Shown here: positions 1 to 18,083 of the stretch, piece after piece
How the letters are laid out: each line of letters begins with the position of its first letter
Numbering within the stretch: position 1 is the stretch's first letter
Origin: a virus
Taxonomy: Duplodnaviria > Heunggongvirae > Uroviricota > Caudoviricetes
Direction: 5' to 3' (one strand)
Length of the DNA: 18,083 bases
Virus record (IMG/VR): IMGVR_UViG_2651869755_000020
Made by a program: the position numbers and the translations under genes
The notes under the pieces: generated by a model
Told to the model about the DNA's origin: nothing
Seen by the model: the letters and a program-made list of their open reading frames with translations, nothing else
Database searches by the model: none

Positions 1-162
1 CCAGAGCCTGAGCCATTTGAAAATAACATTATCATTGACGCCATTTTCACGTGCAATCTGTGCAACACAAGCTCCAGGTTGTGATGCCAGTTCCACCATA
101 CGAAGTTTGAATTCATTCGAATAGTTTTTACGAGGTTCTTTTCGCCAGTCCTGTAATTCCAT
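1..162 (-). CDS. IS-type transposase helper protein (HTH_Tnp_1 / IS66-family TnpA-like), N-terminal 54 codons only; gene continues past the left window edge
   Basis: Reverse-strand ATG at 160-162 opens a frame translating MELQDWRKEPRKNYSNEFKLRMVELASQPGACVAQIARENGVNDNVIFKWLRLW, which stays open to position 1. The pattern (R.YS.EFK...V.....PGA.V..IAR..GV.DN....W) matches the helix-turn-helix OrfA/TnpA proteins of IS66/IS3-type elements as I recall them. Not in the supplied ORF track because it is truncated by the window edge. Confidence 0.45.
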   Translation of the reverse strand, partial: MELQDWRKEPRKNYSNEFKLRMVELASQPGACVAQIARENGVNDNVIFKWLRLW

Positions 163-215
163 ACTTAGATGTCCGTCTATATCAGATGGGCGTCTAAGTT
201 ACCAATTCTCGTCTG

Positions 216-1346
216 ATGGCTACATACGGCGGTCAGTTTACGCTTACTTTTAAAGCCGGTACTCATACCGATATGCACGGCAAAAAACTGCCGTTCACGC
301 CAGACGATCTTGCCGCCTGCGTGAAAGCCTATGACCCGTCCGTCCATGAAGCACCACTCGTGATTGGTCATCCCAGAACGGAAGACCCGGCGTGGGGCTG
401 GGTGAAAGCCCTGTCGCTCAGCGGCGTCGATCTGATGGCAGAGCCTGCCCAGCTGGACCCGCAGTTTGCTGAGATGGTCACCGACGGACGATTCAAAAAA
501 GTGTCCGCCTCTTTCTACCTCCCGGATTCACCGTCCAATCCGAAGCCCGGCGTGCTCTACCTTCGCCATGTGGGCTTTCTCGGGGCACAGCCACCTTCCA
601 TCAAGGGGCTGAAACAGGTGTCCTTCAGTGAGCAGGAAGAAGGTGTGGTGGAGTTCGCCGACTGGCAGGCCATCACGAATGCCTCCCTGTGGGGAAAGCT
701 GCGCGATTTTCTGATCGCCCGCTTCAGTCTGGACGAGGCAGAAAAAGTCCTGCCGGAATGGCAGCTCAACAGTCTGCGCGAAGAGGCGTACCGCGACACA
801 CTGTCGCAGGATGCAGCAGGTGCACAATTCAGTGAGACAGGCCCGGGGCCGTCTTCCGCAAGTAACGAGGAATCATCGATGACAAAAGAAGAGATTGAAA
901 CCCTTCAGGAGGAGAACCGCCGCCTGAAGCAGCAGGCTGCTGATCGCGATGCGCGTGATGCACAGGTCAGACAGGAGCAACTGCATAAGGACAATGTGGC
1001 CTTTGCAGAAAAACTGGTCGCAGAGGGCCGTCTGGCTCCCCGCGCCTCCTCCGTGGTGGTTGCCCTGCTGGATGCCGTCGCCGGTGGCGACAAGCCGGTG
1101 GAGTTTGCTGAGGGGGAAAGCCGCACACCGCTGGCCACCGCCTTTCGTTCATTGCTCTCCGACGGGGAGCCGGTGATGAATTTCGCCGAACAGGCCACAA
1201 AAGAGCGTGTCGGCGACACGGTGAAGGTGGATGTGGCAGAGTTTGCGGAAGCCGATCCTGAGCGTCTGGCCCTGCATCAGAAAGCAGTGGCCCTGTCCAA
1301 AAAAGAAGGCATCAGCTATGAGGCTGCTGTCGCACGCTGCCTGTAA
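216..1346 (+). CDS. prohead protease / scaffold protein (Mu gpI-like)
   Basis: 376-aa ORF directly upstream of the major head gene. C-terminal third is strongly charged and coiled-coil-like (EEIETLQEENRRLKQQAADRDARDAQVRQEQL), typical of scaffold domains fused to a protease. No obvious Shine-Dalgarno before the ATG at 216, so the exact start is uncertain. Confidence 0.7.
   Translation: MATYGGQFTLTFKAGTHTDMHGKKLPFTPDDLAACVKAYDPSVHEAPLVIGHPRTEDPAWGWVKALSLSGVDLMAEPAQLDPQFAEMVTDGRFKKVSASFYLPDSPSNPKPGVLYLRHVGFLGAQPPSIKGLKQVSFSEQEEGVVEFADWQAITNASLWGKLRDFLIARFSLDEAEKVLPEWQLNSLREEAYRDTLSQDAAGAQFSETGPGPSSASNEESSMTKEEIETLQEENRRLKQQAADRDARDAQVRQEQLHKDNVAFAEKLVAEGRLAPRASSVVVALLDAVAGGDKPVEFAEGESRTPLATAFRSLLSDGEPVMNFAEQATKERVGDTVKVDVAEFAEADPERLALHQKAVALSKKEGISYEAAVARCL
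879..1346 (+). CDS. possible nested in-frame scaffold protein (Mu Z-like internal initiation)
   Basis: In-frame ATG at 879 preceded by GAGG at 867-870 (8-nt spacing). It sits exactly at the start of the charged coiled-coil segment (MTKEEIETLQEENRRLK...). Mu I/Z and lambda C/Nu3 use the same nested arrangement. Confidence 0.35.
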   Translation: MTKEEIETLQEENRRLKQQAADRDARDAQVRQEQLHKDNVAFAEKLVAEGRLAPRASSVVVALLDAVAGGDKPVEFAEGESRTPLATAFRSLLSDGEPVMNFAEQATKERVGDTVKVDVAEFAEADPERLALHQKAVALSKKEGISYEAAVARCL

Positions 1347-1360
1347 TTTAAGGAGAGAGC

Positions 1361-2314
1361 ATGTCTGATTACTTAAAAGGTAAACGTGTCGTTGATCCGG
1401 TACTGACCAGTATCGCCCGTGGCTATAAAAATGCCGCATTCATCGGCGAACGTATTTTCCCCGTCGTGCTGACGGACAAGGAAGGCGTGCGTGTACCGAC
1501 CTTCGGGAAAACCGCCTTTGTGGAATATGACACCGAGCGTGCCGTCGGGGCGGACAGCAATGTTCTGGTCCGTGAAAAAACAGGCACGCTGGACCTGGTG
1601 CTGGGTGAACACGATCTGGCTGCGCCGGTGGACTATCGCGAGCAGGCGGAGTCCATGTTTAACGAAGAGAGCAAGGCCATCCGTCGCGCCACGAATGGCG
1701 TGAACCTGCGCCGTGAACTTATCGCTGCCCGTCTGGCTCAGGATGAAAAGGTCTACCGTACCGGGCACGTCAAAAAACTGACAGCCAGTGATCGCTGGGC
1801 CGGTGGTAAGGGGGACCCCATCGGGGTGATTGAAGCCGGTATGGAAGCGGTCCGTACGGCCACGGGGCTGCGTCCTAACCTGATGACCATGGGGGCCGGC
1901 GTGATGGCGCTGCTGAAGTTCCACCCGGCGATTCAGGCCGCCATCGGAGCCAACGAACGCAAGCGCATCACCACAGAAATCCTGCAGGACCTCTTTCAGA
2001 TCGAAGAGATCGTCATCGGTGCCCCAGTCTCCCTGCCGTCCATGAAAGCGGCAATGGATAAGAACAGCGTGCCGGCGGATATCTGGGGAGACAATCTGAT
2101 GCTGCACTATGTCGGCAAACCGCAGCCGGGGGCGGACAGCGCGGACGAGAACGAGCCGTCCTTCGGCTACACCCTGCGTCGTAAGGGGATGCCTGTTGCC
2201 GACAAATACGACGGAGCCGGTGGCAAGGTGAAGTACTGCCGTTATACCGATATCTACAAAGTCGCCGTGGTTGGTGGCGATGCCGGGTATCTCATTACCG
2301 GTATCAGTAAATAA
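1361..2314 (+). CDS. major capsid (head) protein, Mu gpT-like
   Basis: 317-aa ORF with AAGGAG RBS upstream of the ATG at 1361, immediately after the protease/scaffold gene. Size and position match Mu-type major head subunits. Family assignment from recollection, not searched. Confidence 0.75.
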   Translation: MSDYLKGKRVVDPVLTSIARGYKNAAFIGERIFPVVLTDKEGVRVPTFGKTAFVEYDTERAVGADSNVLVREKTGTLDLVLGEHDLAAPVDYREQAESMFNEESKAIRRATNGVNLRRELIAARLAQDEKVYRTGHVKKLTASDRWAGGKGDPIGVIEAGMEAVRTATGLRPNLMTMGAGVMALLKFHPAIQAAIGANERKRITTEILQDLFQIEEIVIGAPVSLPSMKAAMDKNSVPADIWGDNLMLHYVGKPQPGADSADENEPSFGYTLRRKGMPVADKYDGAGGKVKYCRYTDIYKVAVVGGDAGYLITGISK

Positions 2315-2323
2315 GGAGGCGTT

Positions 2324-2662
2324 ATGGGAACCACTCAGCAGGTCATTCTGATCACAACCGTAACGGCAGGGGCAGCACTGGCACAGCAGCGTTTTGTCGG
2401 GGCAGATAATACCCCCTGTAAAGCCGGTGCCGCAGCGCTCGGGGTTGCCGAAGTGGATGCTGTTACCGGCGACAGCACGCCGGTGAGCGTTCTGGGCATT
2501 ATTGCTGTCGAGGCCGGGGCCGCTGTCAGCCGTGGTGTGGCTGTTCAGTCAGATGCTCAGGCCAGAGCCGTGCCGCAGTCCGGCGACGGTAAATCCTGTG
2601 GTATTGCACTTGATGAAGCCGGGGGTGAAGGCGACGTCATTCGTATCCTGCGCGGGGTGTGA
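2324..2662 (+). CDS. small head-associated protein (Ala/Gly/Val-rich; hypothetical, possible decoration or head-completion protein)
   Basis: 112-aa ORF with AAGGAGG RBS 6 nt upstream, 9 bp after the capsid gene stop. Composition is Gly/Ala/Val-rich. Function not recognised with confidence. Confidence 0.55.
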   Translation: MGTTQQVILITTVTAGAALAQQRFVGADNTPCKAGAAALGVAEVDAVTGDSTPVSVLGIIAVEAGAAVSRGVAVQSDAQARAVPQSGDGKSCGIALDEAGGEGDVIRILRGV

Positions 2663-2663
2663 C

Positions 2664-3110
2664 ATGTACTGCACCCTGGAGGATTTGCTTGCGCAGGTGC
2701 CGGAGCGGACGCTTATCGAACTCACCAGTGAAGAGATGGACTTCGACTCGCCTGCAACAGTGAATACCCGTGTGGTGGACAGCTGTATCCGCTATGCCGA
2801 CGAGCTGATTGATGCCCATCTGCGCGGACGCTATATCCTGCCACTGGCAGAGATACCGACTGTTCTGCGGGACATTGCCATCACGCTGGTCCGTTACCGG
2901 CTCTACGCCCGCCGCCCGGAAGGTGACCTCCCGGATACGGTGAAGGATGACCACAAAGAAGCGCTGCGGCAACTCAGGGAGTTACGTGATAACAGGCTCA
3001 CGCTGGGGCTGCCGTCCACTCAGAAAGATGTGCCTGAGCCTGGCGAGTTTCGTGTACGCAGTCGCCCGGCCACTTTCGGCGGTCGTGACGGTTTACTGGA
3101 GAAATACTGA
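2664..3110 (+). CDS. head-tail joining / neck protein (Mu gp36-position, DUF1320-like)
   Basis: ATG at 2664 lies 1 nt after the upstream stop (2660-2662) and is in frame with the track ORF 2502..3110. The earlier start would overlap the preceding gene by 160 bp, so the 148-aa version is preferred. Position matches Mu neck genes. Confidence 0.55.
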   Translation: MYCTLEDLLAQVPERTLIELTSEEMDFDSPATVNTRVVDSCIRYADELIDAHLRGRYILPLAEIPTVLRDIAITLVRYRLYARRPEGDLPDTVKDDHKEALRQLRELRDNRLTLGLPSTQKDVPEPGEFRVRSRPATFGGRDGLLEKY

Positions 3111-3574
3111 TGAACGTTCTGCCCGTCCTTGATGCGGTGCTGGCCCGGTTACGCGAGAAGCTGCCGCAACTGCAGGTGGAGTACTTCCCGGAGAAACCGG
3201 CTGAATATCGCCTGAACCATCCGGTTGGCGCGTTGCTGCTGAGCTATGCCGGTTCGCGCTTTGACAGGCCGGATGATACCGGTGCGGTGATCCAGTCTCA
3301 GACTATCCAGCTCTGCGTCACGGTGGTCTTCCGCCAGCTCAACGGTAAAAAAGGGGCGATTAATGTCCTGGATGCTGTCCGCCGCATTCTCGGTGGCCAC
3401 ACCCCGCCCGGGTGCCGCTGCCGTATCTGGCTGACCCGCGAGGTGTTTATCGGTGAAGTCAGGGGGCTGTGGCAATACGCCCTCGACTTCGCGACTGAAA
3501 GCATCTTTATCGAAGACAGCGATTTACCGTCCGGCCCGCTGTTAACCGAAGTGAACTATGAGGAAAGCGAGTGA
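3110..3574 (+). CDS. head/neck completion protein (Mu gp37-position)
   Basis: 154-aa ORF whose ATG overlaps the upstream stop (ATGA-type overlap at 3108-3112), indicating translational coupling within the operon. Confidence 0.55.
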   Translation: MNVLPVLDAVLARLREKLPQLQVEYFPEKPAEYRLNHPVGALLLSYAGSRFDRPDDTGAVIQSQTIQLCVTVVFRQLNGKKGAINVLDAVRRILGGHTPPGCRCRIWLTREVFIGEVRGLWQYALDFATESIFIEDSDLPSGPLLTEVNYEESE

Positions 3575-3825
3575 TGAAAGAATACCGCTATTCCGGCCCG
3601 GCCAGCGGCGTCACGCTGTCGGACGGAACCGAAATCCTGCTCTGGCCGGGGAAGACGGTTTCCCTGCCGGAGGAGCATGACTACGTGAAGGTACTGGTGG
3701 CGCTGAAGCATCTGACGCCGGTACCAGAAGATACTAAACCCGCCGTCACACCGGCTGTGCAGTCACCAAAGCGCAGAAGCAGCAGTGACAGCGAAGTGAA
3801 AACGGAGGACGCCCATGGCAGCTAA
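3574..3825 (+). CDS. small phage protein of unknown function (Mu gp38-position)
   Basis: ATG at 3574 with AGGAAA/GAGG upstream, overlapping the upstream stop. The track starts it at GTG 3571. C-terminal tail is Ser/Lys/Glu-rich. Overlaps the sheath gene start by 11 nt. Confidence 0.5.
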   Translation: MKEYRYSGPASGVTLSDGTEILLWPGKTVSLPEEHDYVKVLVALKHLTPVPEDTKPAVTPAVQSPKRRSSSDSEVKTEDAHGS

Positions 3826-5242
3826 CTATCTGCATGGTCCCGAAACCATTGAGGTGGAAAACGGAGCCCGCCCGGTTAAAACGGTGAAATCTGCCGTTAT
3901 TGGCCTGATTGGTACCGCCCCGATGGGGGATGTCAATACGCTGGTACAGTGCCTGTCTGAGAAAGACGCAGCGGCATTTGGCAGCCAGTTCACCGGCTTT
4001 ACCATTCCGCAGGCGCTGGATGCGATTTATGACCATGGTGCAGGCACCGTTCTGGTCATTAACGTCCTCGACCCGGCGAAACATAAAACGGCGATCGAGG
4101 ATGAGGTGGTTACCTTTGACAAATCGACAGGGCAGGCCAGACTGGCGCATCCGGTTGTCGCTAATGTGGTGGTGAAAAACAGTGAAGGCAGCACCACCCA
4201 CACGGCGAACACGGACTACCGTGTTGATGCGCAGGCGGGTGTGCTCACGAACCTGGGCAAGGCTATTGAGGCCGGTGGCAGCGTGAAGGTGAGCTATGAG
4301 TACGCGGACCCGTCGAAGGTGACTGCGGCGGACATCATCGGCGGGGTGAACAGCGCCGGAAACCGAACCGGCATGAAGCTGCTTAACGACAGCTTCAACC
4401 TGTACGGCTATTTCGCCAAAATTCTGATTGCGCCGGTGTTCTGCACCCAGAAGAGTGTCGCAGTTGAGCTTATCGCCATGGCAGAGAAGCTGGGCGCGGT
4501 AACCTACATTGATGCGCCTGTCGGTACCACCTTTGCACAGGCTCTGGCAGGTCGTGGCCCGGAAGGCACCATCAACTTCAATACCAGCTCCGACCGCGTC
4601 CGTCTGTGCTATCCGCATGTGAAGGTATATGACCCGGTGACAAACACAGAGCGTCTGGAGCCGCTCAGCCAGCGTGCAGCAGGTCTGCGTGCCAGAGTCG
4701 ATCTGGACAAGGGCTACTGGTGGTCATCCTCCAATCAGGAGATTCTGGGGATCACCGGCGTGGAGCGCCAGCTGTCCGCGATGATTGATGACCCGCAGAG
4801 TGAGGTGAACCTGCTTAACGAACAGGGGATCACCACGGTATTCAGCAGTTACGGCAGCGGCCTTCGTCTGTGGGGTAACCGGACGGCAGCATGGCCAACG
4901 GTCACCCATATGCGTAACTTTGAGAACGTTCGCCGCACCGGTGATGTGATCAACGAGTCCATTCGTTATTTCAGCCAGCAGTACATCGACATGCCGATTA
5001 CTCAGGCGCTGATTGATGCACTGACGGAGTCGGTCAACGCCTACGGTCGCAAAATGACTGGTGATGGTGCGGTACTGGGCTTCCGTTGCTGGTTTGATCC
5101 GGCCCGCAATCCGGAGACGGAGCTGGCCGCCGGGCACCTGTTGCTGAGCTACAAATATACGCCACCACCGCCGCTGGAGCGACTGACGTTTGAGACTGAG
5201 ATCACCTCGGAATACCTGTTAACCCTGAAAGGGGGCAACTGA
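3815..5242 (+). CDS. contractile tail sheath protein
   Basis: 475-aa ORF with GGAGG RBS at 3803-3807. Size and position (immediately before a roughly 170-aa tube gene) are diagnostic of myovirus sheath proteins. Confidence 0.85.
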   Translation: MAANYLHGPETIEVENGARPVKTVKSAVIGLIGTAPMGDVNTLVQCLSEKDAAAFGSQFTGFTIPQALDAIYDHGAGTVLVINVLDPAKHKTAIEDEVVTFDKSTGQARLAHPVVANVVVKNSEGSTTHTANTDYRVDAQAGVLTNLGKAIEAGGSVKVSYEYADPSKVTAADIIGGVNSAGNRTGMKLLNDSFNLYGYFAKILIAPVFCTQKSVAVELIAMAEKLGAVTYIDAPVGTTFAQALAGRGPEGTINFNTSSDRVRLCYPHVKVYDPVTNTERLEPLSQRAAGLRARVDLDKGYWWSSSNQEILGITGVERQLSAMIDDPQSEVNLLNEQGITTVFSSYGSGLRLWGNRTAAWPTVTHMRNFENVRRTGDVINESIRYFSQQYIDMPITQALIDALTESVNAYGRKMTGDGAVLGFRCWFDPARNPETELAAGHLLLSYKYTPPPPLERLTFETEITSEYLLTLKGGN

Positions 5243-5763
5243 TGTCAAAGATTGAGATAAACCGCATCACGAATGCCAACATCTATCTGGATGGTACTAA
5301 CCTGCTGGGACGGGCTGAGGAAGTCAAACTCCCCGATGTCTCCATGATTATGCAGGAACACAAGGCGCTGGGGATGGTGGGTAAGGTGGAACTCCCGGCT
5401 GGTTTTGACAAGCTGGAAGGCGAAATCAAATGGAACAGCTTTTACCGCGATGCGATGCTGTCTGCCGCGAACCCGTACAGGTCGCTGGCACTGCAGTGTC
5501 GTTCCAGCGTCCAGCGCTACAGCTCGCAGGGGCTGATTGACGAAATCCCGCTGGTCACCTTCCTGACGATTATGTTCAAGAAGAACCCGCTGGGGACGTT
5601 CAAACAGCACGAGAACGCCGAGTTCTCCAGTAGCTTCACCTGCACGTATATCAGACAGGTACTGGATGGTGAAGAGCTGCTGCAACTGGACTATCTGGCC
5701 AACATCTTCCGGGTCGGCGGTGTTGATCAACTGACTGACTACCGTATCAATATCGGGGGCTGA
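5242..5763 (+). CDS. tail tube protein
   Basis: 173-aa ORF whose start overlaps the sheath stop. Classic sheath-tube gene pair. Confidence 0.8.
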   Translation: MSKIEINRITNANIYLDGTNLLGRAEEVKLPDVSMIMQEHKALGMVGKVELPAGFDKLEGEIKWNSFYRDAMLSAANPYRSLALQCRSSVQRYSSQGLIDEIPLVTFLTIMFKKNPLGTFKQHENAEFSSSFTCTYIRQVLDGEELLQLDYLANIFRVGGVDQLTDYRINIGG

Positions 5764-5765
5764 CG

Positions 5766-6047
5766 GTGAGTGTTGAACTGACGGATAAAGGAGGACGATG
5801 TGCGGCACTGGGCATGTCAAATGGTACGTGGTTTACCCTCCTTGATATTCCGGGGGTGGAAACCCTTTTTAATACCCGTAAAACCAATGACCCGATTGAC
5901 TGCACACGTTCAAAGGCCCGCAAACTGGCGGATTTGATTGAAGCATGGGAGCCTCCCGACCACTGGTTCTCCGGCATCGGCAAATCTGAGGGAAAGACGC
6001 TTCTCATCGCTTTCCTGCGTAACTGCAAGGGGTTTCGCACTTGCTGA
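5766..6047 (+). CDS. small hypothetical protein (about 77-93 aa, four Cys); possible accessory (moron-like) gene between tube and chaperone
   Basis: ORF in operon orientation starting at GTG 5766 or in-frame ATG 5814 (AAGGAGGA at 5787-5794). Followed by a hairpin terminator candidate. No family recognised. A 97-aa ORF on the opposite strand covers the same DNA, so the coding strand is not certain. Confidence 0.35.
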   Translation: MSVELTDKGGRCAALGMSNGTWFTLLDIPGVETLFNTRKTNDPIDCTRSKARKLADLIEAWEPPDHWFSGIGKSEGKTLLIAFLRNCKGFRTC

Positions 6048-6053
6048 CATCAC

Positions 6054-6080
6054 AGGGGCTCCGGCCCCTTCTTCTTAATC
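6054..6080 (+). terminator. candidate intrinsic terminator (GC-rich hairpin AGGGGC-TCCG-GCCCCT followed by TTCTTCTT)
   Basis: Perfect 5-6 bp G/C stem at 6054-6069 followed by a T-rich run interrupted by C, directly after the small ORF stop at 6047. Confidence 0.4.
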
Positions 6081-6144
6081 TCCTTTAATATCCGTCACGC
6101 GCTTCTCCCGACATACTGCCCTGAACTTACACAGGAGCACAATC

Positions 6145-6480
6145 ATGTCACAGACCCCATCCGATACTTTTAAATTGTCTTATCCCTTCACCACTGCTGC
6201 AGGCACCAGAATTGAGCTGGTTGAACTGAAACGCCTGACGGTAAAAGACCTGAAGCAGGTGCGCAAAATCAGCAAAAACCCGGCAGACTGGGACGAACCG
6301 CTGATTGCCCGCAGTACTGGTCTTCTCCCGGAAGATCTCGACAATATGGATCTGGCTGATTACCTGCAGTTACAGAAACGATTTCAGCTCATCACGGGGA
6401 TGGGTGAGAGCAACCAGGGCGCTGACGCAGGCGCAGGGGCTGCTGGCGAGATGGTTCCGGTTTCAGCCGGGGGAGATTGA
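6145..6480 (+). CDS. tail assembly chaperone (position equivalent to lambda G / P2 E / Mu gp41)
   Basis: 111-aa ORF with AGGAG RBS 8 nt upstream, located between the tube and tape measure genes. Acidic protein, as expected for tape-measure chaperones. Confidence 0.6.
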   Translation: MSQTPSDTFKLSYPFTTAAGTRIELVELKRLTVKDLKQVRKISKNPADWDEPLIARSTGLLPEDLDNMDLADYLQLQKRFQLITGMGESNQGADAGAGAAGEMVPVSAGGD

Positions 6481-6562
6481 TGCCCTCGATACTGACGATC
6501 TGGAGATGTGGCTGGAGCAGGCTGAAGAGCAAATCAAAAGCGAGTACGGCGACAAATCATAG
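6305..6562 (+). CDS. overlapping second frame; candidate frameshift extension of the tail assembly chaperone
   Basis: Open frame overlapping 6305-6480 in the +1 frame relative to the chaperone and continuing 27 codons beyond its stop (...RFQPGEIDALDTDDLEMWLEQAEEQIKSEYGDKS). Protein-like acidic tail. Position matches the conserved chaperone frameshift of tailed phages. Confidence 0.35.
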   Translation: MPAVLVFSRKISTIWIWLITCSYRNDFSSSRGWVRATRALTQAQGLLARWFRFQPGEIDALDTDDLEMWLEQAEEQIKSEYGDKS

Positions 6563-6637
6563 TACAGACAGCCGCCAGTAGCGGCTGTTCTGCGTTATCC
6601 CCTCACGTCTTTTCACCTTCCCCGGAGGTTAACCACT

Positions 6638-9600
6638 ATGTCGGGACAGTTTTCAGTCGGCGTTGTTATCGGCGGGATGATTGGCAGCACATTCCGTTCT
6701 GCAATGAGCGGTACCCGCCGTGCGCTTGATTCCCTGAGCGATACCTCACGCCGCCTGCAGGAACGTCAGAACGCTTTAACCCGTGCAACAGAACGTTATG
6801 GTCAACTGGGTTCTTCCCGGATGCAGCATCTCAACAGCGAGCTGCTGCGGGTAAGCCGCACCATGGAGCAAATTGAGCGCCAGCAGCGCCGTCTGTCAGC
6901 GGCATCCGCTACCAGTGATGCGCTGAAAGCTAACCGCATGGCGCTGTATGGTCAGGGGATTGAAGCGTATGGCATGGCACAGACTGTTTATCATACGGTT
7001 TCCCCTGCCGTTCAGCAGTCCATGTCTTTTCAGGACAAAATGATTGATATGTCGATCACCGCAAAATATGACAATAAAACGCGGGATGCACTTGCCGGAC
7101 AGATAAAAGGCTGGGCGCTTAAATACAATCAGTATCAGGATGAGCTGCAGGAGGCGGTGGGTTCACTCATCAGCGACAATATTGATAATGTGTCAGATAT
7201 CGGTTTTCTGATGCCGGATATTGCCCGCGCGGCAACGGCAACACGCACGTCTGCTCAGGACTGGGCAAAAGTGGCCGCAGTCTGGCAAAACTCCCTGAAA
7301 GGTGCGGCCAGAGATTTTGGTGCCGTTCAGAATATTATGGCTTATGCCGGTGACCAGGGGTCATTTGAAATCCCGGATCAGGTCAAGTGGATGCAGTCCC
7401 TGGCCCCAATGATGGCGGGTCTTGCCAGTGGAAAAGAGGCTGTTGCTGAAATCGGGGCCAGTCTCCAGATAGCAAAAATCGGTGCAGGTTCCACCGACGA
7501 AGCAGCCAATAATTTTAAAAACTTTCTTACCAAAATTTTTGCCCGCGATACTCAGAAACAGTTTGCTGATCTGGGTATTGATTTGCAGGGATCTATTGCG
7601 AGTTATAAAGCTGCGGGGATCTCTCCGATTGAAGGGATGTTGAGTGTTATAGAACGTTACCTCAATGCCAAAAGCCCCGAAGCGCTGGCCGGCTTCAAAT
7701 CAGCCATGAAAATAAAGAATGATACGGCAAGAGATGAGGCACTTCAGGCTCTGGCGAAAAACTTTGGTCTGGGCGATATGTTCGCGGATATGCAGGTCAT
7801 GGCATTTATCCGCCCGATGCTGGCCAACATGGACAGATATCGAGAGATCCGTGCCGGTGCTCTCAGGGCTGCGGATAACGATTTGCTTGCCAGTGCTTAT
7901 GATCAGCGGCTGAAATCTCCCCTTGAAGCCACTAAAACACTTATGGTCAGCAGTCGCGATCTGGCAATTACGCTGGGCGATCAATTAGCTCCATCTTTTA
8001 TTTCTCTGACTCAGGAACTGCTCCCACTCATTCAGGGGACAAAACACTGGGTAGCGACTCACCCGCAATTTGTCAGTGGGGCTTTTAAGCTCATCAGTGC
8101 GCTCCTTGCGATTAAGATAGCGACTATTGGTCTCAAACTGGGGCTGAATCTCCTTATTTCCCCCTTTGTGAACGTCTGGAAAACTACTGTTTTACTCCGG
8201 ACCAACTGGCATCGACTGACTACCGCACTCGGAGAAGGTGGCAAATTACGCTGGCTTGTCACTGGATTCAGCCGACTGACCAGCGGAGGACTGAAACTCA
8301 GCAAAGTTCTGGCGGGCAGCCTCGTTCGCGGTTTTATGAGCGCTGCACGTGCCGTTCTCTGGATTGGGCGAGCGCTGATGATGAATCCCATCGGTCTCGT
8401 TATCACCGCTGTCGCGACAGCAGCTTACCTTATCTACCGCAACTGGGGGGCTGTCAGTGGTTGGTTTAAACAGCGCTGGGCTGACATTCAGGAAGCCTTT
8501 AACGGCGGCATTGTGGGAATTGGTAAGTTGCTGATTAACTGGTCGCCGGCAGGCCTGCTCTATAAAGCCTTTGCGGCTGCGCTGAAATATTTCGGCGTTG
8601 CTCTGCCGGCAAAGTTCACCGACTTCGGTGGCCATCTTATCGACGGTCTGATTAACGGTATCAAAAGCAAATGGGGGTCGCTCAAATCCAGTGTAACCGG
8701 AATGGGTGACAGCATCAGTAGCTGGTTTAAACAGCGCTGGGCTGACATTCAGGAAGCCTTTAACGGCGGCATTGTGGGAATTGGTAAGTTGCTGATTAAC
8801 TGGTCGCCGGCAGGCCTGCTCTATAAAGCCTTTGCGGCTGCGCTGAAATATTTCGGCGTTGCTCTGCCGGCAAAGTTCACCGACTTCGGTGGCCATCTTA
8901 TCGACGGTCTGATTAACGGTATCAAAAACAAATGGGGGTCGCTCAAATCCAGTGTAACCGGAATGGGTGACAGCATCAGTAGCTGGTTTAAACAGTGCTG
9001 GGCTGACATTCAGGAAGCCTTTAACGGCGGTATCGCGGGAACTGGTAAGCTGCTGATTAACTGGTCGCCGGCAGGTCTGCTCTATAAAGCCTTTGCAGCT
9101 GCGCTGAAATATCTTGGTGTTGATCTGCCGGCAAAGTTCACCGACTTCGGTGGCCATCTTGTCGACGGTCTGATTAACGGTATCAAAAACAAATGGGAGT
9201 CGCTCAAATCCAGTGTAACCGGAATGGGTGACAGCATCAGTGGCTGGTTCAGCGAAAAGCTGGGCATTCATTCGCCGAGCCGCGTGTTTATGGGCTTTGG
9301 TGACAATATCGCGCAGGGGGCCGCCATTGGCCTGCAGCGGACCACTCCGCTTGCAGCTCTGGCCGGGCAGCGAATGGCCAGTGAACTGCTCCCCAGAATG
9401 CCCGTGAGCATTCAGGGGCCAGAAATACGGGATAACACTTCAGGTGTTCGCTTCAGTATGCCGTTGCCCGATATCAATGGGTTTATGTCGTCTGCTAAAA
9501 ATGCGATCGGAGCCGTAATCAATAGTTTGTCTTCCATGCCCGTTATTCCGCTCTCCACCCGGGCATCGATTTTACCAGGGCAACGTCTGGCAAATGAGAT

Positions 9601-9850
9601 GACACCGGATGTTCCCCGTATCCCCTCGCCTGAAATCCTGGCTGCCGGATATTCAGGCCGTGGTGCAGCTGCAACCGGCGGTGGAACGTCTGGTGGTATC
9701 CAGGTCAGCTTTAATCCTCAGTTTTTCCTCAATGGCAGGGAAACCACAGCGCCTGCAGGACTGACTGGTGCCCTGAATATGAGTCTGCATGAGCTGGAAA
9801 AAATGCTGGAGCGTCTGCTGGCTCAGAAACAACGTAAGGAGTACCGCTGA
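6638..9850 (+). CDS. tail tape measure protein
   Basis: 1070-aa ORF with GGAGG RBS, the largest gene, directly downstream of the chaperone pair. Has a long helical N-terminal half and internal tandem repeats. Start of the downstream gene overlaps its stop. Confidence 0.9.
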   Translation: MSGQFSVGVVIGGMIGSTFRSAMSGTRRALDSLSDTSRRLQERQNALTRATERYGQLGSSRMQHLNSELLRVSRTMEQIERQQRRLSAASATSDALKANRMALYGQGIEAYGMAQTVYHTVSPAVQQSMSFQDKMIDMSITAKYDNKTRDALAGQIKGWALKYNQYQDELQEAVGSLISDNIDNVSDIGFLMPDIARAATATRTSAQDWAKVAAVWQNSLKGAARDFGAVQNIMAYAGDQGSFEIPDQVKWMQSLAPMMAGLASGKEAVAEIGASLQIAKIGAGSTDEAANNFKNFLTKIFARDTQKQFADLGIDLQGSIASYKAAGISPIEGMLSVIERYLNAKSPEALAGFKSAMKIKNDTARDEALQALAKNFGLGDMFADMQVMAFIRPMLANMDRYREIRAGALRAADNDLLASAYDQRLKSPLEATKTLMVSSRDLAITLGDQLAPSFISLTQELLPLIQGTKHWVATHPQFVSGAFKLISALLAIKIATIGLKLGLNLLISPFVNVWKTTVLLRTNWHRLTTALGEGGKLRWLVTGFSRLTSGGLKLSKVLAGSLVRGFMSAARAVLWIGRALMMNPIGLVITAVATAAYLIYRNWGAVSGWFKQRWADIQEAFNGGIVGIGKLLINWSPAGLLYKAFAAALKYFGVALPAKFTDFGGHLIDGLINGIKSKWGSLKSSVTGMGDSISSWFKQRWADIQEAFNGGIVGIGKLLINWSPAGLLYKAFAAALKYFGVALPAKFTDFGGHLIDGLINGIKNKWGSLKSSVTGMGDSISSWFKQCWADIQEAFNGGIAGTGKLLINWSPAGLLYKAFAAALKYLGVDLPAKFTDFGGHLVDGLINGIKNKWESLKSSVTGMGDSISGWFSEKLGIHSPSRVFMGFGDNIAQGAAIGLQRTTPLAALAGQRMASELLPRMPVSIQGPEIRDNTSGVRFSMPLPDINGFMSSAKNAIGAVINSLSSMPVIPLSTRASILPGQRLANEMTPDVPRIPSPEILAAGYSGRGAAATGGGTSGGIQVSFNPQFFLNGRETTAPAGLTGALNMSLHELEKMLERLLAQKQRKEYR
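8462..9244 (+). repeat. three tandem 261-bp (87-codon) in-frame repeats inside the tape measure gene
   Basis: Unit begins TGGTTTAAACAGCGCTGGGCTGACATTCAGGAAGCC at 8462, 8723 and 8984. Copies 1 and 2 differ at a single base (AAAAGC vs AAAAAC). Copy 3 carries about a dozen substitutions. Confidence 0.9.
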
Positions 9851-10734
9851 TGTTTGCCGTACTGGGTGATATTGAGTTTGAGCTGATTACCTACTGGGAC
9901 GGCTTCGAGGCCACGTTCGGCGTCGATTATGCGGAGCATGCCCGCATCGGGGGTAAGCCTGGCCTGCAGTTCGTCGGCGACAGGCTGGACGAAATCCAGA
10001 TAACTCTGGTTTTCCATCAGCATTATTGTGTACCCGATGTGGAGCTGGCGAGACTGCGAACAGCCATGAAAGCCCATCAGGCACTGGCGCTGGTCTTCGG
10101 CAACGGTGACTATCGCGGCTGGTTCGTGATTACCGATGTGACTGCAACCAGCGAGCAGACTGACAGTACCGGCAACGTGCTGGCTGTCAGTGCCACCGTG
10201 TCTCTCCGGGAATACACCGGTGACCCGAAAAATCCTCTGCAACCACCGGCAATACGCACGAAGCTCCCGGGTGTCGGGGCGGTCTCCGGTGCCATTCCTT
10301 CACCTTCCGGGGTGGCGCAGTTCATCCGCAACGGCGTCAACTATGCGAAACAGGCGCAGTCTGTACTCCAGACCACTATCAGCGCCGTTCGAGTGACACA
10401 GAAAATGAAGGATAACCCCGTTGTCGCACTGACCCGTGTGCCGGGGCTGATGAGCGGACTGGGTAATATCTCCGGGGCTCTGGGGAAAAGTGTTCCGGCG
10501 TTTAACGCACTCTCTGAATCCATGCCCGATGCCATCAGTCTGGCCAGAACAGCCAGCGAAGCAGCCACGTATGTACAGCAGGCACAGTCTGCGCTGAGTG
10601 GTGTGGACAAAAGAAATATTGCAGGTGCTCTGGATACCGTTTCCGGGCAGCTTAACGCCGTCGGAACAGCATTCAACCGCATGTCTCCGGGATTAAGTGC
10701 AATGGCCGCCAGAATACTGACGAGGAGTGTGTGA
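9850..10734 (+). CDS. tail protein with P2 gpU-like N-terminal domain (Mu gpN / DNA-circularisation protein position)
   Basis: 294-aa ORF with start overlapping the TMP stop. N-terminus (MFAVLGDIEFEL...GKPGLQFVGDRLDEIQITLVFH...GNGDYRGWFVITDV...SLREY) follows the gpU family pattern as I recall it. Sits immediately after the tape measure gene as in Mu. Confidence 0.6.
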   Translation: MFAVLGDIEFELITYWDGFEATFGVDYAEHARIGGKPGLQFVGDRLDEIQITLVFHQHYCVPDVELARLRTAMKAHQALALVFGNGDYRGWFVITDVTATSEQTDSTGNVLAVSATVSLREYTGDPKNPLQPPAIRTKLPGVGAVSGAIPSPSGVAQFIRNGVNYAKQAQSVLQTTISAVRVTQKMKDNPVVALTRVPGLMSGLGNISGALGKSVPAFNALSESMPDAISLARTASEAATYVQQAQSALSGVDKRNIAGALDTVSGQLNAVGTAFNRMSPGLSAMAARILTRSV

Positions 10735-10946
10735 TGTTTCTTGAACATGTTACCCGTGACGGAGAGCGCTGGGATTCGCTGGCATGGCAGTACTACGGTG
10801 ACCCGCTGGGCTATCCCCGGATTATTGCCGCCAATCCGCACGTGGCCATCACGCCGGTGCTGCCCTCCGGGCTGTTGTTACTGATCCCGGTGATTGAGGC
10901 TGAAGAAGCCCGTACAGAAGAGGATATTGCCCCATGGCTGAGATAA
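10731..10946 (+). CDS. tail protein X-like small protein (LysM-like fold family)
   Basis: 71-aa ORF with GAGGAG RBS and ATGA overlap with the upstream stop. Sequence (RWDSLAWQYYGDPLGYPRIIAANPHVA...LPSGLLLLIP) resembles P2 gpX-type proteins that precede gpD homologues. Confidence 0.55.
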   Translation: MMFLEHVTRDGERWDSLAWQYYGDPLGYPRIIAANPHVAITPVLPSGLLLLIPVIEAEEARTEEDIAPWLR

Positions 10947-12106
10947 ACAGCACTGCGCAAGTCACATCAGCGTTAACCGGCGTCAGCGATGTGCTGACAC
11001 CGGTGTTCACTCTGTGGTATCTGCAGAAAAACATCACCTCTGATATCGCGCCTTATGTCACCCGTGTGACCTGGAGCGATAACATCAAAAATGAGTCCGA
11101 TACCATTGAGGTGGAGCTGGACGACACCGATGGCCGCTGGCTGGATAAGTGGTATCCGGGCAAGGGTGACACGCTGACGCTGAAAATGGGCTATCAGGAC
11201 GAGAAGCTGCTGTCCTGCGGTACGTTCTCTATAGACGAGATCGAAGTGAGTTCGCCCGCTTCCGTTGTTTCTATCCGTGGGGTGGCCACCTCGGTTAACA
11301 GTGCCCTGCGGACTAAAACCAGTCGTGGTTTTGAGAACACCACGCTGGCAGCTGTTGCGGGGCGGATTGCCAGAAAGCACCGGCTGAAACTGGTGGGCAG
11401 CATTGAGTCCATCAGAATCGACCGGGTGACCCAGTATGCTGAAACCGACGTGGGTTTTCTGCGCCGGCTGGCCAGCGAGTATGGTTATGCAGTGAAAGTG
11501 GTCAGTGACCAGCTGATTTTTTCTCATCTGGCCACACTGCGCAGTCAGGAGCCGGTCAGGCAGTTAAAACCGCAGGATGTGGCCCGCTTTTCCCTGCGTG
11601 ACACCATCAACCGGGTCTATAAATCTGCAAAGGTAAAACACCAGAAAAGCAGCAGTAAAAAACTGATCGTCTACGAAGCTGATGGTGGTACCCGTGAAAG
11701 CGACAAAAAGCTCAAAGGTGGTAAGGTTACCAGCGCTGACTCACTTAAAGTTAACAGCCGCGTCAGCGACCCGGACAGTGCCCGGATTAAAGCGGATTCA
11801 GCACTGGCCAGACATAACGAATACCAGCAGAACGGCTCCCTGACGCTGACGGGAACACCTCAACTGACAGCAGGCAACAAAATTGAACTGGTGGGTTTTG
11901 GGCAGTTATCCGGGCCATGGCTCATAACCACTGCCCGCCATGCGTTTGACCGTAACAGCGGCTACACCACAGAGCTGGAAGTGGCACGGGGGCCGATCAC
12001 ACAGGGCAAGGCGAAGAAAGGTAAAAAAATCGGCAAAACCCGGATGCTGACCATCTATAAACCGGACGGCAGCACGTCCACAGTAATAAGAGAGAAGAAA
12101 AAATGA
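10934..12106 (+). CDS. tail/baseplate hub protein, P2 gpD-like (Mu gpP position)
   Basis: 390-aa ORF following the X-like gene and preceding the spike gene. Lys-rich C-terminus. Order X-D-V-W-J-I matches Mu/P2-type baseplate modules. Confidence 0.65.
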   Translation: MAEINSTAQVTSALTGVSDVLTPVFTLWYLQKNITSDIAPYVTRVTWSDNIKNESDTIEVELDDTDGRWLDKWYPGKGDTLTLKMGYQDEKLLSCGTFSIDEIEVSSPASVVSIRGVATSVNSALRTKTSRGFENTTLAAVAGRIARKHRLKLVGSIESIRIDRVTQYAETDVGFLRRLASEYGYAVKVVSDQLIFSHLATLRSQEPVRQLKPQDVARFSLRDTINRVYKSAKVKHQKSSSKKLIVYEADGGTRESDKKLKGGKVTSADSLKVNSRVSDPDSARIKADSALARHNEYQQNGSLTLTGTPQLTAGNKIELVGFGQLSGPWLITTARHAFDRNSGYTTELEVARGPITQGKAKKGKKIGKTRMLTIYKPDGSTSTVIREKKK

Positions 12107-12699
12107 CTGGTGTCACTCGTCAGGTCGGTACGGTCAGTGCCGTTGATGCCGACAGGGTTCAGGCCCGCGTTCGTCTGCCTGAATGCGATAACCTGCGCAC
12201 AAACTGGCTTAACGTGCTGCAGCGCAATACCCAGGATAACAAAGATTACTGGCTCCCTGACGTGGGGGAGCAGGTTGAGGTGCTGCTCGATGCCAACGGC
12301 GAGGATGGTGTTATTCTGGGCGCGGTGTATTCAGACGTCGATAAACCACCGTTCAGTGACAAAAATATCCGGGGAACCCGGTTTGCTGATGGTGCAGAGT
12401 ACAGCTACAACCGGAAGACGCACACTCTGATCATCCGGGGCGGCATTGAGCATATTGTCATTGAGTGTGGTGCTGATGTGGTATTGAAAACACAGAAAGC
12501 CACGATTGACGCACCGGAAACCGAACTTACCGGAGATCTGCGTGTCAGGGGTAAGCTGATTTACGAAGGAGGCATGGCGGGTTCTGGTGGTGAAGGTGTT
12601 ACCGCGACCATCCATGGCAATATCGAGATTAAAGGGAATGCCCATGCCACGGGCAGTATGTTGTCTGATGGCGAAAACTCCAGCCACCACTCCCACTGA
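12103..12699 (+). CDS. baseplate spike / assembly protein V-like (Mu gp45 position)
   Basis: 198-aa ORF with start overlapping the upstream stop. Size and sequence character (OB-fold-like N-terminus, Gly-rich C-terminal tip ending SSHHSH) fit gpV-type central spike proteins. Confidence 0.7.
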   Translation: MTGVTRQVGTVSAVDADRVQARVRLPECDNLRTNWLNVLQRNTQDNKDYWLPDVGEQVEVLLDANGEDGVILGAVYSDVDKPPFSDKNIRGTRFADGAEYSYNRKTHTLIIRGGIEHIVIECGADVVLKTQKATIDAPETELTGDLRVRGKLIYEGGMAGSGGEGVTATIHGNIEIKGNAHATGSMLSDGENSSHHSH

Positions 12700-12753
12700 G
12701 CTTTTTAAACGCCTTTAATATCAGCGTTCCCGCACGGGGGCAATACTGCCCCC

Positions 12754-13101
12754 ATGAAAACAACCTCAGTATTCTGGCAACCGACCCTGCAGGCTCCCGG
12801 CGAAATTGTCCGGGGGCTGGATGATATCCGGCAGGCGATTCAAATTATCCTGCGGACTCCCCGCGGCAGCGACCCGCATCGCCCGGAGTTCGGCAGCAAT
12901 CTGCATCTTTATATCGACTGGCCTGTAGACCGGGCCATTCCGCATGTGGTGCGCGAATCCGTCGATGCCATCCGACGCTGGGAGCCCCGCTGCCAGCTTA
13001 TGTCAGTTAAACCCGCCGTCGACGGCGAACATCTTACGCTCCGGGTGAGCTGGAAAGGCTCAGACGGACAGACCCGGACTCAGGAGTTGCTATGGCGCTG
13101 A
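12754..13101 (+). CDS. baseplate wedge protein, gpW / T4 gp25-like
   Basis: 115-aa ORF. Size and position between the spike and the J-like gene are typical of gp25/W lysozyme-fold baseplate proteins. Downstream gene overlaps its 3' end. Confidence 0.7.
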   Translation: MKTTSVFWQPTLQAPGEIVRGLDDIRQAIQIILRTPRGSDPHRPEFGSNLHLYIDWPVDRAIPHVVRESVDAIRRWEPRCQLMSVKPAVDGEHLTLRVSWKGSDGQTRTQELLWR

Positions 13102-14195
13102 CAGAACCCGATTTTATTGAACGCGATGCCGACAAAATCACGGCAGAAATGATTGCGAAGTATGAAGCGGATACCGGCAAAACGCTGTACCCGGCACAGG
13201 CAGAACGTCTGCTGATTGATCTGTGGGCCTATCGCGAAATGCTGGTCAGGGTTGCGGTACAGGAGGCAGCAAAGCAGAATCTGGTCGCCTTTTCACGAGA
13301 GCCGATGATTGATTACCTCGGAGAACTGGTTGGTGTATACCGCCTTGCCGCGCAGCCTGCCACCACCACACTTCAGTTCTCTGTGGATGAGGCACTGACC
13401 ATTGATGTGCTGATCCCGGCAGGCACCCGCGTCAGCGCTTCCGACAGCGTTATTTTTGCCACCGATACAGATGTGGTACTGAAGGCCGGATTGCTGCTGG
13501 TCAATGTCACGTCCACCTGTACCGAACCCGGTACCGCTGGTAACGGCTGGCAACCTGCGCAGGTCAGTCAGTTACTCGATGAGATTGATAACGTCGACCT
13601 GCTGGTGAGCAATCTGACGGCCAGTTCCGGCGGTTCAGAACAGGAAGACGATGACAGGCTCCGGGAGCGTATCAGGCTGGCCCCGGAGTCATTCACCAAT
13701 GCCGGAAGCCGTGGCGCATACCGCTTTCATGCCATGCAGGCCCATCCCAACATTGTCGATGTTGCTGTGCTTTCCCCGGTTCCCGGGACCGTAGATCTGT
13801 ATCCGCTGCTCAGTACCGGTCTGCCGGACGGCGGTGTTCTCACGCTGGTAGAGAGTTTCTGCTCTGATGAGAAAGTCAGGCCACTCACTGATACAGTGCG
13901 GGCTAAAACACCAGTGAAGGTGGATTACACCATTGAAGCCAGGATTACGATCTATCGTGATCAGGATGCCAGGTCTGTAAAAGATGCCGCTAACAGCGCC
14001 ATACAGAACTGGGTGGCATCACGTGCCGCCACGCTGGGGCGTGATATTGTCCCCAGCCAGATTATCAGTGCATTGTCCGTTTCCGGGGTGTACCAGGTTG
14101 AACTGGTGACACCGGCACTGAGGGTGGTGGCAGAAAACGAATGGGCAAACTGTACGGCGATCACACTTAACATGAGTGGAGTGTCTGATGACTGA
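13092..14195 (+). CDS. baseplate protein J-like (Mu gp47 position)
   Basis: 367-aa ORF with AGGAG RBS, overlapping the upstream and downstream genes. Size and position are typical of Baseplate_J family proteins. Confidence 0.75.
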   Translation: MALTEPDFIERDADKITAEMIAKYEADTGKTLYPAQAERLLIDLWAYREMLVRVAVQEAAKQNLVAFSREPMIDYLGELVGVYRLAAQPATTTLQFSVDEALTIDVLIPAGTRVSASDSVIFATDTDVVLKAGLLLVNVTSTCTEPGTAGNGWQPAQVSQLLDEIDNVDLLVSNLTASSGGSEQEDDDRLRERIRLAPESFTNAGSRGAYRFHAMQAHPNIVDVAVLSPVPGTVDLYPLLSTGLPDGGVLTLVESFCSDEKVRPLTDTVRAKTPVKVDYTIEARITIYRDQDARSVKDAANSAIQNWVASRAATLGRDIVPSQIISALSVSGVYQVELVTPALRVVAENEWANCTAITLNMSGVSDD

Positions 14196-14766
14196 GCCAT
14201 TACAACTCCCGCCACCGCTTGAGGGTGATATCAGTCTCAGGACGCTGGGAAGACTGGCAGGGCGGCTGGATAACATCGACCTGAGCGTACTGATGGTCTT
14301 TCTCGTCGATATCGTCGACAGTTCTGCGCTGCCATGGCTGGGCGAGCAGTTCTCACTGTCTGGCGATGGCTGGGAGCTGGCGGAATCGGACGATGTTCGC
14401 CGCATGCTTATAAAAGCAGCCATCGAACTACACCGGTATAAAGGGACGCCGTGGTCAATCCGGGAAGTTATCCGCCGTTTTGGCTTTGGTGAAGTGGATC
14501 TGATTGAAGGCACAGGTCGTCTCAGTTACGACGGCAATCGCAGCTATAACGGACTGTTTGTTCATGGAGATGCAGCCGCCTGGGCGGTTTATCGCGTTAT
14601 TCTGAAACAGCCCATTACTAACGATCAGGCCGCGATGCTGCGTCAGACGCTCGCTGCATTTGCACCGGCCCGCTGCCATCTGGCCAGCCTGGAGTATCAG
14701 TCTGTGGCCATTCGCTATAACAATACCGCCATCCATGATGGCAGTTATAACCACGGGAGCAGTTGA
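14188..14766 (+). CDS. baseplate/tail protein I-like (Mu gp48 position)
   Basis: ATG at 14188 (MTEPLQLPPPLEGD...) is in frame with the track ORF that begins at GTG 14176. It overlaps the upstream stop by 8 nt. 192 aa, immediately before the tail fiber gene as in P2 (I-H) and Mu (R-S). Confidence 0.65.
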   Translation: MTEPLQLPPPLEGDISLRTLGRLAGRLDNIDLSVLMVFLVDIVDSSALPWLGEQFSLSGDGWELAESDDVRRMLIKAAIELHRYKGTPWSIREVIRRFGFGEVDLIEGTGRLSYDGNRSYNGLFVHGDAAAWAVYRVILKQPITNDQAAMLRQTLAAFAPARCHLASLEYQSVAIRYNNTAIHDGSYNHGSS

Positions 14767-14768
14767 TT

Positions 14769-16391
14769 ATGGGAAACCTGAATGAAACAGAAAAGTGGGA
14801 AGAAAAAATCTATCAACTGGAGACATCAGATCCGGTTCTGGGTGGTGCTGACGGGATATCAAATCGAGCCCCCCGGCAACTGGCAAACAGGACGAAATGG
14901 CTGAAGAAAAAAACGGAGGAAGCCGCACAGTCACTGGCTGAACACGTACGTTCCCGTAACCACCCGGACGCGACACTGACAGCTAAGGGGTTCACCCAAC
15001 TGAGCAGTGCCACCAACAGCACCTCTGAAACGCTGGCCGCCACACCAAAAGCCGTCAAGGCTGCATACGACCTTGCAGCCGGCAAGGCACCCGTCAGTCA
15101 CACTCACCCGTGGAGTCAGATAACGGGAGTGCCTGCTGCCTCGCTGACGGCAAAAGGCACCGTACAGCTGAGCAGTGCCACGGACAGTCAATCAGAAACT
15201 GAGGCTGCCACGCCGAAGGCTGTGAAAATCGCGTATGATCTGGCCCGGGGAAAATACACAGCCCAGGATGCAACAACGACCCGTAAAGGGATCGTACAAC
15301 TGAGCAGTGCCACCAACAGCACCTCTGAAACGCTGGCCGCCACACCAAAGGCCGTCAAGGCTGCATATGACCTGGCTGCCGGCAAGGCCCCCGTCAGCCA
15401 CACTCACCCGTGGAGTCAGATAACGGGAGTGCCTGCTGCCTCGCTGACGGCAAAAGGCACCGTACAACTGAGCAGCGCCACGGACAGTCAATCAGAAACT
15501 GAGGCTGCCACGCCGAAGGCGGTCAAGGCTGCATACGACCTTGCAGCCGGCAAGGCGCCCGTCAGCCACACTCACCCGTGGAGTCAGATAACGGGAGTGC
15601 CTGCTGCCTCGCTGACGGCAAAAGGCACCATACAATTGAGCAGTGCCATCAACAGCACGTCTGAAATACTGGCCGCCACACCGAAAGCGGTCAAGGCTGC
15701 ATACGATCTGGCAAACGGAAAACAACCGGCAGATGCCACGCTCACTGCTCTGGCAGGACTTGCCACTGCAGCAGATCGGTTGCCTTATTTTACCGGAGCA
15801 GACCGCGCAGCGCTGGCAACCCTTACAGCTATTGGTCGCGCTATTATCGCTAAGGGCAGTATAAAAGATGTCCTCAATTACCTTGGTTTGGGGGAAGGCT
15901 CTGCACTGCCTGTTGGTGTGCCTGTTCCATGGCCCACCGCCACACCGCCAGCAGGCTGGTTAAAGTGCGACGGGCGCGCCTTTACAAAAGAACAATATCC
16001 TGTTCTGGCCAGAGTCTACCCGACCCTCCGTCTTCCCGATTTGCGCGGTGAGTTTATCCGTGGATGGGACGACGGGCGCAAAGTTGATACGGGGCGTTCA
16101 TTGCTAAGTGGTCAGGCTGCAACATTTATTCGTACAGCTTTGCAGGATTATTACGGTTACGATCTGAATACTAATGTCAAAGTAGGTATCGCTTTTGCTA
16201 CTGCTGATTCTGTTATAACCGTTGGAAACCCAGCTAATCCTAAAGCAGGAAAAAATAGCGATTATGTTCCTGCATCAGCAGATAACTCTATAACGGGTAT
16301 TCAAAGGACAGCGGAGGATAATTTTACCGGGGCATGGATATCAATGCGCCCCCGCAATGTTGCGTTTAATTACATCGTAAGGGCCGCATAA
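14769..16391 (+). CDS. tail fiber protein with internal phage-fiber repeats and a C-terminal collar-type receptor-binding domain
   Basis: 540-aa ORF from ATG 14769 (GGGAG RBS about 10 nt upstream; the track starts at TTG 14763). Five copies of the motif LTAKG-x-QLSSAT-x-S-x-SET-x-AATPKAVK-x-AYDLA, typical of lambda Stf / Mu S / P2 H fibers. C-terminal region (PWPTATPPAGWLKCDGRAF...LPDLRGEFIRGWDDGR) resembles the phage tail collar domain. Confidence 0.85.
   Translation: MGNLNETEKWEEKIYQLETSDPVLGGADGISNRAPRQLANRTKWLKKKTEEAAQSLAEHVRSRNHPDATLTAKGFTQLSSATNSTSETLAATPKAVKAAYDLAAGKAPVSHTHPWSQITGVPAASLTAKGTVQLSSATDSQSETEAATPKAVKIAYDLARGKYTAQDATTTRKGIVQLSSATNSTSETLAATPKAVKAAYDLAAGKAPVSHTHPWSQITGVPAASLTAKGTVQLSSATDSQSETEAATPKAVKAAYDLAAGKAPVSHTHPWSQITGVPAASLTAKGTIQLSSAINSTSEILAATPKAVKAAYDLANGKQPADATLTALAGLATAADRLPYFTGADRAALATLTAIGRAIIAKGSIKDVLNYLGLGEGSALPVGVPVPWPTATPPAGWLKCDGRAFTKEQYPVLARVYPTLRLPDLRGEFIRGWDDGRKVDTGRSLLSGQAATFIRTALQDYYGYDLNTNVKVGIAFATADSVITVGNPANPKAGKNSDYVPASADNSITGIQRTAEDNFTGAWISMRPRNVAFNYIVRAA
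14976..15720 (+). repeat. in-frame direct repeats inside the tail fiber gene (five fiber-repeat units; two about 220-bp stretches nearly identical)
   Basis: Units start near 14976, 15144, 15281, 15445 and 15613. Stretches beginning CAACTGAGCAGTGCCACCAACAGCACCTCTGAAACG at 14997 and 15298 remain near-identical for about 220 bp. Confidence 0.85.
15881..15922 (+). repeat. left inverted repeat of the invertible cassette; overlaps a hix/gix-like crossover site (about 15871-15896, core TT at 15883-15884)
   Basis: CCTTGGTTTGGGGGAAGGCTCTGCACTGCCTGTTGGTGTGCC. Its reverse complement matches 16416-16457 at 40 of 42 positions. The half-sites around the TT core resemble the 12-2-12 recombination sites of Hin/Gin/Cin/Pin invertases. 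Confidence 0.7.
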
Positions 16392-16415
16392 AAACGTTGG
16401 TTTAGGAGAAGGCTC

Positions 16416-16457
16416 GGCACACCAACAGGCAATGCAGAGCCTTCCCCCAAACCAACG
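16416..16457 (-). repeat. right inverted repeat of the invertible cassette (core AA at 16454-16455), about 65 bp upstream of the invertase start
   Basis: GGCACACCAACAGGCAATGCAGAGCCTTCCCCCAAACCAACG is the reverse complement of the left repeat with 2 mismatches. Placement next to the invertase gene mirrors gixR/gin and hixR/hin. Confidence 0.7.
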
Positions 16458-16521
16458 TTTATCTCTCAAATCCTCCCCACATTATCTCAGTACTTTAACC
16501 ACTCAAAAGGGAGTATTTTTA

Positions 16522-17094
16522 ATGCTGATTGGCTACATACGTGTGTCAACAAATGACCAAAACACAGATTTGCAACGCAATGCATTAATGTGCGCAGGAT
16601 GTGAACAGATTTTTGAGGACAAAATGAGCGGAACCAAGTCGGAACGACCAGGCCTGAAACGCGCTTTAAAGTGCCTTAAAAGAGGGGATACATTGGTGGT
16701 CTGGAAGCTGGATCGGTTGGGTAGAAGAATGAAACACCTCATTGCTCTCACAGAAGAGCTACGCGCAAAAGGTGTCAATTTTCGCAGTCTGACGGATTCA
16801 ATCGATACCAGCACTCCGATGGGAAGGTTCTTTTTTCATATGATGGGTGCACTGGCAGAAATGGAGCGTGAACTGATAGTTGAGCGCACGCTGGCAGGAC
16901 TGGCTGCTGCGCGAGCACAAGGAAGAGTTGGAGGACGTCGCCCGAAACTGACGAAGGAGCAGCATGAGCAGATCGCAAGATTGCTCCAGAAAGGGTATGA
17001 CAGAAAGCGGCTGGCAATTATCTATGATATTGGACTGTCAACGATCTACCGCTACCACCCTGTTGGGACTGTCATAACGCAACCTGAAATGTAA
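16522..17094 (+). CDS. site-specific DNA invertase, serine recombinase of the Gin/Pin/Cin/Hin family
   Basis: 190-aa ORF from ATG 16522 (AAAGGGAG RBS). Begins MLIGYIRVSTNDQNTDLQRNAL..., with GDTLVVWKLDRLGR and the C-terminal HTH, near-identical in pattern to Gin/Pin as recalled. The track start at 16432 adds 30 non-conserved residues and overlaps the inverted repeat, so it is rejected. Confidence 0.9.
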   Translation: MLIGYIRVSTNDQNTDLQRNALMCAGCEQIFEDKMSGTKSERPGLKRALKCLKRGDTLVVWKLDRLGRRMKHLIALTEELRAKGVNFRSLTDSIDTSTPMGRFFFHMMGALAEMERELIVERTLAGLAAARAQGRVGGRRPKLTKEQHEQIARLLQKGYDRKRLAIIYDIGLSTIYRYHPVGTVITQPEM

Positions 17095-17172
17095 TTCTTT
17101 TTCAAATAATGAAACGCCGCGTGGATGCCATTTATCGCACAAGATAGAGTGCATTTATCGCGCGGCGCATCA
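17095..17172 (+). mobile_element. putative right terminus (attR end) of the Mu-like prophage with repeated transposase-binding-like motifs
   Basis: Two copies of GCATTTATCGC (17128-17141 and 17149-17163). Terminal sequence ...TTTATCGCGCGGCGCATCA ends in CA and matches my recollection of the Mu right end (...TTTTTCGTGCGCCGCTTCA) at about 15 of 19 positions. Host prpR coding sequence begins immediately after. Confidence 0.5.
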
Positions 17173-17710
17173 CGTCGGCGGGCATCAGCCTGTTCCGGTA
17201 GATGTACGGGTCATTAGCGCCACTCACTGCAATCTGGAAGAAGATATGCAGCAAGGACGTTTTCGCCGTGATCTGTTTTATCGGCTGAGTATTTTGCGTC
17301 TGCAATTGCCACCACTGCGCGAGCGGGTGGCGGATATTCTTCCGCTGGCGGAAAGCTTTTTGAAAGTGTCTCTGGCGGCGCTCTCCGCCCCATTTTCTGC
17401 TGCATTACGCCAGGGGTTACAGGCAAGTGAAACTGTGCTGCTGCACTACGACTGGCCAAGCAATATTCGTGAACTGCGCAATATGATGGAACGACTGGCG
17501 CTGTTTTTAAGTGTGGAACCGACGCCGGATTTAACGCCGCAGTTTATGCAACTGCTACTGCCGGAACTGGCGCGCGAGTCGGCGAAAACTCCCGCTCCAC
17601 GCTTACTGACACCACAACAGGCACTGGAGAAATTTAATGGCGATAAAACAGCAGCGGCGAATTATTTAGGCATCAGCCGGACGACGTTCTGGCGGCGGCT
17701 GAAAAGCTGA
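17173..17710 (+). pseudogene. prpR: 3' fragment (about 180 codons) of the sigma-54-dependent propionate regulator gene, cut by the prophage insertion
   Basis: The frame translates from about 17173 as ...VGGHQPVPVDVRVISATHCNLEEDMQQGRFRRDLFYRL..., the conserved end of a sigma-54 activator AAA+ domain, then a C-terminal Fis-type HTH (NYLGISRTTFWRRLKS). The same frame upstream of about 17170 is not activator-like. Convergent yahO follows after 97 bp, as in the E. coli yahO-prpR arrangement I recall. Confidence 0.7.
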
Positions 17711-17712
17711 AC

Positions 17713-17743
17713 TGCCGAATGCAGCGCGAACGCTTTATCCGGC
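17713..17743. repeat. REP-like palindromic element between the convergent prpR and yahO genes
   Basis: Reverse complement reads GCCGGATAAAGCGTTCGCGCTGCATTCGGCA, resembling the E. coli REP consensus (GCCGGATAAGGCGTTTACGCCGCATCCGGCA-type). Confidence 0.4.
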
Positions 17744-17807
17744 ATAAATTTCAATAGATGATCACCGATAAACTTACGCATCGGAGATGTTTACATAGGA
17801 TTCAGAA

Positions 17808-18083
17808 TTACTTCTTCTTATAAATATTTGCCGTGCCGTGGATCTTATTGTCAGTTTGACCGGAGGTCAGTACCAACACATCAGCCCCTTTTTCATCCGC
17901 TTTTTTGATCAAATCTTCTTTTGCATCTGCAGTCGACATTTCATTGCTGGTTGAAATATCACCTATTTTTTCATACTGCGATTCAACTTTTTCAAATTCC
18001 GCTTTGGTCATCAATTCAGCGGCATAGACATTGGTAACGGCTAACGCTAACGCACCGACTAACATTTTAGAGATTATTTTCAT
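17808..18083 (-). CDS. yahO: small periplasmic DUF1471 (YdgH/BhsA/McbA-type) protein
   Basis: 91-aa ORF with signal peptide ([21 protein letters not shown]) and the C-terminal motif [26 protein letters not shown] typical of DUF1471 proteins. Matches my recollection of E. coli YahO. Start codon is the last three bases of the window. Confidence 0.85.

Follow-up and report, generated by a model that had tools for sequence, protein, structure and literature searches.

The left end of an 18,083-nt stretch of viral DNA (IMGVR_UViG_2651869755_000020; the whole stretch is hereafter called the window) places the start of a transposase-like gene directly before phage head genes. This raises the question of whether an insertion sequence (IS) has come to lie beside the head gene cluster, has removed part of it, or has broken one of its genes, and of what followed for the phage. 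We found that a complete ISEc23 has simply inserted into the gene I analogue of a Mu-like prophage, and we regard this account as a whole, together with its expected consequences and the apparent hotspot at the insertion site, as very likely correct.

ISEc23 and its junctions with the protease gene

Window 1-1400 matches E. coli LC-1302-2020 (NZ_CP091756.1) at 100% identity by BLAST, and RefSeq/PGAP annotates at this locus, on one strand, tnpA, tnpB and a 537-aa 'IS66-like element ISEc23 family transposase', the annotation from which we take the name. The element in the window is the known ISEc23, annotated in RefSeq beforehand. The features of the window and the basis of each assignment are as follows.

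1-162, minus strand: 5' part of tnpA, 54 codons of a protein of 141 aa in full (translation, HMM matches, RefSeq WP_000422741.1)
163-247: non-coding, tnpA-proximal end of ISEc23 (inverted repeat, junction reads, IS length)
224-247: 24-bp terminal inverted repeat, ATACGGCGGTCAGTTTACGCTTAC, with the outermost GTAAGCG on the reverse strand at 241-247
248-255: right copy of the 8-bp target duplication TTTTAAAG (single copy at the empty sites L002 and L134)
IS-prophage junction k-mers: CGCTTACTTTTAAAGCCGGTAC and CACATTTTTAAAGGTAAGCGTC
216-1346, plus strand: chimeric open reading frame (ORF) of 376 aa, the native gene encoding 371 aa (translations, phrog_976)
1361-2314, plus strand: major capsid protein gene, Mu T analogue (phrog_1005 'major head protein', E 9.3e-130; Pfam Phage_cap_E)
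2324-17172, plus strand: rest of the prophage late region (RefSeq annotation of the identical region, Pfam)
17173-18083: host chromosome with the prpR 3' fragment and yahO (17808-18083, minus strand) (annotation; Pfam AAA_lid_14/HTH_8 and YdgH_BhsA-like)

The complete tnpA product (WP_000422741.1) is encoded at L001 11737-12162, where position 12001 corresponds to window position 1, so the 3' end of tnpA, tnpB and tnpC lie to the left of the window, outside it. The reverse-strand translation of window 1-162, MELQDWRKEPRKNYSNEFKLRMVELASQPGACVAQIARENGVNDNVIFKWLRLW, matches Pfam HTH_Tnp_1 (E 7.7e-12), NCBIfam IS66_access_TnpA ('IS66-like element accessory protein TnpA'; E 6.7e-21) and a second IS66 TnpA model (E 2.5e-15). 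These matches bear out the first-pass annotation, which had read the start of an HTH-type transposase helper here, and its distance of 54 bp between the tnpA ATG at 162 and the ATG at 216 is likewise correct. Pfam matches of the three ISEc23 products (HTH_Tnp_1; TnpB_IS66; LZ_Tnp_IS66/zf-IS66/DDE_Tnp_IS66) confirmed the three-gene layout of tnpA (HTH), tnpB and tnpC (DDE transposase) on the minus strand, and all tested features that define the IS66 family are present. The copy is 2,532 bp long and is 100% identical across its 2,532 bp to one that an ST131 genome carries within the Ag43 gene, where the target duplication is GTTGTAAA; copies of this 2,532-bp unit are found at thousands of positions in 3,000 E. 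coli genomes, and plasmids carry it too. Thus the element itself does not differ from ISEc23, while its context does, being an exact prophage site that recurs across lineages.

An ISEc23 end 100% identical to window 1-247 is also found at or in the side tail-fibre gene of the lambda-like phages 4A7, D2, 1W, 3W and Lambda_4C10 (records LR595861, LR595864/NC_049946, OM475427, OM475428 and OM475430), so packaged phage genomes can carry ISEc23 with them.

The imperfect terminal inverted repeats of the element (GTAAGCGTCAACGGAGCACCGTAT versus GTAAGCGTAAACTGACCGCCGTAT) match at 20 of 24 positions and start with GTAAGCG. With slashes at the IS boundaries, the locus reads ...CACATTTTTAAAG/GTAAGCG...CGCTTAC/TTTTAAAGCCGG, with ...ATGTCAGCCATTCACATTTTTAAAG/GTAAGCGTCAACGG... 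at the left junction and ...GGTCAGTTTACGCTTAC/TTTTAAAGCCGGTACTCAT... at the right, and the left copy of TTTTAAAG lies 2,532 bp leftward, beyond the window. Inverted repeats and a target-site duplication, for which the first-pass annotation had advised looking, are thus both present, with TTTTAAAG on either side. They also move the end of the element: GTAAC at 198-202, previously offered as a possible IS terminus, was rejected as internal, 45 bp inside the element, the real end being the GTAAGCG on the reverse strand at 241-247 according to the inverted and 8-bp direct repeats. The feature accordingly does not stop at 215 but reaches 247, or 255 when the target duplication is counted. BLAST matches to IS-free prophages start exactly at window 248 (625 genomes), the uninterrupted site reads ATGTCAGCCATTCACATTTTTAAAGCCGG with a single copy of TTTTAAAG (in strain EBJ003, ...GGGACAGCAAAATGTCAGCCATTCACATTTTTAAAGCCGGTACT...), and excising the IS together with one copy of TTTTAAAG restores the uninterrupted prophage sequence. 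This is a simple insertion of ISEc23 with an 8-bp target duplication, and nothing was deleted. For comparison, the 8-bp repeats are intact in 5 of 13 metagenomic ISEc23 copies.

The IS had been thought to abut gene I, but it sits within it, 24 nt past the native ATG. The native protease gene (1,116 nt) starts MSAIHIFKAGTHTD (L002, L135, L136, L137), and the insertion point falls in its codons 6-9, 17-24 nt after the start codon, which now heads a 22-codon stub ending inside the IS. The ATG at 216, previously taken for the native protease start, lies inside the inverted-repeat end of the IS and is by chance in frame with the target gene. Codons 1-11 of the chimeric ORF (216-248) come from the IS end and the native head maturation protease/scaffold resumes at F12, giving the N-terminus MATYGGQFTLT-FKAGTHTD with 11 IS-derived residues in place of MSAIHI. 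The match to phrog_976 'head maturation protease' (E 1.9e-159) covers residues 12-375 and so begins where native sequence resumes; Pfam and NCBIfam searches with this ORF gave no significant family. Judged by this match, the interrupted gene is the head maturation protease/scaffold gene, the analogue of Mu gene I. Because of the in-frame ATG, annotation pipelines see an apparently intact 376-aa gene, which PGAP labels 'hypothetical protein/peptidase'. The general lesson is that a broken gene can pass for an intact one when the end of an IS contributes an ATG in frame.

Recurrence of the insertion at one base pair

Among 5,426 complete E. coli genomes, identical junctions in the same orientation are present in five, at three chromosomal sites, and each of these sites is also occupied by IS-free sibling prophages:

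prpR site, with IS: LC-1302-2020 and MMC-J-0105 (the lineage of the window)
prpR site, IS-free sibling: FDAARGOS_1249 (1+1 mismatches)
aroA site, with IS: AVS0528
aroA site, IS-free siblings: 358 other genomes, including ST131 strains (JJ1887: 0 mismatches in 22.4 kb)
CP4-44 site, with IS: 254D-1 and 360D-1
CP4-44 site, IS-free sibling: FORC_031 (0 mismatches in 21.8 kb)

Alignments of the IS-positive prophages with their IS-free siblings extend to the left and to the right of the IS, overlap by 8 bp and contain 0-2 mismatches over about 17-22 kb, a presence/absence polymorphism that points to recent mobility of ISEc23. No more than 202-353 bp away from the IS, the three IS-positive prophage lineages already differ in sequence. 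Two ISEc23 alleles occupy the site, as the 254D-1 copy differs by 4 SNPs, and an unrelated copy has 3 of these as well, and a resident ST131 copy of ISEc23 is identical to the AVS0528 insert. Since IS-free siblings at the same sites have identical or near-identical flanks, we infer independent insertions in situ: the same insertion probably arose separately in at least three resident prophages, which would make the site an ISEc23 hotspot.

Alternatively, a single ancestral insertion could have been spread by an IS-carrying phage or imported by homologous recombination, with no repeated transposition. Junctions identical to the base would fit such a history, as would the identity of the L005 and L007 flanks from -321 to +832; recombination partners exist, given that the site is present in 637 of the 5,426 genomes, and so do donors, given the 55 contigs that carry the chimeric protein of the prpR lineage. 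No imported tract is visible, however, within the about 22 kb of identity to IS-free siblings at the same site, and import from a donor of the prpR type would require one crossover no more than 202 bp left of the IS and another no more than 353 bp right of it. The distinct 254D-1 allele and the resident ST131 copy that already equals the insert also argue against a common origin, as does the lack of transposase genes in the 254D-1 prophage, unless that deletion came later. We consider a single ancestral insertion unlikely and favour independent insertions. In its own right, the 254D-1 prophage (L007 5512-5674) is without the DDE transposase, the ExeA-like ATPase, Gam and adjoining early genes, and therefore cannot transpose on its own.

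The insertion is rare. The 160-bp hotspot region was found in 637 genomes, 630 of them intact, five with ISEc23 and two incomplete (these may be divergent relatives). In public assemblies the window-type chimeric protein is on 55 contigs, and native forms are on at least 1,000 and on 637. IMG/VR holds 53 intact sites and none with the junction or any other disruption, and no sequenced phage record has ISEc23 at the protease-gene site.

ISEc23 was never found in the opposite orientation at the hotspot site, and the hotspot has no match among 78 metagenomic ISEc23 flanks. Another independent ISEc23 is present in strain 23070 (L003 1569-4100), where it interrupts the G-like gene 424 bp before the hotspot, points the same way and has the duplication GGCTGTTG; this case was found because it falls inside the searched region and is no evidence for regional enrichment. 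No IS insertion was found in the G-I region of true Mu-type prophages in a small sample of 44 genomes.

The interrupted prophage and its late genes

To the right of the capsid gene, the late region holds head decoration/adaptor, sheath, tube, tape measure, baseplate and tail fibre genes and a Gin-like invertase (16522-17094), and the right prophage terminus, ...GCGCGGCGCATCA, ends at window 17172. Matches to prpR alone begin at the prophage-host junction, prpR being interrupted by the prophage. In EBJ003 the prophage measures 37,511 bp and has TG...CA termini (left TGAT(T/C)AGAC..., right ...GCGCATCA; L134 3527/41037, L007 about 3165/38563) and a 6-bp host duplication; the 6-bp host repeats are CGTGAC at gcd and CATTTC at CP4-44. 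The host duplication typical of Mu is 5 bp. One 37.5-kb IS-free prophage of this family lies at NZ_CP086334.1 2385526-2423036. The family occupies four different chromosomal sites (gcd, prpR, aroA and CP4-44), and it encodes, by annotation, a DDE transposase (integrase catalytic domain), an ExeA-family ATPase, Gam and a Mor-family activator. The Mu-type head order of portal, F, G, I (protease) and T (capsid) was confirmed by Pfam (Portal_Mu, Phage_Mu_F, Phage_tail_S for the G-like gene, Phage_Mu_Gp36) and PHROG matches (portal, minor head, protease, major head), and a P2-like contractile tail and a Gin-like invertase are present. The host of the insertion is a BcepMu/Mu-like transposable prophage of 37.5 kb, integrated in prpR.

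Repeats and rearrangements are found elsewhere in this prophage. The tape-measure gene contains three tandem 261-bp in-frame repeats (window 8454-9249, 96% matches), whose copy number varies by lineage (genes of 3,213 nt versus 2,952 nt), and the tail-fibre gene has 168-bp tandem repeats (window 14997-15713); a 300-bp repeat-length difference in the tail-fibre gene separates the window from LC-1302-2020, the two being near-identical otherwise. When window 14763-17094 is compared with 16185-20068 of the IS-free sibling FDAARGOS_1249 (L135), a rearrangement is seen in the tail-fibre/invertible-segment region: the last segment of the tail-fibre gene in the window is one that the sibling carries inverted, roughly 1.4-1.9 kb including the Caudo_TAP tail-fibre assembly gene is missing between those segments, and the Gin-like invertase is directly next. 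In MMC-J-0105 a second IS, of the IS3 family, breaks the tape-measure gene of the prpR-site prophage (L006 28357-29570).

The G-like gene is followed by two terminator-like hairpins and a 214-bp intergenic region that leads to the protease gene, and for this reason the late promoter is probably in the G-I intergenic region. The Mu promoter PI sits before gene I. Two blocks of this region, GTGATTTATCATTGCCAG...GGGGCTGTATTACCTTTATAAAGGCTTTACAGCC and TTTTCTAAAGCAGATTAAAA (L134 21990-22240), are invariant in the relatives Klebsiella phage KP12 and Phi06_2974 B, whose overall identity is only about 80%, and this suggests that they may be conserved cis-elements, e.g., a terminator, a late promoter or another site. 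An Rfam scan of the window returned no RNA family. The start of the protease gene itself has strong hairpin potential (L134 22200-22320, the right-hand part of which is window about 193-313; z = -3.3 for a 121-nt DNA fold), with AAAATGT-N9-ACATTTT around the ATG followed by CGGTA-N4-TACCG and GGCA-N6-TGCC; these hairpins could be a translational control element or could be relevant to IS targeting.

An antisense IS of 2.5 kb now stands between the protease gene and its native promoter region, ribosome-binding site and start codon. There is no Shine-Dalgarno-like sequence ahead of 216, and a simple scan with a crude consensus detected no outward, plus-strand promoter near the IS end. The native start signals would then drive only the 22-codon stub, leaving the protease and the downstream late genes behind 2.5 kb of untranslated antisense IS. 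The major capsid gene, first downstream of the chimeric ORF, is exposed to any polar effect of the IS. Because the start signals are 2.5 kb away and neither a Shine-Dalgarno-like sequence nor a predicted outward promoter takes their place, a strong polar defect is expected; late expression is probably strongly reduced and the prophage crippled, and it is plausible that the insertion makes the prophage defective, as the first-pass annotation had supposed. The chimeric ORF is intact and in frame, and read-through could therefore still yield some protease. Further decay is evident in the missing tail-fibre assembly gene of the window prophage and in the IS3-family insertion of its sister strain.

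The insertion might instead be silent, if the ATG of the IS restored a functional protease and read-through or an outward promoter kept the late operon on, leaving the prophage viable. In favour of this, the reading frame continues through the fusion and the protease family is matched in full from residue 12 on, no intrinsic terminator is predicted on the plus strand within the IS, and ISEc23 is tolerated in viable lambda-like phages, in the side tail fibre gene. Set against this are the missing Shine-Dalgarno-like sequence and plus-strand promoter and 2.5 kb of untranslated antisense RNA, as long untranslated RNA invites Rho termination. The count of no disrupted against 53 intact sites in IMG/VR, the lack of a phage record with the insertion, and the decay seen in the window lineage and its sister strain also weigh against viability. 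We judge a silent insertion to be very unlikely, and a crippled prophage remains our preferred reading.

That the IS deleted Mu-type head genes (F/G equivalents, portal, terminase) and left a truncated cryptic prophage could be supposed from the window alone, where the IS stands in the place of the sequence left of gene I; it has next to no probability and was ruled out, because the G-like virion morphogenesis, Mu-F-like minor head, portal (Portal_Mu/DUF935) and terminase-like genes are present directly left of the IS in the identical genome, their protein accessions being those of the IS-free prophages, the 8-bp duplication is perfect, and IS-positive and IS-negative siblings are colinear. 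Of the earlier proposal of an IS insertion or IS-mediated deletion beside the head genes, only the insertion stands. The leftward extension that had been recommended does reach portal and terminase genes, and the intact Mu-type head module that had been named as evidence against the proposal does exist, past the IS. The prophage is interrupted, not truncated, and its head module is kept. Equally negligible is a reading of the 54-residue fragment as a phage HTH regulator with no transposase component: it is a small HTH protein with weak matches to the BcepMu gp16 family and the Brinker DNA-binding domain, but IS66 TnpA models score best, tnpB and the DDE_Tnp_IS66 transposase are next to it, all within the inverted repeats, and the same unit recurs across E. 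coli genomes and on plasmids.

Target choice and comparison with known systems

A preference matrix for ISEc23 was built from metagenomes, using 78 distinct right-end and 23 left-end flanks. The target bias is weak (S-N-W-W-W-W-N-S, about 1-2 bits), and under this matrix the hotspot ranks 2,931st-10,670th of 74,922 position/orientation choices, with an expected share of about 2-3e-5 of insertions into the prophage and a probability of about 1e-9 for two further coincident insertions. Primary-sequence target specificity was rejected as the cause of the recurrence, given a matrix this weak and a hotspot that ranks this low under it. The metagenome flanks contain a possible second recurrent ISEc23 site, AGAAATGTAAT..., where indels and mixed IS66 relatives occur.

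The hotspot lies at 49.93-49.95% of the 37,511-bp prophage, adjoining the G-I intergenic region. [quoted passage not shown] The Mu gyrase cut site is annotated 20 bp after G and 177 bp before I, near the genome centre, and the hotspot resembles it in being central and at the G-I boundary. An ungapped comparison over the 29 bp of the Mu cut site gives 21 identities (Mu, AAAATC/AGCC-N6-ATTTTTTAA; prophage, AATGTCAGCC-N6-ATTTTTAAA), AGCC-N6-ATTTTT(T)AAA being common to both, and ATTTTTAAA occurs once in the prophage. This likeness is in the top 0.3-1.2% of prophage windows but is not the first, and the prophage motif overlaps the protease start codon, unlike the Mu SGS, which is just after G. A gyrase-motif scan with the published 133-bp consensus was dropped, as it ranked the known Mu SGS only 247th-672nd. 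Conservation of the hotspot was also discarded as a diagnostic, for although it is high, at 98%, in KP12 and Phi06_2974 B, conservation extends over the entire 5' third of the gene.

By analogy with Mu, an SGS equivalent might explain the hotspot, a tentative proposal that we lean against. The reason proposed is that DNA at the apex of the supercoiled prophage domain would be sharply bent or wrapped, and an IS landing at that point would cut off the head of the late head/tail operon and also break up the gyrase site, so that the prophage would be immobilised. Somewhat more doubtful is the full combination of a base-pair-precise, orientation-specific ISEc23 hotspot, with at least three independent insertions, that coincides with a central SGS equivalent. 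Lying at the exact centre of a Mu-like genome, the site hints at a connection with gyrase-organised DNA that can be tested directly. An ISEc23 in a prophage is by itself a routine finding, and the recurrence is the potentially interesting part. If the insertions are independent transpositions, target choice in the IS66 family would have a strong structural or protein-directed component, and we know of no description of such a component.

Among named phages, Escherichia phage PhiKM (PQ738613.1) is closest, with 99.9% nucleotide identity over window 248-3000 and no IS. The window prophage shares with PhiKM and with E. coli BcepMu/Mu-like prophages, such as those at the aroA site of ST131, a DDE transposase with an AAA+ partner, a Mor-type activator, a Mu-type head, a P2-like tail, a Gin-like invertase, TG...CA termini and unrelated insertion sites; it differs from them in having ISEc23 in the protease gene and in being without the tail-fibre assembly gene. 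Insertion of an IS into an essential region is one way in which prophages are expected to become domesticated, and the classical IS1 'X' mutants are an example of IS insertions that inactivate Mu. The insertion described here is like those mutants and like IS-decayed prophages in placing an IS in an essential region of a resident prophage, and unlike them in occupying the same base pair, in the same orientation, in three lineages.

Follow-up and report, generated by a model that had tools for sequence, protein, structure and literature searches.

The stretch of DNA analyzed here, called the window, is 18,083 nt long and comes from the IMG/VR virus record IMGVR_UViG_2651869755_000020 (Caudoviricetes). 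The open reading frame under study is annotated at positions 216-1346; its 5' end lies in an insertion sequence (IS) and it is followed by a major capsid protein gene. The features of the region are listed below; structural features are predictions from the AlphaFold model (pTM only 0.34) of the native protein, which is nearly identical.

1-247, minus strand: terminal 247 nt of ISEc23 (IS66 family, full element 2,532 bp), identified from translation, RefSeq annotation, the inverted repeat and uninterrupted alleles
162-1, minus strand: 5' part of ISEc23 tnpA, identified from translation
about 224-247: terminal inverted repeat of ISEc23, ending ...CAGTTTACGCTTAC (31 nt, 84% complementary)
216-1346, plus strand: annotated ORF of 376 aa, chimeric, with codons 1-11 from the IS and the phage gene from native codon 7 on
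216-247, plus strand: IS-derived start and bases for MATYGGQFTL plus two bases of T11, in place of native MSAIHI
248-255: 8-bp target-site duplication TTTTAAAG, the other copy lying left of the IS, outside the window
249-581, plus strand: beta-rich N-terminal domain, putative prohead protease (native residues 7-117, AlphaFold pLDDT 70-92)
804-878, plus strand: predicted disordered linker, variable in sequence and length, ending at the internal start (native residues ~192-217, pLDDT <50)
867-870, plus strand: Shine-Dalgarno core GAGG, 8 nt upstream of ATG 879 (pairing -5.9 kcal/mol)
879-1346, plus strand: nested in-frame scaffold ORF, 155 aa, 16.9 kDa, putative counterpart of BcepMu gp33, B3 ORF36Z, RcapMu40 and Mu Z
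885-1022, plus strand: long charged helix, putative scaffold coiled coil (native residues 219-264, AlphaFold secondary structure)
1361-2314, plus strand: major capsid protein gene (PHROG 1005 'major head protein', E 9.3e-130; Pfam Phage_cap_E)

A profile search assigned the protein to PHROG 976, 'head maturation protease' (E 8.5e-163, residues 1-370 covered), and tblastn gave 48.5% identity to BcepMu gp32 over residues 4-366, 98% of the length. Identity to the protein of Escherichia phage PhiKM (Bcepmuvirus) was 99.5%. No family was matched when the native protein was compared with Pfam and NCBIfam, permissive thresholds included, and a PDB sequence search with the protein at E up to 1 gave no match. 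The gene order in three annotated loci (L001, L002 and L006) is portal, F-like, G-like, protease-scaffold gene and capsid; the position in the head module, with a Mu G-like gene, a spacer of ~200 nt, the protease-scaffold gene and the major capsid gene, matches that in BcepMu, RcapMu and B3. On the strength of homology and gene order, the gene is assigned to a transposable E. coli prophage, a BcepMu-like myovirus (Bcepmuvirus), as its prohead protease-scaffold gene. The major capsid protein, whose gene is preceded by a strong Shine-Dalgarno sequence (AAGGAGA, pairing -9.2 kcal/mol), would be the substrate and partner of the putative protease and scaffold. Some database relatives carry the name 'GPO family capsid scaffolding protein', and in some PHROG 976 members a cement-protein gene is found between the protease-scaffold gene and the major capsid gene.

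The protease-scaffold gene occurs in ~630 complete E. coli genomes and the IS junction in only 5; the exact ISEc23/gene junction was found in 5/5,426 complete genomes. RefSeq lists ORF 216-1346 as WP_021572719.1, a 'hypothetical protein' of 376 aa. In E. coli records the product is named 'hypothetical protein' or 'peptidase' and the nested gene is unannotated.

The N-terminal domain contains an invariant H47 (in GHP), an invariant S92 and a near-invariant S94, all three candidate catalytic residues. Foldseek comparison with predicted viral structures gave significant matches to proteins named capsid maturation or prohead protease (1e-8 to 4e-4). Against the PDB no match was obtained at E 0.001 or better; the best for the whole model was the KSHV protease, which was non-significant (E 0.038, probability 0.8). 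The alignment columns ahead of the internal start consist mostly of gaps, and the predicted helix 219-264 begins two residues past the methionine of that start.

Analysis of the 5' end showed that it belongs to ISEc23. The RefSeq record NZ_CP091756, which is 100% identical, carries tnpA, tnpB and an ISEc23-family transposase, the three genes of an IS66 element. The inverted-repeat ends of ISEc23 read GTAAGCGT..., the repeats beginning with GTAAGCG. The element is like other IS66-family members in its three ORFs, 8-bp target duplication, terminal repeats and length of 2,532 bp, and its sole special point is the in-frame ATG in the outward-facing end. Copies of TTTTAAAG flank the IS in L002 (3708-3715 and 6248-6255), and a single copy is present in the uninterrupted allele L001; ISEc23 entered 17 nt into the gene, duplicating these 8 bp. 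The original prediction had described an IS-like element just upstream of the gene; the element is indeed there, but it runs on into the ORF, to base 247, overlapping it by 32 nt, so that codons 1-11 (MATYGGQFTLT), the start ATG 216 among them, are IS sequence joined in frame to the phage gene.

The uninterrupted alleles from the ~630 E. coli genomes match the window only from base 248 on, many of them at 100%. The uninterrupted gene encodes 371 aa, starts with MSAIHIFKAG and has its start codon 17 nt upstream of the junction. The N-terminus in the uninterrupted E. coli alleles and in PhiKM is MSAIHIFKAGTHT, compared with MATYGGQFTLTFKAGTHT in the window ORF, and none of the relatives that were checked shares the N-terminus of the window copy. 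The native pattern M-x-x-x-H-I-F-K-x-G-T is not present in this copy: in the first beta-strand, L and T stand in place of H5, which is at least 90% conserved, and I6, which does not vary among 36 relatives. The native start, the six leading codons and the 214-nt upstream spacer have been displaced by 2.5 kb, beyond the window. The suspicion that an insertion had altered the 5' end was therefore well founded, and the change is larger than had been supposed. The earlier observation that ATG 216 has no recognizable Shine-Dalgarno sequence also held: the upstream sequence is aagttaccaattctcgtctg, with a predicted 16S pairing of -0.1 kcal/mol. Pipelines call ORF 216-1346 because the IS end contains an ATG that by chance is in frame with the gene; judged from the alleles, the annotated ATG 216 is an artefact of the IS insertion. 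The altered N-terminus is a lesion of the window copy and no ground for excluding this copy from the BcepMu gp32 family.

The native start itself showed weak Shine-Dalgarno pairing (-4.0 kcal/mol), and the median at 5' starts across homologues (-1.7 kcal/mol) was that of the background. The spacer before the gene has a median length of 198 nt across homologues; in the native allele it contains two terminator-like hairpins 3' of the G-like gene. A sigma-70 scan of the native spacer gave nothing useful, and the same scan found no promoter-like sites in window 1-1400 on either strand, IS end included. Such empty scans are expected if the late promoter is activator-dependent, and by analogy with Mu the 214-nt native spacer may hold a late promoter like P_I. 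No intrinsic terminator was found on the plus strand within the IS; transcripts from the displaced promoter could thus run through the element, and the genes beyond it still be expressed.

These data have to be weighed against the possibility that ATG 216 works as a replacement start, reached by read-through or IS-borne transcription, giving an active chimera with which heads are still built. The fusion is in frame, past the junction the gene matches intact alleles at 100% identity, and the plus strand of the IS holds no terminator-like site. The weakness of the native start and of PHROG 976 5' starts, which are generally without a Shine-Dalgarno sequence, means that the gene may tolerate initiation without one. 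We nevertheless regard a working replacement start as unlikely: pairing at ATG 216 is practically nil, promoter-like sites are missing from window 1-1400, two residues of the first beta-strand are changed and the allele is rare (5 of ~630 carriers). In addition, the prophage has lost its tail-fibre assembly region, which suggests decay. Quite improbable, too, is the further-reaching proposal that the outward end of ISEc23 supplies a portable start codon, with the read-through chimera still an active protease and the prophage viable; it would be helped by a family-wide full-length start independent of Shine-Dalgarno pairing, with the strong internal start setting a low protease:scaffold ratio.

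Elsewhere in this prophage, the inside of the invertible tail-fibre segment is gone.

The preferred reading, an IS-truncated protease-scaffold gene, includes a second start within the gene. An in-frame ATG at 879 with a GAGG ribosome binding site had been pointed out in the original prediction and was found as described (879-216 = 663 nt, or 221 codons). In the window sequence alone this combination is no more than chance would give. Among 25 in-frame ATG, GTG and TTG codons, pairing is stronger at GTG 618 (-6.8 kcal/mol), GTG 1173 (-6.9) and ATG 1176 (-7.3), and GTG 996 pairs equally well (-5.9). Single-sequence statistics were rejected as evidence for ATG 879, since several in-frame starts pair as well or better; only comparison of homologues singles it out.

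For this comparison 114 non-redundant homologues were used (<90% mutual identity, down to ~41% identity to the query, from several phyla). An ATG or GTG was found at the equivalent alignment position in 113/114, and in the identical column in 108; the codon was ATG in 39 sequences and GTG in 74-75, depending on the column window counted. A start codon together with a Shine-Dalgarno sequence of the GGAG/GAGG/AGGAG type was present at this position in 92-94% of the 114 genes, compared with a fraction of at most 0.34, and mostly below 0.2, elsewhere in the gene. The median pairing was -7.7 kcal/mol at the internal start and -2.5 kcal/mol at background positions of the same genes. The internal start was stronger than the 5' start in 86% of genes (Wilcoxon p = 9e-16); the homologues being related, this value and the counts above overstate independence. 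The closest enterobacterial group (~74% identity) has a weak internal Shine-Dalgarno sequence, AGAGAA, at ~-3 kcal/mol.

These results support the internal start as a real, conserved feature, and the proposal of a probable scaffold-only start within the gene gains from them. Its placement at the beginning of a charged coiled-coil segment also agrees with the model, which puts the predicted boundary between linker and helix there; in the short product, 42% of residues 1-50 are D, E, K or R.

The corresponding position carries an annotated nested gene in BcepMu (gp33, 'Mu Z equivalent') and in RcapMu (RcapMu40). In B3 ORF36Z is an annotated nested gene, for which our own alignment gave no placement. 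Nested genes have also been described in KS10 (gp28/gp29; PMC2628397) and in PaMx73 (PMC4378225). The JBD30 paper holds no data on nested starts.

The conserved Met or Val and the purine stretch before it could also be read as a feature of the protein, for instance an acidic motif of the linker or a site of maturation cleavage; any short product would then arise by proteolysis. E-E, Q-E or K-E often stand just upstream and T-P-E-E downstream, which is readable as a peptide motif, and prohead proteases such as P2 gpO cut themselves and their scaffolds (PMC7552001). The codons speak against this. The codon is start-capable in 113 of the 114 sequences, and where the residue is Val it is encoded by GTG in 74/74 cases, as against 40% of the Val codons in these genes (naive probability 10^-32.6, which overstates independence because the homologues are mutually related). 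Moreover, the purine motif stays at Shine-Dalgarno spacing even though the residues it encodes differ (EE, QE, KE, KGD, EGE, KEG), and Mu Z is annotated with a start internal to gene I. A feature acting at the protein level is thus very unlikely. Still less credit can be given to ribosome pausing between the protease domain and the scaffold domain as an aid to folding: the Shine-Dalgarno-like motif does lie within the predicted disordered inter-domain linker, yet a pause needs neither a start codon 6-10 nt downstream (113/114) nor Val codons restricted to GTG. Finally, that ORF 216-1346 is the native gene with the IS merely upstream, as the uninterrupted ORF and its RefSeq annotation might suggest, is refuted by the uninterrupted alleles, which diverge upstream of base 248 and have another N-terminus, and by the target duplication at 248-255 and the inverted repeat at 224-247, which put the IS end inside the ORF.

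The closest known system is gp32/gp33 of BcepMu, with homology over the full length, the same PHROG and the same position between Mu G-like and capsid genes. The GTG start of gp33 aligns with ATG 879, and the short products are of 156 aa (gp33) and 155 aa (window). The two differ in the start codon, GTG versus ATG, and in the six leading codons and upstream region, which in the window are ISEc23. The gp32 family also includes phiE255 gp7, B3 ORF36/ORF36Z, RcapMu39/40, KS10 gp28/gp29 and PhiKM.

The original prediction had likened the gene to I/Z of Mu and C/Nu3 of lambda. The nested arrangement bears this out; a common sequence family does not. Phage Mu has the same order of portal, F, G, ~200-nt spacer, I/Z and capsid with a nested in-frame start, and the same pattern of a strong internal and a poor 5' start, Z being preceded by AGGAG with a 9-nt spacer and I by a poorly spaced motif. 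Mu gpI has 361 aa and the native protein 371 aa; Z starts at residue 179/361 and the internal start described here at residue 217/371. Membership in the Mu gpI family was dropped, however: the protein gave no match to Pfam PF10123 (Mu-like_Pro) at E up to 10, where Mu gpI scores 2.3e-98, and comparison with Mu gpI gave nothing by BLASTP (E >1) and a probability of 0.1% by hhalign. A distant link at the level of fold was seen with a 'COG4388 Mu-like prophage I' model (Foldseek E 5e-5). As far as sequence can tell, Mu I/Z resembles this gene in arrangement alone. SuMu was set aside as not relevant, its protein being a true Mu gpI homologue.

In lambda, the scaffold gene Nu3 is nested in frame at the 3' end of C, which encodes the protease. 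No sequence-family link to C/Nu3 was seen, on the basis that the protein matched no protease family in Pfam. The gpO protein of P2 is processed by self-cleavage. It is a single chain with protease and scaffold parts, as is predicted for the full-length protein here, comprising an N-terminal protease, a middle region and a C-terminal scaffold domain, and the S107A mutant is protease-deficient (PMC7552001). A weak hhalign match to gpO (E 0.0024, probability only 12%) aligned H47 with gpO H48, S94 with gpO S107 and YDP with FDP. The protein was not matched by PF05929, the Pfam family of gpO, and the P2 record lists O as a single CDS with no annotated nested internal start.

Taken together, we put the probability at roughly 85% that this is a BcepMu-like protease-scaffold gene with a 5' end truncated by ISEc23 and a conserved nested scaffold start. 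By analogy with Mu I/Z, lambda C/Nu3 and P2 gpO, the intact gene would give two products from one frame. The full-length product (371 aa, 40.5 kDa), comprising the protease domain, linker and scaffold domain, would be initiated with little or no Shine-Dalgarno pairing, and the scaffold-only product (155 aa, 16.9 kDa) from an internal ATG or GTG with a good Shine-Dalgarno sequence at the end of the disordered linker. Through the C-terminal part that both products share, a small number of protease molecules may be brought into a procapsid that forms around abundant scaffold. In this scheme we infer the use of both starts, the proteolytic activity and the late promoter.

In the IS allele the full-length protease is likely to be made poorly or not at all, because ATG 216 has no Shine-Dalgarno sequence and no nearby promoter and because H5 and I6 are replaced. 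Since the chimera keeps the frame and is intact apart from its 5' end, some active protease may still be made at a low level. The internal start is intact in sequence, yet its use probably requires read-through transcripts. Head assembly is probably defective in this prophage.

The chimeric 376-aa 'hypothetical protein' in RefSeq deserves a flag as IS-disrupted, and in the ~630 E. coli genomes and in PhiKM the intact alleles could carry the annotation of a protease with a nested scaffold. The arrangement is ordinary and already understood, the nested gene being annotated in BcepMu, B3, RcapMu and KS10, and no result on ORF 216-1346 overturns current understanding. What the comparison adds is that an arrangement hitherto annotated case by case now has numbers, in the conservation of the start (113/114), the exclusive use of GTG for Val and the weakness of the 5' starts. 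The conserved pattern of starts fits translation signals that would set the protease-to-scaffold ratio.

The gene under study, which encodes a putative prohead protease/scaffold protein, was compared with databases through its native protein, the 371-aa product of the uninterrupted allele. This protein matched PHROG 976, "head maturation protease", over its whole length (E 8.5e-163), and the 155 residues from the internal Met matched the C-terminal part of the same profile. Its identity was 99.5% with a PhiKM protein (Escherichia phage, genus Bcepmuvirus), 48-50% with BcepMu gp32 and phiE255 gp7, and 35-38% with RcapMu39 and B3 ORF36. The gene lies downstream from genes of the DUF935 portal, Mu F-like and Mu G-like types; the major capsid gene (PHROG 1005) comes next, then a cement-protein gene, followed by head-completion and contractile-tail genes. 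From these protein matches and neighbouring genes, the window contains the late region of a transposable myovirus prophage of BcepMu type, and sequence similarity places the protease/scaffold gene in the BcepMu gp32/gp33 family.

The original prediction pointed to an in-frame ATG at 879 with a GAGG ribosome binding site. GAGG is present at 867-870, 8 nt upstream from the ATG, with a predicted Shine-Dalgarno pairing of -5.9 kcal/mol. Within the window sequence alone this combination is unremarkable: pairing is stronger at in-frame GTG 618, GTG 1173 and ATG 1176, and equal at GTG 996.

Homologous loci with DNA were taken from GTDB genomes and IMG/VR; 161 complete genes were extracted and reduced to 114 representatives, mutually less than 90% identical. 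In 113/114, the position of ATG 879 had an in-frame ATG (39) or GTG (74-75, according to the columns included in the count), in the identical alignment column for 108 of the 114, with GGAG, GAGG or AGGAG upstream at Shine-Dalgarno spacing. The only exception was B3, which is misaligned by a long insertion and whose GenBank record annotates a nested ORF36Z. A start with a Shine-Dalgarno occurred within 12 columns of this position in a fraction of 0.92-0.94 of the sequences, and elsewhere in the gene in no more than 0.34, mostly below 0.2. All Val codons at the position were GTG (74/74), against a GTG share of only 40% among the Val codons of this gene set; a naive calculation gives a probability of 10^-32.6, which is overstated, since the sequences are related. 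The residues encoded upstream from the start vary (EE, QE, KE, KGD, EGE...) and the linker before it aligns mostly as gaps; therefore, it is the nucleotide signal that is conserved. This comparison of sequences is decisive evidence for a conserved internal start; the short product predicted from it is 156 aa long at the median. Enterobacterial loci L114, L098, L099, L100 and L015 (~74% identity) keep an internal ATG at the conserved position, with a Shine-Dalgarno (AGAGAA, ~-3 kcal/mol) far weaker than that of other homologues.

An AlphaFold model was obtained for a near-identical native protein (P0001; 36-sequence alignment, mean pLDDT 66.8, pTM 0.34), with the following predicted regions.

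Predicted regions of the native protein (AlphaFold)
Residues 1-117: beta-rich N-terminal domain, pLDDT 70-92
Residues 118-145: disordered stretch
Residues 146-191: three helices
Residues 192-217: disordered linker
Residues 219-264: long helix, with further helices after it

The internal Met, residue 217 in the native protein and 222 in the window ORF, falls exactly at the junction between linker and long helix in the model, in agreement with its proposed location at the beginning of the C-terminal segment.

Membership in the Mu gpI family was ruled out: PF10123 gave no match to the native protein at E up to 10 (Mu gpI itself scores 2.3e-98), and BLASTP and hhalign against Mu gpI were both negative. 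The arrangement is like the nested I/Z of Mu, as had been suggested, but the likeness is one of analogy and not of homology. NCBIfam and PDB sequence searches with the native protein returned nothing. A weak hhalign match to P2 gpO (E 0.0024, probability 12%) is suggestive only; it pairs the invariant GHP His47 with gpO His48 and Ser94 with gpO Ser107, whose replacement by Ala abolishes gpO protease activity (PMC7552001). In Foldseek searches the top PDB match, KSHV protease (assemblin), was not significant (E 0.038). Among predicted viral structures, proteins with prohead protease or capsid maturation protease in their names matched significantly, and there was a distant match to a "COG4388 Mu-like prophage I protein". 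The modelled protease domain probably has the common prohead-protease fold, its catalytic residues being candidates only, and by analogy the gene probably works like Mu I/Z.

The 5' end of the ORF was examined by searching 5,426 complete E. coli genomes with window 1-1500 (megablast). The full 1,500 bases matched in a handful of genomes, and ~630 genomes, many 100% identical, matched from base 248 onward only. E. coli record NZ_CP091756 is identical to the window across 1-1500, and its upstream genes are annotated as IS66-like tnpA, tnpB and ISEc23-family transposase; the window minus strand 162..1, upstream from the ORF, encodes MELQDWRKEPRKNYSNEFKLRMVELASQPG...

The uninterrupted sequence (L001, strain EBJ003) was set against both IS flanks of the IS-bearing locus, L002. 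It reads ...gggacagcaaaATGTCAGCCATTCACATTTTTAAAGCCGGTACT... at the insertion site, the left flank ...ATGTCAGCCATTCACATTTTTAAAG|GTAAGCGTCAACGG... and the right flank, which is that of the window, ...CAGTTTACGCTTAC|TTTTAAAGCCGGTACT... The IS is 2,532 bp long with imperfect terminal inverted repeats (GTAAGCGTCAAC... and GTAAGCGTAAAC...); these and the 8-bp target duplication are hallmarks of the IS66 family, to which the element is assigned.

Features at the 5' end
216-1346, plus strand: protease/scaffold ORF, 376 aa
248-255: 8-bp target duplication TTTTAAAG, flanking the IS in L002 (compared with L001)

From the junctions and the duplication, ATG 216 and the next 29 bases are therefore IS sequence. 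An IS-like sequence had been placed just upstream from the ORF; it is an ISEc23-type IS66 element, but its end lies inside the ORF. The suspected alteration of the 5' end was borne out, as native MSAIHI, which precedes FKAGTHT, is replaced by IS-derived MATYGGQFTLT, and the native start, left of the IS, retains a 22-codon stub (MSAIHIFKGKRQRSTVLTLIYW*). By sequence comparison the annotated start differs from the native start. The exact junction was found in 5/5,426 complete genomes, leaving out a sixth listed match made of two pieces spanning 585 bp; the allele is rare and derived.

Intact relatives have a non-coding spacer of ~200 nt 5' of the gene (L001, 214 nt; median, 198 nt). In Mu, the late promoter P_I lies in the corresponding spacer. 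Homologues and Mu typically have ~200 nt here, and the L001 spacer contains two terminator-like hairpins after the Mu G-like gene (L001 3752-3769 and 3835-3848, outside the window), which suggests that a separate late transcript starts there. The IS has displaced this spacer by 2.5 kb to the upstream side, together with the native start and six codons. A scan of both strands of window 1-1400, which covers the IS end, gave no sigma-70-like site. The IS genes are oriented opposite to the protease/scaffold gene. No plus-strand terminator-like site was found inside the IS, so read-through may occur. Any full-length product would now lack a Shine-Dalgarno; the absence of a recognisable one at ATG 216, as originally described, was reproduced (-0.1 kcal/mol). 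In the first beta-strand the window allele has L for H5, which is at least 90% conserved, and T for I6, which does not vary among 36 relatives. The internal start and all downstream sequence are unchanged.

Other features of the prophage and its flank
6145-6480: tail assembly chaperone gene (Phage_TAC_7)
6305-6562: second ORF, overlapping the chaperone gene
6638-9850: tape-measure gene, 3' of the overlapping pair
14763/14769-16391: tail-fibre gene, 5' neighbour of the crossover sites
Within 16392-16460: two inverted copies of AAACGTTGGTTT..., Gin/Cin-type serine invertase crossover sites, 57 bp apart
16432-17094: Gin/Cin-type serine invertase gene (Resolvase + HTH_7)
17246-17710: sigma-54-dependent regulator, 5'-truncated (AAA_lid_14 + HTH_8; RefSeq note "missing N-terminus")
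17808-18083, minus strand: yahO

In E. coli KS21 the crossover sites are 1,615 bp apart and enclose an invertible segment, which carries a gene for tail-fibre assembly as well as alternative fibre tips. The inside of this segment is lost in the window and NZ_CP091756 prophages, a second lesion pointing to a defective prophage; with the IS insertion, it makes the window prophage most likely a decaying, defective copy.

The tail-fibre gene encodes 542 aa in the window (14763-16391) and 640 aa in NZ_CP091756 (L169 14769-16691), otherwise near-identical; the difference falls in the Phage_fiber_2 repeat region, so repeat number varies between strains with the same IS allele. Within ~17100-18083, the right end of the prophage adjoins the truncated regulator, with yahO beside it, which places the prophage within a host regulator gene. 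In other strains, closely related prophages are flanked by different genes (aldolase, upaG, yjjI), a pattern expected of a transposable phage. The chaperone/ORF overlap (6145-6562) is the usual layout for a candidate programmed translational frameshift pair.

The nested protease/scaffold arrangement is already known. GenBank records annotate BcepMu gp33 as "nested... Mu Z equivalent", RcapMu40 with "start site internal to RcapMu39" and Mu Z as starting inside gene I, and KS10 has overlapping features gp28 and gp29 at the equivalent place. An internal Val start with a Shine-Dalgarno has been described for the protease-scaffold gene of Pseudomonas Mu-like phages (PaMx73 paper; PMC4378225). The window gene is a further, unannotated example of this arrangement, interrupted by an ordinary IS insertion.

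At the 5' start of 111 genes, median pairing was -1.7 kcal/mol, no better than at random in-gene positions (-2.5). The internal start had a median of -7.7 kcal/mol and paired more strongly than the 5' start in 86% of the genes (Wilcoxon p = 9e-16). For the native E. coli start, pairing is -4.0 kcal/mol (GGGA). Since 5' pairing is weak across homologues, the lack of a clear ribosome binding site is partly a native family trait. Mu is similar: Z is preceded by AGGAG with a 9-nt spacer, and at I the spacing is poor. We infer that this asymmetry between the two starts would yield little protease and much scaffold.

Follow-up and report, generated by a model that had tools for sequence, protein, structure and literature searches.

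We propose that a BcepMu-like prophage of Escherichia coli encodes a tail assembly chaperone pair of the P2 E/E' type, the long isoform of which would be made by a +1 slip of tRNA-Phe from UUU to UUC at a conserved UUU_C tetranucleotide, at positions 6382-6385 of the window (the whole stretch of 18,083 nucleotides that was analysed). Judging from sequence comparison, we assign this reading a probability of roughly 70%. Escherichia phage PhiKM (genus Bcepmuvirus) is 99.9% identical to the window, the host element is a BcepMu-like E. coli prophage, and its overall genome organisation is Mu-like. The genes for sheath (3815-5242) and tube (5242-5763, PF04985) are followed by the chaperone gene (6145-6480) and by the tape measure gene (6638-9850, 1070 aa, PF10145). 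A chaperone position between tube and tape measure genes fits a chaperone pair of the lambda G/GT type.

The original prediction had placed a chaperone frame at 6145-6480, with a second, overlapping and protein-like frame in +1 register that continues 27 codons past its stop, and the analysis bears out this layout. The chaperone ORF, as read from the sequence, extends from ATG to TGA (111 aa), and its product matches Pfam PF10109 (Phage_TAC_7; E=5.5e-21, 74.8 bits vs a cut-off of 25). PF10109 is the sole Pfam family matched by this protein; the domain comprises residues 8-81, and residues 81-111 form a low-complexity tail that lacks conservation. The second frame is open from 6305 to 6562 and ends exactly 27 codons beyond the frame-0 stop. 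Its codons start at positions that are 2 mod 3, those of the chaperone at positions that are 1 mod 3, and the second frame is therefore +1 (equivalently -2) relative to the first. The -1 frame is likewise open in the window (6426-6578), but it contains stops and is not conserved in relatives. The frame-0 product is presumably the abundant, short isoform.

Table 1. Positions of the sequence features discussed in the text, numbered from the first nucleotide of the window.
Feature	Positions	Strand	Basis
Shine-Dalgarno-like AGGAG, 7 nt 5' of the chaperone ATG	6133..6137	+	read from sequence
Frame-0 chaperone gene, short isoform, 111 aa, TGA 6478-6480	6145..6480	+	PF10109
Interval confining the frame change, five codons (-3 to +1 around TTT)	6373..6387	+	stop codons in relatives
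Proposed cassette for the shift, CGA_UUU_CAG (frame-0 codons of the E, P and A sites)	6379..6387	+	conservation
Candidate slippery tetranucleotide UUU_C, context AAA_CGA_UUU_CAG	6382..6385	+	conservation
+1-frame extension, 58 codons and TAG 6560-6562	6386..6562	+	selection; relatives' peptides
E'-like (P2 GpE family) domain core in the +1 frame, LLARWFRFQPGEIDALDTDDLEMWLEQAEEQIK	6443..6541	+	PF06528, hhalign
G5 run in the region first suggested, not a conserved shift site	6469..6473	+	relatives' sequences

The frame under purifying selection changes at about 6385-6400, where frame +1 takes over from frame 0. Selection was measured in each frame as the ratio of amino-acid variants to codon variants among 57 distinct close relatives. 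In frame 0 this ratio rises from about 0.39 (6145-6396) to about 0.82 (6397-6468); by segment, it is 0.14-0.57 up to 6396 and 0.70-1.0 thereafter. Frame +1 takes the opposite course, from about 0.77 before the switch to about 0.38 after it; by segment, its ratio of about 0.8 drops to 0.44, 0.59 and then 0.00 after 6398, and over 6434-6469 there are 0 amino-acid variants and 16 codon variants. The ratio in frame -1 lies between 0.73 and 1.0 throughout. From 6398 onward, substitutions in the +1 frame are dominated by synonymous ones.

The peptides that relatives encode in the +1 frame align from the Phe codon onward, and they resemble P2 E': an hhalign comparison of the extension profile with P2 E' gave a probability of 90% (E=1.6e-6). 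PF06528 scores 18.4 bits against residues 100-132 of the fusion and 14.7 bits against the window extension by itself, both below the cut-off of 23, and 23.5 bits against one member of the clade. Within the E'-like domain, conservation is highest in LLARWFRFQP; in the window, E' ends 75 nt ahead of the tape measure gene. No structurally solved relatives were found by sequence, and NCBIfam models did not match the fusion.

Of 5426 complete E. coli genomes, 637 (about 12%) have the same two-frame arrangement, as do 60 of 62 divergent GTDB loci; this excludes the sequencing error that had been considered as a source of the +1 register. Altogether, the +1 frame is open and conserved in about 120 related loci from several bacterial orders, contrary to the concern that homologues might not conserve it; loci of the +1 type occur in Enterobacterales, Burkholderiales, Rhodocyclales, Moraxellaceae, Pseudomonas phages and BcepMu. 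Related loci were located with an alignment of the E'-like extension. The homologue sets were gathered by conserved peptide patterns and are therefore skewed towards this clade.

Stop codons in the relatives confine the frame change to the five codons given in Table 1. Counted from TTT in 60 distinct divergent loci, +1-frame stops come no closer than codon -4 (5 loci) and frame-0 stops begin at codon +2, a bound that presupposes a homologous site in all loci. One locus (L132) reads TTT_TTT_CGC_TGA, and in three others (L137, L143 and L133) the +1 frame is stopped three codons before TTC. In most relatives frame 0 is closed already 5' of the G5 run, by a TAG equivalent to window positions 6457-6459 or earlier, and in a common E. 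coli variant, found on 914 contigs, it ends at 6415-6417. Across relatives, the frame-0 tail after Phe measures 1-35 aa.

Within this interval the tetranucleotide itself is the conserved element. A single in-frame TTT_C occurs in the two-frame overlap, at the homologous Phe, in 65/65 loci of the +1 type, although the loci share phylogeny and counts such as this one therefore overstate the number of independent observations. The Phe codon of the site is always TTT and never TTC, including in GC-rich loci, which prefer TTC; other Phe codons of the same ORFs are TTT in 189 cases and TTC in 119. In an alignment of 25 sequences, the four bases of TTT_C are the only invariant columns, and among 35 distinct haplotypes of close relatives CGATTTCA is unchanged, with variation at flanking synonymous sites. 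The codon after TTT begins with C in every locus; the window has CAG, and relatives have CAG, CGC or CAA. The frame-0 A-site codon CAG is a common codon in E. coli.

Upstream of TTT, CGA occupies codon -1 in 40 of 63 distinct loci, which corresponds to 40 of the 41 loci with Arg at this place; elsewhere in the same ORFs, CGA accounts for 9 of 319 Arg codons (2.8%). This conserved rare codon may act as a stimulator from the E site. It would be an enhancer at most, because the -1 codon is a different one (GCC, TCC, GCA, GTG, TTT and others) in 22/63 loci, which still keep TTT_C. AAA is found at codon -2 in 37/63 loci. No Shine-Dalgarno-like element lies 5' of the shift site, and neither was a conserved 3' RNA structure detected in the alignment (RNAalifold -0.25 kcal/mol, no covariation). 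The single-sequence fold of the window gave z=-1.73, and a search of Rfam returned no match.

We infer that the change of frame is made by the ribosome, and unusual +1 recoding, one of the two options named by the original prediction, is the best account of the long isoform. Most ribosomes would start at 6145, stay in frame 0 until the stop at 6478-6480 and produce the 111-aa chaperone. A minority would move into the +1 frame at CGA_UUU_CAG (6379-6387), where peptidyl-tRNA-Phe (anticodon GAA) on UUU 6382-6384 would re-pair with UUC 6383-6385; AGC 6386-6388 would be read next, and decoding would go on to TAG 6560-6562. The predicted product is a 138-aa fusion of residues 1-80 (6145-6384) with the 58-aa E'-like domain, with the junction ...KRF-SSSRGWVRATRALTQAQGLLARWFRFQPGEIDALD... 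and a peptide across it of ...LQLQKRFSSSRGW.... On the model of lambda G/GT and P2 E/E+E', the N-terminal domain common to both isoforms would bind to the tape measure protein, and the role of the extension would be to recruit the tail tube protein. On the same model, a low frameshift rate would fix the ratio between the isoforms; the shift may be of very low efficiency. Transcriptional slippage was set aside, since a T3 run is too short for it.

The original prediction had looked for a recoding site at 6440-6480 (the sequence it cited, CCGGGGGAGATTGATGCC, is located at 6467-6484), close to the frame-0 stop. This location has to be revised, with the selected frame switching at about 6385-6400 and the conserved UUU_C lying about 95 bases upstream. 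A frame change near the stop would use the G5 run (GCC_GGG_GGA, 6466-6474), by a +1 or a Mu-like -2 slip of tRNA-Gly, and its product would read ...VSAG(G)EIDALD.... G runs are slippery, the proven -2 site of Mu is a G5 run (CGG_GGG_CGA; PMC3498833), and in the window both the +1 slip (GGG to GGG) and the -2 slip (GGA to GGG) would re-pair well. On the other hand, frame 0 is already over at least 7 codons upstream in most relatives, purifying selection on the +1 frame sets in at about 6398 (some 70 nt upstream of the run), and a fusion made at the run would be devoid of LLARWFRFQP. Moreover, the run is replaced in relatives by CCTGGGGAG, CCAGGGGAG, CCGAGTGAG or CCGTCGGAG; these carry CCT/CCA GGG GAG, CCG AGT GAG or CCG TCG GAG, and in close enteric relatives the substitutions that give CCT and CCA are silent in the +1 frame. 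Several database proteins join the frames exactly at the G5 run through 1-nt deletions, but such fused proteins join at several homopolymers, as is typical of assembly indels. Because their junctions sit at different homopolymers, the 138-aa database proteins are best read as assembly indels and were discarded as evidence for the fusion. The comparison of relatives rules against the G5 run in either register, and we regard it as a very improbable site. Two further candidates were rejected likewise: the G4 run ACG_GGG_ATG (6396-6399) is not conserved, because relatives show ACT_GGG_CTG, ACA_GGC_CTG and similar sequences, and GGG_GCT (6436-6441) appears in relatives as GGGCCT, GGGTCT or GGGACT, variants that are silent in the +1 frame only. 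Still less credible is the other option of the original prediction, namely that the extension is not produced, or is a non-functional relic with a fortuitously open frame. The annotation of the frame-0 protein only, in the E. coli genome examined in RefSeq, would agree with it; purifying selection on an open and conserved +1 frame in about 120 loci of several bacterial orders contradicts it, as do the homology to P2 E' and the free evolution of the frame-0 tail (1-35 aa) over the same bases.

Two alternatives deserve more attention, and we consider both to be unlikely. The +1 ORF could be a separate small gene that is expressed from a start of its own, for example GTG 6404 (52 aa), and would then require no recoding. 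A GGGGA is indeed situated shortly 5' of GTG 6404, a 52-aa protein is present on more than 1000 NCBI contigs, and the BcepMu record lists the equivalent ORF (gp42) separately. However, the spacing between GGGGA and GTG is 3 nt only, the start codon column is not conserved (annotated lengths are 52, 46, 45 and 39 aa), in five divergent loci the +1 frame has no ATG, GTG or TTG close to the site, and a Shine-Dalgarno motif for the +1 ORF is almost never present in the loci compared. The P2 homologue E' has no ribosome binding site and is made solely as E+E' (PMC3931495, PMC3091744). Initiation of its own would also leave the invariant TTT_C and the CGA unexplained. Alternatively, the frame may change within the same five codons by another step, such as binding of Phe-tRNA to the out-of-frame UUC with CGA in the P site, or a shift at AAA_C. 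This would give a role to the strong and otherwise unexplained selection for CGA at codon -1 (40/41 Arg codons vs 2.8%) and to AAA at codon -2 in 37/63 loci. CGA is decoded by tRNA-Arg with weak I:A wobble pairing. The codon is known to be prone to shifting, as at CGA_AAG of Bacillus subtilis cdd (cited in PMC5009743). Against such a step stand the 22/63 loci that keep TTT_C with other codons at -1, and the non-enteric loci, which have no AAA_C. Since out-of-frame binding of Phe-tRNA would result in the same protein sequence, we treat it as a sub-variant of the UUU_C model; the sequence is compatible with either step, P-site slip or out-of-frame binding.

For a widespread prophage group, present also in many other Proteobacteria, the long isoform of the chaperone would be missing or mis-annotated in databases. 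No record among the databases examined annotates the fusion as a frameshift product. NCBI lists the +1 ORF as a stand-alone 'GpE family phage tail protein' with arbitrary starts, and the BcepMu record as 'lambda G'. Predictors that search near the frame-0 stop, or for heptamers only, would overlook the site.

We put at about even odds the wider notion that CGA_UUU_C is a structure-independent bacterial +1 programmed signal with a stimulatory CGA, and that in the P2 E/E' family a +1 tetranucleotide has replaced a -1 heptamer (T_TTT_TTG or A_AAG_GGA) at essentially the same codon, with both isoforms kept. If true, this would be a natural, conserved use of a +1-prone UUU_Y site, of which very few are utilised in bacteria, and the conserved CGA would offer a direct handle on E-site effects in +1 frameshifting. 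Within one protein family, the -1 shift of P2 and a Pasteurella phage and the proposed +1 shift of the BcepMu-like clade fall on almost the same codon, which suggests that the isoform ratio rather than the mechanism is conserved. Frameshifted chaperones in +1/-2 register are already established, and the case hence refines rather than overturns present knowledge: most likely it is a known kind of phage recoding at an unusual, still unannotated site.

Studies of comparable systems are reportedly those of Christie et al. in 2002 on the P2 E / E+E' frameshift, of Xu, Hendrix and Duda in 2004 on the -2 frameshift of Mu gp41 and the lambda G/GT paradigm for chaperone pairs, of Levin et al. in 1993 and Xu et al. 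in 2013 and 2014 on lambda G/GT, and of Fu and Parker in 1994 on the UUU_Y +1 error site in E. coli argI. The closest likeness is to P2 E/E+E'. Both proteins have an N-terminal PF10109 domain (74.8 bits in the window, 47.8 bits in P2 E), homologous extensions (hhalign probability 90%), a position between tube and tape measure genes and isoforms of similar size (91/142 aa in P2, 111/138 aa in the window). Both sites coincide with the C-terminal edge of the PF10109 domain and are at a Phe codon or no more than about 3 residues away from one, and 3' RNA structure is found in neither (P2: PMC3091744). They differ in that P2 uses -1, by tandem slippage on T_TTT_TTG (a homologue in a Pasteurella phage also uses -1), whereas the window would use +1 on UUU_C and has neither T6G nor a canonical X_XXY_YYZ heptamer; frame 0 ends 6 codons past the P2 site but 31 non-conserved codons past that of the window, and the window's own E' remains below the PF06528 gathering cut-off.

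Comparison with Mu gp41, as suggested by the original prediction, confirms a myovirus chaperone with an extension in the same +1/-2 register, but the families differ: Mu gp41 belongs to PF23746 (119.5 bits, PF10109 marginal), the window protein to PF10109 only, and the extensions are not detectably related (hhalign probability 0.3%). Mu shifts by -2 on a G5 run near the stop; the window's own G5 run is not conserved in relatives, and -2 re-pairing is impossible at UUU_C. The register is rightly called other than the canonical -1, but it is less unusual than originally supposed, in view of Mu (-2) and of some actinophage and archaeal virus chaperones (+1) (PMC5009743, PMC3498833, PMC10274946). 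Lambda G/GT is the paradigm of a shared, tape-measure-binding N-terminus with a rarer, tube-binding frameshift extension, encoded between major tail and tape measure genes (PMC5009743); lambda is a siphovirus with a -1 shift on G_GGA_AAG, and its likeness to the window is one of function. Low-level frameshifting suits such chaperone pairs, with recoding of about 2.2% in Mu gp41 (PMC3498833) and an isoform ratio of about 30:1 in lambda (PMC5009743).

As to the shift site itself, argI, influenza A PA-X and Yersinia YopN-TyeA are unrelated genes that share the tetranucleotide and the re-pairing proposed for it, from UUU to the better-matched UUC by the same tRNA-Phe (GAA). The window has TTT_C at 6382-6385 with a conserved +1 ORF downstream. 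UUU_Y sites work at low level in +1 direction without RNA structure (PMC5009743, PMC3498833). The PA-X site, UCC_UUU_CGU (PMC3498833), depends partly on the rare A-site codon CGU, where the window has the common CAG; its efficiency is affected by the E-site codon, to which the conserved CGA may be a parallel. A tail chaperone that uses UUU_C was not reported in the literature searched. BcepMu (NC_005882) carries a direct homologue of the locus: its gp41 is a PF10109 protein, gp42 lies in the +1 frame of gp41 with an E'-like motif, and TCC_TTT_CGC is found at the homologous Phe. The BcepMu record, by contrast, calls gp42 an independent 'lambda G' and takes gp43 for its slippage product 'T'; gp43 overlies a reverse-strand ORF for a membrane protein. 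This comparison indicates that the BcepMu frameshift pair is gp41 + gp42 rather than gp42 + gp43.

The frame-0 ORF product matches PF10109 'tail assembly chaperone E/41/14' (E=5.5e-21) and is overlapped by a second open frame in the +1 register, which outlasts the frame-0 stop by 27 codons (see table). Since the ORF, the PF10109 match, the register, the 27 codons and the quoted sequence (located at 6467-6484) all check out, the observation on which the original prediction was built is confirmed in every detail. Its interpretation holds in part: +1 recoding stands as the best explanation, while a site at or near the G run does not. It is highly probable that the two frames are joined by recoding of some kind upstream of 6415. 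From the sequence comparison, we consider a +1 event at the UUU_C element, rather than at the G run, its probable form (probability about 0.7); the element precedes the frame-0 stop by about 95 nt.

Features of the tail module and the chaperone locus (window positions)
Feature	Position	Remarks
Sheath gene	3815-5242	
Tube gene	5242-5763	
93-aa ORF	5766-6047	between tube and chaperone genes
Terminator-like hairpin	6054-6069	AGGGGC-TCCG-GCCCCT, then TCTTCTTAAT
Chaperone ORF, frame 0	6145-6480	111 aa; stop TGA 6478-6480; Pfam PF10109
Second frame, +1	6305-6562	stop TAG 6560-6562
UUU_C element	6382-6385	context AAA_CGA_UUU_CAG_CUC
Open -1 frame	6426-6578	51 codons, across the frame-0 stop
GC-rich hairpin	6568-6588	CAGCCGC / loop CAGTA / GCGGCTG
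Tape measure gene	6638-9850	1070 aa

The window is 99.9% identical to Escherichia phage PhiKM (genus Bcepmuvirus) over the tested kilobase of its 18 kb, and the segment is found in 637 of 5426 complete E. coli genomes. The tail module is of the myovirus type. The 93-aa ORF, hypothetical in PhiKM and RefSeq annotation, displays a sub-threshold DUF7739 match (24.7 bits, Pfam cut-off 27) and no other Pfam match. The terminator-like hairpin directly 3' of it, 75 nt upstream of the chaperone start, sits within an expected single late tail operon. The GC-rich hairpin follows right after the +1-extension stop, 5' of the tape measure gene; it is without a T tract and not called as a terminator, and its 5' arm is kept in relatives.

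For comparison, 79 related loci were gathered from viral contigs, and a further 63, more divergent, came from GTDB genomes, where the second-frame peptide served as anchor; records of BcepMu, a Ralstonia phage, two Pseudomonas phages, a Salmonella prophage, a Pasteurella phage, P2 and Mu were added. In the GTDB set, a chaperone HMM detects a PF10109-type ORF 5' of the anchor at 62 of 63 loci. The second frame proved conserved in these homologues, with the anchor in the +1 frame of the chaperone ORF in 60 of 62 and same-frame fusions or indels in the remaining two. The +1-frame peptides are alignable over the entire locus set (consensus ...LW...LLARWFRFQPSEID.L..DDF..W...A..QIK). Profile alignment identifies the extension as a homologue of P2 E' (hhalign probability 90%, E=1.6e-6). 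Against PF06528, with its cut-off of 23 bits, the window fusion reaches 18.4 bits and one relative 23.5. No similarity to the Mu extension was found.

The original prediction had expected the frame change near 6440-6480, a region excluded by comparative data. Frame 0 of most relatives stops at a TAG equivalent to window 6457-6459, upstream of the G5 run, and in several Betaproteobacteria just 1-9 codons past a conserved Phe. In a common E. coli variant (914 contigs; loci L020 and L021, database protein P0026), CAG to TAG at 6415-6417 shortens the short isoform to 90 aa and is synonymous in the +1 frame (ACC to ACT). In place of the G5 run itself, relatives have CCT/CCA GGG GAG, CCG AGT GAG or CCG TCG GAG, substitutions that are synonymous in the +1 frame among close enteric relatives. 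Amino-acid and codon variants were compared per frame in 57 distinct close relatives: their ratio rises in frame 0 from ~0.39 up to 6396 to ~0.82 after, falls in frame +1 from ~0.77 to ~0.38, and is 0.73-1.0 throughout in frame -1. Over 6434-6469, the 16 codon variants of frame +1 are all synonymous. In 60 distinct divergent loci aligned on the Phe codon, +1-frame stops reach codon -4 and frame-0 stops start at codon +2; assuming family-wide homology of the site, this confines it to five codons, 6373-6387. The -1 frame open in the window could mislead a -1 frameshift predictor; in the relatives compared it displays stops and no conservation.

T-T-T-C are the only invariant bases within this interval. 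In counts inflated by the loci's shared ancestry, exactly one in-frame TTT followed by C occurs per two-frame overlap, at the homologous Phe, in 65 of 65 +1-type loci; TTC does not occur at this Phe (elsewhere in these ORFs, Phe is encoded 189 times by TTT and 119 times by TTC), the next codon always begins with C (CAG 37, CGC 11, CAA 9, CAT 2, CTG 2, CGT 1, CGG 1), and the rare CGA precedes it in 40 of 63 distinct loci, or 40 of the 41 with Arg there, whereas the rest of these ORFs use CGA for just 9 of 319 Arg codons. GC-rich hosts (Burkholderia, Pseudomonas) favour TTC in surrounding genes, and synonymous sites flanking the motif are visibly saturated. Three divergent relatives (L132, L143, L147; ~861-867 in each) carry TTT_TTT_C, on which either shift, +1 or -2, would restore perfect pairing; it is a possible intermediate form linking P2 (T6G) with the BcepMu-like clade (UUU_C).

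In the simplest reading, tRNA-Phe would slip +1 in the P site from UUU to UUC, and AGC (6386-6388) would be decoded next, giving a 138-aa product in which chaperone residues 1-80 are joined to 58 from the +1 frame. The conserved CGA may act as an E-site influence or weaken the P-site complex one step earlier. By analogy with lambda G/GT (PMC5009743), the N-terminal domain would bind the tape measure protein and the extension recruit the tube protein. In influenza PA-X, UCC_UUU_CGU is a proven +1 site with an E-site effect (PMC3498833); neither a conserved RNA structure downstream of the site in relatives nor an Rfam match for the locus was found, which is consistent with such literature.

As to other routes, the sequence does not permit -2 re-pairing at the window's UUU_C, and a run of three Ts falls short of what transcriptional slippage requires. 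The +1 ORF is unlikely to be initiated independently: relatives display no conserved start codon or Shine-Dalgarno motif for it, five are without any ATG, GTG or TTG in the relevant stretch, and the stand-alone 'GpE family phage tail protein' called by NCBI starts inconsistently (52 aa, 6404-6562, in many genomes; 46, 45 or 39 aa in relatives). Some entries join the two frames through 1-nt indels (proteins P0007, P0009, P0023, P0028, P0060, P0113; loci L076, L081, L099, L125). The homopolymers at their junctions vary (the G5 run, an A run, a G4 run, others), and assembly errors are the most likely cause; a genuine hard-wired fusion is possible in some, e.g. L099, from the complete genome of Apirhabdus apintestini.

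No description of the +1 site of the BcepMu-like clade was found in searchable literature or in annotation, and a collection of 15 billion proteins contains no exact match to the 138-aa fusion. RefSeq (one genome examined) and the PhiKM record annotate the frame-0 protein alone; the BcepMu record (NC_005882, L082) lists the extension as a separate 'lambda G', plus a doubtful 'T'. There (4859-5364), gp42 ('probable lambda G') corresponds to the E'-like +1 extension of gp41, and gp43, annotated as slippage product and 'lambda T equivalent', lies over a reverse-strand ORF whose product of ~80 aa is hydrophobic (MNIQSIAEGITYTVIAIAGVVLAVWLF...); a minus-strand CDS occupies the equivalent place in Pseudomonas phage Bise. 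The gp42/gp43 annotation is probably wrong.

Judged by sequence, chaperone and extension are members of the P2 E/E' family and not of the Mu gp41 family (PF23746). P2 E+E', at 142 aa (PMC3091744), is close in size to the predicted fusion. In P2 and the Pasteurella phage homologue, the extension lies in the -1 frame behind canonical heptamers, T_TTT_TTG and A_AAG_GGA (PMC3091744, PMC3931495), whereas the BcepMu-like clade has it in the +1 frame with UUU_C; its position at the C-terminal edge of the PF10109 domain is common to all three. Mu shares the +1/-2 register, but there the shift, on a G run, has been proven to be -2 (PMC3498833, PMC2628397). Since many actinophages and an archaeal virus also have annotated +1 chaperone frameshifts (PMC10274946, PMC5009743), the register by itself has precedents. 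The novelty would lie in the clade's putative +1 site, with strong comparative support, as a variant within the well-known class of frameshifted tail chaperones.

Follow-up and report, generated by a model that had tools for sequence, protein, structure and literature searches.

A variable in-frame 261-bp tandem repeat in the tape measure gene of a Mu-like Escherichia coli prophage

Introduction

The length of the tape measure protein (TMP) is the textbook determinant of tail length in phages. The ruler model of tail length, reportedly set out by Katsura and Hendrix and by Abuladze et al., is said to hold for lambda gpH, T4 gp29, and P2 gpT, and the evidence for TMP as a ruler comes mostly from mutants engineered in a small number of phages with noncontractile tails. 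In TP901-1, deletions and duplications in TMP alter tail length proportionally, with 118 nm for ~810 length-determining residues, or ~0.146 nm per amino acid (PMC5099701). Tandem repeats often account for part of the length of TMPs (PMC3271669, PMC13585406).

Here we describe a tandem array in the TMP gene of a virus record from IMG/VR (IMGVR_UViG_2651869755_000020; Caudoviricetes), an 18,083-nucleotide stretch of DNA that was analyzed as a whole and is referred to as the window. The array provides a clear example, from nature, of a known route to change in TMP length and probably in tail length.

Results

Genomic context of the array

The first-pass annotation placed the array in a tape measure gene, and both the family matches and the neighboring genes of the tail module support this assignment. 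The features concerned are as follows.

3815-5242: sheath gene
5242-5763: tube gene
6145..6480, plus strand: tail assembly chaperone (gpE-like), the expected upstream neighbor of TMP (PF10109, 5.5e-21)
6638..9850, plus strand: TMP gene (1070 aa) that holds the array, from the open reading frame, family matches, and RefSeq
9850..10734, plus strand: gpU-like tail protein, the expected downstream neighbor of TMP (PF06995, 7.4e-39)
10934-12106: gpD homologue

The protein matches Pfam PhageMin_Tail (PF10145) with 74.6 bits (cut-off, 33.2; 1.3e-20), NCBIfam TIGR01760 (TP901 family) with 59.8 bits (cut-off, 28.8), and phrog_28 ("tail length tape measure protein") at 2e-135, and in RefSeq, a gene with 100% identity is annotated as "phage tail tape measure protein." The gene follows those for the sheath, tube, and chaperone and precedes those for gpU, gpX, and gpD, an order that is the same in RefSeq for an identical prophage. 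The host element is a common BcepMu-like (Mu-like) transposable prophage of E. coli with a P2-type contractile tail; among complete genomes, ~12% carry it, with ST131 and ABU 83972 among the carriers.

The closest deposited phage is Escherichia phage PhiKM (PQ738613, Bcepmuvirus), with a TMP identity of 97.9% and the same gene order as the window over the matched positions 248 to about 16015, although its tail fiber gene is shorter by 300 bp. Searching the literature for PhiKM yielded unrelated phiKMV-type matches only.

Structure of the array

Tandem Repeats Finder places the array at 8454-9249, with a period of 261, 3.0 copies, 96% matches, no indels, and a score of 1466. The units stand head-to-tail, and position 8462 shares the frame of the open reading frame at 6638..9850, which confirms three in-frame 261-bp repeats at 8462-9244; the three 87-aa translations agree with the peptide quoted in the first-pass annotation. 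Near-identity of the units over 261 bp cannot be due to chance.

8449..8466, plus strand: upstream array border, with the short motif TCAGTGGTTGGTT (Ser-Gly-Trp-Phe), present again at the downstream border
8462..8722, plus strand: repeat unit 1, A-type, 87 aa, with G at 8667 (Ser69)
8723..8983, plus strand: repeat unit 2, A-type, 1 nt different from unit 1 and with the same sequence as the first unit of the two-unit S7 allele
8984..9244, plus strand: repeat unit 3, B-type, 15 to 16 nt and 8 to 9 aa different from units 1 and 2
9232..9249, plus strand: downstream array border, where the bracketing short repeat occurs a second time, as TCAGTGGCTGGTT
9245..9301, plus strand: WFSEKLGIHSPSRVF motif, immediately 3' of the array, in the most conserved stretch of TMP

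Units 1 and 2 differ, as had been noted from the sequence, by a single nucleotide (8667 G versus 8928 A), so that residue 69 of the unit is Ser in unit 1 and Asn in unit 2. Unit 3 differs from unit 1 at 16 bases and from unit 2 at 15; it is identical to the last unit of strain S7, and its protein sequence is nearer than those of units 1 and 2 to the single unit of distant relatives. Homology extends beyond the units by 8 nt upstream and 5 nt downstream, such that TCAGTGGYTGGTT is found at both array borders. Single-unit alleles and other genera likewise have this short direct repeat on both sides of the unit.

Copy number in complete genomes

The first-pass annotation pointed to repeat number across related prophages, and the comparison yielded alleles of one, two, or three units; the copy number of three is real, and it is variable. 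A gene identical to that of the window (3213 bp, 100.0% identity) is present in at least 36 complete E. coli genomes, and the IMG/VR locus L033 has an identical array. In two even-step sets of 60 among ~635 carrier genomes, three units were found in 14 and 13 genomes (~22%), two in 38 and 40 (~65%), and one in 2 and 1 (~2 to 3%). The TMP genes of complete genomes are 2691, 2952, or 3213 bp long, and the full-length matches among the best 120 in the protein database are mainly 896, 983, or 1070 aa, with a few lengths off these steps. These sizes, together with hybrid units that mark crossovers, bear out the proposal that unequal crossing-over changes TMP length in fixed steps. Draft assemblies and protein clusters were left out of the key claims, which use complete genomes, because collapse of short reads could make hybrid units; the allele diversity of those sources was set aside.

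The repeat was expected to collapse in short-read assemblies, and assemblies do break there: in PhiKM, a sequencing gap falls precisely at the array and splits its TMP, the contigs of L047 and L048 stop inside unit 1, and L035 has N inside the array. The same breakage is what would favor reading the three copies in the window as an assembly artefact. However, the 3213-bp gene recurs in identical form in at least 36 independent complete genomes, the units can be told apart by 1 and 15 to 16 differences, and long reads easily span the 783-bp array, so that we regard an artefact as very improbable. Neither an artefactual copy number nor relatives with three normally diverged copies, both of which had been named as grounds for doubt, were found. 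Separately, automatic annotation in places splits the intact TMP gene into "pseudogene" pieces.

A four-unit allele (1157 aa) was sought and was absent from the best 120 protein matches and from the 180 listed genome rows. The sole candidate for more than three units, L035, has seven full units, but N lies in the array and is followed by a restart at the upstream flank; we treat the seven units as a putative scaffolding artefact. The relatives scored in other genera have one unit each, except L060 and L105, which contain two independent larger duplications. Comparison of these sequences suggests that a single unit is the ancestral state.

Origin of the third unit

Across 2430 bp of TMP flank, the two-unit allele of strain S7 shows no differences from the window, and the two units are identical to units 2 and 3 of the window. 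These near-identical alleles thus differ by one whole unit, and since the [A][B] allele of S7 has identical flanks and units, the third unit is a recent addition. Of the two processes first offered for the near-identity of units 1 and 2, recent duplication fits the S7 allele, whereas ongoing homogenization is not the main process, as the A and B types are ~5.7% apart in all lineages.

Hybrid units are found in several other alleles. In AVS0973, C9, and 510016, the middle unit changes from B-type (up to position 59) to A-type (from position 67), and loci L006, L113, L114, and L034 have a middle unit of this kind. In MLI114 and MLI121, the one unit is A-type up to position 93 and B-type from position 114, as is the single unit of L005, L115, L045, and L063. 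The single unit of TUM14759 combines the 5' end of unit 1 with the 3' part of unit 2 of the 4/4-type allele (JJ1887, ST131), and TUM14759 and the allele of the strain 4/4 type belong to the same flank lineage. L004 is unit 1 of L002 (up to position 13) joined to unit 2 of L002 (from position 93). Hybrid units with differing crossover points are as unequal homologous recombination predicts. We considered L005 and L006 as reciprocal products of one crossover and rejected this, as their crossover intervals differ (93-114 and 59-67); they represent independent events of two expected kinds.

Overall, these alleles are consistent with a history of three steps. A single ancestral unit, bracketed by the 13-nt direct repeat TCAGTGGYTGGTT, would have been duplicated once, and we infer that this founding duplication proceeded by microhomology. 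The two copies would then have diverged into the A and B types, ~5.7% apart. Thereafter, unequal homologous recombination, the presumed pathway, would have added or removed whole 261-bp units many times, giving the alleles of 896, 983, and 1070 aa. That of the window, [A'][A][B], would be the common [A][B] plus one recently gained A unit. We put the probability of the account as a whole (a real array, formed by duplication, A/B divergence, and unequal recombination, with a predicted ~13 nm of tail per unit) at roughly 0.85. What counts against it for [A'][A][B] is that a pure A middle unit requires a crossover either in the short homology at the border or no further than 12 nt into the unit, and a crossover so placed is unusual for RecA-type exchange. 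The G of position 8667 recurs at the DNA level in unit 1 of SK1144, and Ser69 is present in the two-unit proteins P0029 and P0094, so that the single base by which units 1 and 2 differ may be inherited variation and not a new mutation.

The near-identity of units 1 and 2 could also reflect gene conversion (homogenization) acting on an older triplication rather than a recent duplication. Strain SK1144 (L112) has the order [A(Ser69)][A(Asn69)][B], as in the window, and both of its A units have C at unit position 59, where both of those in the window have T, which suggests conversion between units or from B; unit 1 of the 4/4-type (ST131) allele also contains a B-type patch at 48-67. However, a two-unit allele exists with flanks and units identical to those of the window, and [A][B] occurs in several flank lineages, whereas [A'][A][B] is confined to close relatives. 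The A and B units are 15 nt apart in every lineage, and like units across lineages are more similar than unlike units within one array, so that conversion is patchy at most. We therefore consider an older, homogenized triplication improbable and favor recent gain of an A unit.

The unit as a protein module

Two hydrophobic segments precede the array.

8084..8179, plus strand: first TMP hydrophobic segment, aa 483-514 (Kyte-Doolittle scan, sequence)
8384..8437, plus strand: second TMP hydrophobic segment, aa 583-600, just 5' of the array (Kyte-Doolittle scan, sequence)

The 87-aa unit, which has glycine-rich breaks, is a conserved module and not a plain spacer, with a mean identity to 17 relatives of 0.70 versus 0.53 for the remaining TMP. 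Conservation is highest in the block at residues 697-725 of the one-unit allele (mean identity of 0.91 to the same number of relatives). Autocorrelation of Trp/Phe over aa 481-760 of the one-unit version gave no excess at lag 11, 18, or 29, the signature of 11/18-aa aromatic periodicity, and z exceeded 2 at lags 31 and 34 only. A single-sequence AlphaFold model of aa 555-921 shows mostly helix; with a mean pLDDT of 41.9, its confidence is too low to rely on.

Given the ruler role of TMP within the tail tube, each unit is predicted to lengthen the tail by a step of ~12.7 to 13 nm, or roughly three tube and sheath rings, although a conserved module with glycine-rich breaks may not extend at 1.5 Å per residue. 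The extra units might instead be real without serving as ruler length: each would be a compact functional domain, for example one for membrane insertion or DNA transit, and copy number would alter function, or nothing, but not tail length. Consistent with this, the unit lies within a conserved block (aa 494-725) between the two hydrophobic segments and the most conserved motif, matches 595 representative proteins at E ≤ 0.001, and does not have the aromatic periodicity of classical ruler repeats. In TP901-1, however, regions outside the classical repeats, a hydrophobic region among them, add tail length according to residue count (PMC5099701). Many relatives also have two to five unit-matched stretches, some in correspondingly long proteins, and the low-confidence AlphaFold model, weak evidence in itself, is mostly helical. 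A compact domain with no effect on length thus appears unlikely, and addition of tail length by each unit is the reading that we prefer.

The antisense open reading frame

The array also underlies a long open reading frame on the opposite strand.

8246..9271, minus strand: 341-aa open reading frame from the open reading frame list, a side effect of the repeat rather than a gene

This frame had been called spurious, and the evidence agrees. Read in the codon-aligned antisense frame, the unit is free of stops, and the 341-aa translation is itself a triple repeat. A real overlapping gene would be in keeping with its length, its ATG start, and Pfam matches that fall under threshold (e.g., IpaB_EvcA, 29.0 bits; cut-off, 29.9), but no family search reached threshold and no matched stretch passes alone, which indicates that the totals are inflated by the triple repeat. 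Furthermore, 30 of the 81 distinct homologous units have stops in the antisense frame, compared with none of the 81 in the sense frame, substitutions in the units are mostly at third codon positions of the plus strand, and the RefSeq record examined does not annotate the frame. We thus give next to no credence to a gene here. A "hypothetical protein" under TMP in ABU 83972 was considered as a candidate for the antisense frame and discarded; it is a same-strand N-terminal fragment of TMP.

Discussion

The alleles of 896, 983, and 1070 aa form a natural series in a single contractile-tailed prophage that is widespread in E. coli. They include near-isogenic pairs (S7, with two units, and the window allele, with three; TUM14759, with one unit, and strain 4/4, with two), which allow the ruler rule to be tested directly in a myovirus; JJ1887 (two units) and 2016C-3878 (three units) are candidates for the same comparisons. 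In practical terms, the repeat breaks or collapses assemblies, misleads automatic annotation, and makes a long false antisense open reading frame. It is conceivable, if improbable, that the array is a recombination-driven dial of tail length under selection, in which recurring gain and loss of the module would provide one lineage with three or more discrete lengths. If so, particular lengths might be favored according to the thickness of the capsule or O antigen of the hosts, in a manner akin to a contingency locus, and, as the duplicated piece is a conserved module, copy number could also tune DNA delivery in addition to length.

The ruler proteins lambda gpH, T4 gp29, and P2 gpT are only distantly related to the window TMP by sequence, but in each case the gene lies between those for the chaperone and the baseplate or hub. 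TMPs with 11/18-aa aromatic repeats (Belcaid 2011; Mahony 2016) are recognized by a Trp/Phe spacing that the window TMP does not show. As in the 11-aa TMP repeats described by Belcaid, Bergeron, and Poisson in 2011 (PMC3271669), the number of repeats varies between related phages and the history of duplications and losses can be reconstructed; the window array differs in its 87-aa unit and in that individual crossovers can be traced via hybrid units. The TMP of TP901-1, like that of the window, belongs to TIGR01760/PF10145 and has hydrophobic segments followed by a repeat-bearing region. TP901-1 has a noncontractile tail, 11/18-aa repeats marked by aromatic residues, and engineered variants, whereas the prophage described here has a P2-type contractile tail, a conserved 87-aa module, and natural length alleles.

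The repeat array and its gene

Tandem Repeats Finder returns a single array at 8454-9249 (period 261, 3.0 copies, 96% matches, 0 indels, score 1466) that shares the frame of the tape measure protein (TMP) gene, ORF 6638..9850 (1070 aa). In the register of the first-pass annotation, it is composed of three units:

8462-8722, + strand, repeat unit 1
8723-8983, + strand, repeat unit 2
8984-9244, + strand, repeat unit 3

Units 1 and 2 differ by one base (8667 G versus 8928 A, giving Ser69 versus Asn69), and unit 3 differs from unit 1 at 16 bases and from unit 2 at 15, with 8-9 amino acid changes. The repeat finder and unit comparison thus agree in every detail with the earlier description of three 261-bp tandem repeats at 8462-9244, two of them one nucleotide apart, and the translated peptides are those quoted there for an 87-residue unit present three times in frame. 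Homology extends beyond the units for 8 nt on the upstream side and 5 nt on the downstream side, and TCAGTGGYTGGTT, which codes for Ser-Gly-Trp-Phe, is present at both array borders.

The assignment to a tape measure gene also holds. The ORF belongs to the TP901-type TMP family, with matches to PF10145 (74.6 bits), TIGR01760 “tape_meas_TP901” (59.8 bits; cut-off, 28.8), and phrog_28, and it lies between a chaperone gene and gpU and gpD homologues:

3815-5242, sheath gene, upstream of TMP
5242-5763, tube gene, upstream of TMP
6145-6480, gpE-like chaperone, upstream of TMP
9850-10734, gpU homologue, downstream of TMP
10934-12106, gpD homologue, downstream of TMP

Escherichia coli 2016C-3878 carries DNA 100% identical over the TMP inside a prophage ~32 kb long, which encodes a DDE transposase, a DUF935 portal, Mu F- and G-like head morphogenesis proteins, a P2-type tail module, and a Gin-like recombinase. 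Among deposited phages, Escherichia phage PhiKM (PQ738613; genus Bcepmuvirus) comes closest, at 97.9% identity. This gene content and the PhiKM match identify the carrier as a BcepMu-like transposable phage whose tail is contractile, and the window gene as its TMP. The match to the 2016C-3878 prophage, which adjoins barA, ends at window position 17172. The ORF that comes next (17246-17710; AAA_lid_14 and HTH_8) encodes the C-terminal portion of a sigma-54-type activator, so the prophage occupies another chromosomal location in the source genome, as would be expected of a transposable Mu-like phage.

Matches to the 87-aa module occur in 595 representative proteins (E ≤ 0.001), usually at about residue 600-800 in TMPs of 800-1000 aa. 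Many of these proteins hold 2-5 matched stretches, so multiplication of the module is recurrent across the wider family. In an alignment with 17 relatives, the unit falls within a conserved block (aa 494-725), with a mean identity of 0.70 compared to 0.53 for the rest; two hydrophobic segments (aa 483-514 and 583-600) precede it, and the most conserved motif, WFSEKLGIHSPSRVF, comes after it. The unit lacks the 11/18-aa Trp/Phe periodicity of classical TMP repeats, and the array stands outside the 11-aa aromatic repeat class. A single-sequence AlphaFold model is mostly helical, but its pLDDT of 41.9 is of unusable confidence. Two relatives (L055 and L061) are 83-84% identical to the window TMP over the N-terminal 540 aa and 48% identical over the unit, and two others (L007 and L017) are 89-92% identical over the unit and 46% identical over the N-terminal part. 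Since different relatives share the two parts, the TMP is a mosaic, implying recombination inside it between phage lineages.

Copy number among relatives

Unit number was scored in two partly overlapping samples of E. coli genome matches. For the second, the query was a 1583-bp sub-region, in which three-, two-, and one-unit alleles span 1583, 1322, and 1061 bp.

TMP alleles in two samples, each of 60 records picked at even steps down the ranked list of E. coli genome matches
Allele; gene length; sample 1; sample 2
Three-unit; 3213 bp; 14; 13
Two-unit; 2952 bp; 38; 40
One-unit, close lineage; 2691 bp; 2; 1
One-unit, distant relatives; about 2454-2466 bp; 4; 4

Among the best 120 protein matches, full-length TMPs are mainly 1070, 983, and 896 aa long, with a few off-step lengths and none of the four-unit length (1157 aa). 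The proposal of fixed-step change through unequal crossing-over is therefore borne out for TMP length: the 3213-, 2952-, and 2691-bp alleles differ by whole units, and hybrid units occur as unequal crossover predicts. The same TMP shows other in-frame rearrangements. In P0001 (1084 aa), 101 aa that cover the second hydrophobic segment and run into the beginning of unit 1 are duplicated, and in P0089 (995 aa) a 12-aa duplication (GDSISSWFKQCW) lies where two units meet; each is known from one contig and may reflect assembly error.

In a set of 23 other-species loci and 78 IMG/VR loci, all scorable relatives below ~93% identity have one unit, except L060 and L105. In these two, whose TMPs show 54-55% identity overall, larger module-containing segments are duplicated (periods, 188 and 235 aa), giving two module copies (TMP residues about 648-968) through independent events. 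One unit is thus the ancestral state, and the two- and three-unit states are specific to the E. coli lineage.

Assembly and annotation

The TMP is matched in 636 of 5,426 complete E. coli genomes, and at least 36 of the 636 carriers, from unrelated projects, contain the 3213-bp gene at 100.0% identity. Because of these genomes and an identical array in an IMG/VR locus (L033), it is very unlikely that the three copies in the window are an assembly artefact. The array does trouble assemblies, as had been anticipated: the PhiKM record labels its TMP “disrupted by sequencing gap,” with the break falling exactly on the array, and two contigs (L047 and L048) stop 31 residues into unit 1. Another locus (L035; IMG/VR UViG_2740892433_000005, 2825-4761) has seven full units and one partial unit, with a single N at 3700 inside the array, after which the sequence begins again at the upstream flank; this either results from faulty scaffolding or hints at an allele of at least four units.

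Many TMP database entries are labeled “partial.” PGAP/RefSeq cuts the three-unit TMP of strain AVS0973 (L006, 301-3513) into two “incomplete” pseudogene pieces, while its frame is unbroken (1,095 codons stop to stop), and the TMP of SK1144 (L112) carries a similar “missing C-terminus” flag; both are probably annotation artefacts of the extra repeat. The array thus serves as a warning for both assembly and annotation. The TMP of this E. coli prophage is also found at 96-99% identity in assemblies of Arthrobacter sp. GMC3 and Y81 (L010, L030, and L032), on low-coverage contigs (8.2 kb, coverage 7; 0.5 kb, coverage 1-1.5), almost certainly as E. coli contamination.

Recombination history of the units

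The history was drawn from unit haplotypes of complete genomes. Units 1 and 2 are of one type (A; unit 1 is denoted A') and unit 3 is of another (B), with 15 distinguishing positions (13, 48, 51, 53, 59, 67, 93, 114, 130, 132, 135, 140, 178, 215, and 259). Strain S7 carries [A][B]; over 1824 + 606 bp of TMP flank it matches the window without a single difference, and its two units have exactly the sequences of window units 2 and 3. The window's [A'][A][B] can be read as the S7 allele with an A unit gained, or the S7 allele as the window's with one lost. Since [A][B] alleles occur in several flank lineages and [A'][A][B] only in close relatives, the third unit is most simply a derived state. 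The first-pass annotation had proposed very recent duplication or ongoing homogenisation. The S7 allele and the confinement of [A'][A][B] support recent addition. General homogenisation fares less well: A and B types are ~5.7% apart in every lineage, and the same unit is more alike across lineages than different units within one array, so the A/B duplication is old and general homogenisation weak.

Hybrid units point to the mechanism. AVS0973, C9, 510016, and L034 share another three-unit allele, [A][B up to 59 / A from 67][B], whose middle unit is what unequal crossover of [A][B] would exactly predict. The single unit of MLI114, MLI121, L045, and L063 is A-type up to 93 and B-type from 114 and is the deletion-type product. 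That of TUM14759 joins the 5' end of unit 1 to the 3' part of unit 2 of the two-unit allele of strain 4/4 type (JJ1887, ST131), with the flanks of that allele. SK1144 has the window order, [A(Ser)][A(Asn)][B], but C at position 59 in both A units, and unit 1 of the TUM13770 two-unit allele is SK1144 unit 2. Taken together, these alleles record several independent gains and losses with differing crossover points, along with some patchy conversion; the array behaves like any tandem array under unequal homologous recombination.

Alleles with a single unit, and those of other genera, have a short direct repeat on either side of the unit (for example, TCAGTGGCTGGTT in TUM14759 and MLI114; GCGGCTGGTTTAAA in Trabulsiella and Limnobaculum). 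This bracketing microhomology is a plausible site of the first duplication, which would have arisen via slippage or illegitimate exchange, and it may also account for the pure A unit added in the window. Classical crossover within units would be expected to yield a B/A hybrid, not a pure A; a pure A middle unit would need exchange in the unit's first 12 nt or in the border motif. As the G at 8667 is shared by SK1144 unit 1, and Ser69 occurs in two two-unit proteins (P0029 and P0094), this base may be inherited variation rather than a post-duplication mutation.

The antisense ORF

The reverse-strand ORF at 8246..9271 (341 aa), which had been regarded as a spurious product of the repeats, is present; read in the codon-aligned antisense frame, the unit is free of stops, and the ORF translates into a triple repeat in its own right. 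Antisense stops occur in 30 of 81 distinct homologous units (sense frame, 0 of 81), minimum substitutions at sense codon positions 1, 2, and 3 number 92, 81, and 192, family matches were all under cut-off with no stretch significant alone, and the RefSeq record examined (2016C-3878 prophage) has no annotation for it. The ORF is indeed spurious. A “hypothetical protein” of ABU 83972, considered as a possible counterpart, proved to be a sense-strand TMP fragment.

The tail fibre region

A second structural gene has its own tandem repeat:

14763-16391, tail fibre gene, repeat at 15285-15713
16432-17094, Gin-like invertase (Resolvase and HTH_7)

The repeat (period 168, 2.6 copies, 85% matches by Tandem Repeats Finder) lies in a gene with five Phage_fiber_2 repeats, whose length varies by 300-bp steps (PhiKM, 300 bp shorter than the window; 2016C-3878, 300 bp longer), making it a second copy-number-variable structural gene of the prophage. 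Between fibre gene and invertase, 319 bp of the window stand in place of about 1.36 kb in 2016C-3878 (L009, 29760-31162; compared with window 15883-16432), and window 15883-16097 has an inverted 92% match to L009 31162-30948. The region looks like an invertible tail-fibre segment of the Mu G or P1 C kind, deleted or rearranged in the window.

Implications for tail length

TMP length change via internal duplication and loss is already well known, and tandem repeats are known to add to the length of TMPs (PMC3271669; PMC13585406). Our literature search found no report of the 87-aa module array or its one-, two-, and three-unit variation in an E. coli prophage. The main value of the array, in a prophage very common in E. 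coli, is as a ready-made natural unit series with which the ruler rule could be tested in a phage whose tail is contractile. In TP901-1, in-frame TMP deletions and duplications shift tail length in proportion to residues, also outside classical repeats, and about 810 residues that determine length account for 118 nm (PMC5099701). The TP901-1 TMP belongs to the same HMM family as the window TMP. By analogy, at 0.146-0.15 nm per residue, each 87-aa unit would correspond to ~12.7-13 nm of tail. With a tube ring rise of about 4 nm, one unit would equal about three tube rings.

Follow-up and report, generated by a model that had tools for sequence, protein, structure and literature searches.

An invertible DNA segment that holds a single tail-fibre tip raises the question of whether it is a switch in its own right or the residue of a system that once exchanged several tips. 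An earlier note on this locus had predicted a minimal Gin/Pin-type cassette that alternates between a complete and a truncated fibre, instead of between two fibres A and B. We followed up this prediction by computational analysis of the window, the 18,083-nt stretch of DNA considered here. The window is E. coli DNA, most of which is prophage with P2-type baseplate genes. The features on which the argument rests are collected in Table 1.

The fibre gene lies in the complete ('ON') orientation in the window. Its product is 542 aa long counted from the TTG at 14763, or 540 aa from the ATG at 14769, and comprises a constant shaft with five Phage_fiber_2 repeats (PF03406, E 1e-93) followed by a C-terminal Collar-type tip (PF07484, E 5.5e-15, aa 385-432). 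The predicted single distal domain was thereby recovered as the Collar match, while the 157 residues ascribed to the segment were reduced to 155: the cassette, SvA, consists of the 155 C-terminal fibre codons beyond ...GVP that are unique to the invertible segment. Inverted repeats flank this end of the gene, as proposed. Their arms are 43 nt long, complementary at 41 of 43 positions (95%) and 493 nt apart. At up to 3 mismatches, exactly two copies of the arm were found in the window, as compared to an expectation of 0.00 from 200 shuffles.

Each arm overlaps a 26-bp site of the 12-2-12 type. The letters of the left site, L, are TCCTCAATTACC TT GGTTTGGGGGAA, and the fibre codons there specify N-Y-L-G-L-G-E. 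The right site, R, reads GAGAGATAAACG TT GGTTTGGGGGAA as its reverse complement. The two sites are inverted relative to each other and coincide in their core (TT) and in their inner half-site (GGTTTGGGGGAA). Both were aligned with gixL of phage Mu, extracted from the Mu genome as TTATCCAAAACC TC GGTTTACAGGAA. In gixL, the fibre reading frame is the same as in L, N-x-L-G-L. These data bear out the hix/gix-like sites that had been placed at the repeats. According to a consensus scan of positions 15700-17250, no promoter or terminator exceeded shuffled expectation.

A third site, M, and the palindromic deletion scar beside it had been missed by the earlier note. Site M, CGCATAAAAACG TT GGTTTAGGAGAA, is located immediately 3' of the fibre stop codon and runs directly into the R arm, forming a near-palindrome of 69 nt with 28-nt arms that, folded as RNA, has an energy of -39 kcal/mol (z -5.9). 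The window thus contains L, M and R, and at least three crossover sites are the mark of a multiple-inversion system.

The enzyme encoded just beyond R is a serine invertase of the Gin family, with Resolvase (PF00239, E 8e-51) and HTH_7 (PF02796, E 1e-12) domains. Over residues 1-181 it matched the Gin crystal structures 4m6f (E 2e-93) and 3uj3 at E values of about 1e-93 and was 76% identical in amino acid sequence to Mu Gin. Between the R core and the ATG of its gene are 66 nt, in good agreement with the Gin/Pin-family gene expected about 65 bp past the right repeat. Residues Ser9 and Met114 are conserved; in Gin, S9 is catalytic and the M114V substitution yields a Fis-independent enzyme (PMC3575834). 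The protein is identical to WP_000904922.1, the invertase of full-length prophages of this type. In gin and hin, the recombinational enhancer is located in the 5' coding region of the invertase gene. The first 110 nt of the window's gene were 78% identical to those of Mu gin, and a loose scan for the Fis motif returned co-located matches in the 5' regions of the two genes, although a motif this degenerate cannot confirm an enhancer. A putative Fis-dependent enhancer was placed there by homology.

Table 1. Coordinates of features of the invertible fibre segment and its surroundings in the window.
Feature	Position	Strand	Remarks
gpV-like gene	12103-12699		prophage
gpW-like gene	12754-13101		prophage
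gpJ-like gene	13092-14195		prophage
gpI-like gene	14176-14766		prophage
Tail-fibre gene, complete ('ON') orientation	14763..16391	+	ORF list; Pfam
Left crossover site L, 26-bp 12-2-12, core TT 15883-84	15871..15896	+	within fibre ORF
Left arm of inverted repeat	15880..15922	+	encodes LGLGEGSALPVGVP
Invertible segment, 573 bp core to core	15883..16455		contains SvA, site M and deletion scar
Third site M, core TT 16397-98	16385..16410	+	direct relative to L; in parent, entry to SvB
Deletion scar, near-palindrome	16392..16460		junction at 3-bp microhomology GGC 16416-16418, common to both flanks
Right arm of inverted repeat	16416..16458	-	remnant: first codons of lost cassette SvC
Right crossover site R, core AA 16454-55 (TT on minus strand)	16442..16467	-	
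Gin-family serine DNA invertase, 190 aa	16522..17094	+	Pfam, PDB match, annotation
Putative Fis-dependent recombinational enhancer	16541..16606		placed solely by homology to 5' coding region of gin/hin
Right end of transposable prophage (...GCGCGGCGCATCA)	17095..17172	+	same end, four flanks
Host prpR 3' remnant	from 17173		downstream of prophage right end, yahO next; annotation

The window was inverted in silico between the central dinucleotides of L and R. In this orientation, the fibre ORF encodes 401 aa, ends in ...ALPVGVPSLLLNQRFYAALTM and a stop codon, and has no tip. The product closes with 14 unrelated codons read from the scar, exactly as the earlier note had translated it. This OFF tail, SLLLNQRFYAALTM, has no coding frame of its own; it comes from reading the scar on its other strand, through what is left of the R arm, site M and the final codons of SvA. 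The claim that there is no alternative exon also held: on the inverted strand, the ORF list has just one ORF of 42 aa (16341-16469, minus). In relatives with one more shaft repeat, the inverted-state fibre is 499 aa long. Annotations of the same prophage record a fibre of 640 aa in one genome but, in another, a fibre of 499 aa together with a 'pseudogene'. These calls differ purely through orientation, which calls for caution in annotating such loci.

The predicted inversion was found in nature. The complete genome NZ_CP091756 (L002) is colinear with the window. NZ_CM128543 (L001) carries the prophage at the same prpR insertion, with the middle third unmatched on the same strand. At this locus, the inverted window aligned with L001 without gaps and agreed at 1500 of 1501 bases; the window as it stands was an equally good match to L002. 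An exact search for the internal junction identified two metagenome contigs, one inverted (L088) and one not (L089), both with the yahO flank. In all, L001, L088 and L091-L093 carry the segment in the opposite orientation to the window, and L002, L089 and L090 in the same orientation. The truncated 499-aa fibre of the inverted state was encoded, amid the same neighbours, on nine contigs from public assemblies, and the window's own 540-aa product on two. Both orientations were thus seen by comparison between assemblies and metagenome contigs.

Two differences between the arms served to locate the exchange. In L001, the C/T difference had moved with the segment, whereas the outer C/G difference had stayed put, so the exchange occurred within 15882-15908, the interval that contains the core. 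At most a single SNP and a 12-bp indel separate the window, L001, L002, L088 and L089 outside the shaft repeats. Since carriers of differing orientation are separated by 0-1 SNP, orientation changes much faster than sequence. At this divergence, a SNP phylogeny for counting inversion events was impossible. Overall, these comparisons of sequence indicate that the segment inverts in nature.

The origin of the single-cassette arrangement was apparent from other E. coli genomes, several hundred of which match the window only up to 16419-16420. We examined three of these genomes (L003, L004 and L005). In L003 and L005, the fibre gene with SvA is followed by site M, SvB, Tfa, inverted SvC, site R and an invertase identical to that of the window, an order that can be written L> SvA M> SvB Tfa <SvC <R. 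SvB is a second Collar cassette, Tfa is a 204-aa tail-fibre assembly gene, and SvC lies on the opposite strand. The parent is a three-site, three-C-terminus multi-inversion system. When L003 was inverted in silico between M and R, it matched L004 over 2860 bases at 99.2%, indicating that the parent family permutes its cassettes in nature.

Flank-by-flank comparison established that the window is without 1,555 bp of the parent (L003 5820-7374), and that SvB, Tfa and SvC are gone. Of the cassettes SvA alone survived, together with the sites L, M and R. The suggestion of a reduced G-segment derivative thus stood, with a parent in hundreds of E. coli genomes and one deletion to account for the reduction; the adsorption phase switch that had been offered alongside it was unsupported. 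The flanks of the scar match the full-length parent almost base for base, and the best reading of these sequences is that the deletion is recent. One endpoint is 20 nt within M, the other 35-38 nt within R. Because both are away from the site cores, the deletion is attributed to illegitimate recombination, and the invertase was rejected as its author. In the parent, the 5' ends of SvB and SvC are 90% identical over 231 bp in inverted orientation, and this repeat plausibly brought the deletion endpoints together.

The derivative is rare. The deletion junction was present in two of the 5,426 complete E. coli genomes searched, and an exact search for it in IMG/VR returned no match. We also compared the window with 80 IMG/VR loci that have close homologues of the invertase, none of which has the junction. 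Segments in this set contain 1-9 Collar cassettes. Counted from the invertase gene, the first inverted partner of R in these loci is 1.5 kb or more away, versus about 0.6 kb in the window. Where the upstream sequence sufficed, nearly all relatives were found to have a Tfa gene; the clear exception was L075. No Tfa homologue was found in the window or its lineage.

The prophage that houses the segment is a Mu-like transposable element inserted in E. coli prpR. The annotation of L006 includes Mor, Gam, a DDE transposase, an ExeA/MuB-like protein and a DUF935 protein, and in four genomes the identical right end, ...GCGCATCA, is joined to a different host sequence each time. An IS66-family insertion, ISEc23, separates two late genes in this lineage, and the first position of the window falls within it. 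The label 'ON' describes the sequence and may not extend to function. Even the 'ON' fibre may not fold, its assembly chaperone having been lost with the deletion, and in a prophage that also bears an IS, virions, if made, may be without functional fibres in both states.

By analogy with characterized Gin-type systems, inversion would proceed as follows. Dimers of the invertase would bind L and R and, together with Fis bound to the putative enhancer within ~100 nt of the start of the invertase gene, would form an invertasome on supercoiled DNA. The invertase would then cut at the TT cores, and rotation of its subunits by 180 degrees followed by religation would invert the 573 bp. One orientation would yield the whole 542-aa fibre with its Collar tip, the other the tip-less 401-aa form. 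Recombination between L and M, which are direct repeats, is expected to be inert, being disfavoured by the topological filter of Gin/Hin-type enzymes. The pair M and R is likewise expected to be inert, as the 55 bp between their cores are probably too short to loop. A flipped M-R spacer was found in none of the carriers aligned across the scar (the window, L001, L002, L088 and L089).

Several other explanations of these data were weighed. It is conceivable that the orientation differences are assembly artefacts, or that the segment has been frozen since a single historical inversion: the carriers are mostly draft assemblies, their near-identity leaves no phylogeny on which to count events, and one past inversion alone could account for both states. 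We consider this highly improbable, as the 43-bp arms are shorter than a sequencing read, such that each junction is spanned directly. Moreover, the complete NZ_CP091756 and the chromosome-level NZ_CM128543 disagree in orientation, each state is present in independent ENA and NCBI assemblies, and the invertase is intact. A different agent of inversion, RecA-dependent homologous recombination between the 43-bp repeats with the invertase uninvolved, draws some support from the mapping of the crossover, which could be assigned just to a 25-27-bp interval of identity (15882-15908) and not to a dinucleotide. RecA-dependent exchange in E. coli has its lower limit at about this length of identity; even so, each orientation is common in genomes that are nearly identical. 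Further, the arms have another identical block, of 13 bp, in which no inverted example has its exchange, and the parent segment is permuted elsewhere by the same invertase at the same sites. A RecA-driven inversion is thus most unlikely; by analogy with the related systems, we infer that the invertase is the catalyst.

The remaining alternatives concern selection. The segment might be an evolved adsorption phase switch, in which selection keeps a single cassette so that some virions or lysogens are without the receptor-binding tip. The benefits proposed are bet-hedging, avoidance of adsorption to debris or lysogens, and a truncated fibre that is of use to the host. Consistent with this possibility, neither the invertase nor any of the three sites is damaged, and each orientation occurs commonly within the lineage; the persistence of the enzyme and sites could reflect selection as opposed to the mere youth of the deletion. 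There is also precedent for host benefit from a decayed prophage in the StfE2 protein generated by PinQ at the e14 P segment (PMC12529663). We nevertheless judge such a switch to be quite improbable. It would have to be reconciled with a single deletion junction in a single insertion lineage, seen in just two complete genomes, and with the finding of no other one-cassette segment among the 80 related loci. The microhomology junction at the scar is fresh, with flanks that are nearly those of the full version, the chaperone gene is lost, an IS is present in the prophage, and the OFF tail has no coding frame of its own. Nothing here supports a designed or evolved minimal switch. A true phase-variable toggle of the lysogen between tip-bearing and tip-less fibres, one state of which benefits phage or host, is very unlikely; were it to exist, the truncated fibre or an orphan Collar fragment might, for example, interfere with superinfecting phages in a manner analogous to StfE2. 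The explanation that we favour, and that is very probably correct, is that the locus is a degenerate Gin-type fibre segment: what a deletion has left of a known multi-inversion system, rare and still flipping, with its ON/OFF character a by-product of decay.

As a degenerate segment, the locus reveals no new mechanism. Its value is as a natural experiment, in which a Gin-type invertase apparently still inverts just 573 bp after two of three cassettes have been lost, and a device for shuffling host range is seen decaying into a complete/truncated toggle. The closest point of reference is the G segment of Mu and its invertase, Gin. Both systems reside in a transposable element of the Mu type, with the invertase directly downstream of the segment and near the right end of the phage. 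In each, the 26-bp sites are read in the fibre frame N-x-L-G-L at the junction of constant and variable parts, and the 5' end of the invertase gene is the presumed location of the enhancer. By contrast, the G segment spans 3 kb and has two sites, Sv-U and inverted U'-Sv', an A/B host-range switch and a chaperone for each form, whereas the segment in the window is 573 bp long and has three sites, a single tip of another type, Collar, and no chaperone, its second product being truncated.

The parent finds its counterparts among multiple-inversion systems. Min of p15B is such a system, with a logic like that of the parent locus. In the 'shufflon' of a P2-like prophage of EPEC E2348/69, three inverted repeats give rise to four variants with three alternative C-termini (Goldberg et al. 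2014, PMC4272514). The resemblance of the shufflon to the parent is one of architecture: three sites, three C-termini, coexisting permutations and one invertase of the Hin/Gin family. Relative to both the shufflon and Min, the window retains three sites but one cassette, and the permutations collapse to complete versus truncated. Similarly, usable alternative C-termini accompanied by tail-fibre assembly genes, a feature of Gin/Hin/Cin/Pin (Din) segments, are present in the parent but not in the window, and where multiple-inversion systems have at least three exchangeable cassettes that yield several functional permutations, one remains here.

Decay without loss of inversion has a parallel in the e14 P segment (PinE/PinQ) of E. 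coli K-12, where the invertible fibre segment of a decayed prophage still flips and swaps the ORF fused to the stem (PMC4272514, PMC12529663). There, PinQ-mediated inversion creates StfE2, which blocks adsorption of phage T2 (PMC12529663). Unlike the window, the P segment is 1.8 kb long and provides sizeable alternative ORFs in both orientations; in the window, no product of the T2-blocking type is apparent. Finally, the binary ON/OFF outcome is shared with the hin H segment of Salmonella and with fimS, the enzyme family being common to the window and hin. In those switches a promoter is moved, in fimS by tyrosine recombinases, whereas in the window it is the coding sequence itself that is broken and restored.

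We compared the right end of the prophage in four genomes. This terminal sequence was identical in all four and lay beside different host genes: prpR in the window, and the sfa region, ybjC and dsrB in the others. The occurrence of the same end next to differing host genes is consistent with Mu-type transposition. Of the split prpR gene, the window retains just the 3′ 154 codons, adjoining yahO. An alignment of lineage members revealed a 12-bp deletion in this prpR remnant in the metagenome contig L089, equivalent to window positions 17569-17580. This deletion indicates that the carrier of L089 is a separate strain of the same lineage.

Features of the window outside the invertible segment
Feature	Window position	Basis
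IS66-family ISEc23 (tnpA), inside which the window begins	1-~200	
Fibre shaft tandem units of 132/168/300 bp	14963-15712	Repeat search and comparison with L001 and L002
Prophage right end, ...GCGCGGCGCATCA	17095-17172	Comparison of four genomes
Host flank with prpR remnant	17173-17710	

The early region was found in L006, a further stretch of the same prophage in NZ_CP091756, where positions 1-8800 encode Ner-like, transposase, MuB-like, Gam and Mor proteins. Transcription of this region is leftward and that of the late genes is in the opposite direction. In this respect the prophage differs from Mu itself, and the layout resembles that of BcepMu-type phages. In L006, insertion of ISEc23 separates the virion-morphogenesis gene of the prophage from the late gene that follows. 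The element possibly exerts a polar effect on late genes.

Within the lineage, the fibre shaft genes of NZ_CM128543 (L001) and NZ_CP091756 (L002) exceed that of the window by exactly one 300-bp unit (100 aa). As the window apparently derives from a draft assembly (GCA_013085425.1), this difference may reflect either true variation in repeat number or a repeat collapsed in assembly. The tape-measure gene (window 8454-9249) also contains tandem repeats, of ~261 bp: aligned with itself at an offset, it gives matches of 535 bp with 96.6% identity. In the Collar tip, the C-terminal fibre domain, the window carries an A at position 16253, giving a run of six A residues, while all four other aligned lineage members carry a T. 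The T-to-A change converts AAT (Asn) to AAA (Lys).

We also inspected IMG/VR loci encoding relatives of the invertase. In L075 (4979-6000), three Collar cassettes, all on the opposite strand, precede the invertase gene; neither an assembly gene nor an inverted partner site was found within 6 kb upstream of the latter. L075 may represent another decayed segment. In L070, L081, L082 and L086, the invertase gene adjoins an array of 7-9 Collar-type cassettes of ~480-540 bp each. A single tail-fibre assembly gene is present in each of L070, L081 and L086; none was detected in the L082 locus. The classic segments of Mu, P1 and e14 are far smaller than these four shufflon-like fibre arrays.

Follow-up and report, generated by a model that had tools for sequence, protein, structure and literature searches.

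A palindrome between the tail-fibre and invertase genes of a Mu-like prophage is very probably the scar of a deletion in a three-site inversion system

We conclude with high confidence that the palindrome between the fibre stop codon and the invertase start codon in the window (the whole stretch of 18,083 nucleotides that was analysed) was left behind as a scar when an illegitimate deletion removed 1558 bp from a three-site tail-fibre inversion system belonging to a Mu-like prophage in prpR. Read from the constant part of the fibre gene towards the invertase gene, the parental locus carried crossover sites A, B and C in that order: cassette Sv1 lay between A and B, and between B and C came cassette Sv3, a gene for tail-fibre assembly and a reversed cassette Sv2, with the invertase gene beyond C. 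The start of Sv3 and that of the reversed Sv2 stood as an inverted repeat with about 1.2 kb between them. The deletion joined a GGC lying 21 nt inside B to a GGC lying 38 nt inside C, leaving two cassette stubs face to face as the palindrome; the stubs pair because the cassettes share a leader, which makes the starts of Sv3 and Sv2 homologous and inverted. The original prediction, which was made from the window alone, had offered three readings of the structure (a deletion scar that had lost alternative fibre exons and a chaperone gene, a decoy or regulatory invertase-binding site, and a long hairpin terminator for the fibre gene), of which the first is borne out by intact relatives, in which the missing 1558 bp are Sv3, the assembly gene and Sv2.

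The palindrome lies between two genes of recognizable function. The tail-fibre gene (14769–16391, + strand) encodes 540 amino acids comprising a constant part followed by cassette Sv1 with its tail-collar domain; Pfam assigns it five Phage_fiber_2 repeats and a C-terminal Collar domain, the latter encoded downstream of site A, and the gene is annotated in relatives as a tail fiber protein. All of the cassettes open with a common leader of about 40 bp just inside the crossover site, encoding ...LGLGEGSALPVGVP... The invertase gene (16522–17094, + strand) encodes a Gin/Hin-family serine DNA invertase of 190 amino acids with Pfam matches to Resolvase (E 8e-51) and HTH_7, and residues 1–181 match the Mu Gin structures 3uj3 and 4m6f (E about 1e-93). 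The protein thus has the length (~190 amino acids), N-terminal resolvase domain and C-terminal helix–turn–helix of Din-family invertases, which carry their catalytic serine near position 9–10, and the motif YIRVSTNDQ is conserved. Its annotated, Gin-homologous start is at 16522 and is preceded by GGGAG; in a mechanical list of open reading frames the gene begins earlier, with an ATG at 16432 that falls within the palindrome, and the resulting extension (16432–16521) is probably an artefact.

Three crossover sites of 26 bp, each consisting of two 12-bp half-sites around a 2-bp core, can be delineated, and A, B and C share the core AA/TT, so that partner cores are identical. Site A (15871–15896, + polarity, core TT at 15883–84) marks the constant/variable boundary of the fibre gene; site B (16385–16410, + polarity, core TT at 16397–98) overlaps the fibre stop codon and contributes to the left arm of the palindrome; and site C (16442–16467, − polarity, core AA at 16454–55) is proximal to the invertase and contributes to the right arm. 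The hix-like element predicted in each arm is therefore present at the core coordinates given for it, with B in the same polarity as A and C in the opposite polarity, and with 57 bp between B and C. Written with the cassette-side half first, A reads TTCCCCCAAACC-AA-GGTAATTGAGGA, B reads TTCTCCTAAACC-AA-CGTTTTTATGCG (+ polarity) and C reads TTCCCCCAAACC-AA-CGTTTATCTCTC (− polarity), compared with TTCCTGTAAACC-GA-GGTTTTGGATAA for gix taken from the Mu genome record. The cassette-side half of all three (TTCYCCYAAACC) agrees with that of Mu gix (TTCCTGTAAACC) at 9/12 positions and the outer halves agree less well (A 7/12, B 5/12, C 4/12; all ratios counted by hand from the printed sequences), those of B and C poorly enough to count as a point against the reading, a comparison that identifies the sites as Gin/Hin-type and upholds the predicted similarity to invertase crossover sites. 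With A and B in direct orientation and C inverted, the locus has three sites in mixed orientation that support overlapping inversions; the segment that can be inverted at present runs from the core of A to the core of C (15883–16455, 573 bp).

The inverted pair originally described (16393–16423 and 16429–16459) does match its reverse complement at 25/31 positions, and the optimal register is slightly offset, pairing 16392–16419 with 16433–16460 at 25/28 positions (89%) with 13 nt between the arms and the centre at 16426. No other inverted repeat with arms of 28 nt, 25 or more matches and a loop of no more than 30 nt occurs in the 18-kb window. The strongest repeat in the region is nonetheless formed by A and C rather than by B and C: 43 nt at 15880–15922 are 95% complementary to 16416–16458, a repeat that the earlier description had overlooked.

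The nature of the palindrome is evident from its intact relatives, which hold about 1.6 kb between B and C. In strain FDAARGOS_1303, whose fibre protein (WP_074441576.1) and invertase (WP_000904922.1) are identical to those of the window, the interval between the two genes contains the Sv3 cassette annotated as a phage tail protein (+ strand), the tail-fibre assembly gene (+ strand) and Sv2 (− strand), and the window corresponds to this arrangement minus 1558 bp. Reading from the left, the window is base-for-base identical to FDAARGOS_1303 up to 16418, and reading from the right it is identical back to 16416, with a right flank that matches at 757/757 positions to the end of the prophage; at the level of sequence, the deletion and its endpoints can be read directly from this alignment. 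The junction (16416–16418) is a 3-bp microhomology, GGC. To its left, 16399–16418 (+ strand) is a 20-nt stub of the 5' end of Sv3, identical to FDAARGOS_1303 up to 16418 and diverging thereafter; from 16416 rightwards, 16416–16453 (− strand) is a 38-nt stub of the reversed 5' end of Sv2. The starts of the two cassettes are repeated in inverted orientation in FDAARGOS_1303 over about 216 bp (92.6% identity, about 1.2 kb apart), and both deletion endpoints fall just inside the base of this repeat. A second intact relative, GF43, has the same parts with the B–C segment in the other orientation, and in silico B×C inversion of GF43 yields the FDAARGOS_1303 arrangement and the same deletion endpoints. 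A further strain, AF20, is an A×C isomer. Assembly artefact is ruled out as the source of the junction, which is identical in five independent records, two of them assemblies from the complete-genome collection.

The same comparisons reveal that the sites recombine at their cores. Three outer half-sites (fibre side, TGTCCTCAATTACC; Sv1 3' flank, GCCGCATAAAAACG; invertase side, TTGAGAGATAAACG) are found in varied combination with three cassette half-sites (Sv1, GGTTTGGGGGAAGGCTCTGCAC; Sv2, GGTTTGGGGGAAGGCTCTGCAT; Sv3, GGTTTAGGAGAAGGCTCGGCG) across isomers, and recombined halves indicative of reciprocal core exchange between inverted sites are present in GF43, AF20, FDAARGOS_1303, OHKR01000135, MMC-J-0105 and the window. 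Both isomer classes are represented among natural sequences: half-site exchange at the core of A, as expected of A×C inversion, is seen in AF20, OHKR01000135 and MMC-J-0105, and B has recombined with C in the intact relatives (GF43 versus FDAARGOS_1303), where the exchange can be narrowed to about 11 bp spanning the TT core. Together, the invertase, the site format and the observed exchange place the intact parent in the Gin/Hin/Cin/Pin/Min family. Several alternative C-terminal cassettes (Sv1, Sv2 and Sv3, with tfa) are present in the intact relatives. The window retains only Sv1 whole, with Sv2 and Sv3 reduced to their stubs of 38 and 20 nt, and because it lacks several cassettes it is a degenerate derivative of the multiple-inversion (shufflon-type) tail-fibre regions and not a functioning member of them.

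The parental arrangement is widespread and the scar is rare. At least 12 complete Escherichia coli genomes contain the parental junction (end of Sv1, site B and start of Sv3) with 100% identity across 500 bp, and in 187 genomes at least 80% of it is covered. Of 5426 complete genomes, only two, LC-1302-2020 and MMC-J-0105, have the scar, which also occurs in two metagenome contigs (OHKR01000135 and OHOG01000314) and in assembly GCA_013085425.1, which encodes the exact fibre protein of the window in the same gene layout. A search of a phage collection with 15700–17100 returned four records only, none with the scar, and is uninformative on the scar. All scar carriers whose sequence reaches the flank have the prpR/yahO insertion in common, and the carriers are a single lineage.

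Within this lineage the A–C segment is found in both orientations. LC-1302-2020, OHOG01000314 and GCA_013085425.1 share the orientation of the window, and MMC-J-0105 and OHKR01000135 have the scar and the prpR/yahO insertion with the A–C segment inverted; indeed, once 15883–16455 is inverted in silico, the window runs colinear, with no gap, along 3087 bp of MMC-J-0105, host flank included. These two orientations come from different isolates and not from one culture. Their occurrence within the scar lineage shows that at least one A×C inversion followed the deletion and that site C is still active, and we infer from that inversion that switching may be ongoing. The right arm is thus more than a relic: C is the normal invertase-proximal site and continues to recombine with A in scar-bearing strains. 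In the flipped state the fibre ends ...NYLGLGEGSALPVGVPSLLLNQRFYAALTM and stop, and the collar domain is gone; the protein consists of the constant part, 14 residues of cassette leader and 14 out-of-context residues (...LGLGEGSALPVGVPSLLLNQRFYAALTM and stop). The annotation of MMC-J-0105 reflects this, with a shorter "tail fiber protein" beside a "partial phage tail protein" that is the detached Sv1.

In our reading, C stayed the working partner of A after the deletion, and the Gin-like invertase can still flip the 573-bp A–C segment, one orientation giving the complete fibre (constant part plus Sv1) and the other a truncated fibre without the receptor-binding collar domain. A stronger version, in which a three-way host-range switch was reduced to a retained binary switch between a complete fibre and one without its receptor-binding domain, B acts as a competitor that changes the rate, and both orientations persist through a benefit to the host or to a domesticated tail particle, seems to us unlikely. 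Under the reading that we prefer, the deletion scar, B is stranded 57 bp from C, a very short distance given the looping limits of the invertasome, and probably no longer recombines, because it is too near C and flipped forms are absent: none of the five carrier records shows the inner 57 bp inverted, consistent with the original view that 57 bp is too close for normal inversion.

By analogy with the family, invertase dimers on A and C would synapse at a Fis-bound enhancer in supercoiled DNA. Such enhancers usually sit in the 5' part of the invertase gene, and a putative one lies within the invertase gene of the window (16615–16675), where two Fis-like 15-mers (G-N13-C with an AT-rich centre), matching at the level of the motif, lie at +94 and +140; Mu gin has Fis-like 15-mers at the same two positions. 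In Hin-type inversion, synapsis takes place at a Fis-bound enhancer and strand exchange proceeds by subunit rotation, and the Fis-site spacing in hin is 47 bp, to which the spacing in the window is close (PMC3798978).

The deletion itself probably arose by microhomology-mediated slippage, and a hairpin formed by the inverted cassette leaders may have helped; the 3-bp microhomology would be a weak sign of the mechanism. A deletion made by the invertase, conceivable because enzymes of this class can act on pseudo-sites, was rejected on inspection: the junction (GGCTC GGC ACACC) shows no AAACC-type half-site on either side, and B and C are inverted, so that site-specific recombination between them would produce an inversion instead of a deletion. 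More than one order of events could yield the observed sequence, since the GF43 orientation could have suffered the deletion first and then a B×C flip of 57 bp, but this needs an extra and unlikely step.

An alternative explanation is that the hairpin was selected as a terminator, or as an RNA-stabilizing 3' hairpin, for the fibre gene. The RNA fold of 16380–16480 is very stable (−39.2 kcal/mol, z = −6.1 versus shuffles) and the hairpin stands directly 3' of the fibre stop codon. This stability, however, follows from two homologous cassette starts having been set face to face, and beyond the stem the other hallmarks of an intrinsic terminator are missing: the sequence after the stem is AUCUCUCAAAUCC with no U-tract, a terminator scan makes no call at the hairpin, and the structure is not conserved in related elements. 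Many intact relatives have no hairpin at the equivalent place, where site B runs into a whole cassette instead, and only the 2 of 5426 complete genomes that bear the scar possess it. Moreover, in the flipped isomer the hairpin falls within the fibre reading frame and not 3' of it. We therefore regard the terminator reading in the original prediction as very unlikely.

The suggestion that B and C form a decoy or regulatory module, tuning inversion frequency or invertase expression through, for example, an unproductive B–C synapse, fares worse still. Both sites keep the conserved cassette-side half and the AA/TT core, invertase dimers probably still bind both, and C precedes the start of the invertase gene by 68 bp. 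Such a module would nonetheless have no conservation beyond one insertion lineage, the arrangement is fully accounted for as a by-product of the deletion, and A×C inversion still took place in the scar lineage, so that this second option of the original prediction finds no support and appears highly improbable. That the 57-bp B–C segment is a miniature invertible element is hardly credible, despite the inverted sites with identical cores and the B×C recombination in the intact parent (GF43 versus FDAARGOS_1303), given that the inner 57 bp do not differ in relative orientation among the five carrier records and that the invertasome requires DNA looping between sites and enhancer (PMC3798978), for which 57 bp is very short.

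With the palindrome understood as a deletion scar, the intact three-site parent with its three C-termini is an ordinary system of a known kind. Its closest architectural counterpart is the fibre shufflon of a prophage in enteropathogenic E. coli (EPEC) E2348/69, labelled P2-like by its authors (Goldberg et al. 2014; PMC4272514). In both loci a single fibre gene can take any of three C-termini, the repeats number three and are homologous in part, and a pair of overlapping inversions (of about 2.2 and 1.8 kb in EPEC and about 2.13 and 1.62 kb in FDAARGOS_1303) accompanies four variants. The likeness is one of architecture, and the window, unlike the EPEC locus, has lost two of three cassettes and the chaperone, is left with the large inversion alone, now 573 bp, and yields a truncated fibre in one of its two states.

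The G segment of Mu shares a Mu-like transposable host element, an invertase close to Gin (E about 1e-93), 26-bp sites with a 2-bp core, one site at the constant/variable fibre boundary and another that precedes the invertase start codon by 68 bp, exactly as gixR precedes gin. It differs in that its sites and its cassettes number two and every cassette comes with a chaperone; the family of the window uses three sites and includes two cassettes that are collar-domain tips with no dedicated chaperone; the core is AA/TT in the window and GA/TC in Mu, and the window itself keeps one cassette. Multiple sites in mixed orientation also shuffle fibre C-terminal cassettes in the Min system of p15B, which reportedly has six crossover sites, and in the Cin/C segment of P1. 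In P1-like plasmids, fibre-switch regions have been reported to be degenerate and poor in cassettes, and also to be modified or lost (PMC6906374). The invertase of the window is nearer to Gin than to the invertases of P1-like plasmids (about 75% identical at the DNA level).

These results matter chiefly to annotators. The appropriate label for the palindrome is a deletion junction with an invertase crossover site on each side, and neither a terminator nor a new regulatory element, and the entries "truncated tail fibre" and "partial phage tail protein" in sister strains represent inversion isomers and not independent mutations. The scar opens no new question on recombination mechanisms. It does provide a natural, well-documented case of the decay of a multi-cassette fibre shufflon, in which an illegitimate deletion between inverted homologous leaders, with C active afterwards, has left a 573-bp flip between complete and truncated fibre.

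The host element splits prpR and is recognized as a Mu-like transposable prophage by its 5-bp target duplication (CGTCG) and by genes for Mor, Gam, a MuB-like protein and a DDE transposase; the left part, available in LC-1302-2020, encodes Mor, gp16, Gam, the MuB-like ATPase, the DDE transposase and a repressor, with transcription of this early region directed away from the late genes. The right end of the prophage is at 17172 of the window (...GCGCATCA; window 17095–17177, record L010 2824–2835). Relatives reside at unrelated chromosomal sites, by a truncated phoX-family gene, by yoaI and near sfa. A copy of an IS66-family element (ISEc23), whose end occupies positions 1–215 of the window, has inserted between a virion morphogenesis gene and the next head gene. 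Because of this insertion the prophage may be defective, and if so its fibre phenotypes may go unexpressed in virions. A Pfam search of the adjoining open reading frame (216–1343) gave no match.

Two further observations concern the fibre gene and its surviving cassette. Long tandem repeats occupy 14963–15712 of the fibre gene (282-nt units at spacings of 300 and 168), and the 540-residue fibre of the window has one 300-bp unit fewer than the 640-residue fibre of LC-1302-2020, GF43 and FDAARGOS_1303; within one insertion lineage, the number of repeats is polymorphic. Sv1 with its flanking crossover sites (15880–16419) is also found on E. coli plasmid records of about 91–97 kb, at 769 plasmid places. 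The size of these records suggests P1-like elements, and the distribution of Sv1 suggests cassette exchange between Mu-like prophages and phage-plasmids. Elsewhere in the window, two small overlapping open reading frames (6145–6480 and 6305–6562) lie just upstream of the tape-measure gene (6638–9850), a layout at 6145–6562 that we take to be typical of a tail-chaperone pair expressed by programmed frameshift.

Follow-up and report, generated by a model that had tools for sequence, protein, structure and literature searches.

The window, as we call the whole stretch of 18,083 nucleotides analysed here, holds the tail-fibre repeat shaft of a Mu-like (BcepMu-type) prophage as an in-frame array, very probably of the ordinary kind whose length changes by recombination. 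Along the shaft, Phage_fiber_2 units that are 56 or 44 residues long are joined in tandem and in frame, and duplication of a 300-nt period (one 56-aa and one 44-aa unit) is proposed to have produced two 224-nt stretches with eight synonymous differences. Misaligned homologous recombination or replication slippage between the copies would then add or remove whole periods while keeping the reading frame. Both the length of the period, which divides evenly into codons, and the 96–100% identity of its copies would allow gains and losses that leave the frame intact. The predicted outcome is a set of alleles of differing shaft length in which the baseplate-attachment end and the invertible receptor-binding end are unchanged.

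The tail fibre gene and its repeat units

The tail fibre gene occupies positions 14769–16391 on the forward strand and encodes a product of 540 aa, consisting of an N-terminal attachment part, the repeat shaft and an invertible C-terminal collar/receptor-binding part. Pfam searches of this product detected one Collar domain and five Phage_fiber_2 (PF03406) stretches, the latter scoring 307 bits where the cut-off is 22. The five motifs are the same in number as the five fibre-repeat motifs claimed in a preliminary description of this DNA. The product was assigned to tail fibre families by PHROGs, and the gene was 99.9% identical to one annotated as 'phage tail protein' in E. coli KS21. Directly upstream are genes with Pfam matches to Baseplate_J (13092–14195) and Tail_P2_I (14176–14766), and head, sheath, tube and tape-measure genes are found further upstream. 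The gene order at this locus is that of annotated relatives. The gene belongs to the Phage_fiber_2 tail-fibre family and is part of an invertible fibre locus of the Phi2/Mu/P1 type.

Decomposition of the array by nucleotide comparison gave five units, all on the forward strand, with a motif spacing of 56, 44, 56 and 56. The first unit, U1 (14979–15146; 56 aa), is of the A type and comprises a motif core and a tail with SHTHPWSQITGVP, while U2 (15147–15278; 44 aa) is of the B type and has the short tail IAYDLARGKYTAQDATT. A second copy of U1 is found in U3 (15279–15446; 56 aa, A type). The fourth unit, U4' (15447–15614; 56 aa), is a mosaic in which a B-type (U2-type) head is joined to an A-type (U1-type) tail. 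The last unit, U5 (15615–15719), corresponds to the fifth Pfam stretch, carries the most divergent motif and leads into a unique distal shaft. U1 and U3 have a common motif subtype, ATNSTSETLAAT, and U2 and U4' have another, ATDSQSETEAAT. The head of U4' differs from U2 at 5 of 81 nt; over the 87 nt of its tail there are two mismatches to U1 and four to U3. Together U1 and U2 form the 300-nt period, which is present one to four times in relatives.

Near-identical copies within the array

Two stretches of about 220 bp had been described as almost identical, and comparison of the array with itself recovered them as a pair of 224-nt copies. The first copy (14997–15220, forward strand) runs from QLSSA in U1 through the motif core of U2 and the second (15297–15520, forward strand) runs from U3 through the motif core of U4'. 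These copies are identical at 216 of 224 positions (96.4%) with an offset of exactly 300 nt, equal to 100 codons. The repeat array was found independently by TRF and by a repeat finder. The best 150-nt segment had 144 matches, whereas none of 50 codon shuffles of the fibre gene exceeded 69, and chance is therefore excluded as the origin of the pair.

All eight mismatches are at third codon positions and are synonymous, with a pS of 0.16, a dS of about 0.17 and a dN of 0. The copies encode an identical protein and differ only at these eight synonymous sites, a pattern of purifying selection on the repeat protein. In contrast, the motif cores of different subtypes have pS values of 0.6–0.85, with saturation of synonymous sites, and U1 and U2 use different codons at 16 of the 22 positions where their amino acids are identical. 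The Phage_fiber_2 motif thus tolerates near-complete synonymous divergence, and the identity between U1 and U3 and between U2 and U4' is therefore an excess that stems from common descent or homogenisation. This agrees with the earlier statement that the DNA is more conserved than the protein motif requires.

The excess had previously been ascribed to recent duplication or gene conversion. Duplication is retained in the present analysis, but the window's pair is not a very recent one, since its dS is well above the roughly 0–4% divergence among the alleles compared. The eight differences found in the window recur in every lineage 1 allele that was read, and the distinction between U1 and U3 is also kept in lineage 2, at other sites. 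The copy pair is common to two prophage lineages. The truly recent events are the additional periods in longer alleles, with 0–1 nt of difference per 300.

A deleted invertible locus in a Mu-like prophage

The repeats are located wholly in the constant part of the shaft, upstream of a crossover site, s1 (15871–15896, forward strand; TCCTCAATTACCTTGGTTTGGGGGAA), that lies within the fibre gene, where the constant shaft gives way to the variable C-terminus. A second site, s2 (16385–16410, forward strand), is in direct orientation just past the fibre stop codon and heads the next C-terminal cassette in relatives. A third site, s3 (16442–16467, reverse strand), is found beside the invertase gene, so that the locus has 26-bp crossover sites in inverted orientation (s1 on the plus strand and s3 on the minus strand) with s1 inside the fibre gene. 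The adjacent gene encodes a serine DNA invertase of 190 aa when read from the ATG at 16522 (16522–17094, forward strand). The corresponding ORF (16432–17094) contains Pfam Resolvase (172 bits) and HTH_7 domains, and its DNA is a 99–100% match to that for the 'recombinase family protein' WP_000904922.1 of relatives.

A segment of 1555 bp that lies between s2 and s3 in relatives is absent from the window. In an alignment with one relative (L001), positions 15700–16418 of the window matched positions 4932–5650 and positions 16416–17172 then matched positions 7206–7962. The absent segment consists, in relatives, of two alternative C-terminal cassettes and a tail fibre assembly (chaperone) gene. 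These alternative cassettes and the cognate assembly gene were absent from the window and present in L001–L004, L006 and L007. The same s2/s3 deletion junction was found in E. coli LC-1302-2020, giving one complete genome with this deletion. The locus in the window is a deleted derivative of an invertible tail-fibre system. With three crossover sites and three cassettes, the locus of relatives resembles multi-site systems such as Min.

The element is a Mu-like (BcepMu-type) transposable prophage of E. coli. Its right end, ...GCGCATCA, is at position 17172, while its left end and transposase are outside the window. The host genes that follow the right end vary by strain and include phnP, flgA, ompF, gcd and rstA, which is the pattern that a Mu-like transposable prophage should show. 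The insertion in the window interrupts the gene for a sigma-54-interacting regulator beside yahO, which we take to be prpR. A related phage record, PhiKM, is classified as Bcepmuvirus and contains a transposase and Mu-type genes.

Shaft-length alleles in related prophages

Some match to the fibre gene was present in 861 of 5,426 complete E. coli genomes. Fibre genes with the same flanks as that of the window had 3, 5, 6, 7, 9 or 11 motifs. The window shares its five motifs with KS21 and M-17, and the N-terminus and flanks of these alleles are those of the longer ones. Alleles with seven motifs (L003, L004 and L010) had a fibre gene of 1923 nt, exactly 300 nt longer, and N-terminus and flanks as in the window were also found with nine motifs in L007 and with 11 in L006. 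Clusters of the protein showed the spacing (56,44) repeated n times (n=1–4), and also included arrays in which every spacing was 56. The all-56 alleles are expansions of another period, of 336 nt.

A flank-only query, consisting of the unique flanks, was applied to the same 5,426 complete genomes and matched 600 of them at a coverage of at least 80%. An evenly spaced sample included 38 rows in which the query was covered in full, and array lengths were read from these. The most frequent array was of 444 nt, with three motifs (22 of 38 rows), followed by 1044 nt with seven motifs (six rows). Arrays of 744 nt, with five motifs, and of 1116 nt, with seven motifs at all-56 spacing, were each found in 4 of 38 rows, and two different arrays with six motifs, of 912 and 948 nt, were each found in 1 of 38. 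The three-motif allele of L014 is an uninterrupted ORF of 443 aa that automatic annotation has labelled a pseudogene.

An identical right-end junction in the sigma-54 regulator gene beside yahO was found in the window, with five motifs, and in L010 (seven motifs), L011 (five) and L012 (seven). Because the junction is identical, the four prophages most likely descend from one insertion. The motif numbers of these near-identical elements require two or more changes in length. The closest comparison is between the window and L010, whose flanks are identical at 1719 of 1719 and 2468 of 2469 bases and which both have the unique 1555-bp deletion.

This comparison also raises the question of whether the five motifs of the window are genuine. 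The strain may in fact have seven motifs, with two identical 300-nt periods merged by a short-read assembler; the near-identical pair would be real in that case too. We regard such an artefact as possible but doubtful. The window appears to derive from a short-read draft contig, and records of the exact 540-aa protein are limited to two contigs of 20–50 kb. One of these was read and is a 27.6-kb draft in which the fibre gene, resolvase gene, yahO and yahN follow one another as in the window. L010, the nearest complete genome, agrees with the window in insertion, 1555-bp deletion and flanks, yet it has seven motifs. Its second and third periods are identical at 300 of 300 positions, a duplication that an assembly of short reads would easily merge. 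In the draft phage record PhiKM there is a sequencing gap in the repeat-bearing tape-measure gene. However, alleles with five motifs exist in complete chromosomes, namely L011 (FDAARGOS_1249, with the same insertion site), KS21 and M-17, and the 224-nt pair with its eight fixed differences is present in every allele examined.

The composition of individual units points to exchange between copies. U3 of the window is 0 or 1 nt from the interior A units of the alleles with 7, 9 and 11 motifs, and in the long alleles the interior periods are 0–1 nt apart per 300 while U1 retains its own fixed differences. A second lineage, about 4% diverged, includes the seven-motif L009 and its five-motif sister L008. 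Relative to L008, U3 of L009 is a hybrid with a U3 head and a U1 tail, the switch falling between unit positions 68 and 95. In the lineage of the window, U4 of L003 is a hybrid of a U4' head and a U2 tail. Both crossover intervals are within the 224-nt homology.

Concerted evolution by gene conversion alone, in which non-reciprocal patches keep the copies alike and differences in length are rare side events, could also generate mosaic units, and is supported by the tail of U4', which is closer to the U1 tail than to that of the adjacent U3, and by the U1-type tail of U3 in L009. The latter, however, accompanies exactly one extra period, as predicted by a single unequal crossover. In the lineage of the window, U1 and the interior A units hold the same fixed differences in all alleles read, and homogenisation is weak because these differences are fixed across the lineage. 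Length classes are common rather than rare, and the series of whole periods is not accounted for by gene conversion without length change. We therefore consider conversion to be an improbable explanation for the array as a whole, although conversion without length change probably contributes to its mosaicism, for example in the U4' tail nearest to the U1 tail.

Change in length by recombination between periods is the reading that we prefer. Comparison with the fibre genes of related prophages, which had been proposed as a check, showed that arrays differ by whole periods between conserved flanks. The suggestion that in-frame expansion or contraction could use the repeats as its substrate is supported by the range of 3–11 motifs with identical flanks, by the chimeric junction units and by the presence of five and seven motifs at one insertion. 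For the direction of change, the diagnostic sites compared were unit position 95 (G or A) and the 'GT' or 'AC' of U2. At unit position 95 the window has G and KS21 has A, and the seven-motif L003 has both. The ancestral allele may have had five or seven motifs, as both directions fit the diagnostic sites. RecA-type recombination (unequal exchange) or slippage is the inferred enzymology of the process. Its rate is likewise a matter of inference, as is any influence that a longer or shorter shaft would have on adsorption or host range.

Reverse-strand open reading frames

Overlapping the repeats are four reverse-strand ORFs of 84–99 aa whose stop codons reappear at +300 and +168 nt. The preliminary description had attributed many spurious reverse-strand ORFs to the repeat. 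These ORFs are indeed spurious and periodic, but the repeat is not their cause, as there are 48 stop-free reverse stretches of at least 240 nt across the window and the repeat region is only about 1.35-fold enriched. The reverse-strand ORFs reflect window-wide composition and codon usage; the duplication copies them and does not create them.

These frames of 84–99 aa, together with the excess identity itself, are all that favours the extremely improbable explanation that identity is kept for a function of the DNA or RNA, be it the template/variable pair of a diversity-generating retroelement (DGR), an RNA structure or a real reverse-strand gene, whereas differences confined to third positions with a dN of 0 are expected if the forward protein alone is selected. 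A retroelement VR/TR pair was ruled out by the mixed spectrum of the eight mismatches, which show no adenine specificity (A>G, C>T, T>G, A>T, A>C, T>C, G>A and T>C), and by the fact that no reverse transcriptase is annotated in the related PhiKM record. Real reverse-strand genes were ruled out because no difference between the copies changes the forward protein and because the whole window is rich in open reverse frames.

The tape-measure repeat

The tape-measure gene of the window has an in-frame tandem repeat of its own, of 3 x 261 nt at 8454–9249. This 261-nt repeat is present in one, two or three copies in relatives. The length of the tape-measure protein is linked to tail length. A combined flank query gave the following pairs of tape-measure copies and fibre motifs: (2,3), (2,5), (2,6), (2,7), (3,5) and (3,7). 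Strict coupling between the two numbers was absent in this query, in which strain relatedness was uncontrolled.

Significance of shaft-length variation

The fibre-shaft array and, separately, the tape-measure array could be fast length-tuning loci, with whole-period changes even among clonally related lysogens that are selected to match the thickness of host surface layers (O-antigen or capsule). We consider this idea unlikely. If it were true, the prophage would have two ways of varying its host range, the length of these arrays being added to invertase switching of the fibre tip. Fibres with 3 to 11 motifs, alike except in the length of the shaft and borne by prophages that are otherwise nearly identical, provide a natural series for tests of the effect of shaft length on adsorption and host range.

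There are also consequences for the use of genome data. Repeat number in fibre and tape-measure genes is untrustworthy in short-read assemblies, and automatic annotation mislabels intact short fibre alleles as pseudogenes, as in L014. The findings do not challenge the current understanding of tail fibres, and copy-number variation of an in-frame tandem array would surprise no specialist. A search of the accessible literature found no paper on repeat-number variation of the Phage_fiber_2 motif.

Comparison with known systems

The architecture of the repeat shaft is already known from prophage Phi2 of E. coli EC958 (ST131), for which the published account (PMC4134206) describes stable 5' Phage_fiber_2 tandem repeats, an invertible 3' Collar part and an adjacent DNA invertase. 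The window has the same combination of repeat shaft, invertible collar end and invertase, and ST131 genomes hold close relatives of its fibre gene. The left half of s1 matches the 5' crossover site published for Phi2 and the right half matches the 3' site (PMC4134206); the crossover sites of the window are the Phi2 sites with half-sites swapped, as expected for the other inversion state. Unlike Phi2, the window is without the alternative cassettes and the tail fibre assembly gene. The accessible part of the Phi2 paper covers inversion switching and not repeat-number variation (PMC4134206).

The fibre genes of Mu (protein S), P1 and p15B (Min) are the invertible genes of the Gin, Cin and Min systems (Sandmeier 1994, as cited in PMC4134206). 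As in the window, these have a constant N-terminal part with the Phage_fiber_2 motif, and a serine invertase swaps the variable C-terminus. Residues 110–151 of Mu S align to the motif of the window with an E value of 4e-7 (PDB 5yvq and 8ju3), although only one stretch of Mu S was matched in these searches and the window's fibre has five motifs. Fibres of P1-type plasmid prophages are among the homologues, and their motifs are likewise 100 aa apart. P2-type names are given to the annotated baseplate and tail genes of the locus, in contrast to Mu, P1 and Min, and PhiKM is a Bcepmuvirus. A search of PDB sequences with one 100-aa period returned a single motif, that of Mu fibre protein S, and nothing for the SHTH-containing tail segment. 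The H-x-H of the 56-aa units might, by analogy with T4 gp37, bind metal, which we offer as an idea only.

Collagen-like repeats occur in prophage fibres of EHEC (PMC3368898). These and the tape-measure repeats are like the fibre shaft in being in-frame tandem repeats whose copy number alters the length of an elongated tail protein, but the proteins and motifs differ from those of the window's fibre shaft.

Length variation in the fibre and tape-measure genes

The commonest fibre allele carries three Phage_fiber_2 motifs and is represented by positions 4294-5625 of L014, the related prophage locus of E. coli AR_0104 (NZ_CP020116.1). PGAP labels this allele as two pseudogene fragments. This call is probably an annotation artefact derived from comparison with longer repeat alleles, because the allele translates as a single uninterrupted fibre ORF of 443 aa. 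In the window, the tails of the 56-aa fibre units contain SHTHPWSQI (15084-15110, 15384-15410 and 15552-15578), and the H-x-H motif is present in every 56-aa unit and absent from the 44-aa unit. Iron is bound by H-x-H motifs in the gp37 fibre of T4.

The tape-measure gene (6638-9850) contains an in-frame tandem array at 8454-9249 with three copies of a 261-nt (87 aa) unit, which differ pairwise by 3, 14 and 17 nt. Complete E. coli genomes have one, two or three copies at this locus, two being the commonest, and the tape measure is therefore also length-polymorphic. No strict co-variation was seen between tape-measure copy number and fibre motif number. The record of the related phage PhiKM has a sequencing gap inside its tape-measure gene.

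Prophage right end and insertion site

The right end of the prophage lies at 17172/17173, with the terminal sequence ...GCGCATCA. In the host DNA beyond it (17246-17710 and 17808-18083), insertion has disrupted a gene for a sigma-54-interacting regulator that adjoins yahO, and nothing of the regulator remains except its C-terminal portion with the AAA-lid and HTH_8. This exact junction with the regulator gene is common to three complete genomes. Related prophages have a wide variety of host genes as neighbours, the pattern that Mu-like transposition predicts.

Deletion and layout of the invertible segment

Nearly all of the tail-fibre invertible segment is gone from the window (region 16385-16467, junction 16416-16418), and crossover sites s2 and s3 stand back to back as a near-palindrome. 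Comparison with relatives showed that the window lacks 1555 bp, equivalent to positions 5651-7205 of the related locus L001, a stretch in which relatives have a pair of alternative C-terminal cassettes as well as the gene for tail fibre assembly (chaperone). An identical junction occurs in a complete genome, that of E. coli LC-1302-2020, and the deletion is therefore not confined to the assembly of the window. The invertase gene (16522-17094) and all three crossover sites are retained despite the deletion. No chaperone gene is left for the fibre of the window, a loss that may render the prophage defective.

The fibre-to-recombinase interval of relatives (L001, L002 and L003) contains three C-terminal cassettes and a single assembly gene, with two direct crossover sites and one inverted site. 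Both orientations of the s2-s3 segment occur, differing between genomes. With this layout of cassettes and sites, the interval looks more like a small multi-site shufflon than like a switch with just two states.

Follow-up and report, generated by a model that had tools for sequence, protein, structure and literature searches.

Background

Exchange of fiber tips among the Mu, P1 and P2 phages is a textbook route for trading host range. The Min multiple-inversion system of plasmid p15B was reported by Sandmeier et al., 1990 (PNAS), as cited in PMC5903667; Sandmeier's later work on the evolution of fiber genes and the paper of Haggard-Ljungquist, Halling and Calendar, 1992, on the transfer of tail fiber segments among unrelated phages are both cited in PMC8986868.

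The stretch of DNA analyzed here (18,083 nucleotides, "the window") probably includes the host-range end of a Mu-like E. coli prophage, made up of the end of a tail fiber gene, three crossover sites and a DNA invertase of the Gin/Cin type. The best overall explanation, and one that we consider very probable, is that the tip of the fiber was grafted at a joint onto a lineage-specific adapter, with the invertase as a second module that is exchanged independently.

Identity and boundary of the prophage

The backbone belongs to the PhiKM/KP12 group of phages, with 98.8% and 86% DNA identity, respectively. Mu-type head genes (DUF935, F-like and G-like) lie upstream, as seen in a sister genome; the left end of the prophage and its early region fall outside the window. 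Megablast matched 13 phage records, none of them phage Mu itself. A search of the literature on phage PhiKM found nothing relevant. The prophage carries an IS66-family insertion. Its right boundary is marked by the following features:

17095-17172, plus strand: right end of the transposable prophage; identity to copies at other sites stops at 17172
17173-17710, plus strand: host DNA, a C-terminal fragment of a sigma-54 regulator cut by the prophage (Pfam AAA_lid_14 and HTH_8; RefSeq partial sigma-54 regulator beside yahO)

The right end reads ...GCGCA and stops at 17169, its exact position being ambiguous by up to 3 nt. The host fragment lies outside the module and marks its boundary; the interrupted regulator gene next to yahO is presumably prpR. 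What adjoins this right end depends on the strain: an interrupted gene for a sigma-54 regulator, a class II aldolase or a MaoC/PaaZ-type protein, or else ybaP. The presence of this end at different interrupted host genes indicates the transposable nature of the element.

The tail fiber gene

14769-16391, plus strand: tail fiber gene (open reading frame; Pfam; equivalent CDS in RefSeq for KS21 and LC-1302-2020)
14963-15712, plus strand: tandem shaft repeats with 168/132-nt spacing (repeat families D1-D4)

The fiber is laid out as an N-terminal part for baseplate attachment, Phage_fiber_2 shaft repeats, a Collar domain and a variable distal tip. Pfam finds PF03406 in five stretches and PF07484, the Collar domain, at amino acids 385-432 (E = 5.5e-15). 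Copy number of the shaft repeats varies among isolates; the protein has 542 aa here, 640 aa in isolate L002 and 730 aa in isolate L008. Sequences of solved structures, namely T4 gp37 (2XGF) and a short tail fiber (9CUY), match the Collar part only, and an AlphaFold2 model of the 173-aa cassette, built from a 13-sequence alignment, was unusable (mean pLDDT 31). The Collar domain corresponds to positions 15915-16059 and lies inside the GC-rich part of the gene, with about 100 AT-rich residues following it. The original prediction had taken the AT-rich part for a Collar-type tip; that assignment needs correcting, since the AT-rich residues are distal to the domain. Receptor binding by these distal residues is suggested by their position and variability.

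Base composition

The computed G+C content is 55.7% for the phage structural genes (216-14766), 56.8% for the fiber gene 5' of the inverted repeat (14763-15879) and 58.1% for 15880-16089, and then falls to 43.4% at the fiber end (16090-16391). The spacer that follows (16392-16521) has 44.6%, the invertase gene (16522-17094) 48.5%, between the values for tip and backbone, and the right end of the phage (17095-17169) 45.3%, while the host fragment stands at 54%. For the fiber end, about 40% had been estimated by eye; the description of the invertase as intermediate is borne out.

The 302-bp tip lies 3.6 SD under same-size windows from the rest of the phage, as does the 1005-bp interval 16090-17094 when compared with windows of its own size. 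A maximum-likelihood analysis with a single change-point, run over the phage part of the window (248-17169), places the strongest change of the whole prophage at 16097. The log-likelihood ratio there is 19.3, whereas 300 block shuffles gave 8.7 at most, and G+C goes from 55.8% to 46.0% across this point. The shift that had been proposed is therefore significant. It had been placed about 170 bp into the invertible cassette; it begins about 200-215 bp past the crossover dinucleotide at 15883-15884, or about 165-175 bp past the end of the 43-nt repeat arm.

Third codon positions carry most of the change. GC3 is 0.31 in the tip (16086-16391, 43% G+C overall) against 0.609 in the backbone (Fisher p = 2e-9), where the lowest value in any 101-codon window is 0.416, so the drop is mainly synonymous; the invertase, at 0.48, also departs from the backbone (Fisher p = 8e-4). 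GC2 is essentially unchanged (0.49 in the tip, about 0.45 otherwise), and amino-acid composition was accordingly rejected as the cause of the low G+C. The tape-measure gene, too, has a 302-bp window of almost this composition (43.7%, at about 7508). The dip therefore does not stand alone at that scale, and low G+C by itself is no proof of foreign origin.

A mosaic joint within the fiber gene

15885-16085, plus strand: GC-rich "adapter" (58-59% G+C), encoding the Collar domain (block identities, dS)
16086-16391, plus strand: AT-rich distal tip, presumed receptor-binding end (identity to L004-L006, dS, G+C)

Three elements that carry the tip were compared in particular: a 99.6-kb P1-like plasmid with nine cassettes and an invertase (L004), a P2-like prophage recognizable by its P2-type V-W-J-I-H and sheath genes (L005), and the Mu-like prophage A33, with seven or more cassettes (L006). 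The tip, about 306 bp, is 93.8%, 96.1% and 94.5% identical to their respective copies and only 45-51% identical to the sister cassettes of its own lineage. The adapter behaves in the opposite way: it heads every tip cassette in the phage lineage of this prophage, and over the compared block (15926-16084, 159 bp) its identity is 99% with cassette B of KS21 and 91% with cassette C, but no more than 62-67% with the cassettes of L004, L005 and A33. The pattern of block identities switches at 16085/16086. Synonymous divergence (dS) from the three elements runs from 0.12 to 0.20 for the tip but from 1.4 to 2.3 for the adapter, a jump of more than 10-fold across the joint. The fiber is accordingly not colinear with relatives from outside its own lineage; no backbone DNA similarity was found between the window and L005, the rest of whose fiber could not be aligned.

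The high-identity tract starts at 16086; in the P2-like copy it ends at the stop codon, and in the P1-like and A33 copies it runs about 25 bp beyond the stop, to the next crossover site. The final 15 or so codons of the tip are also kept among cassettes. The joint itself lies inside the fiber gene, about 200 bp past the crossover site of the invertase, and the G+C break most probably is this recombination joint. Two families of adapter can be told apart, one with 59% and the other with 48-54% G+C; identity is 79-100% within and 62-71% between them. The uniformity of the adapter within the lineage may reflect ongoing gene conversion, though it could instead come from recent duplication of cassettes.

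The tip was found in 315 of 5426 E. coli genomes, with 250 of the places on plasmids, and is 99.7% identical in over 100 records. That L004-L006 share it while differing in backbone marks it as a horizontally exchanged element, as had been proposed from the composition. Against the phage collection, the tip protein gave distant matches only (37-46% identity, to phages of Yersinia ruckeri, Synechococcus and Burkholderia), and another cassette of this lineage was matched at 42% identity. In the large protein database, all matches to the tip protein came from Enterobacteriaceae. In neither comparison was a homolog that might represent a low-G+C source found outside that family.

An alternative is that tips of this class are AT-rich by nature and not because they are foreign: the encoded amino acids may call for it, selection may act on the DNA or mRNA, or mutation may be AT-biased and turnover fast. 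The break would then be present with no transfer at all. The tip keeps 42-43% G+C in all four backgrounds (this prophage and L004-L006) and is AT-richer than every carrier examined, including the P1-like fiber (48.9%); variable tips as a family, those of P1-like plasmids included, have 41-48% G+C and GC3 of 0.29-0.45 (most of them 0.29-0.36), whatever the background; and no donor taxon of low G+C turned up. The GC2 values speak against the amino-acid version of the idea, and the near-identity of the tip in backbones that are unrelated, along with the 10-fold rise of dS, shows that it was transferred, whatever set the composition. We therefore regard an intrinsic bias as possible but rather unlikely; it accounts for the composition and not for the mosaic, and so is compatible with grafting of the tip, without replacing it as an explanation. 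The direction of the transfer was presumably from the lower-G+C pool of P1- and P2-like elements into this lineage, although, with the tip AT-richer than all of its carriers, none of these is clearly its home in composition.

The invertase

16522-17094, plus strand: serine DNA invertase of the Gin/Cin/Pin/Hin/Min type, 190 aa (Pfam, identity to known invertases)

The protein has a Resolvase domain (PF00239, E = 8e-51, aa 3-135) and an HTH_7 domain (PF02796, aa 138-180). Over 96% of its length it is 72.7% identical to the phage P1 protein annotated as a DNA invertase, and the invertases of P2-like phages come closer, at 83-85%; an identical protein, WP_000904922.1, occurs in several strains. 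A 220-aa open reading frame starting at 16432 was rejected as the invertase, the RefSeq start and a ribosome-binding site both indicating 16522. A scan for promoters and terminators over 15800-17250 gave nothing above the shuffled expectation.

It had been suggested that tip and invertase were acquired together, and we weighed the fuller proposal that one horizontal acquisition brought in the tip, the crossover sites and the invertase as a unit. All of 16086-17172 is indeed AT-richer than the backbone (46% versus 55.8%), and en-bloc replacement of the module does occur in this phage group: the cassettes and invertase of A33, a sibling prophage, share about 88-92% identity with their counterparts on a P1-like plasmid (90% for the invertase), whereas the A33 backbone matches the window at 86-88%. 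But the elements that have the tip at 94-96% identity (L004-L006) carry invertases that are only about 75% identical to this one in DNA. The high-identity tract begins at 16086, so the exchanged unit stops within the cassette and not at the crossover site; site 1 and the tip are separated by an adapter that is GC-rich and particular to the lineage; and tip and invertase differ in GC3 (0.31 versus 0.48). Entry as one cassette thus seems improbable, and the link between tip and invertase that had been suggested is not upheld. For invertases, G+C values of 44.7-51.3% were obtained. In Klebsiella phage KP12, with its backbone at 86% identity, the invertase is just 76% identical in protein. Like the closeness of the A33 invertase to that of the P1-like plasmid, this points to exchange of the invertase in its own right, probably as a separate event, older than that of the tip.

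Under the grafting explanation, each tip cassette of the lineage would begin with a crossover site, followed by an adapter of about 200 bp with the codon usage of the backbone and nearly identical within one phage. The distal tip of about 300 bp would come from a pool circulating among P1-like, P2-like and Mu-like elements and would have been joined by homologous recombination at about 16086-16097. The invertase, a module of intermediate composition, would be exchanged independently of the tip and would swap the 3' end of the fiber by inversion between sites embedded in the reading frame.

Crossover sites, deletion and inversion

15871-15896, plus strand: crossover site 1, 26 bp, central TT at 15883-15884 (inverted repeat I1; consensus match; flipped isolate)
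16385-16410, plus strand: crossover site 2, same orientation as site 1, central TT at 16397-16398 (repeats, consensus)
16416-16418, no strand: deletion junction with 3-bp GGC microhomology (alignment to KS21, L001)
16442-16467, minus strand: crossover site 3, inverted relative to sites 1 and 2, central AA at 16454-16455 (repeats, consensus)

The site consensus, TTCYCCYAAACCAASGT, has exactly three matches in the window, against 0.01 expected, and the sites fit the consensus of the family (TTCYCCYAAACC AA SGTTT...). Site 1 sits in the reading frame of the fiber (...NYLGLGEG...), and the position of site 2 is that which heads cassette B in full-length relatives.

Relative to KS21, 1555 bp are missing, comprising tip B, the tail-fiber assembly gene and tip C: window positions 14701-16418 match L001 1439-3156 (99.9%), and 16416-17172 match L001 4712-5468 (100%). 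The assembly gene of the full-length relatives has 57.7% G+C, i.e., the composition of the backbone. The window retains three sites and one cassette, while KS21 (three tips), A33 and p50EVA-2 have an intact array, and the invertible segment seen here is what the deletion left of a three-tip array. The original prediction, which spoke of an invertible cassette, had missed this.

Isolate MMC-J-0105 (L007) shares with the window both the insertion next to yahO and the deletion junction, and carries the segment in exactly the flipped form. It is 99.94% identical, over 1551 nt, to an in-silico inversion between sites 1 and 3, and the exchange maps to the interval holding the core dinucleotide. Isolate L008 has the three-tip form, likewise flipped. 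Inversion has thus occurred, and the segment still inverts after the deletion. The flipped form in MMC-J-0105 truncates the fiber; with the other tips deleted, inversion would toggle only between a full and a truncated fiber.

Another reading is that the AT-rich DNA has lost its function in a defective prophage and, with selection relaxed, is drifting toward AT. The IS66-family insertion, the loss of 1555 bp including the assembly gene, and the one isolate with its fiber switched to the truncated form could be read that way. Yet the reading frames of tip and invertase are intact, dN/dS in the tip is 0.13-0.16, which indicates purifying selection, and both the tip (in the 100-odd records mentioned above) and the invertase protein (in several strains) are conserved; inversion took place after the deletion, and intact three-tip relatives show the same composition. 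Decay is largely refuted and we give it hardly any weight. Somewhat less remote, but still poorly favored, is the notion that the one-cassette remnant is a maintained on/off switch, giving particles with or without a functional tip, and, separately, that the adapter is actively homogenized by gene conversion as a docking sequence which captures AT-rich tips from the pool at a fixed joint.

Comparison with known systems

The mechanism is ordinary, and nothing new in it is revealed here. The locus does provide a base-level example of the movement of a host-range determinant, in which the exchanged unit would be the last 100 or so codons of the fiber and not the whole invertible segment, and in which a G+C change-point can place the joint to within about 10 bp. 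This may be of use in annotating the receptor-binding modules of prophages and in picking swap points for fiber engineering.

As in the Min system of p15B and the Cin C-segment of P1, going by their descriptions, a serine invertase adjoins a cluster of cassettes for the 3' end of a fiber gene, a crossover site lies inside the reading frame at the head of each cassette, and the number of sites exceeds two (three here, at least nine in the P1-like plasmid L004). The carrier here, however, is a Mu-like transposable prophage, not a P1-type plasmid, and only one cassette is left, so that the switch is between full and truncated fiber rather than a choice of tips.

In its order of last structural gene, invertible segment and invertase, near the right end, and in its constant 5' fiber part with alternative 3' parts, the locus resembles the Gin/G-segment of Mu, with its Sv-U / S'v-U' switch. 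It differs in that the tips are short Collar-type cassettes (about 170 aa) without an assembly gene of their own, one tfa being shared in the relatives, and in that relatives of this prophage have up to three or more cassettes, not two.

A parallel to the movement of the tip is the segment transfer of the 1992 paper: the tip is 94-96% identical in DNA among Mu-, P1- and P2-like elements that otherwise have unrelated genes or genes that diverge far more. The present case goes beyond that one, on the same principle, in that the mapped joint at 16085/16086 coincides with the G+C change-point and in that a lineage-specific, GC-rich adapter is added.

Base composition of the fiber region

The G+C shift near the end of the tail fiber gene, estimated by eye in the original prediction, was borne out by computed values and a fitted change-point. 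The structural genes average 55.7% G+C and the segment 15880-16089 58.1%, after which the value falls to 43.4% over 16090-16391, with 44.6% in the spacer, 48.5% in the invertase gene and 45.3% in the right end. Fitting a single change-point to the whole phage part places it at 16097, with a log-likelihood ratio of 19.3, against a maximum of 8.7 in 300 block shuffles. The shift is mainly synonymous, GC3 being 0.31 in the tip (the AT-rich distal fiber end), 0.48 in the invertase gene and 0.609 in the backbone, where no 101-codon window falls below 0.416. At the 302-bp scale the dip is not unique, one window in the tape-measure gene being almost equally AT-rich, while the 1-kb low is unique. This weaker tape-measure dip covers about 7250-8000, with a 302-bp minimum of 43.7% at about 7508 and a 500-bp value of 47%. 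The features of the region are as follows.

14769-16391, tail fiber gene, with five stretches of Phage_fiber_2 repeats and a Pfam Collar domain at aa 385-432
15883-15884, core of crossover site 1, within the fiber reading frame
16397-16398, core of crossover site 2, oriented as site 1, directly past the stop codon
16454-16455, core of crossover site 3, inverted
From 16522, invertase gene, 190 aa, with resolvase and HTH_7 domains
17173-18083, host DNA with the interrupted sigma-54 regulator gene

The 17-nt crossover-site consensus has exactly these three matches in the window, where 0.01 would be expected. The Collar domain falls in the GC-rich part of the fiber, and the AT-rich part is the approximately 100 residues beyond it. 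Further upstream, the shaft repeats (14963-15712, units of 168/132 nt) vary in copy number among otherwise near-identical prophages; fiber length is 542 aa in the window against 640 aa in LC-1302-2020 and 730 aa in CD306, indicating that it varies through gain and loss of repeats.

A recombination joint within the fiber gene

The same phage in strain KS21 carries three tip cassettes, A, B and C. The first ~218 bp past each of their crossover sites, here termed the adapter, are 91-99% identical to one another, with 58-59% G+C. The window cassette was compared with these and with cassettes bearing the same tip in a 99.6-kb P1-like plasmid (L004), a P2-like prophage (L005) and another Mu-like prophage (L006).

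Identity and synonymous divergence of the window cassette relative to other cassettes
Adapter, 15926-16084: L004 62%, L005 67%, L006 65%; sister cassettes B 99%, C 91%
Tip, 16085-16391: L004 93.8%, L005 96.1%, L006 94.5%; sister cassettes B and C 45-51%
dS against L004-L006: adapter 1.4-2.3, tip 0.12-0.20

By these comparisons, the G+C break is a recombination joint inside the fiber gene, lying at the conserved motif GWDD.R..D.GR. The tip's dN/dS of 0.13-0.16 marks it as a functional, conserved coding module. There are two adapter families, that of the window lineage at 59% G+C and one with all others at 48-54%; identity is 79-100% inside a family and 62-71% from one to the other. The final ~45 nt are conserved again across all tips, so that a variable core is flanked by two conserved blocks, which can serve for homologous recombination.

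Distribution of the tip

Among 5426 complete E. coli genomes, 315 contain the variable part of the tip, and 250 of the places found lie on plasmids of roughly 92-101 kb; it also occurs in 111 PLSDB plasmids, including those of Klebsiella, Salmonella, Shigella and E. albertii, and protein searches found homologs in Enterobacteriaceae only. It has 42-43% G+C in each of the backgrounds compared, and variable tips of the same family in all three phage types have 41-48% (GC3 0.29-0.45, most 0.29-0.36), while the G+C of the adapters and of the KS21 tail-fiber assembly gene (57.7%) tracks the local backbone.

Arrays of Collar-type tip cassettes, each headed by a crossover site, were seen in the P1-like plasmid (nine, L004 2357-7321) and the Mu-like prophage (seven, L006 4786-8806), with adapters 80-97% identical across both elements; the arrays form a common tip pool far bigger than the two-tip textbook systems.

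The invertase

The invertase is 72.7% identical in protein to that of P1 and 83-85% to those of P2-like phages. KP12 matches the window at 86% in its backbone but at only 76% in its invertase protein, and the sibling prophage A33 has an invertase 90% identical to the one in a P1-like plasmid. The invertase is thus incongruent with the backbone, and also with the tip, so invertase modules are exchanged too, but the window's is no recent co-traveler of the tip. It had been proposed that tip and invertase were acquired as one cassette; the tip is indeed a horizontally exchanged module, but the two probably do not form a single cassette, since in elements with 94-96% tip identity the invertase matches the window's at only about 75% in DNA.

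A deletion remnant that still inverts

In KS21, cassette A has a tip identical to the window's, B is followed by the tail-fiber assembly gene, C lies on the opposite strand, and an invertase identical to the window's comes after all three. The window corresponds to KS21 minus 1555 bp, having lost tip B, the assembly gene (none remains in the window) and tip C. The junction, at 16416-16418, has a 3-bp GGC microhomology, and the deletion lies between the inverted ~218-bp heads of B and C, a long inverted repeat that would have favored slipped or illegitimate recombination as its cause. As a result, two crossover sites face each other head to head (16385-16467), with 57 bp between their centres. 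In the P2-like prophage the same tip is followed directly by a tail-fiber assembly gene.

The predicted product of inversion between sites 1 and 3 was built and searched against E. coli genomes. It was matched over 1551 nt with one mismatch in E. coli MMC-J-0105 (L007 2866-4416, against window 15700-17250), which shares both the insertion site and the deletion junction; this is natural evidence of invertase action after the deletion, and the switch thus still works. Sequence differences between the arms map the exchange to 15882-15906, surrounding the predicted core. In the flipped orientation the fiber ends early (...PVGVPSLLLNQRFYAALTM*), without the Collar domain and tip. Flipped three-tip forms are present in many genomes.

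The prophage and its insertion site

The window covers the late (structural) half of a prophage, its right end and, beyond that, host DNA; the phage genes are ordered head genes, sheath, tube, tape measure, baseplate J, tail protein I and fiber. In its backbone the prophage shares 98.8% identity with Escherichia phage PhiKM and 86% with Klebsiella phage KP12, and a sister genome has Mu-type genes upstream (a DUF935 portal and F-like and G-like morphogenesis genes). The same right-end sequence adjoins differing interrupted host genes across strains, which is how a transposable, Mu-like phage behaves. In the window its end lies at 17169-17172, within a sigma-54 regulator gene adjoining yahO, which on the E. 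coli map is prpR; regulation of propionate catabolism would therefore be expected to be lost in this strain. The terminal part of an IS66-family element, ISEc23, occupies positions 1-247 and agrees at 100% with copies found in further phage records; in the sister genome it separates the Mu G-like morphogenesis gene from the 376-aa ORF 216-1346. As the ATG at 216 sits in IS-derived DNA, the true start or the expression of this ORF may be altered.

Comparison with known systems

The arrangement is of the classic type of Mu Gin/G and P1 Cin/C, and especially close to p15B Min, in which several invertible segments with fiber 3' ends overlap. Works from 1990-1994 onward, cited in PMC5903667 and PMC8986868, describe how Mu, P1 and P2 exchange fiber segments horizontally, and the targets of programmed inversion are enriched in fiber and tail proteins (PMC9881135). 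The present case brings no new principle; what it contributes is the fine mapping of the joint, an adapter specific to the lineage and a remnant with one cassette.

Follow-up and report, generated by a model that had tools for sequence, protein, structure and literature searches.

Loss of the tail-fibre chaperone gene by deletion in a BcepMu-like prophage of Escherichia coli that retains a residual fibre switch

We analysed an 18,083-nucleotide stretch of viral DNA (hereafter, the window) and observed that its compact right arm is the product of a 1,555-bp deletion, which removed the gene for the tail-fibre chaperone together with two alternative fibre tips. The reading that we favour, with a probability of roughly 85%, is that the chaperone gene was deleted from a decaying, IS-hit BcepMu-like prophage in which a residual fibre switch is still active, and that the absence of mom/com is ancestral.

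RESULTS

The window contains the late arm of a transposable prophage related to BcepMu

The window is filled by the late arm of a transposable, BcepMu-like prophage that is inserted in prpR of an E. coli host. The ORFs at 1361-14766 specify a capsid protein and, for the tail and baseplate, a P2-type set comprising sheath, tube, assembly chaperone, tape measure, U, X, D, V, W, J and I. Pfam matches to GpU, X, GPD, V, gp25, J and Tail_P2_I were obtained in the tail/baseplate module, and the J protein is 55% identical to gp50 of BcepMu. An internal direct duplication with an offset of 261 nt was also seen in the tape measure gene (8454-8988 versus 8715-9249, 96.6% identity). The features used in the following analyses are:

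1-247, minus strand: end of ISEc23 (IS66 family), which interrupts the head peptidase gene within its first ~9 codons; the target duplication (8 bp) occupies 248-255
14769-16391, plus strand: tail fibre gene, in which site A joins the constant part Sc (Phage_fiber_2 repeats) to the variable tip Sv1
15880-15922, plus strand: site A, gix-like, within the fibre ORF and including the left arm of the inverted repeat; core ACC-TT-GGT at 15880-15887
15883-16458, no strand: residual invertible segment of 576 bp with Sv1 only, found inverted in MMC-J-0105
16394-16420, plus strand: site B, gix-like, directly after the fibre stop; 16394-16418 is site B plus the first Sv2 bases (deletion stub)
16416-16418, no strand: deletion junction, 3-bp GGC microhomology, where the blocks shared with KS21 (locus L002) end at 3219 and resume at 4775
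16416-16458, minus strand: site C, gix-like, right inverted-repeat arm; 16419-16458 is the Sv3' stub plus site C
16522-17094, plus strand: Gin-family serine DNA invertase of 190 aa (Resolvase and HTH_7; phrog_125 DNA invertase; match to Mu Gin structures)
17095-17175, plus strand: right end of the transposable prophage, ending in ...CA, with repeated ATTTATCGC motifs
17176-17710, plus strand: 3' fragment of host prpR (Pfam AAA_lid_14 and HTH_8); in the PGAP annotation, the prophage lies between a partial prpR and a partial sigma-54 regulator

The window aligned with the genome of E. coli LC-1302-2020 in two blocks (99.99% and 99.7%) that overlap in the fibre repeats, and the sole structural difference between the two is one 300-nt fibre repeat unit. 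Outside the window, the left part of the LC-1302-2020 prophage carries, on the opposite strand, the early genes Mor, GemA and Gam, a MuB-like ATPase and a DDE transposase (PGAP), which is a BcepMu-type layout. PhiKM, classified as a Bcepmuvirus, is 99.8% identical to the window in the head region, and the insertion sites of the relatives involve at least 10 different flanking genes. The window phage is, thus, a BcepMu-like transposable phage and not a Mu derivative. PhiKM, KP12_2 (both recorded only in part) and 503046 (23 kb, lacking annotation) were considered as isolated, infective relatives having the full module, but their records are uninformative on infectivity.

On the host side, yahO lies 3' of the prpR fragment. 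prpR, the activator of the propionate catabolism operon, is split by the prophage (window 17173-17710; 775-1830 in locus L006), and induction of prpBCDE is probably lost in the strains having the split gene.

The fibre ends in a gp37-type collar tip

The fibre protein matched Phage_fiber_2 over five repeats (1e-93) and, at its C-terminus, Collar (5.5e-15); when the Sv1 tip was searched alone, Collar (PF07484) was obtained at 6e-16. The tip also matched the T4 gp37 tip (PDB 2XGF; E 2e-15), with both the collar and the C-terminal NIAFNYIVR strand aligned. By these domain and structure matches, we assign Sv1 to the T4 gp37 type of collar tip.

The shaft (14963-15712) is built of near-identical 168/300-nt repeat units. 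The window fibre, at 540 aa, has one 300-nt unit fewer than that of the complete genomes (640 aa), which is either a real variation or a collapse of short reads. Outside the window, only two contigs (20-50 kb) were found to encode exactly this 540-aa protein; one of them, a 27.6-kb contig from a draft assembly, shows the same yahO/yahN context.

No chaperone gene is present in the window or in the prophage

The preliminary description, made from the sequence of the window, had stated that only recombination sites and the invertase follow the fibre stop, and that a tail-fibre chaperone gene is missing. Both observations hold. The 130 bp between the stop codon (16389-16391) and the invertase start (16522) contain recombination-site remnants and no credible ORF; apart from frame artefacts (26-42 aa), the only reading frame there is the invertase ORF extended upstream in frame. 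The single Rfam match in this gap was not significant (E 0.07; bit score 23, where the gathering score is 71) and is due to a palindrome. We therefore rejected a small chaperone or RNA hidden in this gap or in the 81 bp after the invertase, as the ORFs are spurious (at most 42 aa) and the Rfam match is below threshold. Simple scans for an intrinsic terminator or promoter in the fibre-invertase gap found none.

Searching more widely, no ORF and no Pfam match for Caudo_TAP (PF02413) was obtained in the window. In tblastn searches with the Tfa proteins of the relatives against the window and the whole LC-1302-2020 prophage, nothing scored better than E 6, and the PGAP annotation of that prophage has no tfa. 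The search of the rest of the prophage thus gave no chaperone gene either.

A 1,555-bp deletion removed two tip cassettes and tfa

The preliminary description had proposed a comparison with related genomes. In this comparison, the relatives were found to carry an Sv2-tfa-Sv3' block that is absent from the window. In KS21, the order is Sc-Sv1, a promoterless tip cassette Sv2, tfa, an inverted tip cassette Sv3' and the invertase, and its Tfa is a protein of 204 aa with a Caudo_TAP match at 3.5e-28. Window positions 14700-16418 correspond to KS21 L002 1501-3219 (99.9%), where site B opens the Sv2-tfa cassette, and 16416-17172 correspond to L002 4775-5531 (100%). Exactly 1,555 bp, holding Sv2, tfa and Sv3', are missing from the window. 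Of these two tip cassettes, stubs are kept, 25 nt from the start of Sv2 and 40 nt from that of Sv3'; because these stubs are truncated, we conclude that a deletion occurred in the window lineage and not an insertion in the relatives. FDAARGOS_1303 and LC-1302-2020 share one fibre protein accession (WP_074441576.1). In FDAARGOS_1303, where the insertion site differs, Sv2-tfa-Sv3'-invertase comes next, and this layout is the parental arrangement. The recombination sites noted earlier after the fibre stop are indeed present; what had been missed is that they are scars of deleted cassettes and that the segment is still inverting.

The parental module (KS21 L002 3195-4814; also L001, L018, L062, L080 and L087, the last from Klebsiella KP12_2) has two to three collar tips and a single tfa, and loci of Klebsiella, Photorhabdus and Rosenbergiella have the same layout with one tfa. 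The parental tip that adjoins the invertase is convergent with tfa; judging from the orientations of the sites, it is never expressed alongside a sense-oriented chaperone gene.

Next, we assessed how widespread the compact form is. A megablast search of 5,426 complete E. coli genomes yielded 36 with a coverage of 80% or more of the fibre-invertase region, and the fibre-invertase interval was 1.0-1.6 kb longer in all but one of them. A tail fibre assembly protein was annotated in 39 of the 40 relatives among the matches listed. With a 351-bp junction probe, the compact junction was found contiguous in only one of the 5,426 genomes, LC-1302-2020. The match of MMC-J-0105 to the probe crosses the junction and is lost at site C; this genome has the same deletion and the same prpR insertion. 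Among these complete genomes, the deletion is therefore present only in LC-1302-2020 and MMC-J-0105, both at prpR.

An assembly artefact, in which short reads collapsed over the long inverted repeats of the inversion region, would also yield a compact arm. The exact 540-aa fibre occurs only on contigs of 20-50 kb, including the 27.6-kb draft-assembly contig, and the fibre repeat unit missing relative to the complete genomes could itself be a collapsed repeat. However, two complete chromosomes (from Italy and Israel) share the same junction base for base, one in each orientation, with flanks that are otherwise colinear. On this ground we rejected the artefact, which we consider extremely improbable.

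We also considered that the invertase itself had excised the block by site-specific recombination, as the prophage has an active invertase and three gix-like sites. The positions and orientations of these sites speak against it. Sites B and C are mutually inverted, so that recombination between them inverts rather than deletes; both are intact, and the junction falls 20-40 nt from the crossover dinucleotides. We rejected this origin too, and give it hardly any credence. The deletion endpoints lie inside the 216-218-bp inverted homologous starts of Sv2 and Sv3', off the crossover dinucleotides. The inverted sites and the position of the junction together point to illegitimate recombination, rather than an invertase reaction, as the mechanism of the deletion.

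We propose the following course of events. The long inverted repeat probably promoted an illegitimate recombination at the 3-bp microhomology, with endpoints 25 and 40 nt into the Sv2 and Sv3' starts. The resulting 1,555-bp deletion took away both cassettes, Sv2 and Sv3', and with them the sole gene for a tail-fibre assembly chaperone; it left the 576-bp Sv1 segment, which the active invertase flips between the states of a full-length and a tip-less fibre.

The residual Sv1 segment is still inverted by the invertase

The invertase matched Resolvase (8e-51) and HTH_7 (1e-12) in Pfam, and its residues 1-181 matched the Mu Gin structures 4M6F/3UJ3 with E 2e-93. Its DNA is 75% identical to Mu gin across 387 bp (query 64-448), a match that begins 1 nt past the start codon. 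The gix-like sites have the form AAACC/G-TN-GGTTT, with a core that resembles Mu gixL/gixR, and the 43-nt arms of sites A and C (15880-15922 and 16416-16458) are 95% complementary.

In MMC-J-0105, the stretch corresponding to window 15883-16458 is inverted (99.65% identity) and the flanks are colinear. As the 576-bp segment has been flipped in this strain, the invertase is still active. The MMC-J-0105 fibre has 499 aa and stops after the constant part, ending in ...LPVGVPSLLLNQRFYAALTM*; in this inverted state, a 20-residue out-of-cassette tail precedes the stop and Sv1 is promoterless on the other strand. The switch of the prpR lineage therefore toggles between a full-length and a tip-less, truncated fibre. 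A Mu-style pair of alternative functional fibre C-termini, each with its chaperone, is absent, as only Sv1 is present and there is no tfa.

The deletion also brought sites B and C face to face, forming a palindrome with 28-bp arms right after the fibre stop (16392-16460). Folded as an RNA hairpin, it has an energy of -39 kcal/mol (z -6.1). It might affect the read-through into the invertase gene or the stability of the DNA.

The right end is compact in the whole family

Three relatives inserted at different loci are identical up to ...GCGCATCA and diverge beyond this point. As these three independent insertions share the sequence up to ...GCGCGGCGCATCA and then diverge, the phage end is placed at 17175. 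The terminus, earlier taken to be 78 bp, is accordingly 81 bp long. The prophage begins with TGATTAG... on the left and ends with ...GCATCA on the right, and the target sequence duplicated around it in prpR is the 6-bp CGTCGG.

The 81 bp beyond the invertase contain no com/mom and leave no room for it. The absence of mom/com noted in the preliminary description is thus correct as an observation; its use as a sign of reduction is wrong, since BcepMu and all the relatives examined are also without these genes. In all the relatives examined, the phage end lies 81 bp after the invertase, and BcepMu has neither mom/com nor an invertase. Absence of mom/com is an ancestral trait of the family and not a loss.

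Dependence of the Sv1 tip on a chaperone

The chaperone (gp38/Tfa) is reported to be essential for gp37 folding, lambda Tfa can replace gp38, and in the gp37 tip family the chaperone gene is reported to lie always directly downstream (PMC9659904). We surveyed 79 Enterobacterales loci from many genera, in which 91 collar tips had enough downstream sequence. A co-oriented tfa directly follows the tip in 64 of these 91. The remaining 27 have no adjacent co-oriented tfa; no tfa is nearby in 19 of the 91 and only a convergent one in 4. Among the 11 nearest non-Escherichia homologues of the variable part Sv1, 10 have an adjacent tfa. These Tfa proteins form one full-length family, with 44-58% identity to the KS21 Tfa. 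Since Sv1 belongs to the gp37-type class that normally travels with Tfa, maturation of the fibre is probably impaired in the compact form. Judged from sequence, loss of the chaperone probably cripples the fibre assembly. Against this, a Tfa encoded by a second prophage of the host might act in trans.

Five of these 27 are in P2-like clusters (L013, L036, L038, L043 and L049; about 4440-4640 in each) from Rahnella, Pluralibacter and uncultured Enterobacterales, where the tail sheath gene comes directly after a collar-tipped fibre and no tfa intervenes. They may represent either tailocin clusters or collar tips that fold without a chaperone.

It could be argued that Sv1 trimerises without any Tfa, so that the compact form would be a functional one-tip ON/OFF fibre switch with no defect in the fibre. 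Consistent with this idea, the Sv1 cassette of the relatives (also in L007) runs directly into the next cassette and has no tfa of its own. Sv3 is likewise without its own tfa and, from the layout, appears to be always antisense to tfa when expressed. The survey counts of collar tips that have no tfa nearby or a convergent one only, and the fibre-to-sheath order of the five P2-like clusters, are in the same direction. However, an adjacent tfa accompanies almost all the nearest Sv1 homologues of other genera, and the tip is of the gp37 type, a class with established chaperone dependence (PMC9659904). In the KS21 state, moreover, tfa is located 520 nt downstream of Sv1 in sense orientation and could serve it, and the compact form is confined to a single lineage that is also IS-damaged. 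We consider this alternative unlikely; a chaperone-independent tip is neither needed nor favoured when set against the deletion reading. A broader version, in which the short gp37-like collar tips (Sv1 and Sv3) of the enterobacterial BcepMu-like family fold without a dedicated Tfa and the deletion derivative is a working minimal tip ON/OFF switch rather than a host-range switch, appears slightly more doubtful still.

BcepMu was also tried as an infective precedent lacking tfa and was rejected. As its fibre has no collar domain, the missing tfa of BcepMu is uninformative for the Sv1 tip.

The prpR lineage shows signs of decay

We return to the favoured reading, in which the chaperone was deleted from a decaying prophage. 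ISEc23 is inserted at the start of the head peptidase gene, where its tnpA, tnpB and transposase are annotated (PGAP). Its borders are defined by the correspondence with PhiKM (window 248-1500 to PhiKM 5131-6383; L006 20201-20565 to PhiKM 4774-5138), and the insertion is common to LC-1302-2020 and MMC-J-0105. The ORF that remains at 216-1346 is an in-frame fusion starting within the IS sequence; the IS presumably affects the expression of the head gene. MMC-J-0105 (L086 33301-34514) has an additional insertion of the IS3 family that splits the tape measure gene, which shows the ongoing decay of the prpR lineage.

The chaperone loss and the IS in the head peptidase gene occur in the same lineage, and the prophage is for this reason most likely a decaying, non-infective remnant. 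We infer a functional defect of both the fibre and the prophage from these lesions. The earlier suggestion of a reduced, possibly defective derivative is therefore upheld as far as the chaperone is concerned, given the 1,555-bp deletion, its restriction to a single prpR lineage and the IS in the head gene; it does not extend to mom/com.

DISCUSSION

The Mu-type right arm without a chaperone gene described here seems unusual, yet it is a scar in a decaying prophage and no evidence for a new strategy of fibre assembly. It provides a natural example of a Gin-type switch that has remained active after losing the alternative exon, so that the fibre toggles between a complete and a truncated form. 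The prophage family to which it belongs is widespread in E. coli and Klebsiella, and with its two to three tips and one chaperone gene it offers a simple test case for the need of gp37-like tips for Tfa.

The arrangement is a degenerate Gin-type invertible fibre module, of a known kind, on a BcepMu-like prophage. As in the Mu G segment with Gin, there is a Gin-family invertase, gix-like sites of which one is inside the fibre ORF, and exchange of the fibre C-terminus by inversion, and in both the invertase gene lies immediately to the right of the invertible segment. In Mu, however, each of the two tips is accompanied by a chaperone of its own (U or U'), and com/mom separates gin from the end, whereas the parental family of the window has three collar-type tips, one tfa and no com/mom, and the window itself has one tip and no tfa. 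The tips in the window are also of the gp37-type collar, and the backbone is BcepMu-like rather than Mu-like.

With T4 gp37 and gp38, and with lambda Stf and Tfa, the window tip shares the collar and the NIAFNYIVR strand. In those systems the chaperone gene normally lies directly downstream, whereas the window has none, and its tip (~160 aa) is much shorter than theirs.

The likeness to the Bcepmuvirus group (BcepMu, phiE255 and PhiKM) extends to the P2-like tail/baseplate order V, W, J, I, H, the lack of mom/com at the right end, the Mor/GemA/Gam/transposase early arm that is inverted relative to Mu, and the many chromosomal insertion sites. BcepMu, on the other hand, has no collar-type fibre; its gp52 fibre has no Pfam match and is followed by an acyltransferase. 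The enterobacterial branch carries a Gin-type inversion module, which BcepMu does not. A parallel to the stacked tips is the Min system of plasmid p15B, which has more than two crossover sites and stacked alternative cassettes for the fibre C-terminus that can be permuted; in the window, by comparison, only one cassette survives.

Follow-up and report, generated by a model that had tools for sequence, protein, structure and literature searches.

The window, by which we mean the whole 18,083-nucleotide stretch of DNA analysed here, runs from the end of an insertion sequence through the late genes, tail fibre gene and DNA invertase gene of a prophage, and passes directly into the 3' part of the Escherichia coli gene prpR and its neighbour yahO. 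The features on which the argument depends are the following.

1-247, minus strand: right-hand end of ISEc23 (IS66 family), inserted in the prophage; it matches mobile elements only, and the ISEc23 tnpA, tnpB and transposase genes are annotated
216-1346, plus strand: head maturation protease gene (phrog_976, E 1.9e-159); the listed open reading frame begins at an ATG in the IS end
248-16391, plus strand: late block encoding the head and a P2-like contractile tail, from the annotation of a near-identical RefSeq genome and 98.7% identity to phage PhiKM
14769-16391, plus strand: tail fibre gene, its C-terminal part within a small invertible cassette, from annotation, inverted repeats and relatives
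15880-15922, no strand: left arm of a 43-nt inverted repeat, putative invertase crossover site, 95% complementary to 16416-16458
16416-16458, no strand: right arm of the same repeat, putative invertase crossover site, from its complementarity to the left arm
16522-17094, plus strand: Gin/Cin-type serine DNA invertase, the last prophage gene, with Pfam Resolvase and HTH_7 domains and 77% identity to Mu Gin
17095-17172, plus strand: right end of the prophage, 78 bp, terminating ...GCGCATCA; the same terminus stands beside seven different host flanks
17130-17138, minus strand: end repeat GCGATAAAT, inner copy, 35-43 from the terminus, putative transposase-binding site
17153-17161, minus strand: end repeat GCGATAAAT, outer copy, 12-20 from the terminus, putative transposase-binding site
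17173-17178, plus strand: right copy of the 6-bp target-site duplication CGTCGG (prpR nt 1050-1055), from comparison of both junctions and the K-12 site
17173-17710, plus strand: 3' third of prpR (nt 1050-1587; residues 351-528), encoding the end of the AAA+ sigma-54 interaction domain, the lid domain and a Fis-type HTH
17808-18083, minus strand: yahO, the usual downstream neighbour of prpR, from its K-12 match, annotation and locus order

The boundary between phage and host can be placed exactly. In a megablast comparison of positions 16400-18083 with 5426 complete E. coli genomes, K-12 and other ordinary strains matched the query only from 17173 onwards, across prpR and yahO, and matches in the phage database end at 17172, which sets the boundary between these two positions. 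The invertase reading frame stops at 17092-17094 and is followed by 78 bp that close with ...GCATTTATCGCGCGGCGCATCA at 17172, the final bases being CA, so that the Mu-like right end which the initial annotation had placed after the invertase stop and inside prpR is indeed there. The same annotation had read the downstream frame as the C-terminal part of a sigma-54 activator followed by yahO. This frame (17174-17707) is free of stops and carries, by Pfam, the end of Sigma54_activat (the last 43 profile positions), AAA_lid_14 and HTH_8, and over this 3' part of prpR the identity with K-12 is 99.9%. The gene is broken after nucleotide 1055 of 1587 (66%), at residue 352 of 528 and within the sigma-54 interaction domain (residues 219-393), in agreement with the earlier estimate of an insertion about two-thirds through prpR in its AAA+ domain.

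The left end of the prophage lies outside the window, and our left-junction data come from a near-identical public genome, NZ_CP091756.1 (strain LC-1302-2020), rather than from the window's own genome; the window is 99.99% identical to it, save for one 300-bp tail fibre repeat unit. In NZ_CP091756.1, prpBCDE and prpR nt 1-1055 are followed directly by TGATTAGACTTGAGATAAATG... and by a 38.5-kb prophage that ends at the window's right end, and the 5' two-thirds of prpR thus occupies the other prophage boundary, as had been anticipated. K-12 reads gaggtcacccgCGTCGGcgggcatc at the insertion point, and the prophage of NZ_CP091756.1 is flanked by CGTCGG on the left and on the right. Deletion in silico of the prophage and one copy of CGTCGG yields an open prpR of 1587 nt (528 codons), and because this rebuilt reading frame differs from K-12 by a single nucleotide, the interruption is taken to be clean and of recent evolutionary date. 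The identity of the gene as prpR is given by the prpBCDE-prpR-yahO synteny and by the PrpR_N, Sigma54_activat and HTH_8 domains, all of which are present across the two halves.

The 5' reading frame of the interrupted gene stops two codons inside the phage (...VTRVGD*) and encodes PrpR 1-352 plus Asp. The first in-frame ATG of the 3' fragment corresponds to residue 375 (17246-17710), and transcription from the phage end would give a 154-aa peptide comprising the lid and HTH. A scan of 16380-17830, spanning the invertase to the prpR 3' fragment, found no promoter or terminator above shuffle expectation. In several other strains IS1A or IS903B transposase annotations lie under the same prpR match, so that prpR may be a gene that mobile elements interrupt repeatedly.

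The length of the target-site duplication was established from the prpR insertion and six further complete prophage copies, with both ends located in each. All seven copies begin TGA and finish ATCA, giving TG...CA termini, and all seven are flanked by a 6-bp direct repeat: CGTCGG, ACAAAT, TTTCAG, ACAAAT, CCTCGC, TTTCTG and ATGCGT. A 5-bp duplication had been predicted for the other prophage end, but this length does not hold for any of the seven. We also considered a 5-bp duplication with a variable first phage base, which was tenable at four junctions, where the base before TG tracked the left-end variant; the full set of seven excludes it, as this base varies within a single left-end variant. 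It is from these seven junctions that the 6-bp length is taken; a published value for BcepMu-type phages was not found, the KS10, saltovirus and Sodalis papers giving none. The ACAAAT duplication is shared by two independent insertions, in rstB and yqhA (positions 2575 and 40275 of locus L004; 3633 and 41674 of L006). This may hint at a target preference, on which seven sites are too few to say.

The element is a BcepMu-type (Bcepmuvirus-like) transposable prophage of about 36 kb, or 38.5 kb including a secondary IS66-family insertion, and is not Mu proper. Its closest deposited phage is Escherichia phage PhiKM, of the genus Bcepmuvirus, with 98.7% identity across 87% of the window, and Mu gave no nucleotide match to the window in the same search of the phage collection. 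The transposase shares 69% identity with BcepMu gp09 over 581 aa and carries rve as its only Pfam domain, its AAA+ partner being an AAA_22 protein. Reading inward from the left end, the genes encode Mor, gp16/GemA, small ORFs, Gam, ExeA/AAA_22, the rve transposase, and DUF3102 and HTH proteins, all transcribed toward the left end and so inverted relative to Mu; beyond them lie a divergent repressor candidate and the lysis, head, P2-like tail, tail fibre and invertase genes. The order and strands of this early region are those of BcepMu genes 1-12, and inversion of the whole left-end region with respect to other Mu-like phages has been described as a shared trait of the BcepMu family (PMC3091646). 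TG...CA termini have likewise been stated for BcepMu relatives (PMC2628397).

The internal organization of the ends provides a further link to BcepMu. The initial annotation had noted repeated motifs in the last 78 bp, and CATTTATCGC is present there twice, at 17129-17138 and 17152-17161, with a spacing of 23 bp. Reading inward, the right end has the form TGATGCGCCGC-GCGATAAAT-G...-GCGATAAAT and the left end the form TGATTAGACTT-GAGATAAAT-G...-GAGATATTT, so that G(A/C)GATAWWT stands at 12-20 and 35-43 of both ends here, as it does at both BcepMu ends. In the 49-kb locus L001 the motif GMGATAWWT occurs four times only, always at the equivalent end positions, a count that is partly circular as the motif was derived from these very ends and that leaves BcepMu as the sole independent check. 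These end repeats are likely transposase-binding sites.

How this element relates to Mu itself requires more careful treatment, as the initial annotation had treated it as a phage of the Mu/D108 type. At the superfamily level this description stands. Phrog_310 is strongly matched by MuA, BcepMu gp09 and the present transposase, with MuA and this transposase falling at overlapping profile positions, and the B proteins of Mu, BcepMu and this phage all score to phrog_296; “Mu-like” is therefore a fair term for the superfamily. The terminus too is similar. Aligned ungapped from the end, the right terminus ...GCGCGGCGCATCA shares 15 of 19 and 17 of 22 positions with that of Mu, the former being exactly the value given in the initial annotation. 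In 200,000 shuffles of the Mu 22-mer the score of 17 for the terminal 22 nt (17151-17172) was never reached, and when every 22-mer of the 36.7-kb Mu genome was taken, on either strand, only one other position attained it. This likeness is confined to the terminal ~20 nt and one CGATAAATG, which Mu R2 also contains, with a shift of one base in register.

These similarities, together with homologues of Mor, gp16/GemA and Gam and an invertase 77% identical to Mu Gin, are what might favour a true member of the Mu/D108 family (Muvirus) that had entered by MuA-type transposition and duplicated 5 bp of its target. We nevertheless consider such an origin very improbable. BLASTP found no similarity between the transposase and MuA (E = 0.48), and a sequence search of the PDB with the transposase returned weak matches to retroviral-integrase cores only, with no MuA and no TnsB; on these comparisons the two transposases would be remote homologues at best. 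The D108 record gives a MuA-binding consensus, YMYNWRAARYRCGAAAR, which occurs at zero to one mismatches three times each in Mu R, Mu L and D108 R. Neither this phage nor BcepMu has a site within three mismatches of it at either end, and the best site in the 120 nt of either end here has four mismatches, which is the background level. The inverted early region, the lack of a nucleotide match to Mu in the phage search and a duplication of 6 bp in 7/7 insertions all argue in the same direction, and it is at the level of the family that the Mu/D108 assignment gives way to the BcepMu type.

The similarity of the termini invites a more speculative reading, to which we give only tentative credence, namely that the terminal ~20 bp of the BcepMu type (TGAWGCG.CGC.CGA.A..) and Mu R1 share a conserved, functionally constrained core. 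This core would hold despite differences in the internal binding-site consensus, in the spacing of the repeats (23 as against 22 bp) and in the length of the duplication (6 as against 5 bp). Were it true, two transposase lineages linked only through a common PHROG would keep a common way of engaging the cleaved end, and the ends might be partly cross-recognised in E. coli carrying both phage types.

The distribution of the BcepMu-type prophage across E. coli genomes bears directly on how it came to lie in prpR. Its last 153 bp are found in 597 of the 5426 complete genomes, with at least 99% identity in 586 of 599 matching records, and among 60 records listed the right end adjoins many genes, including fliZ, rstB, yqhA, phnP, ssnA, emrA, irp1, gspL and upaG. 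Fourteen of the 655 places matching the prophage right end are on plasmids rather than chromosomes. Since the same end stands beside many host genes and the duplications are of unrelated sequence, the insertion is an instance of quasi-random transposition and not of site-specific integration, as the initial annotation had proposed. The prpR junctions occur in only three of the 5426 genomes, the carriers of the left and right junctions being the same three. Both junctions are 100% identical among them and, by the match coordinates, their prophages measure about 38.5, 37.1 and 39.7 kb, according to IS and cassette content, a pattern in keeping with a single ancestral insertion that later gained IS sequence and changed in its cassettes.

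Exactly the same junctions in three genomes could in principle indicate that prpR is an attachment site for a phage integrase. There is, however, no tyrosine or large-serine integrase annotated in the element, whose own genes are instead for a DDE transposase with an AAA+ partner; in other genomes this end is found against many genes that have no relation to one another, the flanking repeats are unrelated in sequence, and the prpR site accounts for 3 of 597 carriers, whose shared junctions and differing lengths fit inheritance of one event. We therefore give site-specific integration by an integrase almost no weight. That the prpR sequence here is left over from a duplication, or was created by faulty assembly, with an intact prpR elsewhere, is equally hard to credit, as the left-junction query finds one place in each of the three carrier genomes and the right-junction query a single place in all but MMC-J-0105, where it finds two, no intact second prpR was seen with these queries in the three, the halves join to a full-length gene at the normal prpBCDE-prpR-yahO locus, and three independently assembled complete genomes concur.

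Given the junctions, duplication, family assignment and random insertion sites observed here, we are highly confident that 17095-17172 is the right end of a BcepMu-type prophage that transposed into prpR, and that it did so by the following route. DDE-transposase-mediated transposition would have put the phage into the gene, with a Tn552/rve-type transposase acting together with an AAA+ MuB-like partner. The transposase would bind the paired G(A/C)GATAWWT copies at each TG...CA end, and target cuts staggered by 6 bp would give rise to the CGTCGG duplication. In this model the left junction would consist of prpR nt 1-1055 followed by TGATTAGAC..., and the right junction of ...GCGCATCA followed by CGTCGG.

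It is possible to predict the effect of this event on the host. PMC4987338, citing Palacios and Escalante-Semerena 2000 and 2004, describes PrpR as the sigma-54 enhancer-binding protein that activates prpBCDE in response to 2-methylcitrate. The truncated protein would keep the PrpR_N sensor, Walker A/B and the GAFTGA loop, and would be without the arginine-finger region (RFRRDLFYRL), the lid and the DNA-binding HTH. As such, it should be incapable both of enhancer binding and of ATP hydrolysis in a ring, and with the arginine-finger segment, lid and HTH missing it should fail to activate the sigma-54 prpBCDE promoter. Propionate-induced gene activation is probably abolished in the strain. In the lineage, represented by three complete genomes and the window, the 2-methylcitrate pathway is probably no longer inducible, with possible effects on growth on propionate, or tolerance to it, in the gut.

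The prophage copy itself bears signs of later change. The 8-bp target duplication of the IS, TTTTAAAG, corresponds to window positions 240-247, and the same 8 bp are single in the intact relative L005; ISEc23 as a whole spans 24566-27097 of L001. The element lies within the head maturation protease gene, at codons 6-9, and splits off its native first ~8 codons from the rest. An in-frame ATG inside the IS (window 216) gives a possible fusion reading frame, and given this IS-internal start inactivation of the protease is likely but not certain; the prophage copy may be unable to make heads. The late block that follows comprises major head, sheath, tube, tape measure, gpD/V/W/J/I-like and tail fibre genes. 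The tape-measure gene contains three 261-bp tandem units (8454-9249), the genes of relatives measuring 3213 or 2952 nt, exactly one unit apart. Between the repressor candidate and the holin, positions 14766-16938 of L001 form a variable cargo slot by comparison with L004, L005 and L012, occupied here by hypothetical proteins and an ‘ABC transporter ATPase’ and elsewhere by a DNA adenine methylase, or by a nucleoid-associated protein and a methylase.

The tail fibre region has its own source of variation. The invertase displays the features of its class, with a Resolvase domain and a C-terminal HTH, and adjoins a tail fibre segment lying between inverted repeats, and the relative L006 carries the segment 15883-16418 in the opposite orientation. 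The invertible region here is a single C-terminal cassette, while relatives have a larger segment with a tail fibre assembly gene and alternative fibre ends. No minus-strand reading frame of at least 50 aa starts and ends within the cassette (15880-16458), so that its inversion would probably truncate the fibre. A third, partial site lies at 16392-16419, only 13 nt from the right arm. The tail fibre gene also contains internal tandem repeats at 14997-15713, with self-matches at offsets of 168 and 300 nt, and the window has one 300-bp unit fewer than NZ_CP091756.1.

Taken as a whole, the locus presents a known and very common type of E. coli prophage in its ordinary behaviour, with little import beyond the annotation of the strain. 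The prpR junction is a handy clonal marker, and the by-products of the analysis are firm ends, a 6-bp duplication and candidate transposase-binding repeats for a prophage type found in ~11% of complete E. coli genomes.

Comparison with known systems brings out both sides of this assignment. The element resembles the BcepMu-like phages (BcepMu, PhiKM and Klebsiella phage KP12) in its transposase, at 69% identity to BcepMu gp09, in its ExeA/AAA_22-type B protein and DUF3102 protein, in having Mor and GemA adjoin the left end with the early operon inverted, and in its P2-like tail module, its TG...CA ends and the two G(A/C)GATAWWT copies at each of them, as well as in a late region 98.7% identical to PhiKM. 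It differs from BcepMu in that the latter ends with an acyltransferase gene, whereas this phage ends with an invertible tail fibre cassette and a Gin-like invertase, and it differs from the group in that this copy bears an IS66-family insertion. With Mu and D108 the phage, known here from sequence, has in common the character of a transposable temperate myovirus, quasi-random gene-inactivating insertion and TG...CA ends. With Mu it further shares 17 of the terminal 22 nt of the right end, one CGATAAATG, a Gin-type invertase (77%), and a transposase and B protein in the same PHROGs as MuA and MuB. Unlike Mu and D108, it has neither pairwise similarity to MuA nor the MuA consensus at its ends, its end repeats are spaced by 23 rather than 22 bp, it duplicates 6 rather than 5 bp, its early region is inverted, and no com/mom module follows its invertase. 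Finally, the BcepMu record labels its transposase as of the Tn552/IS1604 rve type, and rve is the sole Pfam domain of the transposase here. The likeness to Tn552 is drawn via this BcepMu annotation, and the present element is a complete phage genome rather than a small transposon. Tn552 itself generates duplications of 6-7 bp, with which the 6 bp observed at all seven insertions here would agree.
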